Assembly: GCF_046119375.1 (NCBI RefSeq)
Contig: NW_027362772.1
Location: forward strand, 303,242,001-303,306,000
DNA: 64,000 nucleotides
Origin: Phyllobates terribilis
Lineage: Eukaryota
Direction: 5' to 3'
How positions within the stretch are numbered: position 1 is the first letter of the stretch; every line of letters starts with the position of its first letter. The position numbers were made by a program, and so were the translations under genes. Below are positions 1 through 64,000 of this stretch, one piece after another. A model generated the notes under the pieces. That model worked only from the letters and a program-made list of their open reading frames with translations, made no database searches and had not been told where the DNA came from.

Positions 1-700
1 GACAGGAGACGGGGGTCCCAAGAGGGCCGGGGGGGGGGGGGGGGAGACGACAGAAGACGGGGGTCCCAAGAGGGCCGGGGGGGGGGAAGACGACAGGAGA
101 CGGGGGTCCCAAGAGGGCCGGGGGGGGGGGGGGGAGACGACAGGAGACGGGGGTCCCAAGAGGGCCGGGGGGGGGGGAAGACGACAGGAGACGGGGGTCC
201 CAAGAGGGCGGGGGGGGGGGGGGGAAGACGACAGGAGGCGGGGGTCCCAAGAGGGCCGGGGGGGAGACGACATGAGACGGGGGTCCCAAGAGGGCCGGGG
301 GGGAGACGACATGAGACGGGGGTCCCAAGAGGGCCGGGGGGGGGGGGGGGGAAGACGACAGGAGACGGGGGTCCCAAGAGGGCCGGGGGGGAAGACAGGA
401 GACGGGGGTCCCAAGAGGGCCGGGGGGGAAGACAACAGGAGACGGGGGTCCCAAGAGGGCCGGGGGGGAGACGACATGAGACGGGGGTCCCAAGAGGGCC
501 GGGGGGGGGGGGAAGACGACAGGAGACGGGGGTCCCAAGAGGGCCGGGGGGAAGACGACAGGAGACGGGGGTCCCAAGAGGGCCGGGGGGGAAGACGACA
601 GGAGACGGGGGTCCCAAGAGGGTTAGCGGGAAGACGACAGGAGAAGGGGGTTCCAAGAGGGCCGGTGACGACAGGAGACAGGGGGTCCCAAGAGGGCCGG
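1..700 (+). repeat. G-rich minisatellite, ~38-48 bp unit (GACAGGAGACGGGGGTCCCAAGAGGGCCG(G)nAAGAC); runs off the window start
   Basis: About 15 tandem copies whose length varies with the poly-G run. Confidence 0.95.
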
Positions 701-1473
701 TAGGGGGCAGGAGACGGGGTCTCAAGAGCGAAGTAGATGGGTGCCTCTAGAGGGTGAGGGCAGGAGACACCATAAGGCCACAGACAAGTGAAGCGGTACA
801 CAGTGCGCTTCATACGGAGGCTGTTCTACAAGGATAAGGACTTATTTCAGGACAACTAGGAGGCCGCGCAGTCTCAGGACAATCTCTGTCTGATGCCGGA
901 GTAGCCTGGAACATCGGGTCTCTGATGGCCATGGACACAGTGAGGAGGAGTGTAGGGTCCATCATGAGATGAGCATACCTCCCCACCTCCCCAGGTCCAG
1001 AGGATATTCCTCGATTTTGGGAGCCCTCTCGATTTCCCGGAGGTCAGTGGCAGATCTCTGGGTCAGCTGGACCAGGCCGGGGTGTGTGAAGCTCAGTCTG
1101 GGCTCCGTCCTCCTCCATTGCCAACCACGATCTATGGCAGAGCCTTCTTCTTACTCCTGCAGAACTGGTAAAAGTGAACCGGACGAGGTCAGGGGTCGTC
1201 ACTGGACAGGATATCTCCCAATATTCCCAAAGCTGGGAGAAATGCAGGTGAGGATCAGGAGTCAGGGACGGTGACTGCACCGGGACAAGGTGAGCACCTG
1301 CCCCCCACCAGTGCTGCTCCTCCTGCACATGACATGTACTGTCCTTGTACCCCTCTGACTAGTCATGTAGCTGCACTGCAGGCTGCTCCACCTGCACAAA
1401 CGCCACAAGTGACGCAGGAATGCGACACATCTGTCACCTGAGCTTCCCGAACGCTACAACCCCCAGTACTCAC

Positions 1474-1530
1474 CGTCCACGTGGGGGAAGATATTAAGCG
1501 CTGCACAAGAAAAGAAAAGCGCTTTCTCAT
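1474..1530 (-). other. Putative non-coding first exon of a divergent gene (NMNAT1 expected by synteny; not identified from sequence)
   Basis: Consensus minus-strand donor CG|GTGAGTA next to the promoter motifs. LZIC and NMNAT1 are head-to-head in human. The upstream boundary is a guess. Confidence 0.35.
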
Positions 1531-1589
1531 TGGACGAAACCTCAGCCCCGCTCGTCCATTGGTTGTCCTCCCGTGACGTCATCAGGATG

Positions 1590-1621
1590 CGCGCAGCTTA
1601 GTGAAGCCAGCGCCGGAGCAG
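1590..1621 (+). other. LZIC: Putative non-coding exon 1 of LZIC
   Basis: GC-rich stretch just after the CRE/CCAAT boxes ending in donor CAG|GTAGGG. The start is approximate. Confidence 0.45.
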
Positions 1622-2269
1622 GTAGGGAGCAGTAATGTGGCGGACGTGTGTGTCTGTGTCACCTGTCACCTGTCACCTGCGGGGAGAACGCGGGCGGCTG
1701 TGGTCGGTGACCCGGCCCTGTCCTCACCCGGCTAGGGCCATGTCTCTGTCCAGGCTGCAGTGTAAAGGAGGGAGGTGGCAGCTCATTGTCTGCATGTAGC
1801 CCCAGGACGTGTCCTGCCTCCATCATACGTCGTGTTCAGGATCAGCTGCGGATTCTGTGCTGCAGTCATAACACGAGCTGCGGACTGCATTGCTGATTGC
1901 GCCCTCCACCGGCGGTGGGTAAAATCTGCAGCTTGTCTGGCAGCTAACGCGTGCTGCTCCGACTCAGTCCTCACATTGCAATCTGCAGCGTTTCTGCACA
2001 GAAAATCCGCACAAGTTTACTGCACTTTCTCCTGTGTTTCATGTGCGTTTTTGTTTTGCAGAAATGCAAAAAAAAAAAAAATGGAAATGTTTGGGAGCAG
2101 CGGTGTAATCCTGGGCTTTAGGATCCCCATTACAATGAACGGGGAAAATCCAGAACAGAAAATGTTGGGATGTGAATGAAAAAAAACAATTATTTGAACA
2201 TAGTGCCGGATATAAGGTCCATACACTCCGTACCCGCTGCGTGACCTGGGTGCTCTTATGTAGTACCTG

Positions 2270-2541
2270 CTGTACGGCCTGGAGACCGTTGCGCCGCGCC
2301 CTCTGTACGGCCTGGGGACCGTCGCGCCGCGCCCTCTGTACGGCCTGGGGACCGTCGCGCCGCGCCCTCTGTACGGCCTGGGGACCGCCGCGCCCTCTGT
2401 ACGGCCTGGGGACCGTCGCGCCGCGCCCTCTGTACGGCCTGGGGACCGTCACGCCGCTCCCTCTGTACGGCCTAGGGACCCTCGCGCCCTCTGTACGGTC
2501 TGGGGACCCTGGCGCCGCGCCCTCTGTACGGTCTGGGGACG
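2270..2541 (+). repeat. CpG-rich 33-bp minisatellite (CTGTACGGCCTGGGGACCGTCGCGCCGCGCCCT)
   Basis: About 8 tandem copies, period 33 (2304, 2337...). Confidence 0.9.
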
Positions 2542-2665
2542 ATCCACCGGTAGCACTTTTCTTCTCAGAATATGCCATTTCCAGCCCTTGCAGCTCCAGT
2601 GCTGGGCCGGCAGCCATCTTCCCATATGACGTTACATTTCACCAGTACCTGTAAGCAGTGGCCAC

Positions 2666-2970
2666 CAGGGCTGTGGAGTCGGAGTCGGTGTCCATTTTGG
2701 TGGTGTCAGTATAAACTTGAACCAACTCCAACTCCTAAAATATATAATAAATTGGGTACAGTAGTTCAATACAGTTTGTGGGGAATATTTTTTCATAAGA
2801 ATTTGGAAAAGTTATGAAATGTCCTATAAATGTCTGTCCTATTCCTGATCTAAGGGTCTAGACTTTTAGCTGAGAAAAATGTGTCCTACTGTAAATTTAT
2901 CACTTAAACATGAGCCGTGTATGAGGGAGTCGTGGAGCCAGAGGTTTGGCTTACCGACTTCACAGCCCTG
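2666..2970. mobile_element. hAT-type MITE, 305 bp
   Basis: 17-bp terminal inverted repeats (TIRs) CAGGGCTGTGGAGTCGG / CCGACTTCACAGCCCTG (1 mismatch); perfect 8-bp TSD GTGGCCAC at 2658-2665 and 2971-2978. 8-bp TSDs are typical of hAT elements. Confidence 0.88.
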
Positions 2971-3108
2971 GTGGCCACACTGGTCTGCACAGGAGCCTAG
3001 CCATCCAGTGTGGTCGTCTCTGGCAGGACGATGCAGCTGCCGATCGCTAGTGTTTACGTCACCATGTCACCTATTACCTTACATTCTGGGTCTTGTGGAG
3101 GATTATAA

Positions 3109-7349
<4,241 letters not shown>

Positions 7350-7617
7350 GGTGTCGGGACGGGGCGCGGGCGATGCCTCGGGGTGTTTCACTTTGCACAG
7401 GCCGGATGGTGATGGCCGGAGGACATTCGTATTCAGTTTTGTATCTGCAGTTTTCATACTTTGGGGACTTTTCTAGGATCCATCCCGTGGATAATGGCGT
7501 TACCGTCCGTGTAGAGTTTTTTTATTTGAACCTTTTTACGATGTGCGGGAGCGTTCAGTGTCGTCTCCGCACTTTTTTTCATAGGCTTGTTCTTTTGTAA
7601 TGTGAGTGTACGATAAT

Positions 7618-7623
7618 AATAAA
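7618..7623 (+). terminator. Probable LZIC polyadenylation signal AATAAA
   Basis: First canonical hexamer seen after the stop, about 270 nt downstream, with a T-rich stretch after it. Confidence 0.55.
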
Positions 7624-8779
7624 TTATACCAATATCACGTTTTCTTCTCCTTGGATTAAACAATGGATTCCATAGAGAGATGGGGCGGAAGATGGGGGGC
7701 AGGGGTTACACACTTGGGTGGGGGACAAGGGTTTACACACCTGGCACCCCACATTTTTAACTCCAATACATAGAGTGGACTCCTCGACATCTGTCCTATA
7801 TACGGTGCTCAGTGTCGCCCCCCTGTGGACTCGTTTATTTTGTATTCTCTGTATGAAAAGCGGGAGAAGGGATGCGACAACTGCGCCGAGCTCATGTCTC
7901 GTTTGGGATAATAGTTGTCGTGCACACTGGCATTAGCCCCTTGGCGCTGTACTTTATGGGGACGGGGAGGGTGGCGGTCACCATACCTGGCTCCTGAGGG
8001 GTCCAAAACCATTTCCGCCATGTCACACGATCAGCATACGGTGCTGTGGGAAGGGGGGTATACATTTAGCACTGGCTCTTCACACTGTCAGGCCCCCACC
8101 TCTGTACATCAGTCACTTGTACCTTTTGTGACTTTCACATCACTGACACCTTTTCTTCTCCTTCATCTTCCTTCCCGGTCCTCAGCCTCCTCCTCCTCGG
8201 CTCCTGTGCGCTGCGGATAAGGATTAAGCATAATCCCCCTCGTTTGTGTCACCGCCATCATCTTCTCTGTGCCACGAATTTGTAAATTTAATCCCCCATT
8301 AAGATAATTGTGCAGCGTCAGGTGTGTGCCGAGCCGGCGATTGCTGGGAAAGAGTCGCACACTTATTCCAGGGGCCGGCGGACATAATATTATCCGAGAC
8401 GTCTCTGTTCACATACCCATCAGCCATACCATTAATACCGACAATACCCTGTAGCTCCTCGTCTCACCCTTCGATGTCTGGATGTCACAAGTTCCCTGCA
8501 GGCGTCCTGTGGTATCGGCCGCTGATCCTGTAATTCCTGTGAGGCCTCAATGGAACGGACTTGTATTTCCAGTTCTTCACTCAGATGATTGATCAGACTG
8601 AGATCTGGGGGTTTGGTGATAAGTCTTCACCTGGATCTCTGTCCTGTTCCTCATGCCTGACCGACCCTTTATCTGCTGACAGAGGTGCTGCCATTAGGGA
8701 GGTCTGTACAATAATAGGGAGGTAGTACCAGTCACATCCATGTGATGCCAGCAGAGCATTGCCCCGTCATATGCAGAGG

Positions 8780-9179
8780 ATCACGCTGCAGAACATACCG
8801 GAAACCCCCCACAAGATCCGCCGTGTACCGGGAACACGGCACAGGACGCGCCGTGCACCGGGAACACAGCACAGGACGCGCCGTGCACCGGGAACACAGC
8901 ACAGGACGCGCCGTGCACCGGGAACACAGCACAGGACGCGCCGTGCACCGGGAACACAGCACAGGACGCGCCGTGCACCGGGAACACAGCACAGGACGCG
9001 CCGTGTACCGGGAACACAGCACAGGACGCGCCGTGTACCGGGAACACAGCACAGGACGCGCCGTGTACAGGGAACACAGCACAGGACGCGCCGTGTACAG
9101 GGAACACAGCACAGGACGCGCCGTGTACAGGGAACACAGCACAGGACGCGCCGTGTACCGGGAACACAGCACAGGACGC
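8780..9179 (+). repeat. 30-bp minisatellite (CCGTGTACCGGGAACACAGCACAGGACGCG), left part of an array split by element A
   Basis: About 13 copies; interrupted at 9179 and resumes at 14186. Confidence 0.95.
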
Positions 9180-9602
9180 TGTTATGATCTGCTACAGAAA
9201 CTAAGGAAAGGCAGGAGATCTGTCCCTACAATAGAACTAAACTAGATCCCTACGATGTAACGGGGAACCTGATCCTGCGATCAGACCCGCTAAAGTCCTC
9301 GGCTAGTCTGAACGCAGACCTATAGATGTGGGGGAGGGATCCCTACAAGATCTAGGGACTGGGATAAGTTGGACACCTCCTAGCAGAAATAGTAGCAGTC
9401 AAAGACAAACACACAACAAAAAGCATAGAGGTCAGAAGACCTAGCAAAACTAACAGAGAACGGCAATAGAGCAACAAGCTAGCTCAACAGTAGTAAATAC
9501 AAATGAAGTCCAGCAAAGCCAGGAGGGCGGAGCCGGATTAAATAGGCAAAAATGGTCATGTGACCAGCAAACTAAAAAAAAACTAACAGGAGAGTTGTAA
9601 CA
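9180..9602 (-). repeat. 3' LTR of element A
   Basis: Direct repeat of 13763-14185; the PPT is at ~9603-9620. Confidence 0.96.
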
Positions 9603-9614
9603 GTACCCCCTCTT

Positions 9615-12600
9615 CTAAGAGGATCCTCCGGATCCCCTAGGCCCAGGCTTACCAGGAAACCTGTGAAACGCTCGGACAAGTCTGGGGGCAGAAACATCAT
9701 CCGCCCTCACCCATGAGTTATCCTCAGGTCCGAAACCCTTCCAAGCGACGAGATACTGCAAACTCCCTCTATACCGTCTAGAATTTAGGATGCGGGAAAT
9801 TTCATATTCCCCGTCCTTCACCACCGGAGGAACAGTGGCAGAGGCGTCACCATCCGACACATCAGCTTTTTTCAACAGAGAAACATGAAACACCGGATTA
9901 ATCCTCCAGGACGTAGGAACCTCCAGCCTAACAGCAGATTGGTTAACTATCTGAAGTACCTTAAAGGGCCCTACGAACTTGGGACCCAATTTTTTAGAAG
10001 GAATCCTCATTCGCAGATTCCTAGAGGACAACCAAACCATGTCACCAACAGCAAACAAAACCTCTTGCCGTTTCCTATCAAAGTACCTCTTAGATTTTTT
10101 GTTAGCCTCCTGAAGATTACCACGCACATCCGTCCAAACTCTCTCCAAATCACCGGAAAAACTCTCCTCCTCAGGCACAGCCGAAACCAATTTGGAAAAT
10201 GACCCAAAAGACGGATGTCTCCCAGAACAACAAAAAAAAGGCGAACACCCAGCAGAAGAGGATGTATGGTTGTTAAGAGCAAATTCAGCAAGTGGCAGAA
10301 ACTCAGACCACCCCTCTTGATTGTCTGCCACAAAACAACGCAAGAACTGCTCAACATCCTGGTTCTTCCTTTCTGTCTGGCCATTAGACTCAGGATGATA
10401 TCCGGATGAAAACGACAAATGAACTCCCAACCTGTCACAAAAGGCACGCCAAAAACGAGCCACGAACTGAGGTCCCCTATCAGAAACAATGTCAGTAGGA
10501 ACACCATGTAGTCTAACAATTTCCTTGACAAAGGCCTTGGCGAGTGTCTTAGCGCAAGGCAGTTTGATGAAGGGAACCAAGTGACACATCTTGCTAAAAC
10601 GGTCCACGACCACCCAGATGACCGTGAAACCTTCAGAGGGAGGAAGGTCAGTAATAAAGTCCATAGCCAGATGTGTCCAAGGTGCACTAGGAACCTCCAG
10701 AGGGCAAAGCAACCCCGCAGCAGGAACATGCGAAGACTTGGATCTAGCACACACAGTACATTGGCGCACCCACTTAATGACTTCCTTCTGCCATCCAGGC
10801 CACCAAAAACTGCGACCCACAAGTCTCTTGGTCTCAGAAATTCCTGGATGACCTGCCAACCGAGACTCATGACACTCAACAAACAAATCTCTCCTAAAGG
10901 TCCTAGGCACAAACAACCTCCCATGGGGAGTGTTAGATGGGGCATTCTCCTGTGCTTTAAGAATCTCATCCTCCAAAACGGAGTCCAAAGCAGCAATCAC
11001 AACACCTTCTTGTAAAATGGTCTCCTCTTCCTCCTCAACACCGACCATGGGAGAAAAGCTGCGAGACAAAGCATCCGCTTTAACATTCTTGGTACCCGGG
11101 ATGTAAGTAACGGAAAAATTAAACCGCGAGAAAAAAAGTGCCCACCTAGCCTGACGGGCATTCAAGCGCTTGGCAGCATCAAGATAGATCAGATTTTTAT
11201 GATCAGTGAAAACCTGAACGGGAAATTCAGCACCTTCCAAGAGGTGACGCCAGTGTTCAAATGCGAGTTTAATCGCCAGCAATTCCCGATTACCAATATC
11301 GTAATTAAGTTCAGTCTCGGAAAATTTTTTTGAAAAAAAGGCACAGGGATGTACTCCATCCTTGTTTTCCTGAGACAACACCGCACCAACCCCCACCGAA
11401 GAAGCATCAACCTCAACCAAAAACGGCTTAGTCACATCAGGCTGCATAAGGATGGGAGCAGAGCTGAACCTCTCCTTGAGATACACAAAAGCTTCAATGG
11501 CCTCAGAAGTCCACTGAACCGCATTAGCACCTTTCCTGGTGAGATCGGTCAGCGGTTTGACAATAATAGAAAAAATTTTTATGAATTTTCTGTAATAATT
11601 GGCGAAACCCAAAAACCTCTGTATCGATTTCAAACCAATAGGCCTAGGCCATTCCTGCACAGCCTGAACCTTAACCGGATCCATCTCAAAACCTTCACTG
11701 GAGATAATGTAGCCCAAAAAACTAATTCTCTGTACAGCGAACTCACATTTCTCCAGCTTAGCAAAAAGCGAATTGTCCATTAATAACTGTAATACCTCAC
11801 GTACGCTCCGCCAATGAGACTCCAGATCCGGCGAATAAATCAAAATGTCATCCAAATACACAACCACATTTTTGCCGATTAAAGGTCTAAGGATGTCATT
11901 AATAAGATTCTGAAAAAATGCTGGAGCATTGGTAAGACCAAAAGGCATAACCAGATTCTCAAAATGACCCACAGGAGTGTTAAAAGCAGTCTTCCATTCA
12001 TCACCCTCCTTCATGCGCAACAGATTGTATGCCCCCCGGAGATCAATTTTAGAGAACCACTTGGCCCCCACTAACTGGTTAAACAAATCGGGAATCAATG
12101 GCAGTGGGTAAGGATTGCGTACAGTAATTTTATTAATCTCACGAAAGTCCAGACAAGGGCGTAAACCGCCATCTTTTTTTTTCACAAAAAAAAAACCAAC
12201 CGCCACAGGAGACTTGGAAGGCCTAATATGACCAGCGGCCAAGCTCGTCTGTATGTATTCCTCCAAAGCCTTTCTCTCAGGAATAGTAAGATTAAATAAA
12301 CGACTCTTAGGAAGAGTCGCTCCAGGGACAAATTCAGTGGTACAATCATAGTCTCTATGGGGAGGCAAAACCTGCGACTCCTCCTCAGAAAAAACTCTCC
12401 AAAAATCCTGAATAGGTACAGGCAATTCCCCTCTATCCACAGCAGCAATGCGCCCGTTACAACACTTGTCATAACACTTAGGGCTCCAGGATTTAATTTC
12501 ATTGGTAGACCAATCCAGCACAGGATTGTGCAATTTTAACCAGGGTAACCCCAATATTACTGGAGAAGGCAAATTATCCAATACCACCAAATCCAAATTC

Positions 12601-13682
12601 TCTTGATGAATACCATTAATAGTGAGGGGAAATTCACAGACCTTGTGAGTAACACTCTTCAAGGGAGAGCCATCGACAGAAACCACAGCAATAGGGGATG
12701 ACAAAGTTTTAGGTTCTAATCTAAGTTTTTCCAAGAATCCCCCATCAATCACATTCAGAGTAGATCCACAATCCACAAATACCCGAAATTCAATTAATTC
12801 ATCCTGAGCAGCAGTAGTGGCAGATAGGAATACCCCCTTAGAATTTAAACAGGCAATACGGGCATGACTGACCATTTTTTTTTCTTTCTTCTTACGAAGT
12901 ACACAGCTCTTAATAAAATGACCAGAACTTCCGCAATAGAAGCACAAGCCTTCAGAAAGTCGGCGGTCTTTTTCTTGAGAGCGGGGTGCCATCGCCCCAA
13001 TTTCCATCGGCTCTCCACTGTCAGCACAGAACCTCTCAGGACTCGAAGCTGACATAGCAGAGGATTTGCTCTCATTAACCCTTGCACGCAGTCTCCTGTC
13101 CACCCGTATAGCTAATTGCATTGCCTCCTGCAAGTTTCCAGGTGTGGGATAAGCAATCAGTAAATCCTTAACCCTTTCACCTAGCCCTGCCAGAAACAAG
13201 CTTTTCAAAGCAGAATCGTTCCACCCTACCTGGGCAGACCACCGACGGAAGTGAGAACAATATTTTTCCACATTACCTGATCCCTGCCTCAAACGTCTTA
13301 ATTCAGACTCAGCAGATGAGACACGATCAGGATCATCGTACAACAAACCCAAAGCAGAAAAAAAACTATCCACTGAACTAAAGCACGGATCACTAGGATG
13401 GAGAGAGAAGGCCCATCCCTGAGGATCTTTGCGCAAAAGTGACATTATGAACCCTATGCGCTGTGATTCATCACCAGAGGATCCGGGTCTCAAACGAAAA
13501 TATAATAGACAAGCATTTTTAAAAGAAAAAAAATCTTGTTGTTCGCCAAAAAATAGATCAGGCAGACGTACCTTAGGTTCCACAAAATGCGCTCCAGAAC
13601 AGCTACTCATGTGTTGTTGGAGCTTGGTCACCTCCAGAGAGAGTCCCTGCAAGTGTTGAGCCAAATCTTGCACCGAGATCAT
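9615..13682 (-). CDS. Gag-Pol polyprotein, 1355 aa (Gag with CCHC knuckle, aspartic protease, RT, RNase H, integrase, chromodomain)
   Basis: CFYCGSSGHFIKSC; VFVDCGS; YLDD; DASSVGVGAVL; H..H..CTVC; [13 protein letters not shown]; EYEISRIL...YLVAWKGFGPEDNSW. No stops or frameshifts. Confidence 0.97.
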   Translation of the reverse strand: MISVQDLAQHLQGLSLEVTKLQQHMSSCSGAHFVEPKVRLPDLFFGEQQDFFSFKNACLLYFRLRPGSSGDESQRIGFIMSLLRKDPQGWAFSLHPSDPCFSSVDSFFSALGLLYDDPDRVSSAESELRRLRQGSGNVEKYCSHFRRWSAQVGWNDSALKSLFLAGLGERVKDLLIAYPTPGNLQEAMQLAIRVDRRLRARVNESKSSAMSASSPERFCADSGEPMEIGAMAPRSQEKDRRLSEGLCFYCGSSGHFIKSCVLRKKKEKKMVSHARIACLNSKGVFLSATTAAQDELIEFRVFVDCGSTLNVIDGGFLEKLRLEPKTLSSPIAVVSVDGSPLKSVTHKVCEFPLTINGIHQENLDLVVLDNLPSPVILGLPWLKLHNPVLDWSTNEIKSWSPKCYDKCCNGRIAAVDRGELPVPIQDFWRVFSEEESQVLPPHRDYDCTTEFVPGATLPKSRLFNLTIPERKALEEYIQTSLAAGHIRPSKSPVAVGFFFVKKKDGGLRPCLDFREINKITVRNPYPLPLIPDLFNQLVGAKWFSKIDLRGAYNLLRMKEGDEWKTAFNTPVGHFENLVMPFGLTNAPAFFQNLINDILRPLIGKNVVVYLDDILIYSPDLESHWRSVREVLQLLMDNSLFAKLEKCEFAVQRISFLGYIISSEGFEMDPVKVQAVQEWPRPIGLKSIQRFLGFANYYRKFIKIFSIIVKPLTDLTRKGANAVQWTSEAIEAFVYLKERFSSAPILMQPDVTKPFLVEVDASSVGVGAVLSQENKDGVHPCAFFSKKFSETELNYDIGNRELLAIKLAFEHWRHLLEGAEFPVQVFTDHKNLIYLDAAKRLNARQARWALFFSRFNFSVTYIPGTKNVKADALSRSFSPMVGVEEEEETILQEGVVIAALDSVLEDEILKAQENAPSNTPHGRLFVPRTFRRDLFVECHESRLAGHPGISETKRLVGRSFWWPGWQKEVIKWVRQCTVCARSKSSHVPAAGLLCPLEVPSAPWTHLAMDFITDLPPSEGFTVIWVVVDRFSKMCHLVPFIKLPCAKTLAKAFVKEIVRLHGVPTDIVSDRGPQFVARFWRAFCDRLGVHLSFSSGYHPESNGQTERKNQDVEQFLRCFVADNQEGWSEFLPLAEFALNNHTSSSAGCSPFFCCSGRHPSFGSFSKLVSAVPEEESFSGDLERVWTDVRGNLQEANKKSKRYFDRKRQEVLFAVGDMVWLSSRNLRMRIPSKKLGPKFVGPFKVLQIVNQSAVRLEVPTSWRINPVFHVSLLKKADVSDGDASATVPPVVKDGEYEISRILNSRRYRGSLQYLVAWKGFGPEDNSWVRADDVSAPRLVRAFHRFPGKPGPRGSGGSS

Positions 13683-13762
13683 GATGGAAAACTGGAGGTC
13701 TTTCCCCAGAGAAAATCCTTTCCCTTTTTTTTTTTTTTTTTTTTTTTTATGGCTGGACTTAC

Positions 13763-14185
13763 TGTTATGATCTGCTACAGAAACTAAGGAAAGGCAGAAG
13801 ATCTGTCCCTACAATATAACTAAACTAGATCCCTACGATGTAACGGGGAACCTGATCCTGCGATCAGACCCGCTAAAGTCCTCGGCTAGTCTGAACGCAG
13901 ACCTATAGATGTGGGGGAGGGATCCCTACAAGATCTAGGGACTGGGATAAGTTGGACACCTCCTAGCAGAAATAGCAGCAGTCAAAGACAAACACACAAC
14001 AAAAAGCATAGAGGTCAGAAGACCTAGCAAAACTAACAGAGAACGGCAATAGAGCAACAAGCTAGCTCAACAGTAGTAAATACAAATGAAGTCCAGCAAA
14101 GCCAGGAGGGCGGAGCTGGATTAAATAGGCAAAAATGGTCATGTGACCAGCAAACTAAAAAAAACCTAACAGGAGAGTTGTAACA
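13763..14185 (-). repeat. 5' LTR of element A (TATTTAA on - at 14127-14121)
   Basis: Direct repeat of 9180-9602, upstream of gag. Confidence 0.96.
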
Positions 14186-14672
14186 GACGCGCCGTGTACC
14201 GGGAACACAGCACAGGACGCGCCGTGTACCGGGAACACAGCACAGGACGCTCCGTGTACCGGGACCACAGCACAGGACGCGCCGTGTACCGGGACCACAG
14301 CACAGGACGCGCCGTGTACCGGGACCACAGCACAGGACGCGCCGTGTACCGGGACCACAGCACAGGACGCGCCGTGTACCGGGAACACAGCACAGGACGC
14401 GCCGTGTACCGGGAACACAGCACAGGACGCGCCGTGTACCGGGAACACAGCACAGGACGCGCCGTGTACCGGGAACACAGCACAGGACGCGCCGTGTACC
14501 GGGAACACAGCACAGGACGCGCCGTGTACCGGGAACACAGCACAGGACGCGCCGTGTACCGGGAACACCCCACAGGATCCGCAGTGTACCGGGAACACCC
14601 CACAAGACCCTCCGTATACAGGGAAAACCCCACACGACCCTCCGTATACAGGGAAAACCCCACAGGATCCGC
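14186..14672 (+). repeat. 30-bp minisatellite, right part of the split array
   Basis: About 16 copies; the outer units revert to a CACCCCACAGGATCCG-type variant. Confidence 0.95.
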
Positions 14673-16035
14673 CACTTTGGAGATGTCTGACCCCTGCTTT
14701 CACAAGATTTCCAGTGTTAATCCCTTCTGCTCTCTGGTTTATGACTGGACAGAGATAAGTGGCTCTACATCGGCGCCGCTCGTCGTTCTTCCTCCTGTCC
14801 TGACATAAGAAAGAAATGTTGCATGAGCATAAAGGAGGCATTTATTGTATCTGGCTTTTGTGGACAGATGAAGACCGCAGCTGCTGCAGAACTTTGATTT
14901 TCCCCATTATTCAATCTATGATTAACCTGAAGCTCTTTAAAAAAAAAAAAAAATGAGGTTCTGCAGCAGCTTAAGTGAGTAGTTAATGAATAATGTGCCT
15001 CTTATAAATTAAGATAACAGATAAGTGAGAGAGTTATTATGTTAATCTCCCAATAATTTTCCCGGCAGGCGAATCCCTCTTGTTCTGGTCTCTCTCGGGG
15101 CTGGGTCCTTGTGGGCCTGTGGTGGCGCCGGGGCAGGGTGATTGGGTTACTTTTGGCTTTGCTCCTCTCAGGAGTATTCATGGAGGAGTAATTTGAGCTC
15201 GGGGGCGTCAGCTGCAGGGTTTTGTTCAGGGTGTGAAGATATTCCTCATATTGGGGTCAGGGTGGTATCTGCAATGTCCAGCGAGTCACAGGATTAAGTG
15301 TCTGCCAGGGATGAAACTGGAGACCATTCTCTGCAATTTGTTTAGACATTGGTGGAAAAAAAAAGTATTTTTCAGAATCCCAATGCCAACTTCTGATGGA
15401 GACATGCTGCTATTTGTAGTTCTACCATCGCAGTAGATGTTTAGCCAAGCAGGCAATTTACTAATAAACTTTTTTTTTTTTTTTATCATTTTCAGTATCA
15501 CTGCTTACTGTAAGTGAATGAGAAAGTTTCCATTCAGAGGCAGTGAACTTGTATGTAGCTATTCCTGCTCTCTGCTAAGAAATAGATACAATTGTATCTA
15601 GTGTAGACAATACTGGACTGATACATTGTAGCAAACCATCAGTGAGAGCTGTGCAGCCGGTGATGATGGGTTTAGCTGATGTCTACACTGATGTCCACTT
15701 CTTAGTGCAGTGTAAGGACAGGTATAGACGGACCCCCCAACACCCGGACTGACCGCGGGTCTCCTAATCCGTATTTACACCCTCCTATATGCTTATGAGT
15801 TTGTAAGCTCGGGTCAGCCGGGCATTACTTTCCATATACAGACCACAAAGCACAACTGTCTGAACCCGGCCTAAAACTAGATATACTAAATTTGGCTCGA
15901 CCTGCTGCTTTTCCACCTATGGGGTGTGGGGAGGGGGTCACCTCTCCATTGAAGTATATATAGACAGATGCAGGTCTTCGGTTTAGGATCCACAGCTCCA
16001 TATCTGCACCTATCAGGTGTTTATAGCATGTGTCA

Positions 16036-19000
16036 TGTTATGGGTCCGAGTGGTGGTACTTCTATGCTTTGGTGCAAGGAGGGACCAGAGGTGCATGACT
16101 AAGTACCTACTCGGCCTGACCAAGGTCGCACGGCGGCTCAATCGACTCCGTGAACCAGGTAGGCACCGAGCAGAGGGACCAGGTGTCACTCTGGGACCGA
16201 CCTTGTGTGAGAGCAGGTGACTCCCACAGGTCAGATGGCAGGAACTGACCAGTACAGCAGATGAGCATGGCTGGAAGGCTGACGGGTGGTCTGGGTAGAC
16301 AACCTAGCGGGCACGACAAGTAACAGGCAGGTGCTCTGGGTAGGCAGACTGGCGGGCACAACAGGTAACAGGCAGGTGCTTCCAGGTAAGCAGGCTGGTG
16401 AGCACGGCAGGTAACTGGCAGACAGACTGGCGAGCAGGACTGACTGGCTGACTGGCGGGCAGGACTGACTGGCAGACTGGCGGGCAGGACTGACTGGCAG
16501 ACTGGCGGGCAGGACTGACAGGCAGCGGGACCTGAGGGTTGAAGCAAGTGTTAGCACATGGAACAACAACCATTGCACAGGAACCTCCATATTGGAGGAG
16601 GTGCTTTAAATAGGGGAAGTCCTCTGGCCATTGGCCGGGGACTTATTAGGACGGCGCGCGCGGCCCCTTTAAGAGGGAGGGAAGCGCGCGTGCCCTAAGC
16701 ACAGTGCCCGGGAAGCTGTGCGCGGTGCGCACCACAGTAGCTGCAGGACAGGAGCCGGAAGACGCCGGACCAGGGCCGTGGCGGTGAGGGGAACGGCGTC
16801 TCTGCCTCTGCTTCCTGCTACAGTCACCCCCCCCTTTATGCCCCCCCTTCTTTAAGCCCGAGAGAAATTTTTTAAGAAGATGAGGGACATGAATGTTCTC
16901 CCTGGGTTCCCAAGACCTCTCCTCCAGGCCCTTCCAATCCACAAGAAAGTAAATCTTTCCTCTTACCCTCTTGGTGGCCAAAATGTTTTCTACCTCAAAG
17001 ACGTCCTCAGCGGAGACTGGAGCTGGAGGGGTACCTGGATCGTCAGAGAAGGAATTAAGGACAACAGGTTTGAGAAGGAATACATGAAAGGAGTTGGGAA
17101 TCCGTAAGGTGACCGGGAGTTTCAGCTTGTAAGCCACGGGATTGATTTGTTTCAGAACCTCGAACGGACCGATGAACCGCGGATCCAACTTATAGGAAGG
17201 TATCTTGAGACGGACATGTTTGGAGGAAAGCCAGACTTTGTCTCCCGGACGTAATTGAGGAGGATCCAGACGTCTCTTATCAGCATGTCTCTTCATCCGC
17301 TCGGAGGACTGAAGAAGTGCAGATCTAGTGTCTTCCCAAATTGCCGAAAATTCGCTGACAAGAGACTCCGCGGCAGGATTGTCCACAGAAGAGGAGATGG
17401 GAAACGGAATCCGGGGGGTGTTGACCGTAGACCACAAAGAACGGCAATTTAGTAGAAGACTCGCTCTCACGGTTGTTATAGGAGAACTCAGCCCAGGGCA
17501 GGAGCTCAACCCAATCGTTATGACGAGCATTGACGAAGTGCCGGAGAAAACTGTTAAGGGCCTGGTTGATGCGTTCCACTTGACCATTGGATTGAGGGTG
17601 ATAAGCAGAGGAAAAATCCAAGGAGATGTCCAGCAGCTTGAACGTAACTCTCCAGAAGCGCAGAGTGAACTGAACCCCGCGATCAGACACATTGTGGAGG
17701 GGTAGGCCGTGAAGACTGAAGATGTGATGGATGAAGTCCTTGGCCAGCACAGATGCAGACGGAAGACCAGTCAGAGGGATTTAGTGGGCCATTTTAGAGA
17801 AGCGGTCAGCGACCACCCAAATGACTGTAAAACTGGCAGAGACAGGGAGATCCGTAATGAAATCCATAGCTATGTGTTGCCACGAAGCGGAAGGCACGGG
17901 AAGAGGGAGGCGATGGCCAGATGGAAGGTGCCGGGGAACCTTGTTACGGGTACAGGAGGAACAAGCTGCGACGAAGTCCGCAACATCCTTGCGCAGGGAA
18001 GACCACCAGTAATGTCGGGTGATGAGCAGAAAGGTCTTCCTCTGACCAGCATGGCCGGCTAGTTTGGATGAATGGCCCCAGAGTAGAACCTTCTTACGAT
18101 CTGGAACCGCCACAAAAGACTTACTTGGTGGAAGAAGAGACAGGTCAAACGGAGCCACAGTCATTACTTTGGAGTGGTCGATGATATGTAGAGGCTCCTC
18201 CTCTTGGTCAGTGGACAGGAACGAGTGGCATAAAGCGTCAGCTTTAATGTTCTTGTCCGCCGGGCGGTAATGCAGAGTGAAGCAGAATCGGGCAAAGAAT
18301 AGAGACCACCTGGCCTGACGCGGATTAAGTCTTTGGGCGTTTTGTAAATAAGTCAGGTTTTTGAGGTCAGTGTAGATGACCACCGGGTGCAGAGCCCCCT
18401 CCCATAGGTAACGCCACTCCTCCAGCGCCAATTTGATGGCTAGCAGTTCACGATCTCCTATGGAGTAGTTGCGCTCGGACGAGGCGAAGAGCTTGGAGAA
18501 GAAGCCGCAGGTTACCATTCTCCTGGACGGGGATTTCTGGGTGAGCACCACTCCGGCTCCCGAGGAGGATGCATCAACCTCCAGGAAGAACTGCTTGTTG
18601 CAATCCGGACGGTGCAGCACTGGGGCGGAGGAGAAGGCTTGTTTTAGGGAGACGAAGGCCTCCTCCGCTTCGGAAGTCCATTCCCTGGGATTTGCTCCCT
18701 TACGGGTGAGCGCGGAGATGGGAGCGGTCCGGGAGGAGAAATGAGGGATAAAGAGGCGGTAATAATTTGTGAAGCCCAGAAATCGCTGAATCGCCTTCAA
18801 CCCCTCCGGTCGGGGCCACTTTAAGACGGCATAAACCTTCTCGAGATCCATCCGCAGACCAGTCTCGGAGATAATATAGCCCAGGAACGGAAGGGAAGTC
18901 TGCTCGAAAAGGCATTTCTCAAATTTTGCGTATAGGCGATTCTGCCAGAGCTTTAGCAGAACTTGATGAACATCCCTCCGGTGTGTTGGCAGAACCAGAA

Positions 19001-21749
19001 ACAAAACCAAGATATCGTCCAGGTACACCACCACACAAGAATACAGGAGATCACGGAAGATGTCGTTAACCAGCTATTGGAAAACGGCTGGAGCATTACA
19101 GAGACCAAAGGGCATTACGCGGTATTCGTAGTGACCGTCCCGGGTGTTGAATGCCGTCTTCCACTCGTCTCCCTGGCGGATCCAGACCAAATTGTACGCC
19201 CCACGAAGATCGAGCTTGGTGAAGATCTTCACGCCTTTAAGGTGGTCGAACAGCTCCGAGATGAGAGGCTGGGGATACTTATTCTTGATGGTAATCTGGT
19301 TAAGACCCCTGTAATCAATACAGGGACATAGTGAGCCGTCTTTCTTCTTAACAAAGAAGAATCCTGCTCCAGCCGGGGAGGTAGATTTCTGGATGAATCC
19401 CCTAGCAAGATTCTCTTCTATGTACTCAGACATGGCCCGGGTCTCAGCCGGCGACAAGGGGTAGATACGCCCGCAGGGAGGAGAGGAACCAGGTAGCAGG
19501 TCGATTGGGCAATCATACGGCTTATGAGGTGGAAGTGTCTCTGCCTCCTTTTTGTCGAAGACGTCCGCATAGGTCCAGTAGGGTGCCGGCAGACCAGGTA
19601 GATTAGCCGGAGTAGACAGGGGTCGAGCTGGACGAACCGGAACCAGACAGGACTCGTGGCATTCCTGCCCCCAACGGAGCACTTCACCTGACCTCCAATT
19701 CAGGACAGGTTCATGTCTCTGTAACCAGGGTAGACGAAGCAAGAGGGAGTGAGAGACCGGACAGCACATGAAAGGAGATCTTCTACGAGTGCAGCATTCC
19801 CACCTGAAGGGTTACAGACTCTGTGACGAGCAAGATGGTCTCCGGAAGAAGTCTCCCATCAACGGAAGCGACCTCCAACAGTTCAGCCAGACGTATGGTA
19901 GGAATCTGATACCGCTCCACAAGAGCCTGAGAAATGAGATTCCCAGCGGCTCCAGAATCCAGGGGGGCAGTCTCAAAGAAACGGGTCTCACCACTGAAAA
20001 TGGAAACAGAGTCAAGGACGGAGAGGATTTACTCTTGCCTAGGACGACCTCTCCGAGCGGTCCTAGACACTGGAGTTTCCTGGCTTCACCGGACAGGAAC
20101 GGATCTGATGCTCTTTACTGCCACAATAGAAGCAACTCCCCTCGGCTCGACGCGTCTCCTGGCGAGATTTGACCATCTTGGTTTGGTCAATTTGCATAGG
20201 TTCAGGCGAGCATGCCCGGAGAATTGCTGGTTGGGAGGCAGGCTTTTGGAATACAGGAGCGAGACCCGGAAGTCTTCTCTCCCGGTTAGTCTCCTTAGCT
20301 CGTTCCAAAAAACGGATGTTAATCCGGGTAGCTAATGACTCCAGGTCGTCCAGGGTGGAAGGGCTGTCACGACCTGCTAGCTCATCCTTGATCTGTCCGG
20401 AAAGGCCCTCCCAGAAGGTGGACACCAGGGCCTCGTTGTTCCAGGCAAGCTCTGATGCGAGGGTACGGAAATGTATGGCATATTGGCCCACGGTTAGACT
20501 CCCTTGGCGGAGACGGAGAAGTGAAGAGGCAGTAGAAGTTTTTCATCCGGGCTCATCGAAGACCTTTTGGAAGGCAGTGAGGAAAGCCGGAAGATCGGAC
20601 ACCAGGGGATCCCCTCTTTCCCACAGAGGGTTTAGCTATGCCAATGCCTCCCCGGTGAGGTGAGACATGATGAACGCCACCTTGGCCCGGTCAGAGGTGA
20701 ACTGGTATGCCAGGAGTTCAAAGTACAGCGTGCACTGATTTAGGAAGCCTCGACATAAGACTGTGTCACCACCAAAACGGGGAGGTGCAGAGAGCCGGGG
20801 TCCAGAGCCGGGTGCCATAGCGCCAGTAGGTTGAGGTGCAGCCGGAGCGGGTGCCGCTCGGCTAGAGACGGACACAGACGGGGTGGACAGCGTGTCCAGG
20901 CGAGAGTTGACTGACCGCAGATAGGACAGGATAGTCTCCTGTTGGGATCTCTGACATGAGACCTCCTGGTAGAGGTCAGAGAGTGAAGGAGCCTGGGGGC
21001 CACCGGGTTCCATGGCCTGTGCAAACTGTTACGGGTGGAACCTCTGTGCTTCGGTGCAAGGAGGGACCAGAGGGGCGTGACTAAGTACCTACTCGGCCTG
21101 ACCAAGGTCACACGGCGGCTCAATCGACTCCGTGAACAAGGTAGGGACCGAGCAGGTGAACTAGGTGCCACTCTGGGACCGACCTTGTGTGAGAGCAGGT
21201 GACTCCCACGGGTCAGATGGCAGGAACTGACCAGTACAGCGGATGAGCACGGCTGGAAGGCTGACGGGTGGTCCGGGTAGACAGGCAGGCGGGCACAACA
21301 GGTAACAGGCAGGGGCTTCCAGGTAAACAGGCTGGCGGGCACAACAGGTAACAGGCAGGTGCTTCCAGGTAGGCAGGCTGGTGAGCATGGCAGGTAACTG
21401 GCAGGCTGACTGGCAAGCAGGACTGACAGGCGGGCAGGACTGACAGGCAGACTGGCGGGCAGGACTGACAGGCAGCGGGACCTAAGGGCTGAAGCAAGTG
21501 TTAGCACACGGAACAACAACCATTGCACAGGCACCTCCATATTGGAGGAGGTGCTTTAAATAGGGGAAGTCCTCCGGCCATTTGCCGGGGACTTTTTAGG
21601 ACGGCGCCCTAAGCACAGTGCCCGGGAAGCTGCGCACGGTGCGCGCCACAGTAGCTGCAGGACGGGAGCTGGAAGACGCCGGACCAGGGCCATGGCGGTG
21701 AGGGGAACGGCGTCTCTGCCCGGCAGAAGGCAGAGACGCCAATGCTACA
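16036..21749 (-). mobile_element. Decayed Ty3/gypsy chromovirus, element B
   Basis: LTRs at 16036-16822 (3') and 21027-21749 (5'); TSD TGTCA/TGTCG (one CpG-type change); PPT at ~16823-16850; internal gag-pol broken by stops and frameshifts. Confidence 0.93.
16646..21013 (-). pseudogene. Disrupted gag-pol of element B
   Basis: Fragments: gag MEPGGPQ (20636-21013) and CFYCGSKEHQIRSC (20063-20491); LDSGAAG protease; RT (19074-19769, 17781-19034, YLDD); integrase (17325-17750); chromodomain VFEVENIL...LVDWKG. Confidence 0.92.
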
Positions 21750-21835
21750 TGTCGTAGATGGTAAATATGCTAAAAAAAAATTCAGGATAAGTGTATCCCC
21801 TTAAGAAGCATTCCCCCAGCGCTGTACAGTTTGTG

Positions 21836-21909
21836 GTGGCCATAAATGGTACTGCAGCTGTCTTCTATGCACGGGAATAGCAGAGAGCTGCAGTACCATT
21901 CATGGCCAC
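21836..21909. repeat. Short foldback with 24-bp arms, probable MITE remnant
   Basis: GTGGCCATAAATGGTACTGCAGCT / AGCTGCAGTACCATTCATGGCCAC, 1 mismatch. Confidence 0.7.
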
Positions 21910-23194
21910 TATAAAATGTATGGTGCTGTGCTACTTCCAGTGCAACACGGCCTCGGCGGGAGCGTCAGGGTTGGACCCCAATAGATTTGATATTGTAGAT
22001 TTAGGCCACTATCAGTATTTGGTCAGTATTCGGTCAGTATTTTGGTGGGAGCCAAAACCAGGTGAGGAACAATCAGAGAAAAGGTATAATAGAAACAAGT
22101 CACCAATTCTGCACTGATCACCCACTCCTAGTTATCGATCCCACTCCTGAGAAAAAATACTGACCGAATACTTATAGTGGGGCCAAAAGAAACTGACATA
22201 CAAGTTATAGTGGAAAGTTGCAGAACTTTTCATGATGTAATGAATAGGCTTTATGTACAAGAAGTAAGTGGACCCCTCAAATATCTGCTGATCACTGGGG
22301 TCCCATCAGACCTTACATCCTAGGGGCAACATGGCGCCAACTGACCAAATACCGATAGTGGGGCCGTGGTCTTGACCTAAGGATAGGTCCTCGATATTAC
22401 AGTCTCCTAAAACCTCTTTAAAAAGTCAGTGTTTTCCTGCTATATCTGTGTCCTCGAGTTTGTAGTCCCAAGCTAAATTTGCATTTTAAGAGACTCAAGA
22501 AGTCCCCTGTTCTTACAGCTCATCTGGTTATTGCCACCCTCCAGCCGGTCATCTGCCGCCGCTGACATTAAAATGGGGCTCAGGGATGAAGTAACATTGT
22601 GATAACATTACCAGATGCTGGAGCGAGCCCAAGATATTTGTGGTGAACGGCAGCTAAATATAGAGCAGGAAAAAGGAAATTATACGGGGGCGGTTTATCT
22701 ATCAAACCCTATGCCAATGTATATCTTGCAATTGCATGAATATCATTTCCAGAATGTATCGTTTCATTGGTAGTTTTGGCTGAATTTGGAGGCCACGGAC
22801 TGTCCAGGGGCCGCACTGTCCTCATCATGTCCTTTAGCAGCTGCCGCCTGATGCTGTGCAGACACGAGGGATCCGATACCAACTGCATAATAATCTACAA
22901 CTCCGGGGAGAGTGCGGCTAATAACGAGCTGTCAGAAGTCATTTGGCTTTCGCCATTTGTATATGTGCAAAACACAGAGGACAAATCAGTAAAATGTGTC
23001 TACTGCATGCGCTAATGAGCAGGAAAAATCTGCCAGATGGAAATTGTCAGTGGATTGCGCCTAATGTTCCTATGTGGATGACATTGGTTCACCTTTACAT
23101 GACGGACACTATACTTATACTTGTGTAGTAGGGAACTGCTTATAAGGCCCCATCCATATTCATCCATCATGTTAAGGTCTGTGAATGCCTGCAA

Positions 23195-24345
23195 GACCTG
23201 GAATCAGCCCCCGCTGCAAGACCAGGAATCAGCCCCCACTGCAAGACCAGGAATCAGCCCCCACTGCAAGACCAGGAATCAGCCCGACTACAAGACTAGG
23301 AATCAGCCCCCACTGCAAGACCAGGAATCAGCCCGACTACAAGACTAGGAATCAGCCCCGACTATAAGACCAGGAATCAGCCCCCACTGCAAAACCAGGA
23401 ATCAGCCCGACTACAAGACTAGGAATCAGCCCCCACTGCAAAACCAGAAATCAGCCCGACTACAAGACTAGGAATCAGCCCCCACTGCAAGACCAGGAAT
23501 CAGCCCCCACTGCAAGACCAGGAATCAGCCCGACTACAAGACTAGGAATCAGCCCCGACTATAAGACCAGGAATCAGCCCCCACTGCAAAACCAGGAATC
23601 AGCCCGACTACAAGACTAGGAATCAGCCCCCACTGCAAAACCAGAAATCAGCCCGACTACAAGACTAGGAATCAGCCCCCACTGCAAGACCAGGAATCAG
23701 CCCCCACTGCAAGACCAGGAATCAGACCGACTACAAGACTAGGAATCAGCCCCGACTATAAGACCAGGAATCAGCCCCCACTGCAAAACCAGGAATCAGC
23801 CCGACTACAAGACTAGGAATCAGCCCCCACTGCAAGACCAGGAATCAACCCGAATACAAGACCAGGAATCAGCCCGACTACTAGACTAGGAATCAGCCCC
23901 CACTGCAAGACCAGGAATCAGCCCCGACTATAAGACCAGGAATCAGCCCCCACTGCAAGACCAGGAATCAACCCGACTACTAGACTAGGAATCAGCCCCC
24001 ACTGCAAGACCAGGAATCAGCCCAACTACAAGACTAGGAATCAGCCCGACTACAAGACTAGGAATCAGCCCCGACTACAAGACCAGGAATCAGCCCCCAC
24101 TGCAAGACCAGGAATCAGCCCAACTACAAGACTAGGAATCAGCCCCGACTATAAGACCAGGAATCAGCCCCCACTGCAAAACCAGGAATCAGCCCGACTA
24201 CAAGACTAGGAATCAGCCCCCACTGCAAGACCAGGAATCAACCCGACTACTAGACTAGGAATCAGCCCCCACTGCAAGACCAATAATCAGCCTGAATACA
24301 AGACTAGGAATCAGCCCCAGCTGCAAGACCAGGAATCAGCCCCCA
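23195..24345 (+). repeat. 24/25-bp minisatellite with interleaved unit variants
   Basis: About 46 units of CAAGACCAGGAATCAGCCCCCACTG and CAAGACTAGGAATCAGCCCGACTA types. Confidence 0.95.
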
Positions 24346-24920
24346 TGGATAGGGGAAAGGAGCCAGATCATAGGATCTGTTCCTCTTCTGGCTTGGACCT
24401 CCTTCTGACTATGGACTTGTCTCATCCGGTGGCTTTGTTGCGTCCTGGTTCCCTTTCTGCACCGGCTGCCAATTGCTGACCTAACATCAGACCAGAAAAG
24501 TTTATGTTCAAACAAGTTGGATATGCAATAGATTTTCTGTCTGGATTTACGGGTGCAGCATATTACAGTAGGGGAATGCAGAGTTGTCGTTTTCCGTTTC
24601 GCAGCCGAGATCACATTCACATCAATAGGAGCTGAGCTGCAGTACTGAGTATGGCCACGACACGGTGTACGGCGCTGTGCTGATATGACTTTGTACAGTG
24701 TGTATATTCAGCCTGCAAACAGCTCATTGGTGGAAGTATTGGGCGTCGGACCCCCATTGATCCTAATATTGATGACCTATTGAAAAAAGAGAGATCATTA
24801 TTCTATATATGCTGACAACTCCTATAAGGGGCAAGAAAAAGGAGATGCCATAGATTTAATTTTCTAGTGTAGCCTGCGGCAAAGCGACTGATCGAAGATC
24901 CGCATCGTAACGTATAGCAA

Positions 24921-25121
24921 CTACATTTATAGGATAAAAAAGACGTGCCTGCTCTGAGATACCAAATGTCAAAGTATTCATATATTTCTACATTTATAGG
25001 ATAAAAAAGACGTGCCTGCTCTGAGATACCAAATGTCAAAGTATTCATATATTTCTACATTTATAGGATAAAAAAGACGTGCCTGCTCTGAGATACCAAA
25101 TGTCTAAGTATTCATATATTT
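24921..25121 (+). repeat. 67-bp tandem repeat, 3 copies
   Basis: CTACATTTATAGGATAAAAAAGACGTGCCTGCTCTGAGATACCAAATGTCAAAGTATTCATATATTT, copies at 24921, 24988 and 25055. Confidence 0.93.
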
Positions 25122-26004
25122 CCAGTAGGAATAACAGAGGAACGGCACAATAAGAAAACATGTTATTTCATAAGGAATATGTCTGCAGAGCTGAGGGGAG
25201 CTCTTTAAGGAATTGCTGTATAAGCACGTCTCCAATGTATGGCGCCCGCTGTCTAAATGCCGGAGGACGGGTGATCTGTAGTGCGGTGCTGCCGGCGCTG
25301 TAATATTCCCTTCTTCATCTCCTTGTGAGGTGAGAGCCATTGTTATAGGGCCGTGTGGAATATCCTGCGCAGAATGTGACATACGCCAGGAAGAAACCCT
25401 CTGCTCATCCACATCTAAATTATCCATCACAAGGAGCGCGGCCGCCTCATCGCCGGCTGTAATTAGTCACAGAACCGCTGCCTATTCTTGTCACCGCGGC
25501 ACTGCCGGATTTAAATTGCTGTTCCCAAGTGGCGTCTTCCAGCAAATGTTCATAGAAATCAAAGTGACCTTCTTAAGATCAGACTGACAGCCGCGAGGGC
25601 GACCGGCGCATATTCCTATCTCAACAGCATCAAATAAAAGCTACAAAGGCGAGAAGCCTCCATTACAGCGTGTTCTGTGCAAAAATGAAAAACAGGCCGA
25701 CGGCGCCAAGGTGAAATGTGAGCCCTCTGACATGTCCTACGTGCCCCCGCAAGAGCTAATTATATACGAGAATAATACGATAATGAATTAAAGGCAACAC
25801 AACGAGACATAAAAGACATAATGGAGCGGATCTACAGAACATCAGCTTCATCTACGGCACAGAGAAAGACAAAACCCCAAACTGGAAGCCACGGGCCGTG
25901 ATGGGGGCACACACTGCAATACTGGCGGCAGACGCGTTTTCAACACATGAGCCTGCGACATTTTTTTTTCAGGTTTACGGTAAATTTACATTTTGGATAA
26001 ACAG

Positions 26005-26430
26005 CGGGTCTTGTGGGGTGTTCCCGATATTCATCAGGTTTAATGAGGTGTTCCTGCTTATACGGTGTTCCCAGTATACAGCAGGTCTTGTGGGGTGTTC
26101 CCGGTATACGGAGGGTCTTGTGGGATTTTCCCGGTATACGGCAGGTCTAGTGGGGTGTTCCCAGTATACGGCGGGTCTTGTAGGGTGTTCCCGGTATACG
26201 GCGGATCTTGTGGAGTGTTCCCAGTATACAGCAGGTCTTGTGGGGTTATCCCGGTATACGGCAGTTCTAGTGGGGTGTTCCCGGTATACGGCAGGTCTTG
26301 TAGGGTGTTCCTGGTATACGGCAGGTCTTGTGGGGTGTTCCCGGTATACGGCGGGTCTTGTGGGGTGTTCCCAGTATACGGCGAGTTTTGTGTGGTGTTC
26401 CCGGTATAAGGTAGATCTTGTGGGGTGTCA
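26005..26430 (-). repeat. 30-bp minisatellite of the same family as the 8.8/14.2-kb array, opposite orientation
   Basis: Unit CCCGGTATACGGCAGGTCTTGTGGGGTGTT; its reverse complement matches the outer units of the 8.8/14.2-kb array. Confidence 0.9.
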
Positions 26431-27336
26431 TAGATAATACCAGAGAGATCACACAGATACCAATGCGGTCACCAGTTTGTCACGGGACGCAACTCCGCTG
26501 CCTCCAGTCATCAAGACAATTACGCAATTGACTGACGAGTGTTGGACAAGGCCGCGGCTGCTTCCACTACTAGTCCGGTTATTGGGGAACTCACAGTGAG
26601 CATATGGTATATACACCTCCGATTCCAATGCATGGAATATATGTATATAACCCGGTACAGTCAACTCCACAATAAAAAAAAAAGGAGCTACTAGCTGCCA
26701 CCATCAATTGTTTATGCAGGCCGATTGGACACCCGTTACAGGTAGCAAAATGCTTCAGGGGTGCGGTTTACAGAGCAAGAGGAATGGAGTTATTAAATTT
26801 TATATATTTAATCTGGAAAGGTAGGCAGTGTTTATAAAAAAATATACAAACATGATAAAAAATGGGAACAAAACAACACGGTATATACAATTACATACAG
26901 TAAAATGGAATAACGAAAGAGAAGTACTAAACCTGATGTTGCAGGAATGGCTCTTATTTTTATGGAGGGAAGTGCTTCAATAAAGAAAATTAGACAGTCT
27001 CACAGAGAACTTTGTTTCCCAGAATAAACAATGACAGAAACCCAAATTCTGTTTTTTATTAGATCAAGGTAAGCCCACATACCTCCCCTTGGTGAACTCA
27101 TATGGGGGATGGTTCTGGGATGTGTTAGGTCTTTTAGAAGTTTATGAGATCCCCAACTTTCATGATATCTTCGCCCCTAGAGGTCCCAGGTGGGAGATAT
27201 TGTCATGTTTCCTATCACGATTTTATCTTTCTATTAAGATGAAACATGGCATGGATAGCATCATCCATCGTACCCGATATTAAGCTGGAGGTGTTAGCAT
27301 GGCCTTACAGTGATGTGAGTGAAAGCGTTATGTTAG

Positions 27337-27965
27337 TGTCACACTGTCACAGAATACTGGAGGTAGGGGGCCTAAGCTGACCCTAAGCTGGGGCCCTGAC
27401 TAATCCCTCAACCTGGAGGTACTGTTAAAGGTACAGAGGTCCAGGCCGCCAGCGTAACCCCTACCTCCTGAGGATCCCTGCACCTCAGTAATCTAGTCCT
27501 GAGAAGGACCCCGATCACAACAATTGGGAACCAGAAATAATATGCCCACACACAGTATTTAGACGAACGAGACAGTACAAGGGAAAAACCAAAACCACCT
27601 TGCATACAACTTCTACACAACTACAACAGAGGGAACACCAACGGGAAAGGAGATAAATGATAAAGCGAGGAAAGGGAAAAAACACTTCCAAATACACTTA
27701 TCTCAGCAACTCCAAACACCACGATCCGCTCTGTAAGTCTGAATGAAAAGCTTTCACCGACACCTCCCAAACAGACCTGCAGGAATATGAAGGAGTCTCA
27801 CTAAAGAAGCATTGATTGCAGCTGGGCGAGGCTGGACCTCAGCTAGCCCAGAGAGAGAGAGAATTAACTCCTTCACTGCCGAAAAAACACAAAGCACCAA
27901 CAAGTCAGCTGCGAGAAGTCAGGCTGTGTACTCGTGACGATCTTCGTGGCAACACACCCGTGACA
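27337..27965. mobile_element. Solo LTR, 629 bp, unrelated to A, B or C
   Basis: TGTCAC...GTGACA termini and a perfect 5-bp TSD GTTAG (27332-27336 and 27966-27970). Confidence 0.85.
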
Positions 27966-28364
27966 GTTAGCCTCTTTGCTATAACGCCAAAAATATTTCT
28001 TCCAGAAATATCGGATCGATGCAAACCCCAATATTTCATCACTGAGTATTGGCTCCAAAGTGTCTCAGACAAGACCTTTGAACAGAGGAAGCTCTTGCCT
28101 TGAAAGTATACTTCTCCACCTCTGAGTAAACGAATCCTTGGCTTAGTGTCTGGTTCTCAGAGCAGTTCTTTTGTTGTAATTACCTGGTCACTGAAGGATG
28201 TCTTTACTTCAATTGAGGTTAAAGTGTCAGCTATCTCTTACTTCCCCAATTATAATTAGTTCCTCACTTTCCCAGTTATAATTAATCTCATACCTTCAAA
28301 TGTGAGGGTGATATGTCCTCTCTCTGGAAATGTCTTTATGGATTTTTTTATTTTTCTCTATGAC

Positions 28365-29340
28365 ATGGGGTGTTCCCGGTATACGGCAGGTCTTGTGGGG
28401 TGTTCCTGGTATACGGTAGGTCTTATGCGGTGTTCCCGGAATACAGCAGGTCTTGTGGGGTTTTCCTGATATACGGCGGGTCTTGTGGGGTGTTCCTGAT
28501 ATACGACGGGTCTTGTGGGAGGTTCCTGATATACGGCGGGTCTTGTGGGGTGTTCCCGGTATATGGCAGGTCCAGTTTTTGGCGGGTCTTGGGGCGTGTT
28601 TCTGGTATACGGTGGGTCTTGTGGGGTGTTCTTGGTATTCGGCGAGTCTTGTGGGGTATTCTTGGTATACTGCAGGCCTAGTGGGGTATTCTTGGTATAC
28701 GGTGGGTCTTCTGGGGTATTATTGGTATATGGTGGGTCTTGTGGGGTATTCGGCGGATCTTGTGGTATATTCTTGGTATACGGCAGGCCTAGTGGGGTAC
28801 TCTTGATATATGATGGGTCTTGTGGGGTATTCTTGGTATACGGTGGGTCTTGTTGGGTATTCTTGGTATACGGCAGGCCTAGTGGGATACTCTTGATATA
28901 TGATGGGTCTTGTGGGGTATTCTTGGTATACGTTTGGTTTTGTGGGGTATTCTTGCTATACAGTGGGTCTTGTGGGGTATTCTTGGTATACGGTGGGTCT
29001 TGTGGGGTAATCTTGGTATACGGTGGGTCTTGTGGGGTAATCTTGGTATACGGTGGGTCTTGTGGGGTATTCTTGGTATACGGTGGGTCTTCTTGGTATA
29101 CGGCGGGTCTTGTCGGGTATTCTTAGTATACGGCGGTTCTTGTGGGGTATTCTTGGTATACGGCGGGTCTTGTCGGGTATTCTTAGTATACGGCGGGTCT
29201 TGTCGGGTATTCTTGGTATACGGCGGGTCTTGTCGGGTATTCTTGGTATACGGCGGGTCTTGTGGGGTGTTCCCAGTATATGGGAGGGGTGTTTCTGGTA
29301 TACAGCAGGTTTTATGAGGTGTTCTTGGTATACAGTAGTT
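28365..29340 (-). repeat. 30-bp minisatellite (same family), T-rich derived variant
   Basis: About 32 units drifting from TTCCCGGTATACGGCAGGTCTTGTGGGGTG to TTCTTGGTATACGGTGGGTCTTGTGGGGTA. Confidence 0.92.
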
Positions 29341-29949
29341 AGTATCTACCAAAAATGGTCCAAGGAGGACTCATTAACGTGTTTGGGGAGAGGAGGCGCC
29401 ATCTTTTCTGATCCTCAAAAAGATTGTAGCCAAAAATTAGTGACGAATGTGCCGCTGGCTGTGATAGGACGGTGTGAGACCGTGCGGAGCGTCACATACA
29501 CATTTCCAAATCTCGATCTGATCGATTTCGGGATCAGCTGGAAAACCCAGTCTGGAGGCCGCAGCGGGCAGTGCACAGGACTCGGAGGGTCTGCTGTGAC
29601 GACTTGGCGTCGGACCCCGCAGCAGCGGGATTACGGCCGGGCTGGACACATCCAGAAGTTGTGACGACATTGATTCGATTTTACACCATTTGCAGATCAG
29701 TGACATCACCGTCCGGTGATTTCCATCTTTCCGCAGCGTCTCCTGCTTGGTGTAATGTCAGTGCTGAGGAGAATATACTGTACTGTATATAGACACACCT
29801 ATAGATATACATATACCACATGACTGCTCCGCACTCGCCTCTGGTTACCCGGTGTGGAACCGTTGTGACCTGTACAGTCCGAACTGCTGTCTGTCAGGCA
29901 GCTCCTGTACACAGTGTTATATAGTTAGAGCCCTGTGACGCCTTGCACA

Positions 29950-30410
29950 TATGAGCCAATCACATCACTCCTTTCATATTATAACCCACTAGCAGCAAAT
30001 AAAGCTGGATTCTGATTGGCTGATAGGAGTACATGTGATACTCTTATCACCATGGTAGCGGCTGAGGGCGGTCCCCTGTACCCGGCCGTCGGCTCCTCCC
30101 TGCGCTCCGCCCTCCGCTCCCCTCCTCCACTGTCGCCGGTGACTCCCAGGCTGTGGCGGAGAGAAGCCGCCGGACACCGCCGCTCACAGGCCGGAGCCTG
30201 CCACCGAGAGCGGCTGAGGAGGAGCCACGCAGCCGGCCGGACGGAAGAGCCGCTCCGGAAACGGTGAGTGACTGCGGCCGAGGACCCGGCCTGTACCCGG
30301 CTCGTCTGCTCCATTGTCTGTGCACATCCGGAAGAGAAGAGTGTGGCCGACAGGGAGAGAGCGAGGCCGGCCGGTAATGCTCCGTGGACCGAGGGCACAC
30401 TGCGCATGTG
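29950..30410 (+). promoter_or_regulatory. CTNNBIP1: CpG-island promoter and non-coding exon 1 of CTNNBIP1 (donor ACG|GTGAGT at 30263/30264)
   Basis: CCAAT at 29956-29960, ATTGG at 30015-30019, GC boxes, dense CpG and a consensus donor. It is the clearest CpG-island-like promoter seen between LZIC and the ICAT coding exons. Confidence 0.7.
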
Positions 30411-30414
30411 TGAG

Positions 30415-32505
30415 ATATACTGTGTGTGTACAATGTATATTGTGTGTGTACAATGTATATAGTGTGTGTACAATGTATATAGTGTGTGTGTGTACAATGT
30501 ATATAGTGTGTGTGTGTACAATGTATATAGTGTGTGTGTGTGTACAATGTATATAGTGTGTGTGTGTACAATGTATATAGTGTGTGTGTGTGTACAATGT
30601 ATATAGTGTGTGTGTGTACAATGTATATAGTGTGTGTGTGTACAATGTATATAGTGTGTGTGTGTACAATGTATATAGTGTGTGTGTGTGTACAATGTAT
30701 ATAGTGTGTGTGTGTACAATGTATATAGTGTGTGTGTGTACAATGTATATAGTGTGTGTGTGTACAATGTATATAGTGTGTGTGTGTGTACAATGTATAT
30801 AGTGTGTGTGTGTACAATGTATATAGTGTGTGTGTGTGTGTACAATGTATATAGTGTGTGTGTGTGTGTACAATGTATATAGTGTGTGTGTGTGTGTACA
30901 ATGTATATAGTGTGTGTGTACAATGTATATAGTGTGTGTGTACAATGTATATAGTGTGTGTGTGTGTACAATGTATATAGTGTGTGTGTGTGTACAATGT
31001 ATATAGTGTGTGTGTGTGTACAATGTATATAGTGTGTGTGTACAATGTATATAGTGTGTGTGTACAATGTATATAGTGTGTGTGTACAATGTATATAGTG
31101 TGTGTGTACAATGTATATAGTGTGTGTGTGTACAATGTATATAGTGTGTGTGTGTGTACAATGTATATAGTGTGTGTGTGTACAATGTATATAGTGTGTG
31201 TGTGTGCGCGTACAATGTATATAGTGTGTGTGTGTGCGCGTACAATGTATATAGTGTGTGTGCGCGTACAATGTATATAGTGTGTGTGCGCGTACAATGT
31301 ATATAGTGTGTGTGCGCGTACAATGTATATAGTGTGTGTGCGCGTACAATGTATATAGTGTGTGTGCGCGTACAATGTATATAGTGTGTGTGTGTGTGCG
31401 CGTACAATGTATATAGTGTGTGTGTGTGTGCGCGTACAATGTATATAGTGTGTGTGTGCGCGTACAATGTATATAGTGTGTGTGTGCGCGTACAATGTAT
31501 ATAGTGNNNNNNNNNNNNNNNNNNNNNNNNNNNNNNNNNNNNNNNNNNNNNNNNNNNNNNNNNNNNNNNNNNNNNNNNNNNNNNNNNNNNNNNNNNNNNN
31601 NNNNNNNNNNNNNNNNNNNNNNNNNNNNNNNNNNNNNNNNNNNNNNNNNNNNNNNNNNNNNNNNNNNNNNNNNNNNNNNNNNNNNNNNNNNNNNNNNNNN
31701 NNNNNNNNNNNNNNNNNNNNNNNNNNNNNNNNNNNNNNNNNNNNNNTGCGTGTGCAATGTATATAGTGTGTGTGTGTGTGTGCGTACAATGTATATAGTG
31801 TGTGTGTGCGCGTACAATGTATATAGTGTGTGTGCGCGTACAATGTATATAGTGTGTGTGTGTGCGCGCGTACAATGTATATAGTGTGTGTGTGTGTGTG
31901 CGCGTACAATGTATATAGTGNNNNNNNNNNNNNNNNNNNNNNNNNNNNNNNNNNNNNNNNNNNNNNNNNNNNNNNNNNNNNNNNNNNNNNNNNNNNNNNN
32001 NNNNNNNNNNNNNNNNNNNNNNNNNNNNNNNNNNNNNNNNNNNNNNNNNNNNNNNNNNNNNNNNNNNNNNNNNNNNNNNNTGTGTGCGCGCGTACAATGT
32101 ATATAGTGTGTGTGTGCGCGCGTACAATGTATATAGTGTGTGTGTGCGCGCGTACAATGTATATAGTGTGTGTGTGTGTGTGTGCGCGTACAATGTATAT
32201 AGTGTGTGTGTGTGTGCGCGTACAATGTATATAGTGTGTGTGTGTGCTCGCGTACAATGTATATAGAGTGTGTGTGTGTGTACAATGTATATAGTGTGTG
32301 TGTGTGTACAATGTATATAGTGTGTGTGTGTGTACAATGTATATAGTGTGTGTGTGTGTACAATGTATATAGTGTGTGTGTACAATGTATATAGTGTGTG
32401 TGTGTACAATGTATATAGTGTGTGTGTGTACAATGTATATAGTGTGTGTGTGTGCGCAATGTATATAGTGTGTGTGTGTGCGTACAATGCATGTATAGTG
32501 TGCTT
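30415..32505 (+). repeat. Compound repeat [(TG)n(CG)0-3 TACAATGTATATAG]n containing two assembly gaps
   Basis: Dozens of units; N runs at 31507-31746 and 31921-32080. Confidence 0.97.
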
Positions 32506-33598
32506 GTCGTGACCAGTGGGTACCGTATATTACATGTATTGTCCAGCGTACATATATGTAATGCTCTTATCCGCACAGCTCACTGATGTATGAATGTATC
32601 ATCCAGTGTACATGTGTGTACATATCTGTGATTATATGTGACAAATGTTTCCAAATATGTTGGACTTTCTGTTGCAGCTTATCTGCACCTTGGCTGTTGT
32701 TTTTTTTACTTTTCATTAAAATCAGAGCTCTACGTTCAATATTCTACAATGTTCGGACCACAGCAAGTTGCACAAATGTTTTTGTCGTAGAGAATTGCTG
32801 TTGCGCGATATGTAGCCCCGGCCTTAGAGACACGGGCCCCGGTGTCTGAAGATGATCTTTGAGATTAGGCCAGGTCTGCAGGCCAAGAATCGCAGTATTG
32901 AGATACATCACAACGTAGTGGCACGTGCAGGTTCCCACGGCTGGGCCGTGTCACCAGGGATCCCGCAGGTTTGGTTTACTGCTTCTCTGTGTTTTTCAAA
33001 GTAACCAAACGTTCTTTCACTATGTTGCAATGCTGCAGTCTTTGGCTGGGCGGCTTATTTTGAAATATACACAAATGCCTGTCTGTATTTTGGCTGCATT
33101 TTGGACTTCGAACACCATAAACCCCTATAATGATCCAAGTCCGACACAGGAGATCCGTCCGGGGGCTGCAGTCGTCTGAAAGTGGCAATACTAAGGAATC
33201 CCTGGAAACATGATCTGCTGGGGAACACTGCTCTAGAGGCAAAGGGGCATTATAAAACTGGAGAGCTGGCAGTTTTTTGCACTTTTGTTTTTTTCCTCAA
33301 CTTCTTCCAAAGGATTTAACATCATATTTTCCCGTCCCCGTTTGATGACTTTTTTTTGCAGGACAAGCTGCCGTTTTGATTGACACAACTCATTTTAACA
33401 TGCACCTTACTTTTAAATTTTCTTTCCCATTTTCAAGTAAGGTGAAATTGAAGATTAAAAAAAAAACAACAAAAAAAACTGGAAATTCCCTTTTTTTAAT
33501 ATATAGATAGATATAGCATGCAAAAATGGAACAGCACCAACCATATGTTCAAAATTTTGGGTGCAAGGCCACCAAACAAATATCGATTTGTACAAGTA

Positions 33599-33738
33599 TA
33601 TGTTCCGAAAAAGGTAGGCTGCGCTCCAGAGTTTTTCAGTTGAAACAATGGACTTTATTAGCTCGGGTCGGCCTAATAAAGTCCATTTTTTTTTCAACTG
33701 AAAAACTCTGGAGCGCAGCCTACCTTTTTCGGAACATG
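33599..33738. mobile_element. 140-bp foldback MITE with TA TSD (Tc1/mariner-type)
   Basis: Arms of about 60 bp (ATGTTCCGAAAAAGGTAGGCTGCGCTCCAGAGTTTTTCAGTTGAAA...) are almost perfectly complementary around an 11-nt loop; TA at 33597-33598 and 33739-33740. Confidence 0.85.
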
Positions 33739-34874
33739 TAGATAGATATATTATAATATAAATATAATGTATAGCTTGTTTTGCCTTATTCCGAGACCTG
33801 TAACATTTTTATTTTTTCGTCGATGGATAGGTGTGAGTTACCAGTTTTATAGATACCATTTTGGGGCTCATACAATATGTTTTTATTGCTTCTTTTAGCA
33901 CTTCTTGGTTGCCATGATAAAAAAAATTCAGTTTTTTTTTTTTTTTTTCTCCTGTTGGAGTGATATTAATTTCATATAGATCATAATTTTATGGATGCAA
34001 TGACTTTTATTGTTTTAAATTTATTTTTGTGCAAAAGGAAGAGGATTCATTTTTTTTTTTTTTTTTTAGTCCTTACAGGGACATGAACCTGTGATTGTCT
34101 GATCGCTTCTTCCTATATACTGCAGTATCCTAGTATAACTGTATATGGAGAAAATCACTGTCTCCTATGAAGTCTAGCTTCAGGAGCACCTTCATGGCAG
34201 GTGGACGCCTTCAGTAGACCCTCAGCTACTATGGAGCTGCCCACTGGACCATGCTCCTTAAATGCCGCTGTCAGATATTGCAGCATTTAAGGGGTTAATA
34301 ATACTCGTCAGCGCTCCGCTCTGCTCACTGCTGATAGAAGCAGATGCCAACTTTATAATACAGCCCGCAACTGTTGGTTATGATGCACGCTCAGCTCCTG
34401 AGCATGCGTCATACATGGAGACCATCCAATGTCAAGACAGGGTTAACGAGCGTGATGACGCTTCTGCACACACCTGTCGATTGTGTACGCGCCCTATCAG
34501 CCTAGGACTTATGCACGATGCGACGTGTTCTGACAGGTATGCACCGTCATCCACACCGCTCGCCTCCCCATGTGGAAGTGACTGCACCAAACGCACATTT
34601 GATTGTGTTCTACATTTTTCATAAGTAAAAAAATTTAGGACACGCTGGCCACTTTTAGCAGCGCCCTTCATTTCGCCAGTATTCACACAGCCCATCTGAT
34701 GGCACCCTGCACTGTGAATGCCACCTAATGTATCAGTGCCCACATCAGGTAGGACAATCATTGGCACCGGCCAGTGTTTTACCAACAGCAGAAGTAGTTG
34801 GGTATTAGAGCTGCTGGCGCTGAGCGAGGGTCTCCGGGTGCACGGGACATTATAATCGTTCTCTTCCCGCACAG

Positions 34875-34968
34875 TCCTGAGGTGCGGAGCCGCTCCCCTT
34901 GGCGTGCGCTCCCCCTGGCAGCAGACTGGCACACTGTCATCAGCACCGTCACTGTCGTACAGACAGCT
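34875..34968 (+). other. Candidate 5'-UTR exon of CTNNBIP1
   Basis: Pyrimidine tract ending CGCACAG at 34874; donor GCT|GTAAGA; GC-rich; no ATG. Confidence 0.35.
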
Positions 34969-36825
34969 GTAAGACGCCTTTCACCAGGGCGGAGGATACA
35001 GCTCCGCAGCTGCCTGTAACATGAGGTTGGAGGTCTTCATTTCCAGTAGGAAGCGATGGGTCGCTTACATCTAGAGAATGGGCTCAGTTAGTGATGCTCC
35101 TCGCGGCCACTTGCCCTGCGACATGAGCGACGTGCCTCTCTAGGGATCTTCCCATTAGGCCCAGCTAATGCCCGGGCAGCAGTGCCAGGCCATGTGTTGT
35201 GCCCATGAACTTGTAGACTATTCTAGGGCCTTCAGGCTCGTCTATTGTGTAATAGTTCATACTTATTATCATAATTGGACCTTGTCTTTTATTGCTCGGC
35301 GTCCTGCTGCGCAATTATTTTCTGGCAAAGAGGATTAAGTGTTTCCAGCACAGGTGTGAACACGGCCTCGGGCTTTGTTCTAGTCATGATGTCGTATGTG
35401 ACTCAACTGGTGACAGCAGTGTGAACAGAGCCTCAGCGTGATGTAGGAAGCGTAGGGGCTCTTCCTATTTATGTCGACAGGCCCATCTTTGCGTTATTAC
35501 TTGGGCCTCCATAGTTTTCCAAAGCTAAGCATCATGGCAGACGATGGCTGACACACCCCCCCCCCCCCTGCTCTGTCACCAAGTGAATGCAACTTAAAGG
35601 AGTAGTTCTTAAATGGATAAAATTTGGCAAGAGATTGGAAAAACAAGCAACTTTCGTATTTTACCTCTTATTAAAATTTTTCTGTTATCAATAACAGAGG
35701 GATATTTAATTTGCTAGTGTACAGCTGATTAGTGGCCACCTCTGCAGTCTGAGTGCCGGAGCATGAGCTGAGTCTGCTTTACAGCCTGCCGTGAAGCTCA
35801 CCGGACCCAGCCATCTTCAGTCCCCTTGTTCTTCTGCTAGCAGCACAGGAAAGCAATTGGGACAGATCAGCGCTGCAACTGCTCCGAAGTGTCAATCTTC
35901 AGGAGCGCACTGGCAACCAGGAAGCCGAGAGGGAAGGTAGCGGTGCGCTCCTGAAGGCAAGTGCACCACTTTTTAAGGGTCCCCAATACACATTAATATT
36001 GGCCAAAACCAATGCAATTGGCCAGCTATCTACTGTGTATGAGGGTCCTCATGACTCTCCCCCCAGCAGATGATCGTGATGATGAGAGATAGAAACTGCA
36101 CTGACTATTGTAGGGACTTTGTAATGTCTTTATTGTCAGTATATGTCCCCGCTTAATTGTAACGTGCTATAGAAATGACATTTATTACAATATTTGTACA
36201 TTTATAATAGGATGTGTGTCTGGTGCGGTCGTGCAAGCCAAGATTCGTATGAATAACCTTTCATCGCTCCATCGTCATCTCCTCTGTATGGCGTCAGCTT
36301 AAACAATGAAGGGTCCTATTCAATGACTGCACGCAGAGAAATGGAAACCTTAGGACTGGACTCTTTTGCTGACACATTAATTCTCCTTTAATACACTCCT
36401 CTTAATGACGCGACCTGGTGAATGTGATCTGCGGCCGGAGGATTCTTAGTGATGGCTGCCGGACAGCTGCTATCAGAACTGTAATCCAAGAAGCCATATG
36501 AGAAATGTGACCATAAGAGCTGAATGTATGGACGTCTCCAGTCTGGGGGACCTCCTTCCCCAGCAGTAACCTCGTGTGTGAAGGTCGTTGGTTTTGTGCC
36601 GCCATATAACATTAGGGGATCGCCCCCCGCTCCACTGCTGCCGATATCTGCCTGTCCTATATGTGACACAGTGCTGCATATACCGTTTAACCCTCGCTGG
36701 AAATTGCATTTTTTGCCTTGTATGTTATGGCGATTTTGCTCCTTCTATGGGTAGTACTAATGTCTCTGGGGGAAAATTGAGGATTTTAATCCTGTGGTTT
36801 GCTAAAATGTTTTATTTTTTTGCAG

Positions 36826-36879
36826 GGTCCCCTCCATACCATCCTACTGGCTGCACCTAGAAGACCCTTCAGGAAAGAG
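36826..36879 (+). other. Candidate 5'-UTR exon of CTNNBIP1
   Basis: Strong acceptor (T)nGCAG at 36825; donor AAGAG|GTATGT; no ATG. Human CTNNBIP1 has several non-coding exons. Confidence 0.55.
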
Positions 36880-37740
36880 GTATGTCTGCACGATTACACC
36901 GGAGCTCATAGGTACACTAAAGGGAACCTGTAACCTCTAAAAAATGCTATTTACCTGCAGATATAGGGTTAATCCGCAGGTAAATTGTGTTACACTAACA
37001 CCCGGCCACCATGCTGAAAATGCGGCTACTGGGAGAAAATAATCTTCCATCCTCTTGGGAGCTGCCGGCCGGGTCACAGAGGCGAGGCCGGAGGGGCGAC
37101 AGTCACCGCTCGCTATACTGAGAGCAACGGCATTCTGCATAAGGCCACGTTCCCATGATGAGCTTTTTGGGGAGTTTTTAATGTTGCAGATTTTTTTTCT
37201 GCACCCATCATGTAGGATTGTTTTTTTGCATTTTTTTTTAAAAAACACGCAGCGTGAAAAACTCATCGTGAGAACGTAGCCTAAATCTGATATTTTTGTA
37301 ATCGCACTGATCTCAATCAGGTTATCCGGGTCATTTTTACTACAAAGTGAATCCCGTAAACACAAAACTAAAAAGAAGAAAAGCATTGTTCTGGTTTATT
37401 TAAAAAAAATAAAACAAGTTATGTCTCTTGGAAGAAATGGGGGAAAAAAAAACAAAAGCACAAAAAAGAAGTGTCTGCACCCATGGAGGTGGGGGGAATA
37501 AGGACGAACCTGCAGACCAGACAGCGGCGCTGTAGGGCGTCCGGCTGCTCCCTCTGGGTTTGCGGTCAGCGGCCTTTGCTGCATATTAGTATTACACATG
37601 AGAGCACTGCCATCTTGTGGTGATAAGTGGCAGTGCGGCTGTGTCTGACTACAGTCGCTCTGTCCCACCATAATTACGTGTACAAGTATTATCATTTTCG
37701 TGATGTCTTCCTTCTTCTTACAGGGAGCAGGGCAGGGGGT

Positions 37741-37836
37741 ATGAACCGTGAGGGGGCCCCCGGGAAGAGTCCGGATGAGATGTATGTTCAGCAGAAGGTG
37801 CGGGTCTTACTCATGCTGCGGAAGATGGGCTCCAAC
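37741..37836 (+). CDS. CTNNBIP1: CTNNBIP1 coding exon 1 (exon starts at 37724)
   Basis: cttacag|...ATG AAC CGT ... TCC AAC|gtgagt. Confidence 0.96.
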
Positions 37837-40800
37837 GTGAGTATTTGTTTTGTGCAGTTGGAGTACCTCTGTTGGCTGTAGGTGCTGCTGTATAAGGTTA
37901 CTCAGATATCTGGATTCAATATTATATATTTGATTTATTTCTCGCACGTAGTTGACGCCCAGTGAAGAGGCGTTCCTGCGGACGTACGCCGGGGTGGTCA
38001 ATAGCCAGCTCAGCCAGCTGCCTCAGCACTCCATCGATCAAGGTACGTGCGACACCACGCCAGTGATGGGATGATAGGAGTGCAGCGCCTGCCCCCACAC
38101 CATCATGGCCCTGGCGATGTCCTCACACATTTTTTTTCTTTATTTCGTTTCTATTAATCATATCCTATGGTAATTACGTTCTATGCATTTTTTTTTTTTT
38201 TTTTTTTTTTTTTTCAATCGGATAATTTTTCTTTCTTTTTTTTTTTTTTAAACTGATAGATAAAAATAAAACAAAATTAACACCTCCCCCATAACCCTGC
38301 CCCCATCTGGTTATTCTATGCGATTATTAGATTAAAGGGGTTTCTCCACCTTGCACATTGTGTGAATCTGTTATTGAAGCATCTAATGTGCAAATGTCAT
38401 GAACTGGACGAGGAGGAGGTGAGCTGTGACATCACCTATTGTGAGTGGTGGATCCTGTGTTATCTGCTGTATATAGAGGTGTTATCAGTCATTGTACAGG
38501 AGGAGGTGAGCTGTGACATCACCTATGGTGGATCCTGTGTTATCTGCTGTATACAGAATACAGAGGTGTTCAGTCATTGTACAGGGGGAGGTGAGCTGTG
38601 ACATCATCTACTGTGAGTGGTGGATCTTGTGTTATCTACTGTATATAGAGGTGATATCCTGTCTGTGATGGTAATAAGCCCGCTGTTTAATATAAAAAAA
38701 CAAAGTATGAGTTTAAACATGTGAAACTGCATTTTCTGTGGGGGGTTTTTTCATACAGATAATGATATGGAAAAAAAATTGACCAAAAATTAAAAAAAAA
38801 ATAAATACATTTAACTTTTAAATAAGGTTTTTAACAATAGGTCATGTCCTGATGACACTTTCCCTTTTCATCTGTAATGTCACCTGTCATTGTTGACTGC
38901 CAGGGCTGTGGGGTCAGTAAGCCAAACCTCCGACTCCTCAATTTCCACGACTCCGACTCTACAGCCCCGGTGACCTCGGCATTTAAGCAGATAGAAACGG
39001 AAGGAGGGAGTCTCTTTTGTTATTTATTGCGCCTCCTCTTTCACCATGGGCCCTCAGTATCGTGGCAGCGGATGCAGGCCCCCCATCTCTCCCATGTGTG
39101 TACACTGATGAAGCCCCCTGCACCTTTGCTTCATTAGAAAGCAAAACCGCATTATCGGTGATATAGGCGATCGAGCGATCACAGGTTCAAATCCCCTAAA
39201 GGTACTAATAAAAAGTGTGAGACGTGTGTATAATATGGTTATCGATCACCTTCCTTTTCCCAAAGGGTAAATAGTAAAATATAATTAAAAAAAAATAAAG
39301 CTCTTACTATAAAAAAACAAAAACCCAAGCCTTCATACAGCGATATCAACCAAAAAATAAATATGGCAGCTGAAGCAAAACATGTTTTTTTTTTTACTGT
39401 TTTAAGTAATAAAAAAACAAACATTTAAATAAATGTTCACTTTACTGGGAATTTATTTCTCATTTTTTTCAGTACAAAATATGATAAATTGAATGGAGTC
39501 ATTAAAAATAAGAATACGTTCCGAGCCATCTTGTGACGCGGATGTTTTTAAAGTTCATGTTGCAATGCCTTAGATGTAATCTTATTGTGCTGCCACAGTC
39601 ACCGTTTAGCCGAGGCTCAGGGCGCACCATTAGGCAAACGCATTTCTCATTAATCGTGCAGTATAAACAGGCTGCCGATCACCCGACAAACAAGCTAAAC
39701 ACTTGCTCGTCCGGTGTGTATAATAATGCATCGTTCTGGGCAGCACTTTTGTGTGAATGGCTTGTGCTGCCGACCTGTTACTGATACTTCTGTGTGCAGT
39801 GTAAACAGGCGCCGGCGGTTGTATTTTGGGCAGTGTACCCCCAGCTTTCATCCGCAGACTGTTCTCATCCAGTGATGTATTCAGCTTGTCCCCAGGTATA
39901 AGAATTGCAATATGTCACCCAGTGATGGAGGTGATGAGCGGCTGTAGTGGAGTCGGGGACCTCCAGCAGTTACCCTGTGATATTGCAGCAGTTCTTTCTT
40001 TTTGTACTTACCTGTACTGACCACCAGGTGTCGCCGCAGCACCCTGCATCGATCAGGCGATCACTCATCGAGTTGCTGTCCTCCCTCGCTCTGGGCGCGC
40101 TTCTTGGATTTTCCGCTGATGCACAATTATACAAGTTCCTGCGACTGAAGGAATCTGCTCGTGCCTGAATGTAAATGTCTTCTAGCGTGAGACTATATTC
40201 CCCCAGCGGATGCGAATGTTGGATCTCCTCACTGCTCCGCAGATCGTATACAATAAAACCGTGCAATTAGTGATGACTGTCTGTCCCGGGGGAGCAGATT
40301 GTGCTATTTATTTAATATTCTCATAGCTTAAAGTGTAGTACGAGACCTGACGGAGGACAGCCTGGAAGCCGATGTCTGGGATTCACATCTCTGCGCTTGT
40401 GAAACCTGCTTGTCGGAGTATAATTGAGAAAAGTGCAATTAACCGGCCCGGGCCGATCCCTCTCCACGCGTTCTAATTACCTGCAGTGTCCTGACGTGTG
40501 ACGGCGGCAGTCACCTGGCATGTATGATACCACGTGAGCCGGGCAACCGTGCCAGGTCTGCAGAGTAGCGTGAATAGGAAGATTAGATGTCTGCATATAG
40601 ACCTATACCTTATATCAAAAATCTGATCGTTTTGTGTTCACAGCTCCTACGCAATGCTCTTAAAACGATCTTCCTGCACCAGCGTTGACTCTTCTCCGCT
40701 GTCCCTTTCCCCAGTCTTTGACAGGCTATATTGGTGACATCACAACTGCTGCGAATGACCGCTGCAACCAATCACTAGGCTCAGAGTTGTCGTTCTGACC

Positions 40801-43800
40801 ACATCAGTATCACTGTTGAGCCCAGTGATTGTCTGCAGCGGTCATACGTTGCAATGTTACCATTGCAGCCAGTGAACAAATCTTAGAGCCACTCTGGTCC
40901 TGAGGTGGATGAGTAAAGCTCATTTACACTAAGGAAAAAACAGAGGTGTGTGTATATGTATACAGTGCTGCTCCCCATTATTGGCAATCCTTCATTTTTT
41001 TTTCATAGATTGTACAATATCTTCTGAAATAAATGGAAATGTACCAAAGTTATATCCTCAGGATTTTTTAATTAGTGATCCAAAGTAATACAACAATGAA
41101 ACATTGTTCTTCAACTTCAATGTTGCAATTTCAAAGAACAAACCTCAATAAAGGCCCCCCTAATTAATACTTGGTTGTTCTCCTAATTAATACTTGGTTG
41201 CCCCCCCTTTGGCATTGATGACAGCCTCCACATGTTTCTTGTAGCCATCTATAAGCTACTTCTCAGCTGGAGTTTTCTCCCACTTTTCCTTTGCAGTTTG
41301 TTCGAGCTCTTGAATGTTTGCAGGGGTCTTTTTCCCAATGTCAGATTTCAGTTCTCCCCAAAGATTTTCAATGGGATTGAGGTCAGGACTCATCGCTGGC
41401 CATTTTAAAGCAGTCCGTTTTTTCTTTTTCAACCATTCACGTGTACTTTTGGATGTGTGCTATGGGTTATTGTCTTGCTGGAACACCCATGATCTTCGAC
41501 TCAAACCAAGTTTTCTTACATTGGATAGGACATTTCGCTCTAAAAATCTCTTGATAATTCTCTAATTTCATGATTCCTGTGATACAGTCAAGGCCTCCAG
41601 TACCGGATGCAGCAAAGCCACAGCATTATGGATCCTTCACCATGCTTAACTGTTGGTAAGGTGTTCTTTTTCTTATAAGCTTCATTGTGCCGTCTGTAAA
41701 CTTTTGCTTTGCATTGCCAAAAAGCTATTTTTGTTTCATCTGTCCCCAGAACATTTTCCCAGAAGAATTGTGGTTTGTCAAGGTGCTCTTTGGCTAAGAT
41801 CAGTCGCTCCTTTTTATGTCGTTTCTTCCTTGGCCTTCGTCCATAAAGCTCTGCTTGATTTAGTGTGCGGCATATGGTACTTGTTGAAACCATGACCCCA
41901 GACTGTTTGTTCCAGGTTGGCCTTCAGGTCTTTGGATGTTTGACGTGGTGTTTTTTTCCACCATTCGCACCAACCTTCGAATCCATCTCTTGTTAGTTTT
42001 GCTCTTTCCCCCACATCCAGGGAGGTTCCTGATGGTTCCATGCTTGGTAAACGTCTTAATTTTGTATATTTTTGGGGTAACGGAATAGATTCTGCATTTA
42101 TTATTATTGAATTTTGACTGTAAGATGAAGTGATCAACGTCTCCCCCCCCCCCCCCCCCTAGAGGGCAGGATGCGTCATCACACTCCGGTCTTATTCGCT
42201 GGGGTGAGATTACGTAGATTCGCTTCCCCCTCCCTGAGATGTTCTGCTGCTTTGTACAAAGCGAAATGAAAACTGCGATCTGCAGACACGAAACTCAATG
42301 CCAGGGTCAAGGGCGGCGATGAGGAGGCAGCGCTGTGCTGTCAGGCGGCGCCTCCGCACAGAACACAACGACTGGGACTTTTAAAGGAACCCTGCTCCCT
42401 AGATAATGAAGTAAGCCCTCCAGCTGCTGCAGAACCCCTTGTCCCAGCATGCTCTTGCCAGCCAGAAGATGAGACTTCCCATTCGTCAGCGGATGTCCAA
42501 GGATGACCTATAAGTATTTAATAGGATTAAATAGCTCTAAGGGATTTTCATGTCAAGCTTTACCCCTTATTAATAATCCTCCTTGATCTGTCCAAAGCTT
42601 CACTATTTATGTGCAGGACTTGGCCTGTTGTACCACCTGCAACCACAAGGTGGCAGAATCCATACCCCCCCATATCTTGTCATTACCCCAATCTGATATT
42701 CGCAGGGCACTTTTCTGTCCTGCGCCCCACACTTAATGCAAAGATGGACTTTTCTAAAAACTTATTCCAGCCCGGAGCATTTATTGCCTGTCGGCTAGAT
42801 AGGTAGGAAATGCTAAGCGAGTTGGTTCCAACCAAGGGATCCCTACCAAACAGTAAAACGTGGTACTGCGGACCCTTATTCCAGCTGCAGGACTGCTGCT
42901 CCATTCAGACCCCTCCTAATCCTGGCCATCTGGGATAAAAGACCCTTTATTCTGGCAGTCAGAAGAGGATCAGTGGTGGTCCAACAACAGGACTAGTATT
43001 TATCATCCATTCGGTCAAATGTTATAAAGGTTTATTCCAAATGTACCACTGTATGTCGTGTTTCGTCCAAAATTGTACAAAAAAAAAATAAAATAAAAAA
43101 TGCAAAAAAAAAAAAAATAAAATTCGGCAAAAAATGTAATGAGAATGGAAAAAAAAACAATTCTGCAAAAAAAAAGAAAAAAATTTACCCTTCCAGCGTG
43201 TGATAAGCTCCGATGTTATAAATAGTCTCGTTGGACGAAAGTTTGTTAAAAAAAAAAAAAAAAAATACTGTAGCAGATGCCGTGGCGGGTGTGTGGGAGG
43301 ACCTGTCACTCGCCTCTCCACGTTCTGCACCTTCACAGCTCTGTGCGCTACCAGTGATGTACCGCACGTACGTCGTATCCCGGTTTATTGCTGATACGGC
43401 GGGTCTGTCACATAGGAGATTGTACGGGTCGGGCTTCATTCACACGGACAGAAGTGGATCTGACAGGAAGGACTGCCGGATTTTTTTTTTTATCTTCTAT
43501 GTTAGAGTTTCCCCCAAATCTGCGTTAAGCAGATACTGCCTGACGCAAAGGGTAAAATCCACGCGATTTACGCACCAGAATAAGCGCCCTCAGATTTCTG
43601 CTGCATGTGGACGGGGCTTTGAAAACCTGTCAAGTACGTTACTGTAAATTTCTGCAAATTTGCATTTTTTTTTTTTTTTTTTCTCAAATTTGCCAAGTCT
43701 GACGTTTGCATCTAATGGAGATGGGTTACAATATCCTTGTCCAAACGTTTCCCTGTAGCGGGATGGGCCGCATCTCCAGCCGTATAGAAGCCACGTGTTG

Positions 43801-45500
43801 GAAGCAGAGGAGCTTGCACTCTAATCTGCTTCTACAGGCTGCGGTTAGGTGCAGGATCTAGCATTGTAGCTGATCTAATGATTGGATACACCCCGGATTA
43901 TTGCATCTTTGGGATAGAAGCGGGGCCCAGTATGAAGAGTTTGCAGATGCTGGGAGTTGTGGTGACTACAGGAATGCCAGAGGTTGTACTAAGGGGGATA
44001 TTGGATTTTTTTGGTGAGAGCAGGTTTTATATATCATGAACCAGGAGGCTCTGGATGAGCAGAGGTCACCCTGTGCATAAATGCAAAAATGGGGCCATAA
44101 AGGCAACTTTTTTTATATTAAAATGTGACCCAGTGGCGTTAATGTTCCCAGAGATGTACCCGCTTCCCTGCCTGGCGCACGGGTCATTGTGGCGCATTAA
44201 TCAGGCCGTCTGCTGAATCCTCTGTAATTCTCCGTCCTCATTAGGTATCCAAACGCCAACCTGCAGCTTTCCGTGCCCTCACAGCTTATCCGTCCGTCGC
44301 CATGGTAACTGGAGAGAGCGGCCTCCTCGCTCTGCTGGTAGGGAGGCCGCTCCCTGTAGGATTGTGATGGGGGGATTATTAAAGCGCTGGTTCTTGGCAC
44401 ATCCCCTCCACTGTCGGCGCGCGCACTGCTCGTAATACAAAGCCACAGAGAAGCTGCGCGGCTCTTTGATACGACGCGAATTGTGTTTCTCCGGCGCTGA
44501 AGGTGGTTGCAGTCGGGCATCTTAATCGGCAAAAAAAGAAACCCGCGCTGTGATGCCGCTCAGATATGGCACCTGTCATTACTAGGTAGTGCGGGCATCC
44601 TGTGCACAGAATATACCATAAATGCCGATGTAGCAGAGCTCAACGTGTCCCCGACTCAAGAAGGAGGCGACACCGACATGAGGATCTCAGCCCCCTTACA
44701 ACAGCGCATGTAACGATTGTCAATGGCGTCGCGTTACGATCCACAACCGTAATTCCTATTGGAATTTTTGCAAATCGCAAAACTTTTATCCCCAATGTAA
44801 GTCGCGTGTTACAGCGACTCCGATGGAATTTGGTTTTTTGGGTTCTTTTCTTTTTTTTGTTTTGTTTTGGGTTTTTTGCATCTCTAAAGTATTGATCCTT
44901 GTTTTTAGTAGCATGAGGCACGTCGCTGTGTAGCCTAAGGGAACTGGCATCGGGCAACATGGCGGCAAATGCGGCAAACGTCACAGCACAAGGCGCATGA
45001 ATGTGGGCCAAGTTACTACAACCATGGGCGCACGTCAGAAAAGTAAAAATCCATCGCGTTTCGGTTATTTTGCAACTGATCAATCACAATGTGACCACCA
45101 GGATGCTCGGCATATTGCAATTTTAGTCCAACACATTATTTGTCGCTGTGTAAAACCAGCCTGATCCTGGACATCCACAATGGCGAACAACACACCTCTA
45201 CGTCTTAGACGGCAGGAAGAAGTCACGTGCCCAGCAGAAGCGAAGCAACGCTGATGCGTTTCAGTCCCGTCTCCCTGTCGGGACCTTGCTGTTAGATACC
45301 GTCCGTCAGATGTCACACAATGCTGCAGGTTTACTTGCAGTCCTATGGAAACCAGCGGTCATGGCTGACATCTCTTAGACTAATCATTAAGAGCGTAGTT
45401 CTCTCCTTCTCCAGTTTTTACCTTCCATCTTTCTCTTACAGGTGCCGAGGACGTGGTGATGGCGTTCTCCAGGTCAGAGGCAGAAGATCGAAGGCAGTAA
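37741..45500 (+). CDS. CTNNBIP1: Beta-catenin-interacting protein 1 (ICAT), 81 aa; join(37741-37836,37952-38042,45442-45500)
   Basis: Spliced product MNREGAPGKSPDEMYVQQKVRVLLMLRKMGSNLTPSEEAFLRTYAGVVNSQLSQLPQHSIDQGAEDVVMAFSRSEAEDRRQ* is near-identical to vertebrate ICAT; GT-AG introns; expected position downstream of LZIC. Confidence 0.97.
37952..38042 (+). CDS. CTNNBIP1: CTNNBIP1 coding exon 2
   Basis: cgtag|TTG ACG CCC ... GAT CAA G|gtacgt. Confidence 0.96.
38410..38660 (+). repeat. Degenerate ~86-bp tandem repeat, 3 copies
   Basis: GAGGTGAGCTGTGACATCA at 38416, 38503 and 38588. Confidence 0.8.
38901..38969. mobile_element. 69-bp internally deleted relative of the 2666-2970 hAT MITE
   Basis: CAGGGCTGTGGGGTC...GACTCTACAGCCCCG ends. 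Internal GTAAGCCAAACCTC is the reverse complement of 2941-2954. The TSD is not recognisable. Confidence 0.7.
40963..42055 (-). mobile_element. Truncated, decayed Tc1 transposon in a CTNNBIP1 intron
   Basis: TA+CAGTG terminus at 40961-40967; minus-strand transposase remnants (STICRTL...GRRPRKK, ENVLGTDETK, PTVKHGEGSIML). Confidence 0.82.
45442..45500 (+). CDS. CTNNBIP1: CTNNBIP1 last coding exon
   Basis: cttacag|GT GCC GAG GAC ... CAG TAA. Confidence 0.96.
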
Positions 45501-46446
45501 CAGCGCAGCCGCCATTGCCAAATCGCAGAGCACAGATGGGCGAGGCGGAGGTGCCCCGTGCGGCCCCTGGAGTCCTCCTCCTCCTCCTCCTCTCGACAAC
45601 TCTACAGTCTCTCCCAAGTTTCTAATATGATTTTAATTTCATCCTTCTACTTTTAAGACTCTCCCCACTGGCTGACAACTTCCAGAAACCGACTAAGGCA
45701 CCATGGCGGCTTGCCACACGGAGAGCGGACTTTCTTCGCCAGCAGAAGCATTTTTCTTCCTCCGTTTGATGTTTTTAAGGTTTTTTTTTTTTTGTTTTTT
45801 TTGCCATCACTCCTGTTTCTGAGATGAGACGTGGGTCCACACTCCCGACTGATATCCGTGGTGGGGACGGTGACGGCTGCTGCTGAGGTCTGTGCTCTGC
45901 AGCGGATTCGCTTGTACAGACTTTTAGGTTCATATTGTAACTTCTTTTTTTTTTTTTTTAATTATTGATGTCAGCGCTTTGGCTGTTACACTGTGTTTTT
46001 TGACTTGAAAGAAGTAAGCTTTTGCAGTATTTATTACCAGTGTGGGGGAGGGCGATGTCGGTGCTTCTGTCCTGATTTATTTTACCTTAGAAGCACAAAC
46101 AATTTAAGAGAATGAATTCATAGAATTTTTTTTTTTGTTGTTTTCTTTGGCCGGAGGGTTGGGGATGCACAGTCTGAAAAGAGGGATGGGTGGGGCTGCT
46201 TCACTTTATTTTTTTTGTATGTCATGCTTTTTATGTTACTCCATCTTGTGCCATATGTGTAGCGGTGCTGCCGGTCAGACCAGACAGTGGGAGACAGCCG
46301 CTAGCTCAGCTAGACTGACATTCAGTTCTTTCTTGGTGGTCTCACTGAGGCAGGAGGTGCGGTGTGCCTCCTACTCCATTAACATGATTGGGTCCAATGA
46401 ATGGTTAGACTGCACACTGTCCGACCATGAGAATGGTCCTAGGAAT

Positions 46447-46862
46447 GGTTAGACTGCATGGATTCTGCCCATGGGAATGGTCCTGGTCCAAGGAGTGGTT
46501 AGACTGCGTGGATTCTGCCCATGGGAATGGTCCTGGTCCAAGGAGTGGTTAGACTGCGTGGATTCTGCCCATGGGAATGGTCCTGGTCCAAGGAGTGGTT
46601 AGACTGCGTGGATTCTGCCCATGGGAATGGTCCTGGTCCAAGGAGTGGTTAGACTGCGTGGATTCTGCCCATGGGAATGGTCCTGGTCCAAGGAGTGGTT
46701 AGACTGCGTGGAATCTGCCCATGGGAATGGTCCTGGTCCAAGGAGTGGTTAGACTGCGTGGATTCTGCCCATGGGAATGGTCCTGGTCCAAGGAGTGGTT
46801 AGACTGCATGGATTCTGCCCATGGGAATGGTCCTGGTCCAAGGAGTGGTTAGACTGCATGGA
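46447..46862 (+). repeat. 50-bp minisatellite
   Basis: GGTTAGACTGCGTGGATTCTGCCCATGGGAATGGTCCTGGTCCAAGGAGT, about 8 copies, period 50 (46497, 46547...). Confidence 0.95.
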
Positions 46863-49579
46863 TTGATGTCTTTACAAGGTGTCCTGGCCAGTAAGGGGTA
46901 TGTGCACATGAGGCGCATATGGAGAGCAATTAAACAACTTTATCCACATGATGCATAATAAATCTGCAGAATAAATTTACATCCTGTGGATTTGAAGAAA
47001 TTTGCAGAACAATTACTGCTGTGGATTTCAAATGCAAAATCTGCAGCATTTCTACCATAAAGTCCTTGTTCTGTGAACATAGCCTTGCAAAAGGGTTCTC
47101 CATCCCCACTCACTTCCACAGCCAGAGGTAAGAGATGTCACATCAAAGACAGGTCGTAGTCCAAGGAATACGGTGGCAGCACGGTCCTGGACGGTATGTT
47201 CGTCCCTGATCCAAACATGAGACCCCCCTTCTATGCTGCAGGATTGGCCCTAAATTCATTTCTAACGGTATAGGAGCCGTTGGCTGATGGACCCCACACT
47301 TAGGATGTTTGCCGAGTGTTTATTTCTGCCCTCCTGCAGGTATCTGGGCTGTATCCCCTGCGACCTTTATTACTTTCTCCTCTGACAGTCCTGTATTTGT
47401 ATCAGTTACGGGAGCCCCTTATTTTATATAATGGCCATGAAGAAGAAATCCTGCGTACAAATGTCTGACTGTGCAGGCTTGCCGGACCATGATGGCGCTA
47501 CTGTTCACAATGGGATCAGATGATGATGATTTCCATTCTGAAGCTTTTTCTTATAACTGGATTTTTGTTTACAGGGTCCCTGATGCCAAGATGTGCTGTG
47601 CAAACTGCTGGGTGAGGGGGTCACCTCTGCTGGGTGAGGGGGTCACCAGTGAGCTACACCCCCCAGTTATTTCTAACTGTAAGGGACCATGATGCTTTAT
47701 AAAACATGGAAACACCCAATTGGGGTCCCAATCAAGTAGAATGGCAGGTATTGCAGCCATAATACTGACCCTACAGGTATACTGCCATATAGCATCGGCC
47801 TCTGCTGGAGCCCTATGGGACTGTGCTGCACATTCAGTAGAGCCACCCTCTATATAATGTGGGGGTCTCTGCTCACAGACCCTTTCTTACATGTGTGATC
47901 TGCACATATGTGACCTATCCATAAATATGAGAAACTACTACTACTGTTGTGTTTACAGCAATATCTTTTTCTCTTTCTGTTAAGAACTTTTTTTTGCCTC
48001 CTAAAGACAATGCATATGACGGCAGCTGGATCCGTGTGCGTCAGAAACTAGAGCCGCTCCTCGAAACCTGGGGCACACTATGTCAGCAGTGCAGGGTCCA
48101 CACATTTGTAAGCTGTTAAAGAAGCAAAACGTGGGATCGTCCATTACTACCATGCAGAACGGAGCAGAAAGAGCTGCAGGACCCTGGTACAGTGGCCATT
48201 GTTGGTAATCCATAGCCAGAGGACCAAAGGCCTGTGAACCTCCGTCCACCTTCCAGCATCCTCATGCCTGTTCTGATGAGTAGGGCCGGTGTGACGTCAA
48301 GCGTGCGTTGAGGCCGTCCTCATCAGTAGAGGTGTAGGTAGGAGGAGGGGTGCAGAATTGGCCTCTGGATAAGGATCCTGCACCCCTTTTTTTGCTCAAT
48401 TCTACTTCCAGGCAATCATTGGGCTACTAGGTGAGCTCCTCCCCCTGGACTCCTTGTTTCTTGGCTCCACCCCCCTGACTACAGTAAAATTGAAAATTCT
48501 CATTCCAAGAAGTGGGGGGGAATGAGCTCACAAAGAGGATTCAATACAAAGAGGATTCAAGCTCTTTGACTGGTTTTTGCTTGGCTGCGAAGGCTTGCTG
48601 TTTCTCCTTACAGGCTAGGCTTAGATGTAGGCTCACAGAGAGACAGGGTTCCCTTAAGAATGGCGGCGGCGCCTAGATGTGCAATCTGCAGCATTTGACA
48701 GCACAAAATGTGCATTTAATTTTTAAAACCCCATCTGCATGATGAAAGAAATCAGTGCAGAAAAGTGAATGTGGCGCAGATTTTCGGTTTTCAGGCCGCA
48801 GACTCTTTATTCTGTTGTCTTTTGGACCCAGCCTCATTTTAGAATAAAATGCATGTAACATCCTAATCTGAAGACGTCCCCTTAAAGCGCCTCGTACCTC
48901 AGTGATGTCACAAGCCCTAAATGAATCGTCTTCACAGCTAGTGCTTCTGTCGGATCATCTCCTTTGTGGTCCGGCCGGTCATTGATCCCCCGCTCTGATG
49001 GAGAGTTCACGTCTCCTCTCTGCTCTGATGTCTCTTATTATTAGCGCTGATCCTCCGTCTCTTCTCCAACCTGATGTTTGCACATTAAGAAACAGCACGT
49101 ACTGTCTACCGATCAATGTAAATCTCAACAAGACAACATGAATCTTGCTTTTAATCTTCCCGTGTGCACTGGTCTTATTTACTGCAAGTGATCCTGTATG
49201 CGGAGTACTATGGGTGTGAATACAGAGAAAACCAGGTGTTACATGGTAAATCAGTAAATCACAAGAGCTTACACTCTACAAGGAAAACCAAATGGGTGTG
49301 CATCTACATCATACACTGCTCAAAAAAATAAAGGGAACACTTAAACAACATAATGTAACTCCAAGTCAATAACACTTCTGTGAAATCTACCTGTCCAGTT
49401 AGGAAGCAACACTGATTGACAATCAATTTCTCTGGCTGTTGTGCAAATGGAACAGACAACTGTTAGAAATGAGGGCAATTAGGAAGACACCCCCTATAAA
49501 GGAGGCGGCGTCTACAGTACAACCCACAGAAGTTGCTCAGGTAGTGCAGCTCATCCAGGACGGCACATCAATGTGAGCA

Positions 49580-50510
49580 GTGGCAAGAAGGTTTGCTGTG
49601 TCTGTCAGCGTAGTGTTCAGAGGCTGGATGCGCTACCAGGAGACAGGCCAGTATACCAAGAGACGTGGAGGGGGCCGTAGGAGGGCAACAACCCAGCACC
49701 AGAACCGCTACCTCCGCCTTTGTGCAAGGAGGAGCACTGCCAGAGCCCTGCAAAATGACCTCCAGCAGGCCACAAATGTGCATTTATCGGCACAAACCGT
49801 TAAAAACCGACTTCATGAGGGTGGTATGAGGGCTCGACGTCCACAGATGGGGGTTGTGCTCACAGCCCAACACCGTGCAGGATGCTTGGCATTTGCCACA
49901 GAACAGGATTGGCAAAGTCGCCACTGGCTCTTCACAGATGAAAGCAGGTTCACACTGAGCACATGTGACAGACGTGACAGAGTCTGGAGACGCAGTGGAG
50001 AGCGATCTGCTGCCTGCAACATCCTTCAGCATGACCGGTTTGGCAGTGGGTCAGTAATGGTGTGGGGAGGCATTTCTTTGGAGGGCCGCACAGCCCTCCA
50101 TGTGCTTGCCAGAGGTAGCCTGACTGCCATTAGGTACCGAGATGAGATCCTCAGACCCCTTGTGAGACCATATGCTGGTGCGGTTGGCCCTGGGTTCCTC
50201 CTAATGCAGGACAATGCCAGACCTCATGTGGCTGGAGTGTGTCAGCAGTTCCTGCAGGATGAAGGCATTGAAGCTATGGACTGGCCGCCCGTTCCCCAGA
50301 CCTGAATCCGATTGAGCACATCTGGGACATCATGTCTCGCTCCATCCACCAACGTCACGTTGCACCACAGACTGTCCAGGAGTTGGCAGATGCTTTAGTC
50401 CAGGTCTGGGCGGAGATCCCACAGGAGACCATCCGCAACCTCAGCAGGAGCATGCCCAGGTGTTGTAGGGAGGTCATACAGGCACGTGGAGGCCACACAC
50501 AATACTCAGC
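49580..50510 (+). pseudogene. Tc1 transposase with frameshifts and deletions
   Basis: [16 protein letters not shown] and MQDNARPH motifs; a 1-bp deletion precedes [12 protein letters not shown]; D2-E spacing is 34 when repaired. Confidence 0.88.
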
Positions 50511-51787
50511 CTCATCAGGAGCATGCCCAGGCGTTGTAGGGAGGTCATACAGGCACGTGGAGGCCACACACAATACTCAGCCTCATCAGGAGCATGCCCA
50601 GGCGTTGTAGGGAGGTCATACAGGCACGTGGAGGCCACACACAATACTCAGCCTCATCAGGAGCATGCCCAGGCGTTGTAGGGAGGTCATACAGGCAGGT
50701 GGAGGCCACACACAATACTCAGCCTCATCAGGAGCATGCCCAGGCGTTGTAAGGAGGAGGTCATACAGGCACGTGGAGGCCACACACAATACTCAGCCTC
50801 ATCAGGAGCATGCCCAGGCGTTGTAGGGAGGTCATACAGGCACGTGGAGGCCACACACAATACTGAGCCTTATCAGGAGCATGCCCAGGCGTAGGGAGGT
50901 CATACAGGCACGTGGAGGCCACACACGATACTCACCCTCATCAGGAGCATGCCCAGGCGTTGTAGGGAGGTCATACAGGCACGTGGAGGCCACACACAAT
51001 ACTGAGCCTCATCAGGAGCATGCCCAAGTGTTGTAGGGAGGTCATACAGGCACGTGGAGGCCACACACAATACTCAGCCTCATCAGGAGCATGCCCAGGC
51101 GTTGTAGGGAGGTCATACAGGCACGTGGAGGCCACACACAATACTGAGCCTCATCAGGAGCATGCCCAGGCGGTGTAGGGAGGTCATACAGGCACGTGGA
51201 GGCCACACACAATACTCAGCCTCATCAGGAGCATGCCCAGGCGTTGTAGGGAGGTCATACAGGCACGTGGAGGCCACACACAATACTGAGCCTCATCAGG
51301 AGCATGCCCAGGCGTTGTAGGGAGGTCATACAGGCACGTGGAGGCCACACACAATACTCAGCCTCATCAGGAGCATGCCCAGGCGTTGTAGGGAGGTCAT
51401 ACAGGCATGTGGAGGCCACACACAATACTGAGCCTCATCAGGAGCATGCCCAGGTGTTGTAGGGAGGTCATACAGGCATGTGGAGGCCACACACAATACT
51501 CAGCCTCATCAGGAGCATGCCCAGGCGTTGTAGGGAGGTCATACAGGCACGTTGAGGCCACACACAATACTCAGCCTCATCAGGAGCATGCCCAGGCATT
51601 GTAGGGAGGTCATACAGGCACGTGGAGGCCACACACAATACTCAGCCTCATCAGGAGCATGCCCAGGCGTTGTAGGAAGGTCATACAGGCACGTGGAGGC
51701 CACACACAATACTCAGCCTCATCAGGAGCATGCCCAGGCATTGTAGGGAGGTCATACAGGCACGTGGAGGCCACACACAACAGTCAG
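50439..51787 (+). repeat. 71-bp satellite made from the transposase 3' end, about 19 copies
   Basis: Unit CCTCATCAGGAGCATGCCCAGGCGTTGTAGGGAGGTCATACAGGCACGTGGAGGCCACACACAATACT(C/G)AG encodes LIRSMPRRCREVIQARGGHTQY*. Confidence 0.95.
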
Positions 51788-52159
51788 CCTCATTTTGACT
51801 TGTTTTAAGGACATTACATCAAAGTTGGATCAGCCTGTACTGTGTTTTTCCACTTTAATTTTGGGGGTGACTCCAAATCCAGGCCTCCATTGGTTAATAA
51901 ATGTGATTTCCATTGATGATTTTTGTGTGATTTTGTTGTCAGCATGTTCAACTTTGTACAGAACAAAGTATTCAATGAGAATATTTCATTCATTCAGATC
52001 TCGGGTGTGCTATTTGAGTGTTCCCTTCATTTTTTTGACAGTTTATATACAGGTCCGTGCCCCCCCACATCCCACCTCCAGGGACTTCTCTGTTCTCCCA
52101 TCCTACAGCCATAGACTTTAATATGGTGTCTTCCCTCTGCAGATAGAACGGCTCCTGTT

Positions 52160-52767
52160 CACCTAGGAAAACTTTCTACAAGATTTTGGAGGCGTCTGGG
52201 AATTTTTTACCCCTTCATCCAGAAGAGCATATATGATGTCCGACCCTGATGTTGGGAGGAGGCCGGGCTCACAATCTCCACTCTAGTTGTTGGATGGGTT
52301 GGGGTCCGGGCTCTGTGTGACTGTTCATGTTTTTCCACCAATCTCCGGCCTCTATGTCTGTATGGACCTTGTGCACTGGGTGCATTCAAGGGGAACAGAA
52401 AAGGGCCTTCCCCAAACTGTTCCCACAAAGCAAAAGCTACAATTGTCCAAACCCTGATAACAGCCCATAGCATTATCCTCCTCCACCATCTGTACAGCGG
52501 CACAATGCAGTCAGGGGGTAACGTCCTCCTGAAATCACTAGACTCCTCCATCAGACACCAGATAAGGGCATAGAACATGTCTTCTCCAGAGTCCAGTGGT
52601 GGCGGCTTTACACCACTCCATCCGACCCTCTGCATTGTGCTTGGTGATGTACGGCTTCATTCAGCTGCTCGGCCATGAAGCTCCTGGTGGGGGCGCAGTG
52701 TTTGTGCTGATACCAGAGGAGGTATGGGGTCTGCAGAGCAGTGGTGACTTTTCTGCCCTCTGCTCCA
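52160..52767 (-). mobile_element. Old Tc1 remnant, left part (host of element C)
   Basis: Minus-strand remnants LWEQFGEGPFLF..NAP and QSPDPNPS of the Tc1 catalytic domain. Confidence 0.65.
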
Positions 52768-53828
52768 TGTAGCATCGGCGTCTCTGCCCCGTACTAGGCA
52801 GAGACGCCGTCCCTCTCACCTCCCCGCTCCTGGCGCGGCGTCCCCCAGCGCTTCTCTCCCCGCTGCTTCCGGCACGTGCTCCTTCCCCGGCAGTGTGCTT
52901 AGGGCGCGCGCGCGTGCTCCCCCTCTCTTAAAGGGACCGCGCGCGCCGTCCTAAGGAGTCCCTGGGCCAATTGCCGGAGGACCTCCCATATTTAAGGCAC
53001 CTCCTCCAAAATGGAGGTGCCCGAGCAATGTTGTTGCAAAGCCTTCACTCTGCTTCAGCCCTCAGGTCCCTTTACCAGTTACCTGCCAGTCACCTGCCAG
53101 ATTCCTGCTTGTTACCTGCCAGTCACCTGCCAGATTCCTGCTTGTTACCTGCCAGTTACCTGCCTGATTCCTGCTTGATAACTGCCTGATATCCGTTTAC
53201 CTGCTTGCAAGCCTGCGGTCCGACGGTCTGCTTTCCTACACCTGTCAGTCTGTCTATGGACCAGCCTGCTCGCTCACCTGGGAGCGCTCATCTGCTACCT
53301 GTCTGCTAGCCTACCTGGAGGCTCTGCCGTCACTTGCCGTGACCACCTGCCTGTCCAGAGACTCTTGCCTGCTCACCTGGGAGCGCTCACCTGCTACCTG
53401 TCTGCTAGCCTTCCTGGAGGCTCTGCCGTCACTTGCCGTGACCACCTGCCCGTCCAGAGACTCTCGCCCGCTCACCTGGGAGCGCTCACCTGCTACCTGC
53501 CTGCTAGCCTACCTGGAGGCTCTGCCGTCACTTGCCGTGACCACCTGCCCGTCCAGAGACTCTCGCCCGCTCACCTGGGAGCGCTCACCAGCCACCTGCC
53601 TGCTGTCCTTCTACCCAGAGACTGTCCCTGTCACTTGCCGTGAGTACCTGTCCTTTTACCCAGAGACTGTCCCTGTCACTTGCCGTGACTACCTGCCCCT
53701 CTACCCAGAGACTGTCCCTGTCACTTGCCGTGACTACCTGCCCGTCTTCCCTGGGAGCCACCCGCTTCCTTACATGGACTGCCCCCTTGTATAGTTGCAC
53801 AGAGGTTCCACCTCCCAGACCCGTTACA
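52768..53828 (+). repeat. 5' LTR of element C, 1061 bp (TATTTAA at 52989)
   Basis: Direct repeat of 62169-63081, with internal 99-bp and 45-bp tandem units. Confidence 0.95.
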
Positions 53829-53841
53829 GTTTGCTCTGGCC

Positions 53842-54767
53842 ATGGAACCCGGTGGCCCCCAGATCTCCGATCTGCACCAGGAAGTCTTGCGTCAGAAAAC
53901 TCAGCAGGAGGTGGTACTGTCCTATCTACGGTCCGTTAACTCTCGTCTAGGCGCATTGTGTGACTTGTCTATGTCTACCTCTGGTCCAGCCATGCCCATT
54001 CCTGCGGTACCGCAATCCAGTCCCTTCATGGTACCCGACTATGGACCTCGGCTTCTGGCACCTCCACGCTTTGCCAGCGAACCTACTTTAGCTCGGGGTT
54101 TCATAAACCAGTGCACCCTGCACTTTGAGCTATTGGCATACCAGTTCATCTCCGACCGAGCCAAGGTGGCCTTCATCATGTCCCATCTTACTGGGGAGGC
54201 ACTGGCATGGCTAAATCCCCTGTGGGAGAGAGGGGATCCCCTGGTGTCCGACCTGCCGTCTTTCCTCGCTGCTTTCCGGAAAGTCTTCGATGAACCTGGA
54301 CGGAAAACCTCTTCTGCCTCCTCACTGCTACGTCTCCGCCAAGGGAGTCTCACCGTGGGCCAATATGCCATACGGTTCCGCACCCTCGCTTCTGAGCTTG
54401 CCTGGGAAAATGAGGCTCTGGTGTCCGTCTTCTGGGAGGGTCTTTCCGGTCGAATTAAGGACGAGTTAGCTGGTCGGGACATTCCTACCACTCTGGATGA
54501 CCTGGTGTCACTAGCTACCAGGATTGGCATTCGGTTCCAAGAACGTGCCAAAGAGACTACCTGGGAGACTTTTCTTGCTCTGCTCCTACTTCCCTGAGAC
54601 CTGCCTCTCAATCAGTCACTCCGCGGGCGCCCTCGCCTGAACCTATGCAGATCGACCAGACCAAGATGGTCAAATCTCGCCGAGCCGAGGGAAGCTGTTT
54701 CTATTGTGGCAGTATGGAGCACTTCATCCGTTCCTGCCCGGAGAAGCCGGGAAACGCCAGTGTCTAG
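53842..54767 (+). pseudogene. gag of element C, frameshifted near 54570-54600
   Basis: MEPGGPQ...; after the shift, EPMQIDQ...CFYCGSMEHFIRSCPEKPGNASV*. Confidence 0.88.
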
Positions 54768-57196
54768 GACCGCTCGGAGAGGTCGTCCTAGACAAAAGTA
54801 AGCCCTCTCCGTCTCTGACTTTACCGGTCTCTATTGCTTGGGGAGAAAACCGTCACTTTGAACTTGCCCACCTGGATTCTGGAGCTGCTGGAAACCTCAT
54901 CTCCCAGTCTCTGGTAGACAGATACCGTATTCCCACCAAGTCCCTGGCTGAACCATTATCAGTCGCCTCCGTGGATGGAAGACTTCTCTCGGAGACCATC
55001 CTGCTCGTCACTGAACCCATAACCCTGCAGGTGGGAATGCTGCACTCTGAGGAAATCTCATTCCATGTGTTGTCCGGACTTTCTCACTCCCTGTTGCTAG
55101 GTCTACCTTGGCTCCAGACACACGAACCCATATTGAACTGGCGATCCGGTGAAGTACTCCGATGGGGTCCAGACTGCCATAGGACCTGCCTGGTTCCGGT
55201 CCGCCCAGTTCGCCCTCCGCCTACTCCAGCTAATTTACCAGGTCTCCCGGCTTCTTACTGGCCCTATGCGGACGTCTTCGGTAAGAAGGAAGCAGAGACG
55301 TTGCCACCCCATAGGCCATATGACTGCCCGATCGACCTGGTACCTGGCGCCACTCCTCCCCGTGGGCGTATCTACCCGTTGTCTGCAGCCGAGACCCGGG
55401 CCAGGTCTGAGTACATTGAAGAGAATCTGGCTAGGGGATTTATCCGGAAATCTACCTCCCCGGCTGGAGCCGGATTCTTCTTTGTCAAAAAGAAAGACGG
55501 CTCGCTACGCCCCTGTATTGACTATAGAGGACTCAATCAGATCACGGTTAAAAATAAATACCCCCTTCCGCTCATCTCTGAGTTATTTGATCGTCTTAAA
55601 GGCGCCAGGATCTTCTCCAAGCTGGATCTACGTGGAGCTTATAACCTGGTCCGTATCCGTCAGGGAGACGAGTGGAAAACAGCATTTAATACCCGGGACG
55701 GACACTATGAGTACCGTGTGATGCCCTTCGGTCTCTGCAATGCTCCCGCCGTCTTCCAAGAACTGGTCAACGACATCTTCCGTGACCTTCTTTACTCCTG
55801 CGTGGTGGTATACCTGGACGACATCTTGGTCTTCTCTCCGGATCTTCCCACACACCGGAGGGATGTTCGTCAGGTCCTGCTTAGGCTCAGGCAGAACCAC
55901 CTCTATGCTAAATACGAGAAGTGCCTTTTTGAGCAGACCTCTCTTCCTTTCTTGGGCTATGTTATCTCCCAGACAGGCTTGCGAATGGATCCCGAGAAGC
56001 TCTCTGCTGTCCTAAAGTGGCCCCGTCCGGAGGGCTTGAAGGCGATACAGCGATTCCTGGGCTTCGCTAATTACTATCGTCTCTTCATTCCTCACTTCTC
56101 GTCACGGACTGTGCCCATATCTGCGCTCACCCGTAAGGGAGCAAATCCCAAGGTATGGTCATCCGAAGCTGAGGAGGCCTTCCTTTCCCTGAAACAAGCC
56201 TTCTCCTCTGCCCCTGTGCTGCACCGTCCGGACTGCAACAAACAGTTCTACCTGGAGGTTGATGCTTCCTCCTCTGGAGCCGGAGCGGTGCTCACCCAGA
56301 AGTCTTCCTCCGGGAGAATGGTAACCTGCGGCTTTTTCTCTAAAATCTTCTCCTCCTCTGAGCGCAATTACTCCATAGGAGACCGAGAACTGCTTGCCGT
56401 TAAATTGGCGCTGGAGGAGTGGCGTTACCTGCTTGAAGGGGCTCTATACCCGGTGATCATCTATACGGATCACAAGAACCTGGCATATCTCCAAAATGCC
56501 CAGAGACTTAATCCACGTCAAGCCCGGTGGTCTTTGTTCTTTGCCCGCTTCGATTTCATCCTTCATTTCCGCCCGGCGGACAAAAATGTCAAAGCTGATG
56601 CCTTGTCCCGATCCTTCCTGTCCTCCGACCAAGAGGAGGAGCTTATGCACATTATCGACCCCTCCAAGGTGATGAATGTGGCCCCCTTGGATTTGACTCG
56701 TCTTCCACCCGGCAAGACGTTCGTGGCACCTCCAGACCGTGAGAGGGTTCTTCGCTGGGGTCATTCTTCTAAACTAGCTGGCCATGCCGGCCAAAAGAAG
56801 ACCTTCCTACTCATTTCCCGGCATTACTGGTGGTCTACCCTGCGTAAGGATGTGGTAGACTTCGTCTCTGCCTGTTCATCTTGTGGCCGCAACAAAATTC
56901 CCAGACACCAGCTGGTCATCTCCTGCCGCTTCCCATACCTGTTGCCCCGTGGCAACACATCGCTATGGACTTCATTACCGATCTTCCTGTCTCTGCCGGG
57001 TGTACTGTCATTTGTTTGGTCGCAGACCGCTTCTCTAAAATGGCCCACTTCATTCCCCTGCCTGGTCTTCCGTCTGCACCTGAGCTGGCTAAGGACTTTA
57101 TTCGCCATATCTTCCGTCTCCATGGCCTACCCCTCCACATCGTGTCGGATCGAGGGGTTCAGTTTACCTCACGCTTCTGGAGAGCCACATGTAAAC
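54749..57196 (+). pseudogene. pol of element C (protease, RT, RNase H, integrase N-half), in the -1 frame relative to gag; frameshift near 56910; cut by CR1
   Basis: LDSGAAGNL, YLDD, DASSSGAGAVL, HSSKLAGH...CSSC; after the shift, MDFITDLP and SDRGVQF. Confidence 0.92.
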
Positions 57197-57389
57197 AGGG
57201 GAGGAGTCCTGAGGAGATAATTTGCATATTCCCACTGCATTTTGGGGTAAGTGAAGAGTCTCCGCGAGCTCAAAGAACACTGGATTTTGGCTGTTGGAGC
57301 TGAAAAGAGGACATCAGTAAACCGCGCGCCTGCCGGCGCACGCATATTGAAGCTTTTTTCACTGTTTTCAGAACATTAACAGTAAGAAC

Positions 57390-58400
57390 ATGGAAGAGTC
57401 CAGGAGCCATTTGGTGAGCTGCATATCCTGCTACATGTTCACAGACTTGCCAGTGGAAAAGCCAAACTTCACATGCCAGAAATGCAAGCTTGTGTCCCTG
57501 TTGGAGGAAAAGTTGCGAAATCTAGAAGAGAGGTTAACTACCTTGAAAATCATTAAGGAAGGTGAAGAGTTCTTAGACAGAGCAGAATTATCTCTTCATG
57601 ATTCAGAAAGAGAAGAAATTCTCTCTGCACCTGACGAAACAGAGGAATGGAAGCATGTGACCCAGAGAAGCAGGAGGATCGAGAGGCAGTCAGCACCCAT
57701 ACTGCTCAGGAACCAGTACCAGGCTCTCACGCAGGAGAACCATGAAGAAATACAGCAAGATAAGACTTTGCCAGCAATGAATAACCTTGTAAGCCCTCAG
57801 AATCCTCCTGGATGGAGAAAGAAGAATGTTGTGAAGAAATAACGGAGAGTGGTGGTCATGGGGGATTCCCTGTTAAGAGGAACAGAGGCCGCTATCTGCA
57901 GACCAGACATAACCTCAAGAGAAATGTGCTGTCTTCCAGGAGCAAAAATTACAGATGTGTCTGACAGGATATCAAGACTCTTCAGACCTACAGATCACTA
58001 CCCATTCCTGCTAATACATGTGGGGACAAATGACACCGCAAGAAAGGACCTGGAAACCATCTGCAGTGACTTTGAAGACTTAGGCAAGAAAGTGAAAGAA
58101 TTGGGAGCGCAGGTGGTCTTCTCATCCATCCTCCCAGTGGATGGCCATGGAACAATGAGGTGGAATAAGATTCTACAGGTGAACAACTGGCTACGTCGAT
58201 GGTGCCGTCAACAAGGATTTGGATTTCTGGATCACGGGATGAATTACCTATACGATGGACTACTTGCTAGAGATGGGGTGCACCTTACGAAGACTGGAAA
58301 ACATGTATTTGGAAGTCGCCTTGCTACACTCATCAGAAGAGCTTTATACCAGAACAATGTGGGAAGGGAAGCAAAAGGCCAGAAAAAGCCATACAGCTGA
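57390..58400 (+). pseudogene. CR1 ORF1 (CxxC motifs, coiled coil, SGNH/GDSL esterase) with one in-frame TAA at 57840-57842
   Basis: CISC...CQKC; LEEKLRNLEERL; VVMGDSLL, HVGTND and DGVHL esterase blocks. Confidence 0.9.
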
Positions 58401-58474
58401 CAAATACTATTGAGATCTCTGCTACTGGAAGTGGAAAAGAAGAACAAAGACAAAACAATTTAAATAATAAAAAT

Positions 58475-61262
58475 ATGGGAGGAAGAGAAACCAATCACAA
58501 ACTAAAATGTTTTTATACAAATGCACAAAGCATGGGCAACAAACAAGGAGAATTGGAACTACTAATGCAGGAAAAGGAATATGATGTCATTGGAATCACT
58601 GAAACTTGGTGGGACGATACACATGATTGGAATAAAAGGCTAAAAGGATACAACTTATTTGCAAGAAACAGACTTGATAAACGAGGAGGAGGTGTCGCAT
58701 TGTATGTTAGAAAAGCGTATATCTGCACAGAGATTGAAGCTTCAGAGACTGGGAGTTCTGTGGAAACTGTTTGGGTAAGAATACAAGGAGAGAACAACGG
58801 AAAGGACACCATTGTAGGCATTTACTACAGGCCACCTGGGCAAGATGAAGATATGGATGAACTCTTTATGTATCAAATGACCAAGTTCTCAAAAAAATAT
58901 GACGTAGTGGTCATGGGAGATTTCAACTATCCAGACATTTGTTGGGAATCTCTCTCAAGTAAAACTAACAGGTCAAGCAAATTCTTATCCTCTCTTGCTG
59001 ACAACTTTATCTTCCAAAAGGTAGGGGAGAAAACAAGGGGATCTGCTACTTTGGATCTAATCCTTATAAACAGGGAGGAAATGGTTGAGGAGGTAAAGGT
59101 GGCTGGGACCCTAGGAGGCAGCGATCATGCTATTATAGAATTTTGGATAACTAGAGGAGGAAGACATGTGAAGACTCAAACTTCAAGGTTAGATTTTAGA
59201 AAGGCAGATTTTAAGAGACTCAGAAAGAGAATAGGAGGGATCCAATGGCTGGATGTCCTTAAGGACAAAAATGTCCAGGAAGGATGGGAAATTTTTAAAA
59301 ATGAGATTCTCAAAGCACAATCGTTAACAATCCCGAAAAGTAGGAAGAATGGGAAGCATTTAAGGAAACCAGGATGGATGAACACAGAACTTAAACACAT
59401 GCTAAAAAAAAAGAAAGAAATGTTTATTAAATGGAAAGAGGGAGGCATATCTAAAGAAGATTATAATGCAGTCTGCAGATCCTGCAGGGCACGTATCAGG
59501 TTAGCTAAAGCTGACAATGAATTAAGGCTTGCAAGAGATGTCAAAAGCAATAAAAAAGGATTTTGGGGGTATGTCAAAAGTAAAAGAAAAGTCAAAGATG
59601 CTATAGGATTTTTACAGGATGAAAATGGAGAAATGGTAAGAGAGGATGTTGAGAAGGCCGAACTTTTTAATTCCTATTTTGCATCTGTTTTCTCTCAGAA
59701 AGAAAATGTAACATCAACTGATCTTCACTGTACTTTTAAAGGAATAGAGGAATCCAAGTTATCTGTAAACAGAAAGATTGTGAGGGAATATTTAGCTAAC
59801 ATAAATGAGTTCAAGTCTCCAGGTCCAGATGAATTACACCCCAGAGTACTGAAGGAGATTGTAGAAGAAATTTTAGAACCACTCTCCATAATCTTTGAAA
59901 ATTCTTGGAGAACAGGAGAAGTCCCAGAAGACTGGAGAAGAGCAAATGTTGTTCCTATCTTCAAAAAGGGGAAGAAGGTGGACCCAGGGAACTATAGGCC
60001 GGTGAGTCTGACTTCTATACCAGGAAAGATCTTTGAACAAATTATTAAACAACATGTATGTAAGTACATGGATAAGAATGAAGTGATTAACCAGAGTCAG
60101 CATGGGTTTGTAACTAACAAGTCATGTCAGACTAACTTAATTTCCTTCTATGACAGAATCACTGACTGGGTGGATCAGGGAAATGCTGTAGATATAGTAT
60201 ATCTTGACTTCAGCAAAGCATTTGACAAAGTATCTCACACCATCCTTATTGAAAAAATGACCAAGTATGCAACGGACCAGGCAACTGTTAGGTGGATTCA
60301 TAACTGGCTTAGTGATCGGACTCAAAGGGTGGTTGTAAATGGCTTCACATCCAGCTGGATGAATGTCTCAAGTGGGGTACCACAGGGCTCCGTCCTGGGA
60401 CCTGTATTGTTCAACATCTTTATCAATGATTTAGATGAAGGAATTGAGGGTAAACTGATTAAATTTGCTGATGACACAAAGCTAGGAGGGATAGCTAATA
60501 CTAGAGAAGAGAGAGAGGATTCAAAAAGACCTAAATAAACTGGAGCCGTGGGCAGCAACCAACAGAATGGTTTTTAACAGGGAAAAATGCAAAGTACTAC
60601 ATCTGGGCAATAAAAATGAAAAAAGCACATACAGAATGGGAGGAATAGAGCTAAGCAACAGTACATGTGAAAAAGACTTAGGTATACTAATAGATCATAG
60701 ACTGAACATGAGTCAACAGTGTGATGCAGCAGCAAAAAAGGCAAATACAATTCTGGGATGTATTAACAGAAGCATACAGTCTAGATCACGTGAAGTCATT
60801 ATCGGTCTTTACTCCTCTTTGGTCAGACCTCATCTGGAATACTGTGTACAGTTTTGGGCACCACATTTTAAAAAAGACATAGACAAACTGGAGCAAGTTC
60901 AGAGAAGAGCGACCAGAATGGTGACTGGTCTGCAAACCATGTCCTATGAGGAACGGTTGTAGGATTTGGGAATGTTTAGCTTGCAAAAAAGAAGACTGAG
61001 AGGAGACTTAATAGCTGTCTACAAATATGTCAAGGGCTGTCACATTGTAGAAGGATCATCTTTATTCTCATTTGCACAAGGAAAGACTAGAAGCAATGGG
61101 ATGAAACTAAATGGGAGGAGACACAGATTAGATATTAGAAAAAACTTTTTGACAGTTAGGGTGATTAATGAGTGGAACAGGCTGCCACGAGAGGTGGTGA
61201 GTTCCCCTTCAATGGACGTCTTCAAACAGAGGCTGGACAGACATCTGTCTGAGATGATCTAG
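58475..61262 (+). pseudogene. CR1 ORF2 (APE endonuclease and RT) with a frameshift near 60510 and a TAG at 60960-60962
   Basis: YTNAQS, GITETWW, MGDFN, SDH; [31 protein letters not shown]; C-terminal RRLRGDLI. Confidence 0.94.
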
Positions 61263-61348
61263 TGAATCCTGCTTTGAGCAGGGGGTTGGACCAGATGACC
61301 CAGGAGGTCCCTTCCAACTCTACCATTCTATGATTCTATGATTCTATG

Positions 61349-62328
61349 AACTGCTGGACGTCACCCTGGACTTCTCCTCCGCTTACCACCCTCAGTCCAA
61401 TGGTCAAGTGGAGCGGATCAATCAGATCCTTACCAGCTATCTCCGGCACTTTGTTAATGCCCACCATTCTGATTGGGTGGACCTCCTTCCTTGGGCCGAG
61501 TTCTCTTATAATAACCACGAGAGCGAATCCTCTTCCAAGTCCCCGTTCTTTATTGTCTATGGCCAGCACCTCCGGATTCCGCTCCCTGTCTCCGTTTCTG
61601 TGGACAACCCTGGTGCAGAGTCTCTTGTCAGCGAATTTTCTACTATTTGGGAGAGTACCAGGTCCGCTCTTCTTCTGTCCTCTGAGCAGATGAAGAGATA
61701 TGCTGATAAGAGACGTCTGGATCCGCCTCAATTCCATCCGGGAGACAAGGTTTGGCTCTCGTCCAAACATGTGCGGCTCAAAGTACCCTCCTTCAAGCTG
61801 GGCCCTCGATTCATCGGTCCCTTCGAAGTCCTCAGGCAAATTAACCCTGTGGCCTACAAATTAAAACTCCCGGCCACCCTACGGATTCCCAACTCCTTCC
61901 ACGTATCTCTCCTCAAACCCGTTGTCTTTAACTCTTTTTCCAATAATCCAGGTGCCCCTCCTGCTCCGGTTTCCGCTGATGACGTCTTTGAGGTAGAGAG
62001 TATTCTGGCCTCCAAGAGGGTAAGAGGAAAGACCTTTTTTCTGGTAGATTGGAAGGGGTTTGGTCCTGAGGAGAGAACTTGGAAACCCAGGGAGAACATC
62101 AACGCCCCGCTTCTCCTTGAAAAATTTCTTTCTGGCCAAAAAAAGAGGGGGCCTAAAGGGGGGGGTACTGTAGCATCGGCGTCTCTGCCCCGTTCTAGGC
62201 AGAGACGCCGTCCCTCTCACCTCCCCGCTCCTGGCGCGGCGTCCTCCAGCGCTTCTCTCCCAGTTGCTTCCGGCACGCGCTCCTTCCCCGGCAGTGTGCT
62301 TAGGGCGCGCGCGCTCCCCCTCTCTTAA
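61349..62328 (+). pseudogene. C-terminal half of the element C integrase plus chromodomain
   Basis: SSAYHPQSNGQVER, KLGPRFIGPF, VFEVESIL...LVDWKGFGPEERTW; the frame continues into the 3' LTR. Confidence 0.92.
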
Positions 62329-63081
62329 AGGGACCGCGCGCGCCGTCCTAAGGAGTCCCCGGGCCAATTGCCGGAGGACCTCCCATATTTAAGGCACCTC
62401 CTCCAAAATGGAGGTGCCCGAGCAATGTTGTTGCAAAGCCTTCACTCTGCTTCAGCCCTCAGGTCCCGTTACCAGTTACCAGCCAGTCACCTGCCAGATT
62501 CCTGCTTGTTACCTGCCAGTCACCTGCCAGATTCCTGCTTGTTACCTGCCAGTTACCTGCCTGATTCCTGCTTGATACCTGCCTGATATCCGTTTACCTG
62601 CTTGCAAGCCTGCGGTCCGACGGTCTGCTTTCCTACACCTGTCAGTCTGTCTATGGACCAGCCTGCTCGCTCACCTGGGAGCGCTCATCTGCTACCTGTC
62701 TGCTAGCCTACCTGGAGGCTCTGCCGTCACTTGCCGTGACCACCTGCCTGTCCAGAGACTCTCGCCCGCTCACCTGGGAGCGCTCACCTGCTACCTGTCT
62801 GCTAGCCTTCCTGGAGGCTCTGCCGTCACTTGCCGTGACCACCTGCCCGTCCAGAGACTCTCGCCCGCTCACCTGGGAGCGCTCACCAGCCACCTGCCTG
62901 CTGTCCTTCTACCCAGAGACTGTCCCTGTCACTTGCCGTGAGTACCCGTCCTTTTACCCAGAGACTGTCCCTGTCACTTGCCGTGACTACCTGCCCGTCT
63001 TCCCTGGGAGCCACCCGCTTCCTTACATGGACTGCCCCCTTGTATAGTTGCACAGAGGTTCCACCTCCCAGACCCGTTACA
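62169..63081 (+). repeat. 3' LTR of element C, 913 bp
   Basis: Direct repeat of 52768-53828 lacking one 99-bp unit, one 45-bp unit and 4 bp. Confidence 0.95.
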
Positions 63082-63086
63082 CTCCA

Positions 63087-63385
63087 TAGCACTCGGCCCC
63101 CCGCTCTGTAATGTTACCGGGTCTCCACTTTTTGCGGTTCTTCCACTTCTCAATAATATCACTCACAGATGATGGGGAAGATTCAGGAGGAAGAAATGTC
63201 ATGAACGGACTTGTTACTCCGGTGGCTCCTATTACAGTACCGTGCTGGTATCAGTGAGCTCTGCACCACCGGCCGCTCTGTCACATGTTAGTAAAAGGCA
63301 GACGGTATGTGGGGGGCCGAAGGTTATACTGTTATACACCTGGGGGGCGATGGGGCCATATTTTCTGGGGTAGTGCATTTAAAGG
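63087..63385 (-). mobile_element. Old Tc1 remnant, right part (continuation of 52160-52767)
   Basis: The sequence resumes after the CTCCA TSD and resembles the 5' part of a Tc1 element on the minus strand. Recognised by eye; no alignment was run. Confidence 0.55.
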
Positions 63386-63475
63386 AAATGATGCAGCATA
63401 AGAGTTGGAAAGTTCACATTACAACATGGTAGCCAAAAGCTCGCTGTATACTACCCCCACCTCATCCAATATATA

Positions 63476-64000
63476 CAGTGGGGAAAATAAGTATTTGATA
63501 CTCTGCCGATTTTGCAAGTTTTCCCACCTGCAAAGAATGGAGAGGTCTGTAATTTTTATCGTAGGTCACTTCACCTGGGAAAGACACAATTTTAAAAAAA
63601 ATCCAGAAAATCACATTGTATGATTTTTACATATTTCATGCAATAAAATGCTAATTCATTAAGTATTTGATACAATAGAAAAACAGAACTTAATATTTGG
63701 TCCAGAAACCTTTGTTTGCAATTACAGAGGTCAGATGTTTCCTGTAGTTCTTGACCAGGTTTGCACACACTTCAGCAGGGATTTTGGCCCCCTCCTCCAT
63801 ACAGATCTTCTCCAGATCTTTCAGGTTTTGGGGCTGTCACTGGGCAACATTGAGTTTCAGCTCCCTCCAAAGATTTTCTATTGGGTTCAGGGCTGGAGAC
63901 TGGCTAGGCCACTCCAGGACCTTGAAATGCTTCTTACGGAACCGCTCCTTAGTTGCCCTGGCTGTGTGTTTCGGATCATTGTCATGCTGGAAGACCCAGC
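63476..64000 (-). mobile_element. Tc1 (DD34E) transposon, 3' end; continues beyond the window
   Basis: TA+CAGTGGGGAAAATAAGTATTTGAT terminus; minus strand reads [14 protein letters not shown]...[16 protein letters not shown]2-E spacing 34. Confidence 0.88.

Follow-up and report, generated by a model that had tools for sequence, protein, structure and literature searches.

A young chromovirus of Phyllobates terribilis likely primes reverse transcription from its own RNA

Three chromoviruses in the window

The window, by which we mean the whole stretch of 64,000 nucleotides of Phyllobates terribilis DNA analysed here (contig NW_027362772.1, positions 303,242,001 to 303,306,000), contains three chromoviruses, designated elements A, B and C. 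Element A lies on the minus strand and is organized as follows, with all coordinates being those of the window.

9175..9179, minus strand: TSD GCGTC, downstream copy
9180..9602, minus strand: 3' LTR, carrying a second copy of the 9-mer GCTGGACTT at 9514-9506
9603..9616, minus strand: polypurine tract AGAAGAGGGGGT plus a 2-nt spacer, AC
9615..13682, minus strand: single gag-pol ORF from the first ATG (13682), in a frame open from 13808
13725..13748, minus strand: A24 run in the leader, variable among copies
13752..13760, minus strand: primer-binding site (PBS) AAGTCCAGC, without TGG, a 9-nt complement of GCTGGACTT
13761..13762, minus strand: 2-nt spacer GT between LTR and PBS, mirroring the AC ahead of the 3' LTR
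13763..14185, minus strand: 5' LTR, 423 nt, TGTTA...TAACA
14082..14084, minus strand: TGT immediately 3' of the primer, predicted partner of the LTR-terminal ACA in a second short helix
14089..14097, minus strand: predicted self-primer GCTGGACTT, predicted transcript nucleotides 1-9, with T at -1 and G at +1
14121..14127, minus strand: TATA-like box TATTTAA, its first base 30 nt ahead of the predicted start
14186..14190, minus strand: TSD GCGTC, upstream copy, inside a 30-bp tandem array

Element A belongs to the Ty3/gypsy chromoviruses and is young. It has the LTR pair with TG...CA ends, the TSD (5 bp, GCGTC) and the polypurine tract of a Ty3/gypsy LTR retrotransposon, and its frame 13808-9615, open over 1397 codons, encodes Gag, protease, RT, RNase H, integrase and a chromodomain in the order Gag-PR-RT-RH-IN, with no env and with the ORF ending at the polypurine tract. 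The chromodomain (PF00385, residues 1335-1383, E 2e-10) sits at the integrase C-terminus, and the best solved relative of the polyprotein is Ty3 Gag-Pol (E 2e-132). An earlier note, made from the letters of this DNA, had called the element young and intact. The 1397-codon frame is uninterrupted and the LTRs differ at just 5 of 423 sites (K2P 0.012); the LTR showed no canonical poly(A) signal. The closest proteins among the matches listed come from frogs, salamanders and fish. A FastTree phylogeny of 60 RT-RNase H segments places element A within a frog/fish/Xenopus clade (support 1.0) that adjoins a salamander protein and fungal proteins, in a tree built without named Tf1, sushi-ichi or Amn sequences. 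The family is abundant: in a genome of 10.6 billion bases there are 6,883 matches to the junction between the LTR end and the PBS of element A, and of the first 100 listed, 97 have the PBS of element A without change.

Elements B (16052-21720, minus strand) and C (52768-63081, plus strand) are older chromoviruses of an RT lineage other than that of element A. They show the geometry of element A in different letters.

21015..21024, minus strand: element B PBS TTGCACAGGC, after ACA-GT, 10/10 complementary to the predicted primer
21523..21532, minus strand: element B predicted self-primer GCCTGTGCAA, 30 nt behind TATTTAA (21562)
53019..53028, plus strand: element C predicted self-primer GCCCGAGCAA, 30 nt behind TATTTAA (52989)
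53831..53840, plus strand: element C PBS TTGCTCTGGC, after ACA-GT, 9/10 complementary to the predicted primer

Element C and its clade appear to use two frames. In both B and C the gag ATG (GCCATGG) directly follows the PBS, where element A has GCCATA and a run of A. Between the TATA-like box and the primer, B (21554-21531, minus strand) and C (52997-53020, plus strand) also carry an inverted repeat, GCACCTCC...GGAGGTGC, which includes the first two bases of the primer and could fold only in the 3' copy within the RNA or in DNA. A CR1-like LINE, with a GDSL esterase ORF, endonuclease and RT, lies inside element C (57351-60962, plus strand).

Other repeats share the window. A 30-bp tandem array surrounds element A (8819-9179 and 14186-14667), diverged arrays of the same 30-bp period lie in the opposite orientation near 25924-26523 and 28259-29335, and pieces of Tc1/mariner transposase occur at 5893-6876 (minus strand) and 49577-50305 (plus strand).

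A PBS complementary to the LTR of element A

On the minus strand the 5' LTR (14185-13763) is followed by GT (13762-13761) and then by AAGTCCAGC (13760-13752), and TGG is absent from the first 40 nt past the LTR. The sequence AAGTCCAGC is the exact 9-nt complement of GCTGGACTT, which begins at 14097, exactly 30 nt from the first base of TATTTAA at 14127, and which has no minus-strand copies in the window other than those of the two LTRs (14097 and 9514). Both observations from which the earlier note had argued for self-priming, namely the lack of a tRNA-type PBS behind GT and the presence of its complement 30 nt on from the TATA-like box, thus hold to the base. The U3/R border used here is itself a prediction from that box.

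How much weight can a match of nine bases bear? In dinucleotide-shuffled LTRs, a complement of at least 9 nt, at offsets 0-5 and anywhere in the LTR, arose in 60 of 5000 cases (1.2%), so that the match in element A taken alone is suggestive and not decisive. Because the single match is modest, the weight of the argument rests on comparison across the family and on the position behind the TATA-like box. The 9-mer is also conserved within the A clade: across 37 diverged A-clade LTRs, the 9-mer window is 98.8% conserved against a mean of 86%, and ranks 13th most conserved of 414 9-nt windows. Contigs of two further organisms span the stretch from TATA-like box to primer, not the PBS, with no other letters listed at 14089-14097, and were given no weight.

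The same register across the family

For the family comparison we assembled 101 loci, made up of elements A, B and C and 98 stretches around top profile and protein search hits. A polyprotein hit was present in 96 and absent from 5; of the 96, 56 were dropped for want of an LTR pair, an exact TSD or a polypurine tract, although many of these still show the self-complement pattern, an observation we treat as descriptive. The remaining 40 were delimited by LTR pair, TSD and polypurine tract under a rule that made no use of the PBS but was drawn up after the LTR-delimitation results had been seen. They comprise 33 chromoviruses, 6 TGG-type gypsy elements of another gypsy lineage that serve as controls (L163, L170, L171, L174, L175, L178) and one mis-delimited locus with wrong ends, counted apart (L217). 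The 33 chromoviruses are not independent, 8 being of the A clade and all coming from top profile hits; the independent units are instead the four RT lineages and the single-pair swaps described below.

The polyprotein of element A has no match in the 200 kb to the right of the window (L121-L140), though the window itself has three chromoviruses. The best 150 matches to PF03732 all fall on small unplaced contigs, and of the seven such contigs compared with the element A polyprotein (L249-L255) four gave no match and three a weak one; a second organism in the assembly is a possible source of these contigs.

An exact self-complement of 9-11 nt is present in 29 of the 33 chromoviruses, and the other four have one mismatch at the same site. 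The TGG-type controls reach at most 6 nt. In all 33 chromoviruses the match starts at LTR+3, behind a 2-nt spacer that mirrors the two bases between the polypurine tract and the 3' LTR (the spacers are exactly GT and AC in 15 of 33), the partner site opens with GC preceded by a pyrimidine, and at least one LTR has an AT-rich box, a loosely defined motif, at -28 to -37. Matches of at least 9 nt were found in 16 of 462 downstream control windows, in 0 of 33 same-strand comparisons and in 28 of 682 comparisons of a PBS with the LTRs of elements that have another PBS. The 28 cross-family matches fall at three sites, 24 of them at one site in one LTR type, and were taken as chance; at LTR position 174 in three loci (L147, L148, L150) there is a 10-nt complement of the spacer plus PBS of element A, again probably by chance.

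These figures bear directly on the simplest alternative, that a T-rich LTR will now and then complement its own PBS by accident. A match of 9 nt does arise in 1.2% of shuffled LTRs and in about 3.5-4% of control windows; yet the self-complement keeps one register in 33 of 33 chromoviruses while its letters change, and one base pair is found in three states (below). Family comparison, register and covariation together refute chance at the family level, and for element A we regard accident as extremely improbable.

PBS and R-start change together

Here we observe 12 types of PBS/R-start pair, 11 of them distributed over four RT lineages and the twelfth coming from copies with a variant PBS. Neighbouring types often stand one swapped pair apart, as in ATACTCTAGC, ATACTCAAGC and ATACTCAGGC, each of which occurs with its own complement. 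For a direct test within one lineage, copies were chosen solely by a non-T base at PBS position 4, taking the first 30 of 656 matches. The R start was located in 25 (and not in the other 5), and all 25 carry the matching R base, 23 as A:T and 2 as C:G, one of the latter with a neighbouring mismatch; sister copies with T at PBS position 4 carry A (T:A). Comparison of the letters thus shows joint change of PBS and R-start across families within a single genome.

The A family itself presents a different picture. Among 30 copies with a variant PBS position 4, none is compensated: 25 keep the canonical R-start, 3 have another change there and in 2 it was not located, a distribution that fits mutation of the PBS after insertion. 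The evidence from the A clade is accordingly one of conservation of the 9-mer, with no covariation, and that from the sister lineages one of compensated change; as far as comparison of copies can show it, the pairing of PBS and LTR and its conservation are shown. The self-priming reading of the earlier note gains strong support from this covariation in four lineages, elements B and C included, and stays an inference.

A further alternative takes the pairing as real and selected but assigns it another purpose, for instance to hold the leader closed for packaging, translation or strand transfer, and lets priming depend on something else: perhaps the 9-mer as it stands in the 3' LTR, another RNA molecule, or a protein. 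Covariation, after all, demonstrates pairing and not priming, and, with a second copy of the 9-mer in the 3' LTR, intermolecular or 3'-end pairing would look the same in the sequence. Against this, all 33 elements have the duplex stop precisely two bases away from the LTR end, which is where the minus strand has to be started; they offer no alternative primer site, and in Tf1 this layout has been proven to supply the primer. We consider a purely non-priming role very unlikely.

Predicted folding of the leader

In the predicted fold of element A the helix between primer and PBS has a mean pair probability of 0.95 and is present in both the minimum-energy and the centroid structures, while the overall stability of the 5' RNA is unremarkable (z -0.74). 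Over 17 representatives the primer helix has a probability of at least 0.6 in 11 and of 0.12 or less in 6. Of 15 representatives, 13 have a TGT no more than 8 nt past the primer, where the background is 8-18% per window, and its predicted pairing with the terminal ACA of the LTR would fit one of the flanking duplexes of the Tf1 'pretzel'. The predicted leader of element A consists of a central duplex and a weak upstream duplex; the downstream (third) duplex of the 'pretzel' is unsupported in element A, where the best candidate reaches -4.1 kcal/mol.

A proposed priming cycle and the tRNA alternative

We think it very probable that element A starts reverse transcription at its own 9-mer and without a tRNA, with start, cut and priming argued from the precedent of Tf1. 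Transcription would start at G14097, 30 nt behind TATTTAA, and nucleotides 1-9 of the RNA would pair with the PBS across a 328-nt loop, helped by the adjacent short UGU:ACA helix. By analogy with Tf1, the RNase H of the element, a domain that it encodes and to which cleavage is here assigned by prediction, would cut after nucleotide 9 (after 14089) and free a 3'-OH. Extension by RT from this end, first over the GT spacer and next through U5-R, would yield strong-stop DNA about 328 nt long that starts opposite 13761. In retroviral integration, integrase trims two bases from the DNA ends. The 2-nt spacers at both LTR borders of element A lead to a corresponding prediction: owing to the GT and AC spacers the linear DNA would be two bases longer at either end, and trimming by integrase would produce TG...CA.

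The main alternative is that element A is primed by the 5' half of a host tRNA cut in its anticodon loop, the LTR match being a relic or a back-up. The earlier note had named a better match of the PBS to a tRNA 3' end or fragment as grounds for rejecting its reading, and the outcome is divided. As to the 3' end its view stands, since without TGG the CCA end of a tRNA cannot pair with the PBS. As to fragments it does not stand unqualified: narrowly, and for element A only, an internal 9-mer of a tRNA-Ser(TGA) variant pairs as well or slightly better. The variant gene holds GCTGGACTT, ending at anticodon position 34 and matching the PBS at 9 of 9 positions, and the duplex is put at -15.2 kcal/mol, or -16.2 if a further G-U pair is counted, where the self 9-mer gives -14.9; Leu(TAA) and the common Ser(TGA) fit the same PBS with one G-U pair. 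The variant is present in at least 15 tandem copies among the first 100 of 252 listed matches, and the lineage of element A alone has a pair of 9 nt, the shortest, where the other lineages have 10. These copies form a block of at least 15 listed units, each the variant with a C-A mismatch and the 9-mer of element A, in a tRNA-Ser(TGA) tandem array with a period of about 2.3 kb (L236/L237; G000:C11, ~604.84-605.13 Mb).

Several observations weigh against such a primer. The search pattern was built to find a match of this kind in a genome with very many tRNA variants, and the variant that it found has its C-A mismatch at the top of the anticodon stem. A perfect internal tRNA match exists for 1 of 11 PBS types, that of element A, in a partial set of 191 genes and 12 anticodon classes, and the tRNA-Ser(TGA) variant cannot account for the other pair types; with 12 PBS types in all, we do not see one fixed host tRNA half across the lineage. 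A tRNA primer would not call for the conservation seen in the R-start 9-mer, which ranks with the best-preserved windows of A-clade LTRs, and in a plant survey half-tRNA priming turned up in copia lineages only (PMC6317226). The tRNA set is partial because, of 30 loci from an Rfam tRNA search, the 7 checked held Lys genes. On balance a half-tRNA primer for element A seems highly unlikely, and priming from its own 9-mer is retained as the preferred reading.

Comparison with known systems

The closest parallel is with Tf1 and Tf2 of Schizosaccharomyces pombe. In Tf1 the RNA pairs through its first 11 bases, and RNase H cuts between nucleotides 11 and 12 (PMC7175516). Element A resembles Tf1/Tf2 in having no tRNA site, a single ORF and a chromodomain, a PBS that complements the predicted 5' end of the RNA, and a duplex between the sequence 3' of the primer and the sequence 5' of the PBS (PMC7175516, PMC10085805). 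It differs in the length of the primer, which is 11 nt in Tf1/Tf2 against 9 in element A and 10 in the sister lineages. Moreover, the PBS of Tf1 appears to abut the LTR (PMC11042837), whereas a 2-nt spacer intervenes in 33 of 33 elements here, and the third 'pretzel' duplex is not evident in element A. Finally, the mechanism is experimental in Tf1 and read from sequence here.

Among vertebrate elements, element A shares with the sushi/Amn group the character of a chromodomain gypsy element, and its RT groups with fish and Xenopus proteins. Sushi-ichi uses two frames; element A differs in having one ORF. Elements of the Amn-san type are the commonest LTR elements of Silurana (Xenopus) tropicalis and the only ones there with a chromodomain (PMC4131045). 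The half-tRNA-primed copia elements Osser, Bryco and Bianca are alike in lacking TGG, and the site of element A can likewise match a tRNA up to the anticodon arm. They differ in that they use one fixed tRNA (PMC6317226), whereas here the site varies by family together with the LTR of the same element.

The proposal of self-priming in vertebrates was, as the earlier note had said, already in print. Butler et al. (2001), as cited in PMC10085805, proposed self-priming and the 'pretzel' for vertebrate Tf1/sushi elements; self-priming has been described as a trait common to the Tf1/sushi group (PMC10085805 and preprint), and self-primers are attributed to members of that group from yeast and vertebrates (PMC6317226) and, more broadly, 'from fungi to vertebrates' (PMC4600332). 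In the literature searched, with most subscription papers outside its scope, we found no experiment on self-priming in a vertebrate element.

Implications

The mechanism itself is therefore not new. What is added here is the comparative evidence, a set of base-exact predictions and the apparent differences from Tf1, namely a shorter primer, a 2-nt spacer and two duplexes. Compensated changes in four lineages turn the proposal of vertebrate self-priming into strong comparative evidence, and the predictions (transcription start at 14097, cut after 14089, DNA beginning opposite 13761) concern a family with thousands of young copies. If the reading is true, a very abundant LTR class of this genome copies itself without a host tRNA and thereby lies beyond control by tRNA fragments, to which elements primed by tRNA are vulnerable (PMC7472051).

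A broader interpretation can be offered, though tentatively. Primer and PBS of vertebrate chromoviruses may constitute a freely drifting, family-specific pair, in which every cycle copies the PBS afresh from the primer of the element itself and both sites change in step as a result. On this view the vertebrate form would depart from Tf1 by priming with 9-10 nt, by having 2-nt ends for integrase to trim, as in retroviruses, and by forming two duplexes, not three. Needing no tRNA, these elements could thereby escape silencing by tRNA 3' fragments, which might help to explain the mass expansion of chromoviruses in giant amphibian genomes.

Follow-up and report, generated by a model that had tools for sequence, protein, structure and literature searches.

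Chromodomain LTR retrotransposons that probably prime themselves in Phyllobates terribilis, with self-primers and primer binding sites matched within families

Three chromodomain elements in the window

The window, a stretch of 64,000 nt from the genome of Phyllobates terribilis, contains three chromodomain Ty3/gypsy LTR elements, here called A, B and C (Table 1). All three encode reverse transcriptase (RT), RNase H, integrase, an SH3_Tf2-1 domain and a chromodomain, while Gag was detected in A and C. The domain order PR-RT-RH-IN with the chromodomain on the integrase, LTRs of the form TG...CA and target-site duplications identify them as chromoviruses. The LTR ends were fixed independently of any pairing, from LTR pairs and target-site duplications.

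Table 1. Coordinates of the main features of elements C, B and A in the window
Feature	Positions	Strand	Remarks
C 5' LTR (TG...CA)	52768..53828	+	target-site duplication CTCCA
C TATA-like box TATTTAA	52989..52995	+	
C predicted self-primer GCCCGAGCAA	53019..53028	+	TATA+30; T|G at predicted start
C U5 7-mer, complement of 53843-53849	53804..53810	+	candidate flanking duplex
C spacer GT, 2 nt	53829..53830	+	mirrors AC preceding the 3' LTR
C PBS TTGCTCTGGC	53831..53840	+	one private change, 7th base
Conserved C following the PBS of C	53841	+	no complementary G before primer
C Gag frame, PF03732 and PF19259	53842..54597	+	
C Pol (protease, RT, RNase H, integrase zinc finger)	54641..57220	+	broken downstream
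LINE within C integrase	57185..61350	+	esterase-like ORF, endonuclease, RT
C integrase tail, SH3_Tf2-1 and chromodomain	61342..62328	+	
C polypurine tract and TAC ahead of 3' LTR	62155..62168	+	
C 3' LTR	62169..63081	+	identical primer decamer at 62416-62425
B 5' LTR	21027..21749	-	TATA 21562-21556, primer 21532-21523
B PBS	21015..21024	-	10/10 with primer; ATG at 21013
B 3' LTR	16036..16822	-	ends approximate; first primer base altered
A 5' LTR	13763..14185	-	TATA 14127-14121, primer 14097-14089
A PBS	13752..13760	-	9/9 with primer
A single Gag-Pol frame with chromodomain	9615..13808	-	
A 3' LTR	9180..9602	-	

The 5' LTR of C closes with CA at 53828, and its primer binding site (PBS) complements the predicted self-primer at 9 of 10 positions. 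The ATG at 53842 starts a Gag frame of 251 codons. The TATTTAA box (52989), primer, PBS and ATG of C lie exactly where the earlier note on this DNA had placed them. A primer start at TATA+30 and a 2-nt GT spacer are common to A, B and C. The chance of finding such a complement at a fixed place is about 5e-6 for A, 9e-7 for B and about 1e-5 for C.

The earlier note had treated the three elements as three LTR families. Element A is indeed separate, but B and C share about 80% DNA identity and fall in one clade of the RT-RH tree; the independent lineages in the window therefore number two, not three. A gag ATG right after the PBS is confined to the lineage of B, C and the related F types, whereas in A the first in-frame ATG lies 70 nt beyond the PBS.

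In a quick, midpoint-rooted RT-RH tree of 70 rows, in which 32 of the 120 listed homologues were hand-chosen and three rows labelled E were nested A or C insertions, A, B and C grouped with fish and amphibian relatives (99 SH-aLRT), apart from the fungal, algal and plant rows. They most likely belong to the Tf1/sushi group. The tree contained no named Tf1/sushi or V-clade element, so this membership is drawn from the domains, the host group and the type of PBS. The PBS has its complement in a segment of the LTR located at the predicted U3/R border, as in the Tf1/sushi group.

In yeast as well as in vertebrates, members of the Tf1/sushi group are reported to have self-primers (PMC6317226, PMC4600332, bioRxiv 2022.12.06.519325). 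Fission yeast is where self-priming was demonstrated, and in vertebrate relatives it is reported to be implicated on sequence grounds (PMC4600332). It is also reported for vertebrate chromoviruses (PMC6317226; bioRxiv 2022.12.06.519325, citing Butler et al. 2001), as we propose here. Tf1 and Tf2 of Schizosaccharomyces pombe and Tj1 of S. japonicus are described as chromodomain Ty3/gypsy elements without a tRNA PBS too, in which the PBS just past the 5' LTR is complementary to the predicted RNA 5' end, as here (PMC7175516, PMC4600332). In Tf1 the first 11 bases are reported to pair with the PBS and RNase H to cut after base 11 (PMC7175516); the duplex has 9-10 bp in the present elements vs 11 in Tf1.

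Some other features of the window were recorded. Element A is inserted in a 30-bp tandem array (8676-14766) with the target-site duplication GCGTC, and related arrays occur at 25.9-29.3 kb on the other strand. A Tc1/mariner transposase frame (DDE_3) is located at 5893-6876 on the minus strand. Between the TATA box and the primer, overlapping the predicted start, there is an inverted repeat of 9 bp in C (52996-53021) and of 8 bp in B (21555-21529).

Primer types and pairing across the genome

The B/C junction pattern with any 10-mer gave 19,355 matches in the 10.6-Gb genome. Among the nearest relatives of C, drawn from 29 other loci (one without a PBS match and one without a primer), 23 of the 27 copies with both parts located paired at 10/10 positions. 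Perfect pairing was also found in 27 of 30 unselected copies of the C family and in 27 of 30 copies of family A, the window copy counted. The 9/10 pairing described for C in the earlier note is real for the window copy, which carries seven private letters across 1,744 columns, and is due to decay of this copy alone. Because the mismatch is private to its PBS, the number of compensated pairs that distinguish B from C is two, one at position 4 and one at position 6. The compensatory swap at position 6 noticed before was thus correct, but it is not a single one.

The PBS variant of the window copy was found in 44 of the approximately 19,355 junctions, in mixed subfamilies, and none of 29 located primers matched it; a sublineage carrying this variant was rejected on these grounds. 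A CpG variant of the PBS occurred 452 times, with a matching primer in two of 29 copies, one of them from a separate subfamily. These uncompensated single-copy mutants indicate that inserted copies decay independently on both sides. The check suggested in the earlier note, covariation of the two decamers, would mislead if run on all copies: covariation was observed between subfamilies but not among inserted copies. The 5' primer of one locus (L014) complements the PBS variant of window C. Descent of window C from this locus, the one candidate parent, would have proved copying directly, but it was rejected, as the two share no rare letters and the locus ranked 24th of 29 by distance. The transcribed part of the C LTR (53100-53750) contains expanding tandem units, so that between the TATA box and the LTR end some copies have about 490 nt and others up to 1,460 nt, with the pairing still kept.

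Pattern searches based on the polypurine tract and on the PBS revealed further families. Altogether 12 primer types were detected genome-wide, each complementary to its own PBS, and wherever a primer was seen to differ between families, the PBS had the complementary change. This supports the claim that the PBS is tied to the LTR of its own element and not to a fixed tRNA-matching sequence. Type H is represented by one element, with its primer located in the 3' LTR only, and for type B both primer and PBS were read in the window copy only. All four possible combinations of positions 4 and 6 were present in the B/C/F lineage, each with a matching PBS, and in clade E all four combinations of positions 6 and 7. 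In type B0, 14 of the 16 copies that were located carried T at position 6 of the primer and nine were perfect, and type F' displayed a swap at position 10. In D, E and H the pairing can reach into one spacer base. The geometry, stated before to be identical, holds for A, B and C but not genome-wide, as clade E has TATA+31/29.

Clade E is a separate clade with 1,608 matches. Our sample comprised 70 of the first 100 matches, the last 40 favouring rarer classes, and 18 of the 70 were dropped for a missing or gapped promoter, leaving 52 copies. Primer position 6 paired with PBS position 4 in 45 of the 52 (25 in shuffles) and primer position 7 with PBS position 3 in 44 (23 in shuffles), with shuffles that ignore descent; crossed positions gave no signal in the same copies. 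Across 130 variable columns, primer 7 was the top partner of PBS 3 and primer 6 that of PBS 4. In an all-against-all scan the two true pairs ranked 3rd and 10th of 8,265, level with unrelated pairs diagnostic of subfamilies. The weight of the covariation evidence lies in the family-level pattern rather than in these column statistics.

The F and F' elements (L393:4094-8098; also L168, L392, L394, L397 and L398), which made up most of 29 loci read from a pattern with 6,858 matches, are flanked by LTRs some 1.9 kb long; their interior of 2 kb contains a Gag-like frame and, after it, repeats. In none of the eight tested was an RT match found. Although apparently non-autonomous, these elements possess primer types of their own.

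A search for more families by Gag gave plant-like Gag on small contigs. The best Retrotrans_gag matches were restricted to small unplaced contigs (L171-L200) and resemble plant Athila-type Gag, suggesting foreign DNA in the assembly.

RNA folding and the keeping of the pairing

The natural stretch from the primer to 45 nt past the PBS was folded for 12 copies. The mean probability of the primer:PBS helix was at least 0.84 in eight copies and 0.5 in one, and near zero in three, including the mismatched C of the window, in whose fold an alternative helix buries the AUG region. Tf1 is reported to need two further duplexes around the central one (bioRxiv 2022.12.06.519325). A 7-bp helix between U5 and the start of gag (53804-53810 with 53843-53849) is preserved by almost every B/C copy. 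F types show a swap of this helix, where U5 GGTTCC[AG] with TGGAACC is replaced by GGAA[TC]CA with TGGTTCC in nine copies and the second Gag codon is altered. By duplex energy, the cognate flanking pairs were not consistently best and had z-scores near 0, except in three of four A copies. Of the Tf1 'pretzel', which combines two flanking duplexes with the central one, the central duplex is supported here, and the single swap in the U5 helix may point to a flanking one.

The observed anatomy, complementarity, compensation between families and independent decay of inserted copies make it likely that A, B, C and their relatives prime themselves as Tf1 does, and that the pairing is kept by copying together with the loss of poor primers. 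The start site, cleavage, priming and primer-to-PBS copying are the predicted part of this scheme. The RNA would start at the G of TATA+30, its 5' end of 9-10 nt would fold onto the PBS, and the RNase H of the element would cut the RNA, freeing the primer. The 2-nt spacer would give cDNA ends of the form AC-TGT...ACA-GT, which integrase could trim. The primer would then be copied into the plus-strand PBS. A primer change inherited via the 3' LTR would enter both LTRs, and in the following cycle about half of the progeny would have it in the PBS too, and elements with poor pairing would fail to prime.

In HIV the primer is copied into the PBS during plus-strand synthesis (PMC4549124). The Tf1 cDNA is reported to carry a copied PBS, about half of it keeping the copy as single-stranded DNA, and the Tf1 primer is probably copied in plus-strand synthesis too (PMC11042837). 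By analogy, primer-to-PBS copying is plausible in the present elements. If it occurs, compensatory pairs would arise without a second selected mutation.

The predicted primer-first intermediate, in which both LTRs already have a variant primer while the PBS is still the old one, is the state of the young copy L025, in which the LTRs are alike at 265 of 266 positions. The same arrangement was found in the older copies L418 and L429. All three vary at CpG, so that double decay is possible. Among the 20 elements checked for a 3' LTR, 13 gave an LTR-like match, one of which (L402) probably came from another element. No direct trace of copying was detected among the PBS mutants, as their matching primers numbered 0/29 and 2/29.

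The base following the PBS may also bear on copying. It was C in 34 of 34 copies of A (where the next base varies), 54 of 54 of C, nine of nine of D, three of four of F and the single H, although copies of one family are not independent. In clade E it was C in 58 of 70 copies, nine of the 12 exceptions being at TG, and in F' in nine of 13, about five rows there having other spacers and probably not being true junctions. Immediately before the primer, T or C was found in most copies and G in some of the F' type. For B, C and F the C could belong to the context of the start codon; in A, D, E and H no ATG adjoins the PBS. A C that RT would add opposite the cap, as in cap-dependent cDNA tailing, may explain the conserved base. 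We tentatively propose, as a real possibility about which considerable doubt is in order, that the primer writes its own site: a capped primer would be copied cap included, the pair would drift in a self-correcting manner, and the C would be fixed opposite the m7G cap.

The earlier note had inferred that selection acts on the pairing. Self-priming would then hold, with each pair restored by a second independent mutation and compensation due to selection only, which we regard as unlikely. The U5 helix, which is not copyable from the primer, is also swapped in the nine F-type copies, and one mismatch abolishes the predicted helix in window C, as selection would have it; however, the U5 swap is one event and the flanking duplexes do not beat shuffles overall. 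Moreover, copying of the primer into the plus strand is a standard step (PMC4549124; reported for Tf1 in PMC11042837), and for the conserved C that follows the PBS the genome offers no base to pair with. The inference of the earlier note is supported in part: the PBS is tied to the LTR of its own element, while the compensation could come from copying of the primer into the PBS. Selection must still remove elements unable to prime, and copying cannot account for the swap in the U5 helix.

Other explanations and significance

It is improbable that the pairing is a structural helix, for packaging or for control of Gag translation, and that priming occurs otherwise. The helix adjoins the AUG in B, C and F, and the alternative fold of C buries the AUG region, which would suit a role in translation. 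However, A, D, E and H, which have no adjoining AUG, show the helix in the same place and with equal length; its partner starts at TATA+30, and a gap of 1-2 nt separates the PBS from the LTR end, the point at which minus-strand synthesis has to start.

Priming by a host tRNA or tRNA fragment, with the LTR match as a by-product, is very improbable. The earlier note had named PBSs matching tRNA 3' ends as evidence against its reading, and none of the 12 family PBS types begins with TGG. One base earlier, TGG was found at 13 of the approximately 19,355 B/C junctions, all point mutants of the family PBS. The tRNA search gave 63 matches, of which 30 were read and yielded one isotype, tRNA-Lys(TTT); it is with 29 sequences of this sole isotype that internal fragments were compared, a scope that leaves some room for tRNA fragments, and the longest shared word was 7 nt. 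Under this explanation each of the twelve PBS sequences would need a tRNA as well as a match to its own LTR. Two large clusters of tRNA matches are located at C1:816.9-817.9 Mb and C11:574.1-575.8 Mb, and the loci read there were tRNA-Lys(TTT) only.

Chance or shared descent alone is hardly credible, for although descent inflates the column statistics and B and C are close relatives, the fixed-place probability is at most 1e-5 per element and all family-level primer changes seen are complemented in the PBS.

Self-priming as in Tf1 is already a known mechanism for the group, and what is new here is further members with good comparative support: this genome has junctions of the B/C type numbering about 19,000 and of the E type about 1,600, and 12 types in which primer and PBS match. 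In the literature searched, no family-level primer/PBS covariation and no amphibian case was found, and the available text of PMC5341516, PMC3035444 and PMC3601003 has nothing on compensation; earlier primary papers may already discuss primer copying or the following C.

In tRNA-primed retroviruses such as HIV and SIV, the PBS is inherited from the primer (PMC4549124). There an unchanging host tRNA serves as primer and draws the PBS back to a single sequence, whereas in the present elements the primer is encoded by the element, and primer and PBS could therefore drift together. If the primer does write the PBS, this would account for the conserved C and for a single genome having 12 matched types of primer, and non-autonomous relatives could then have private primers. 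Compensatory changes between primer and PBS need not mean selection on RNA structure, since the one can be copied into the other.
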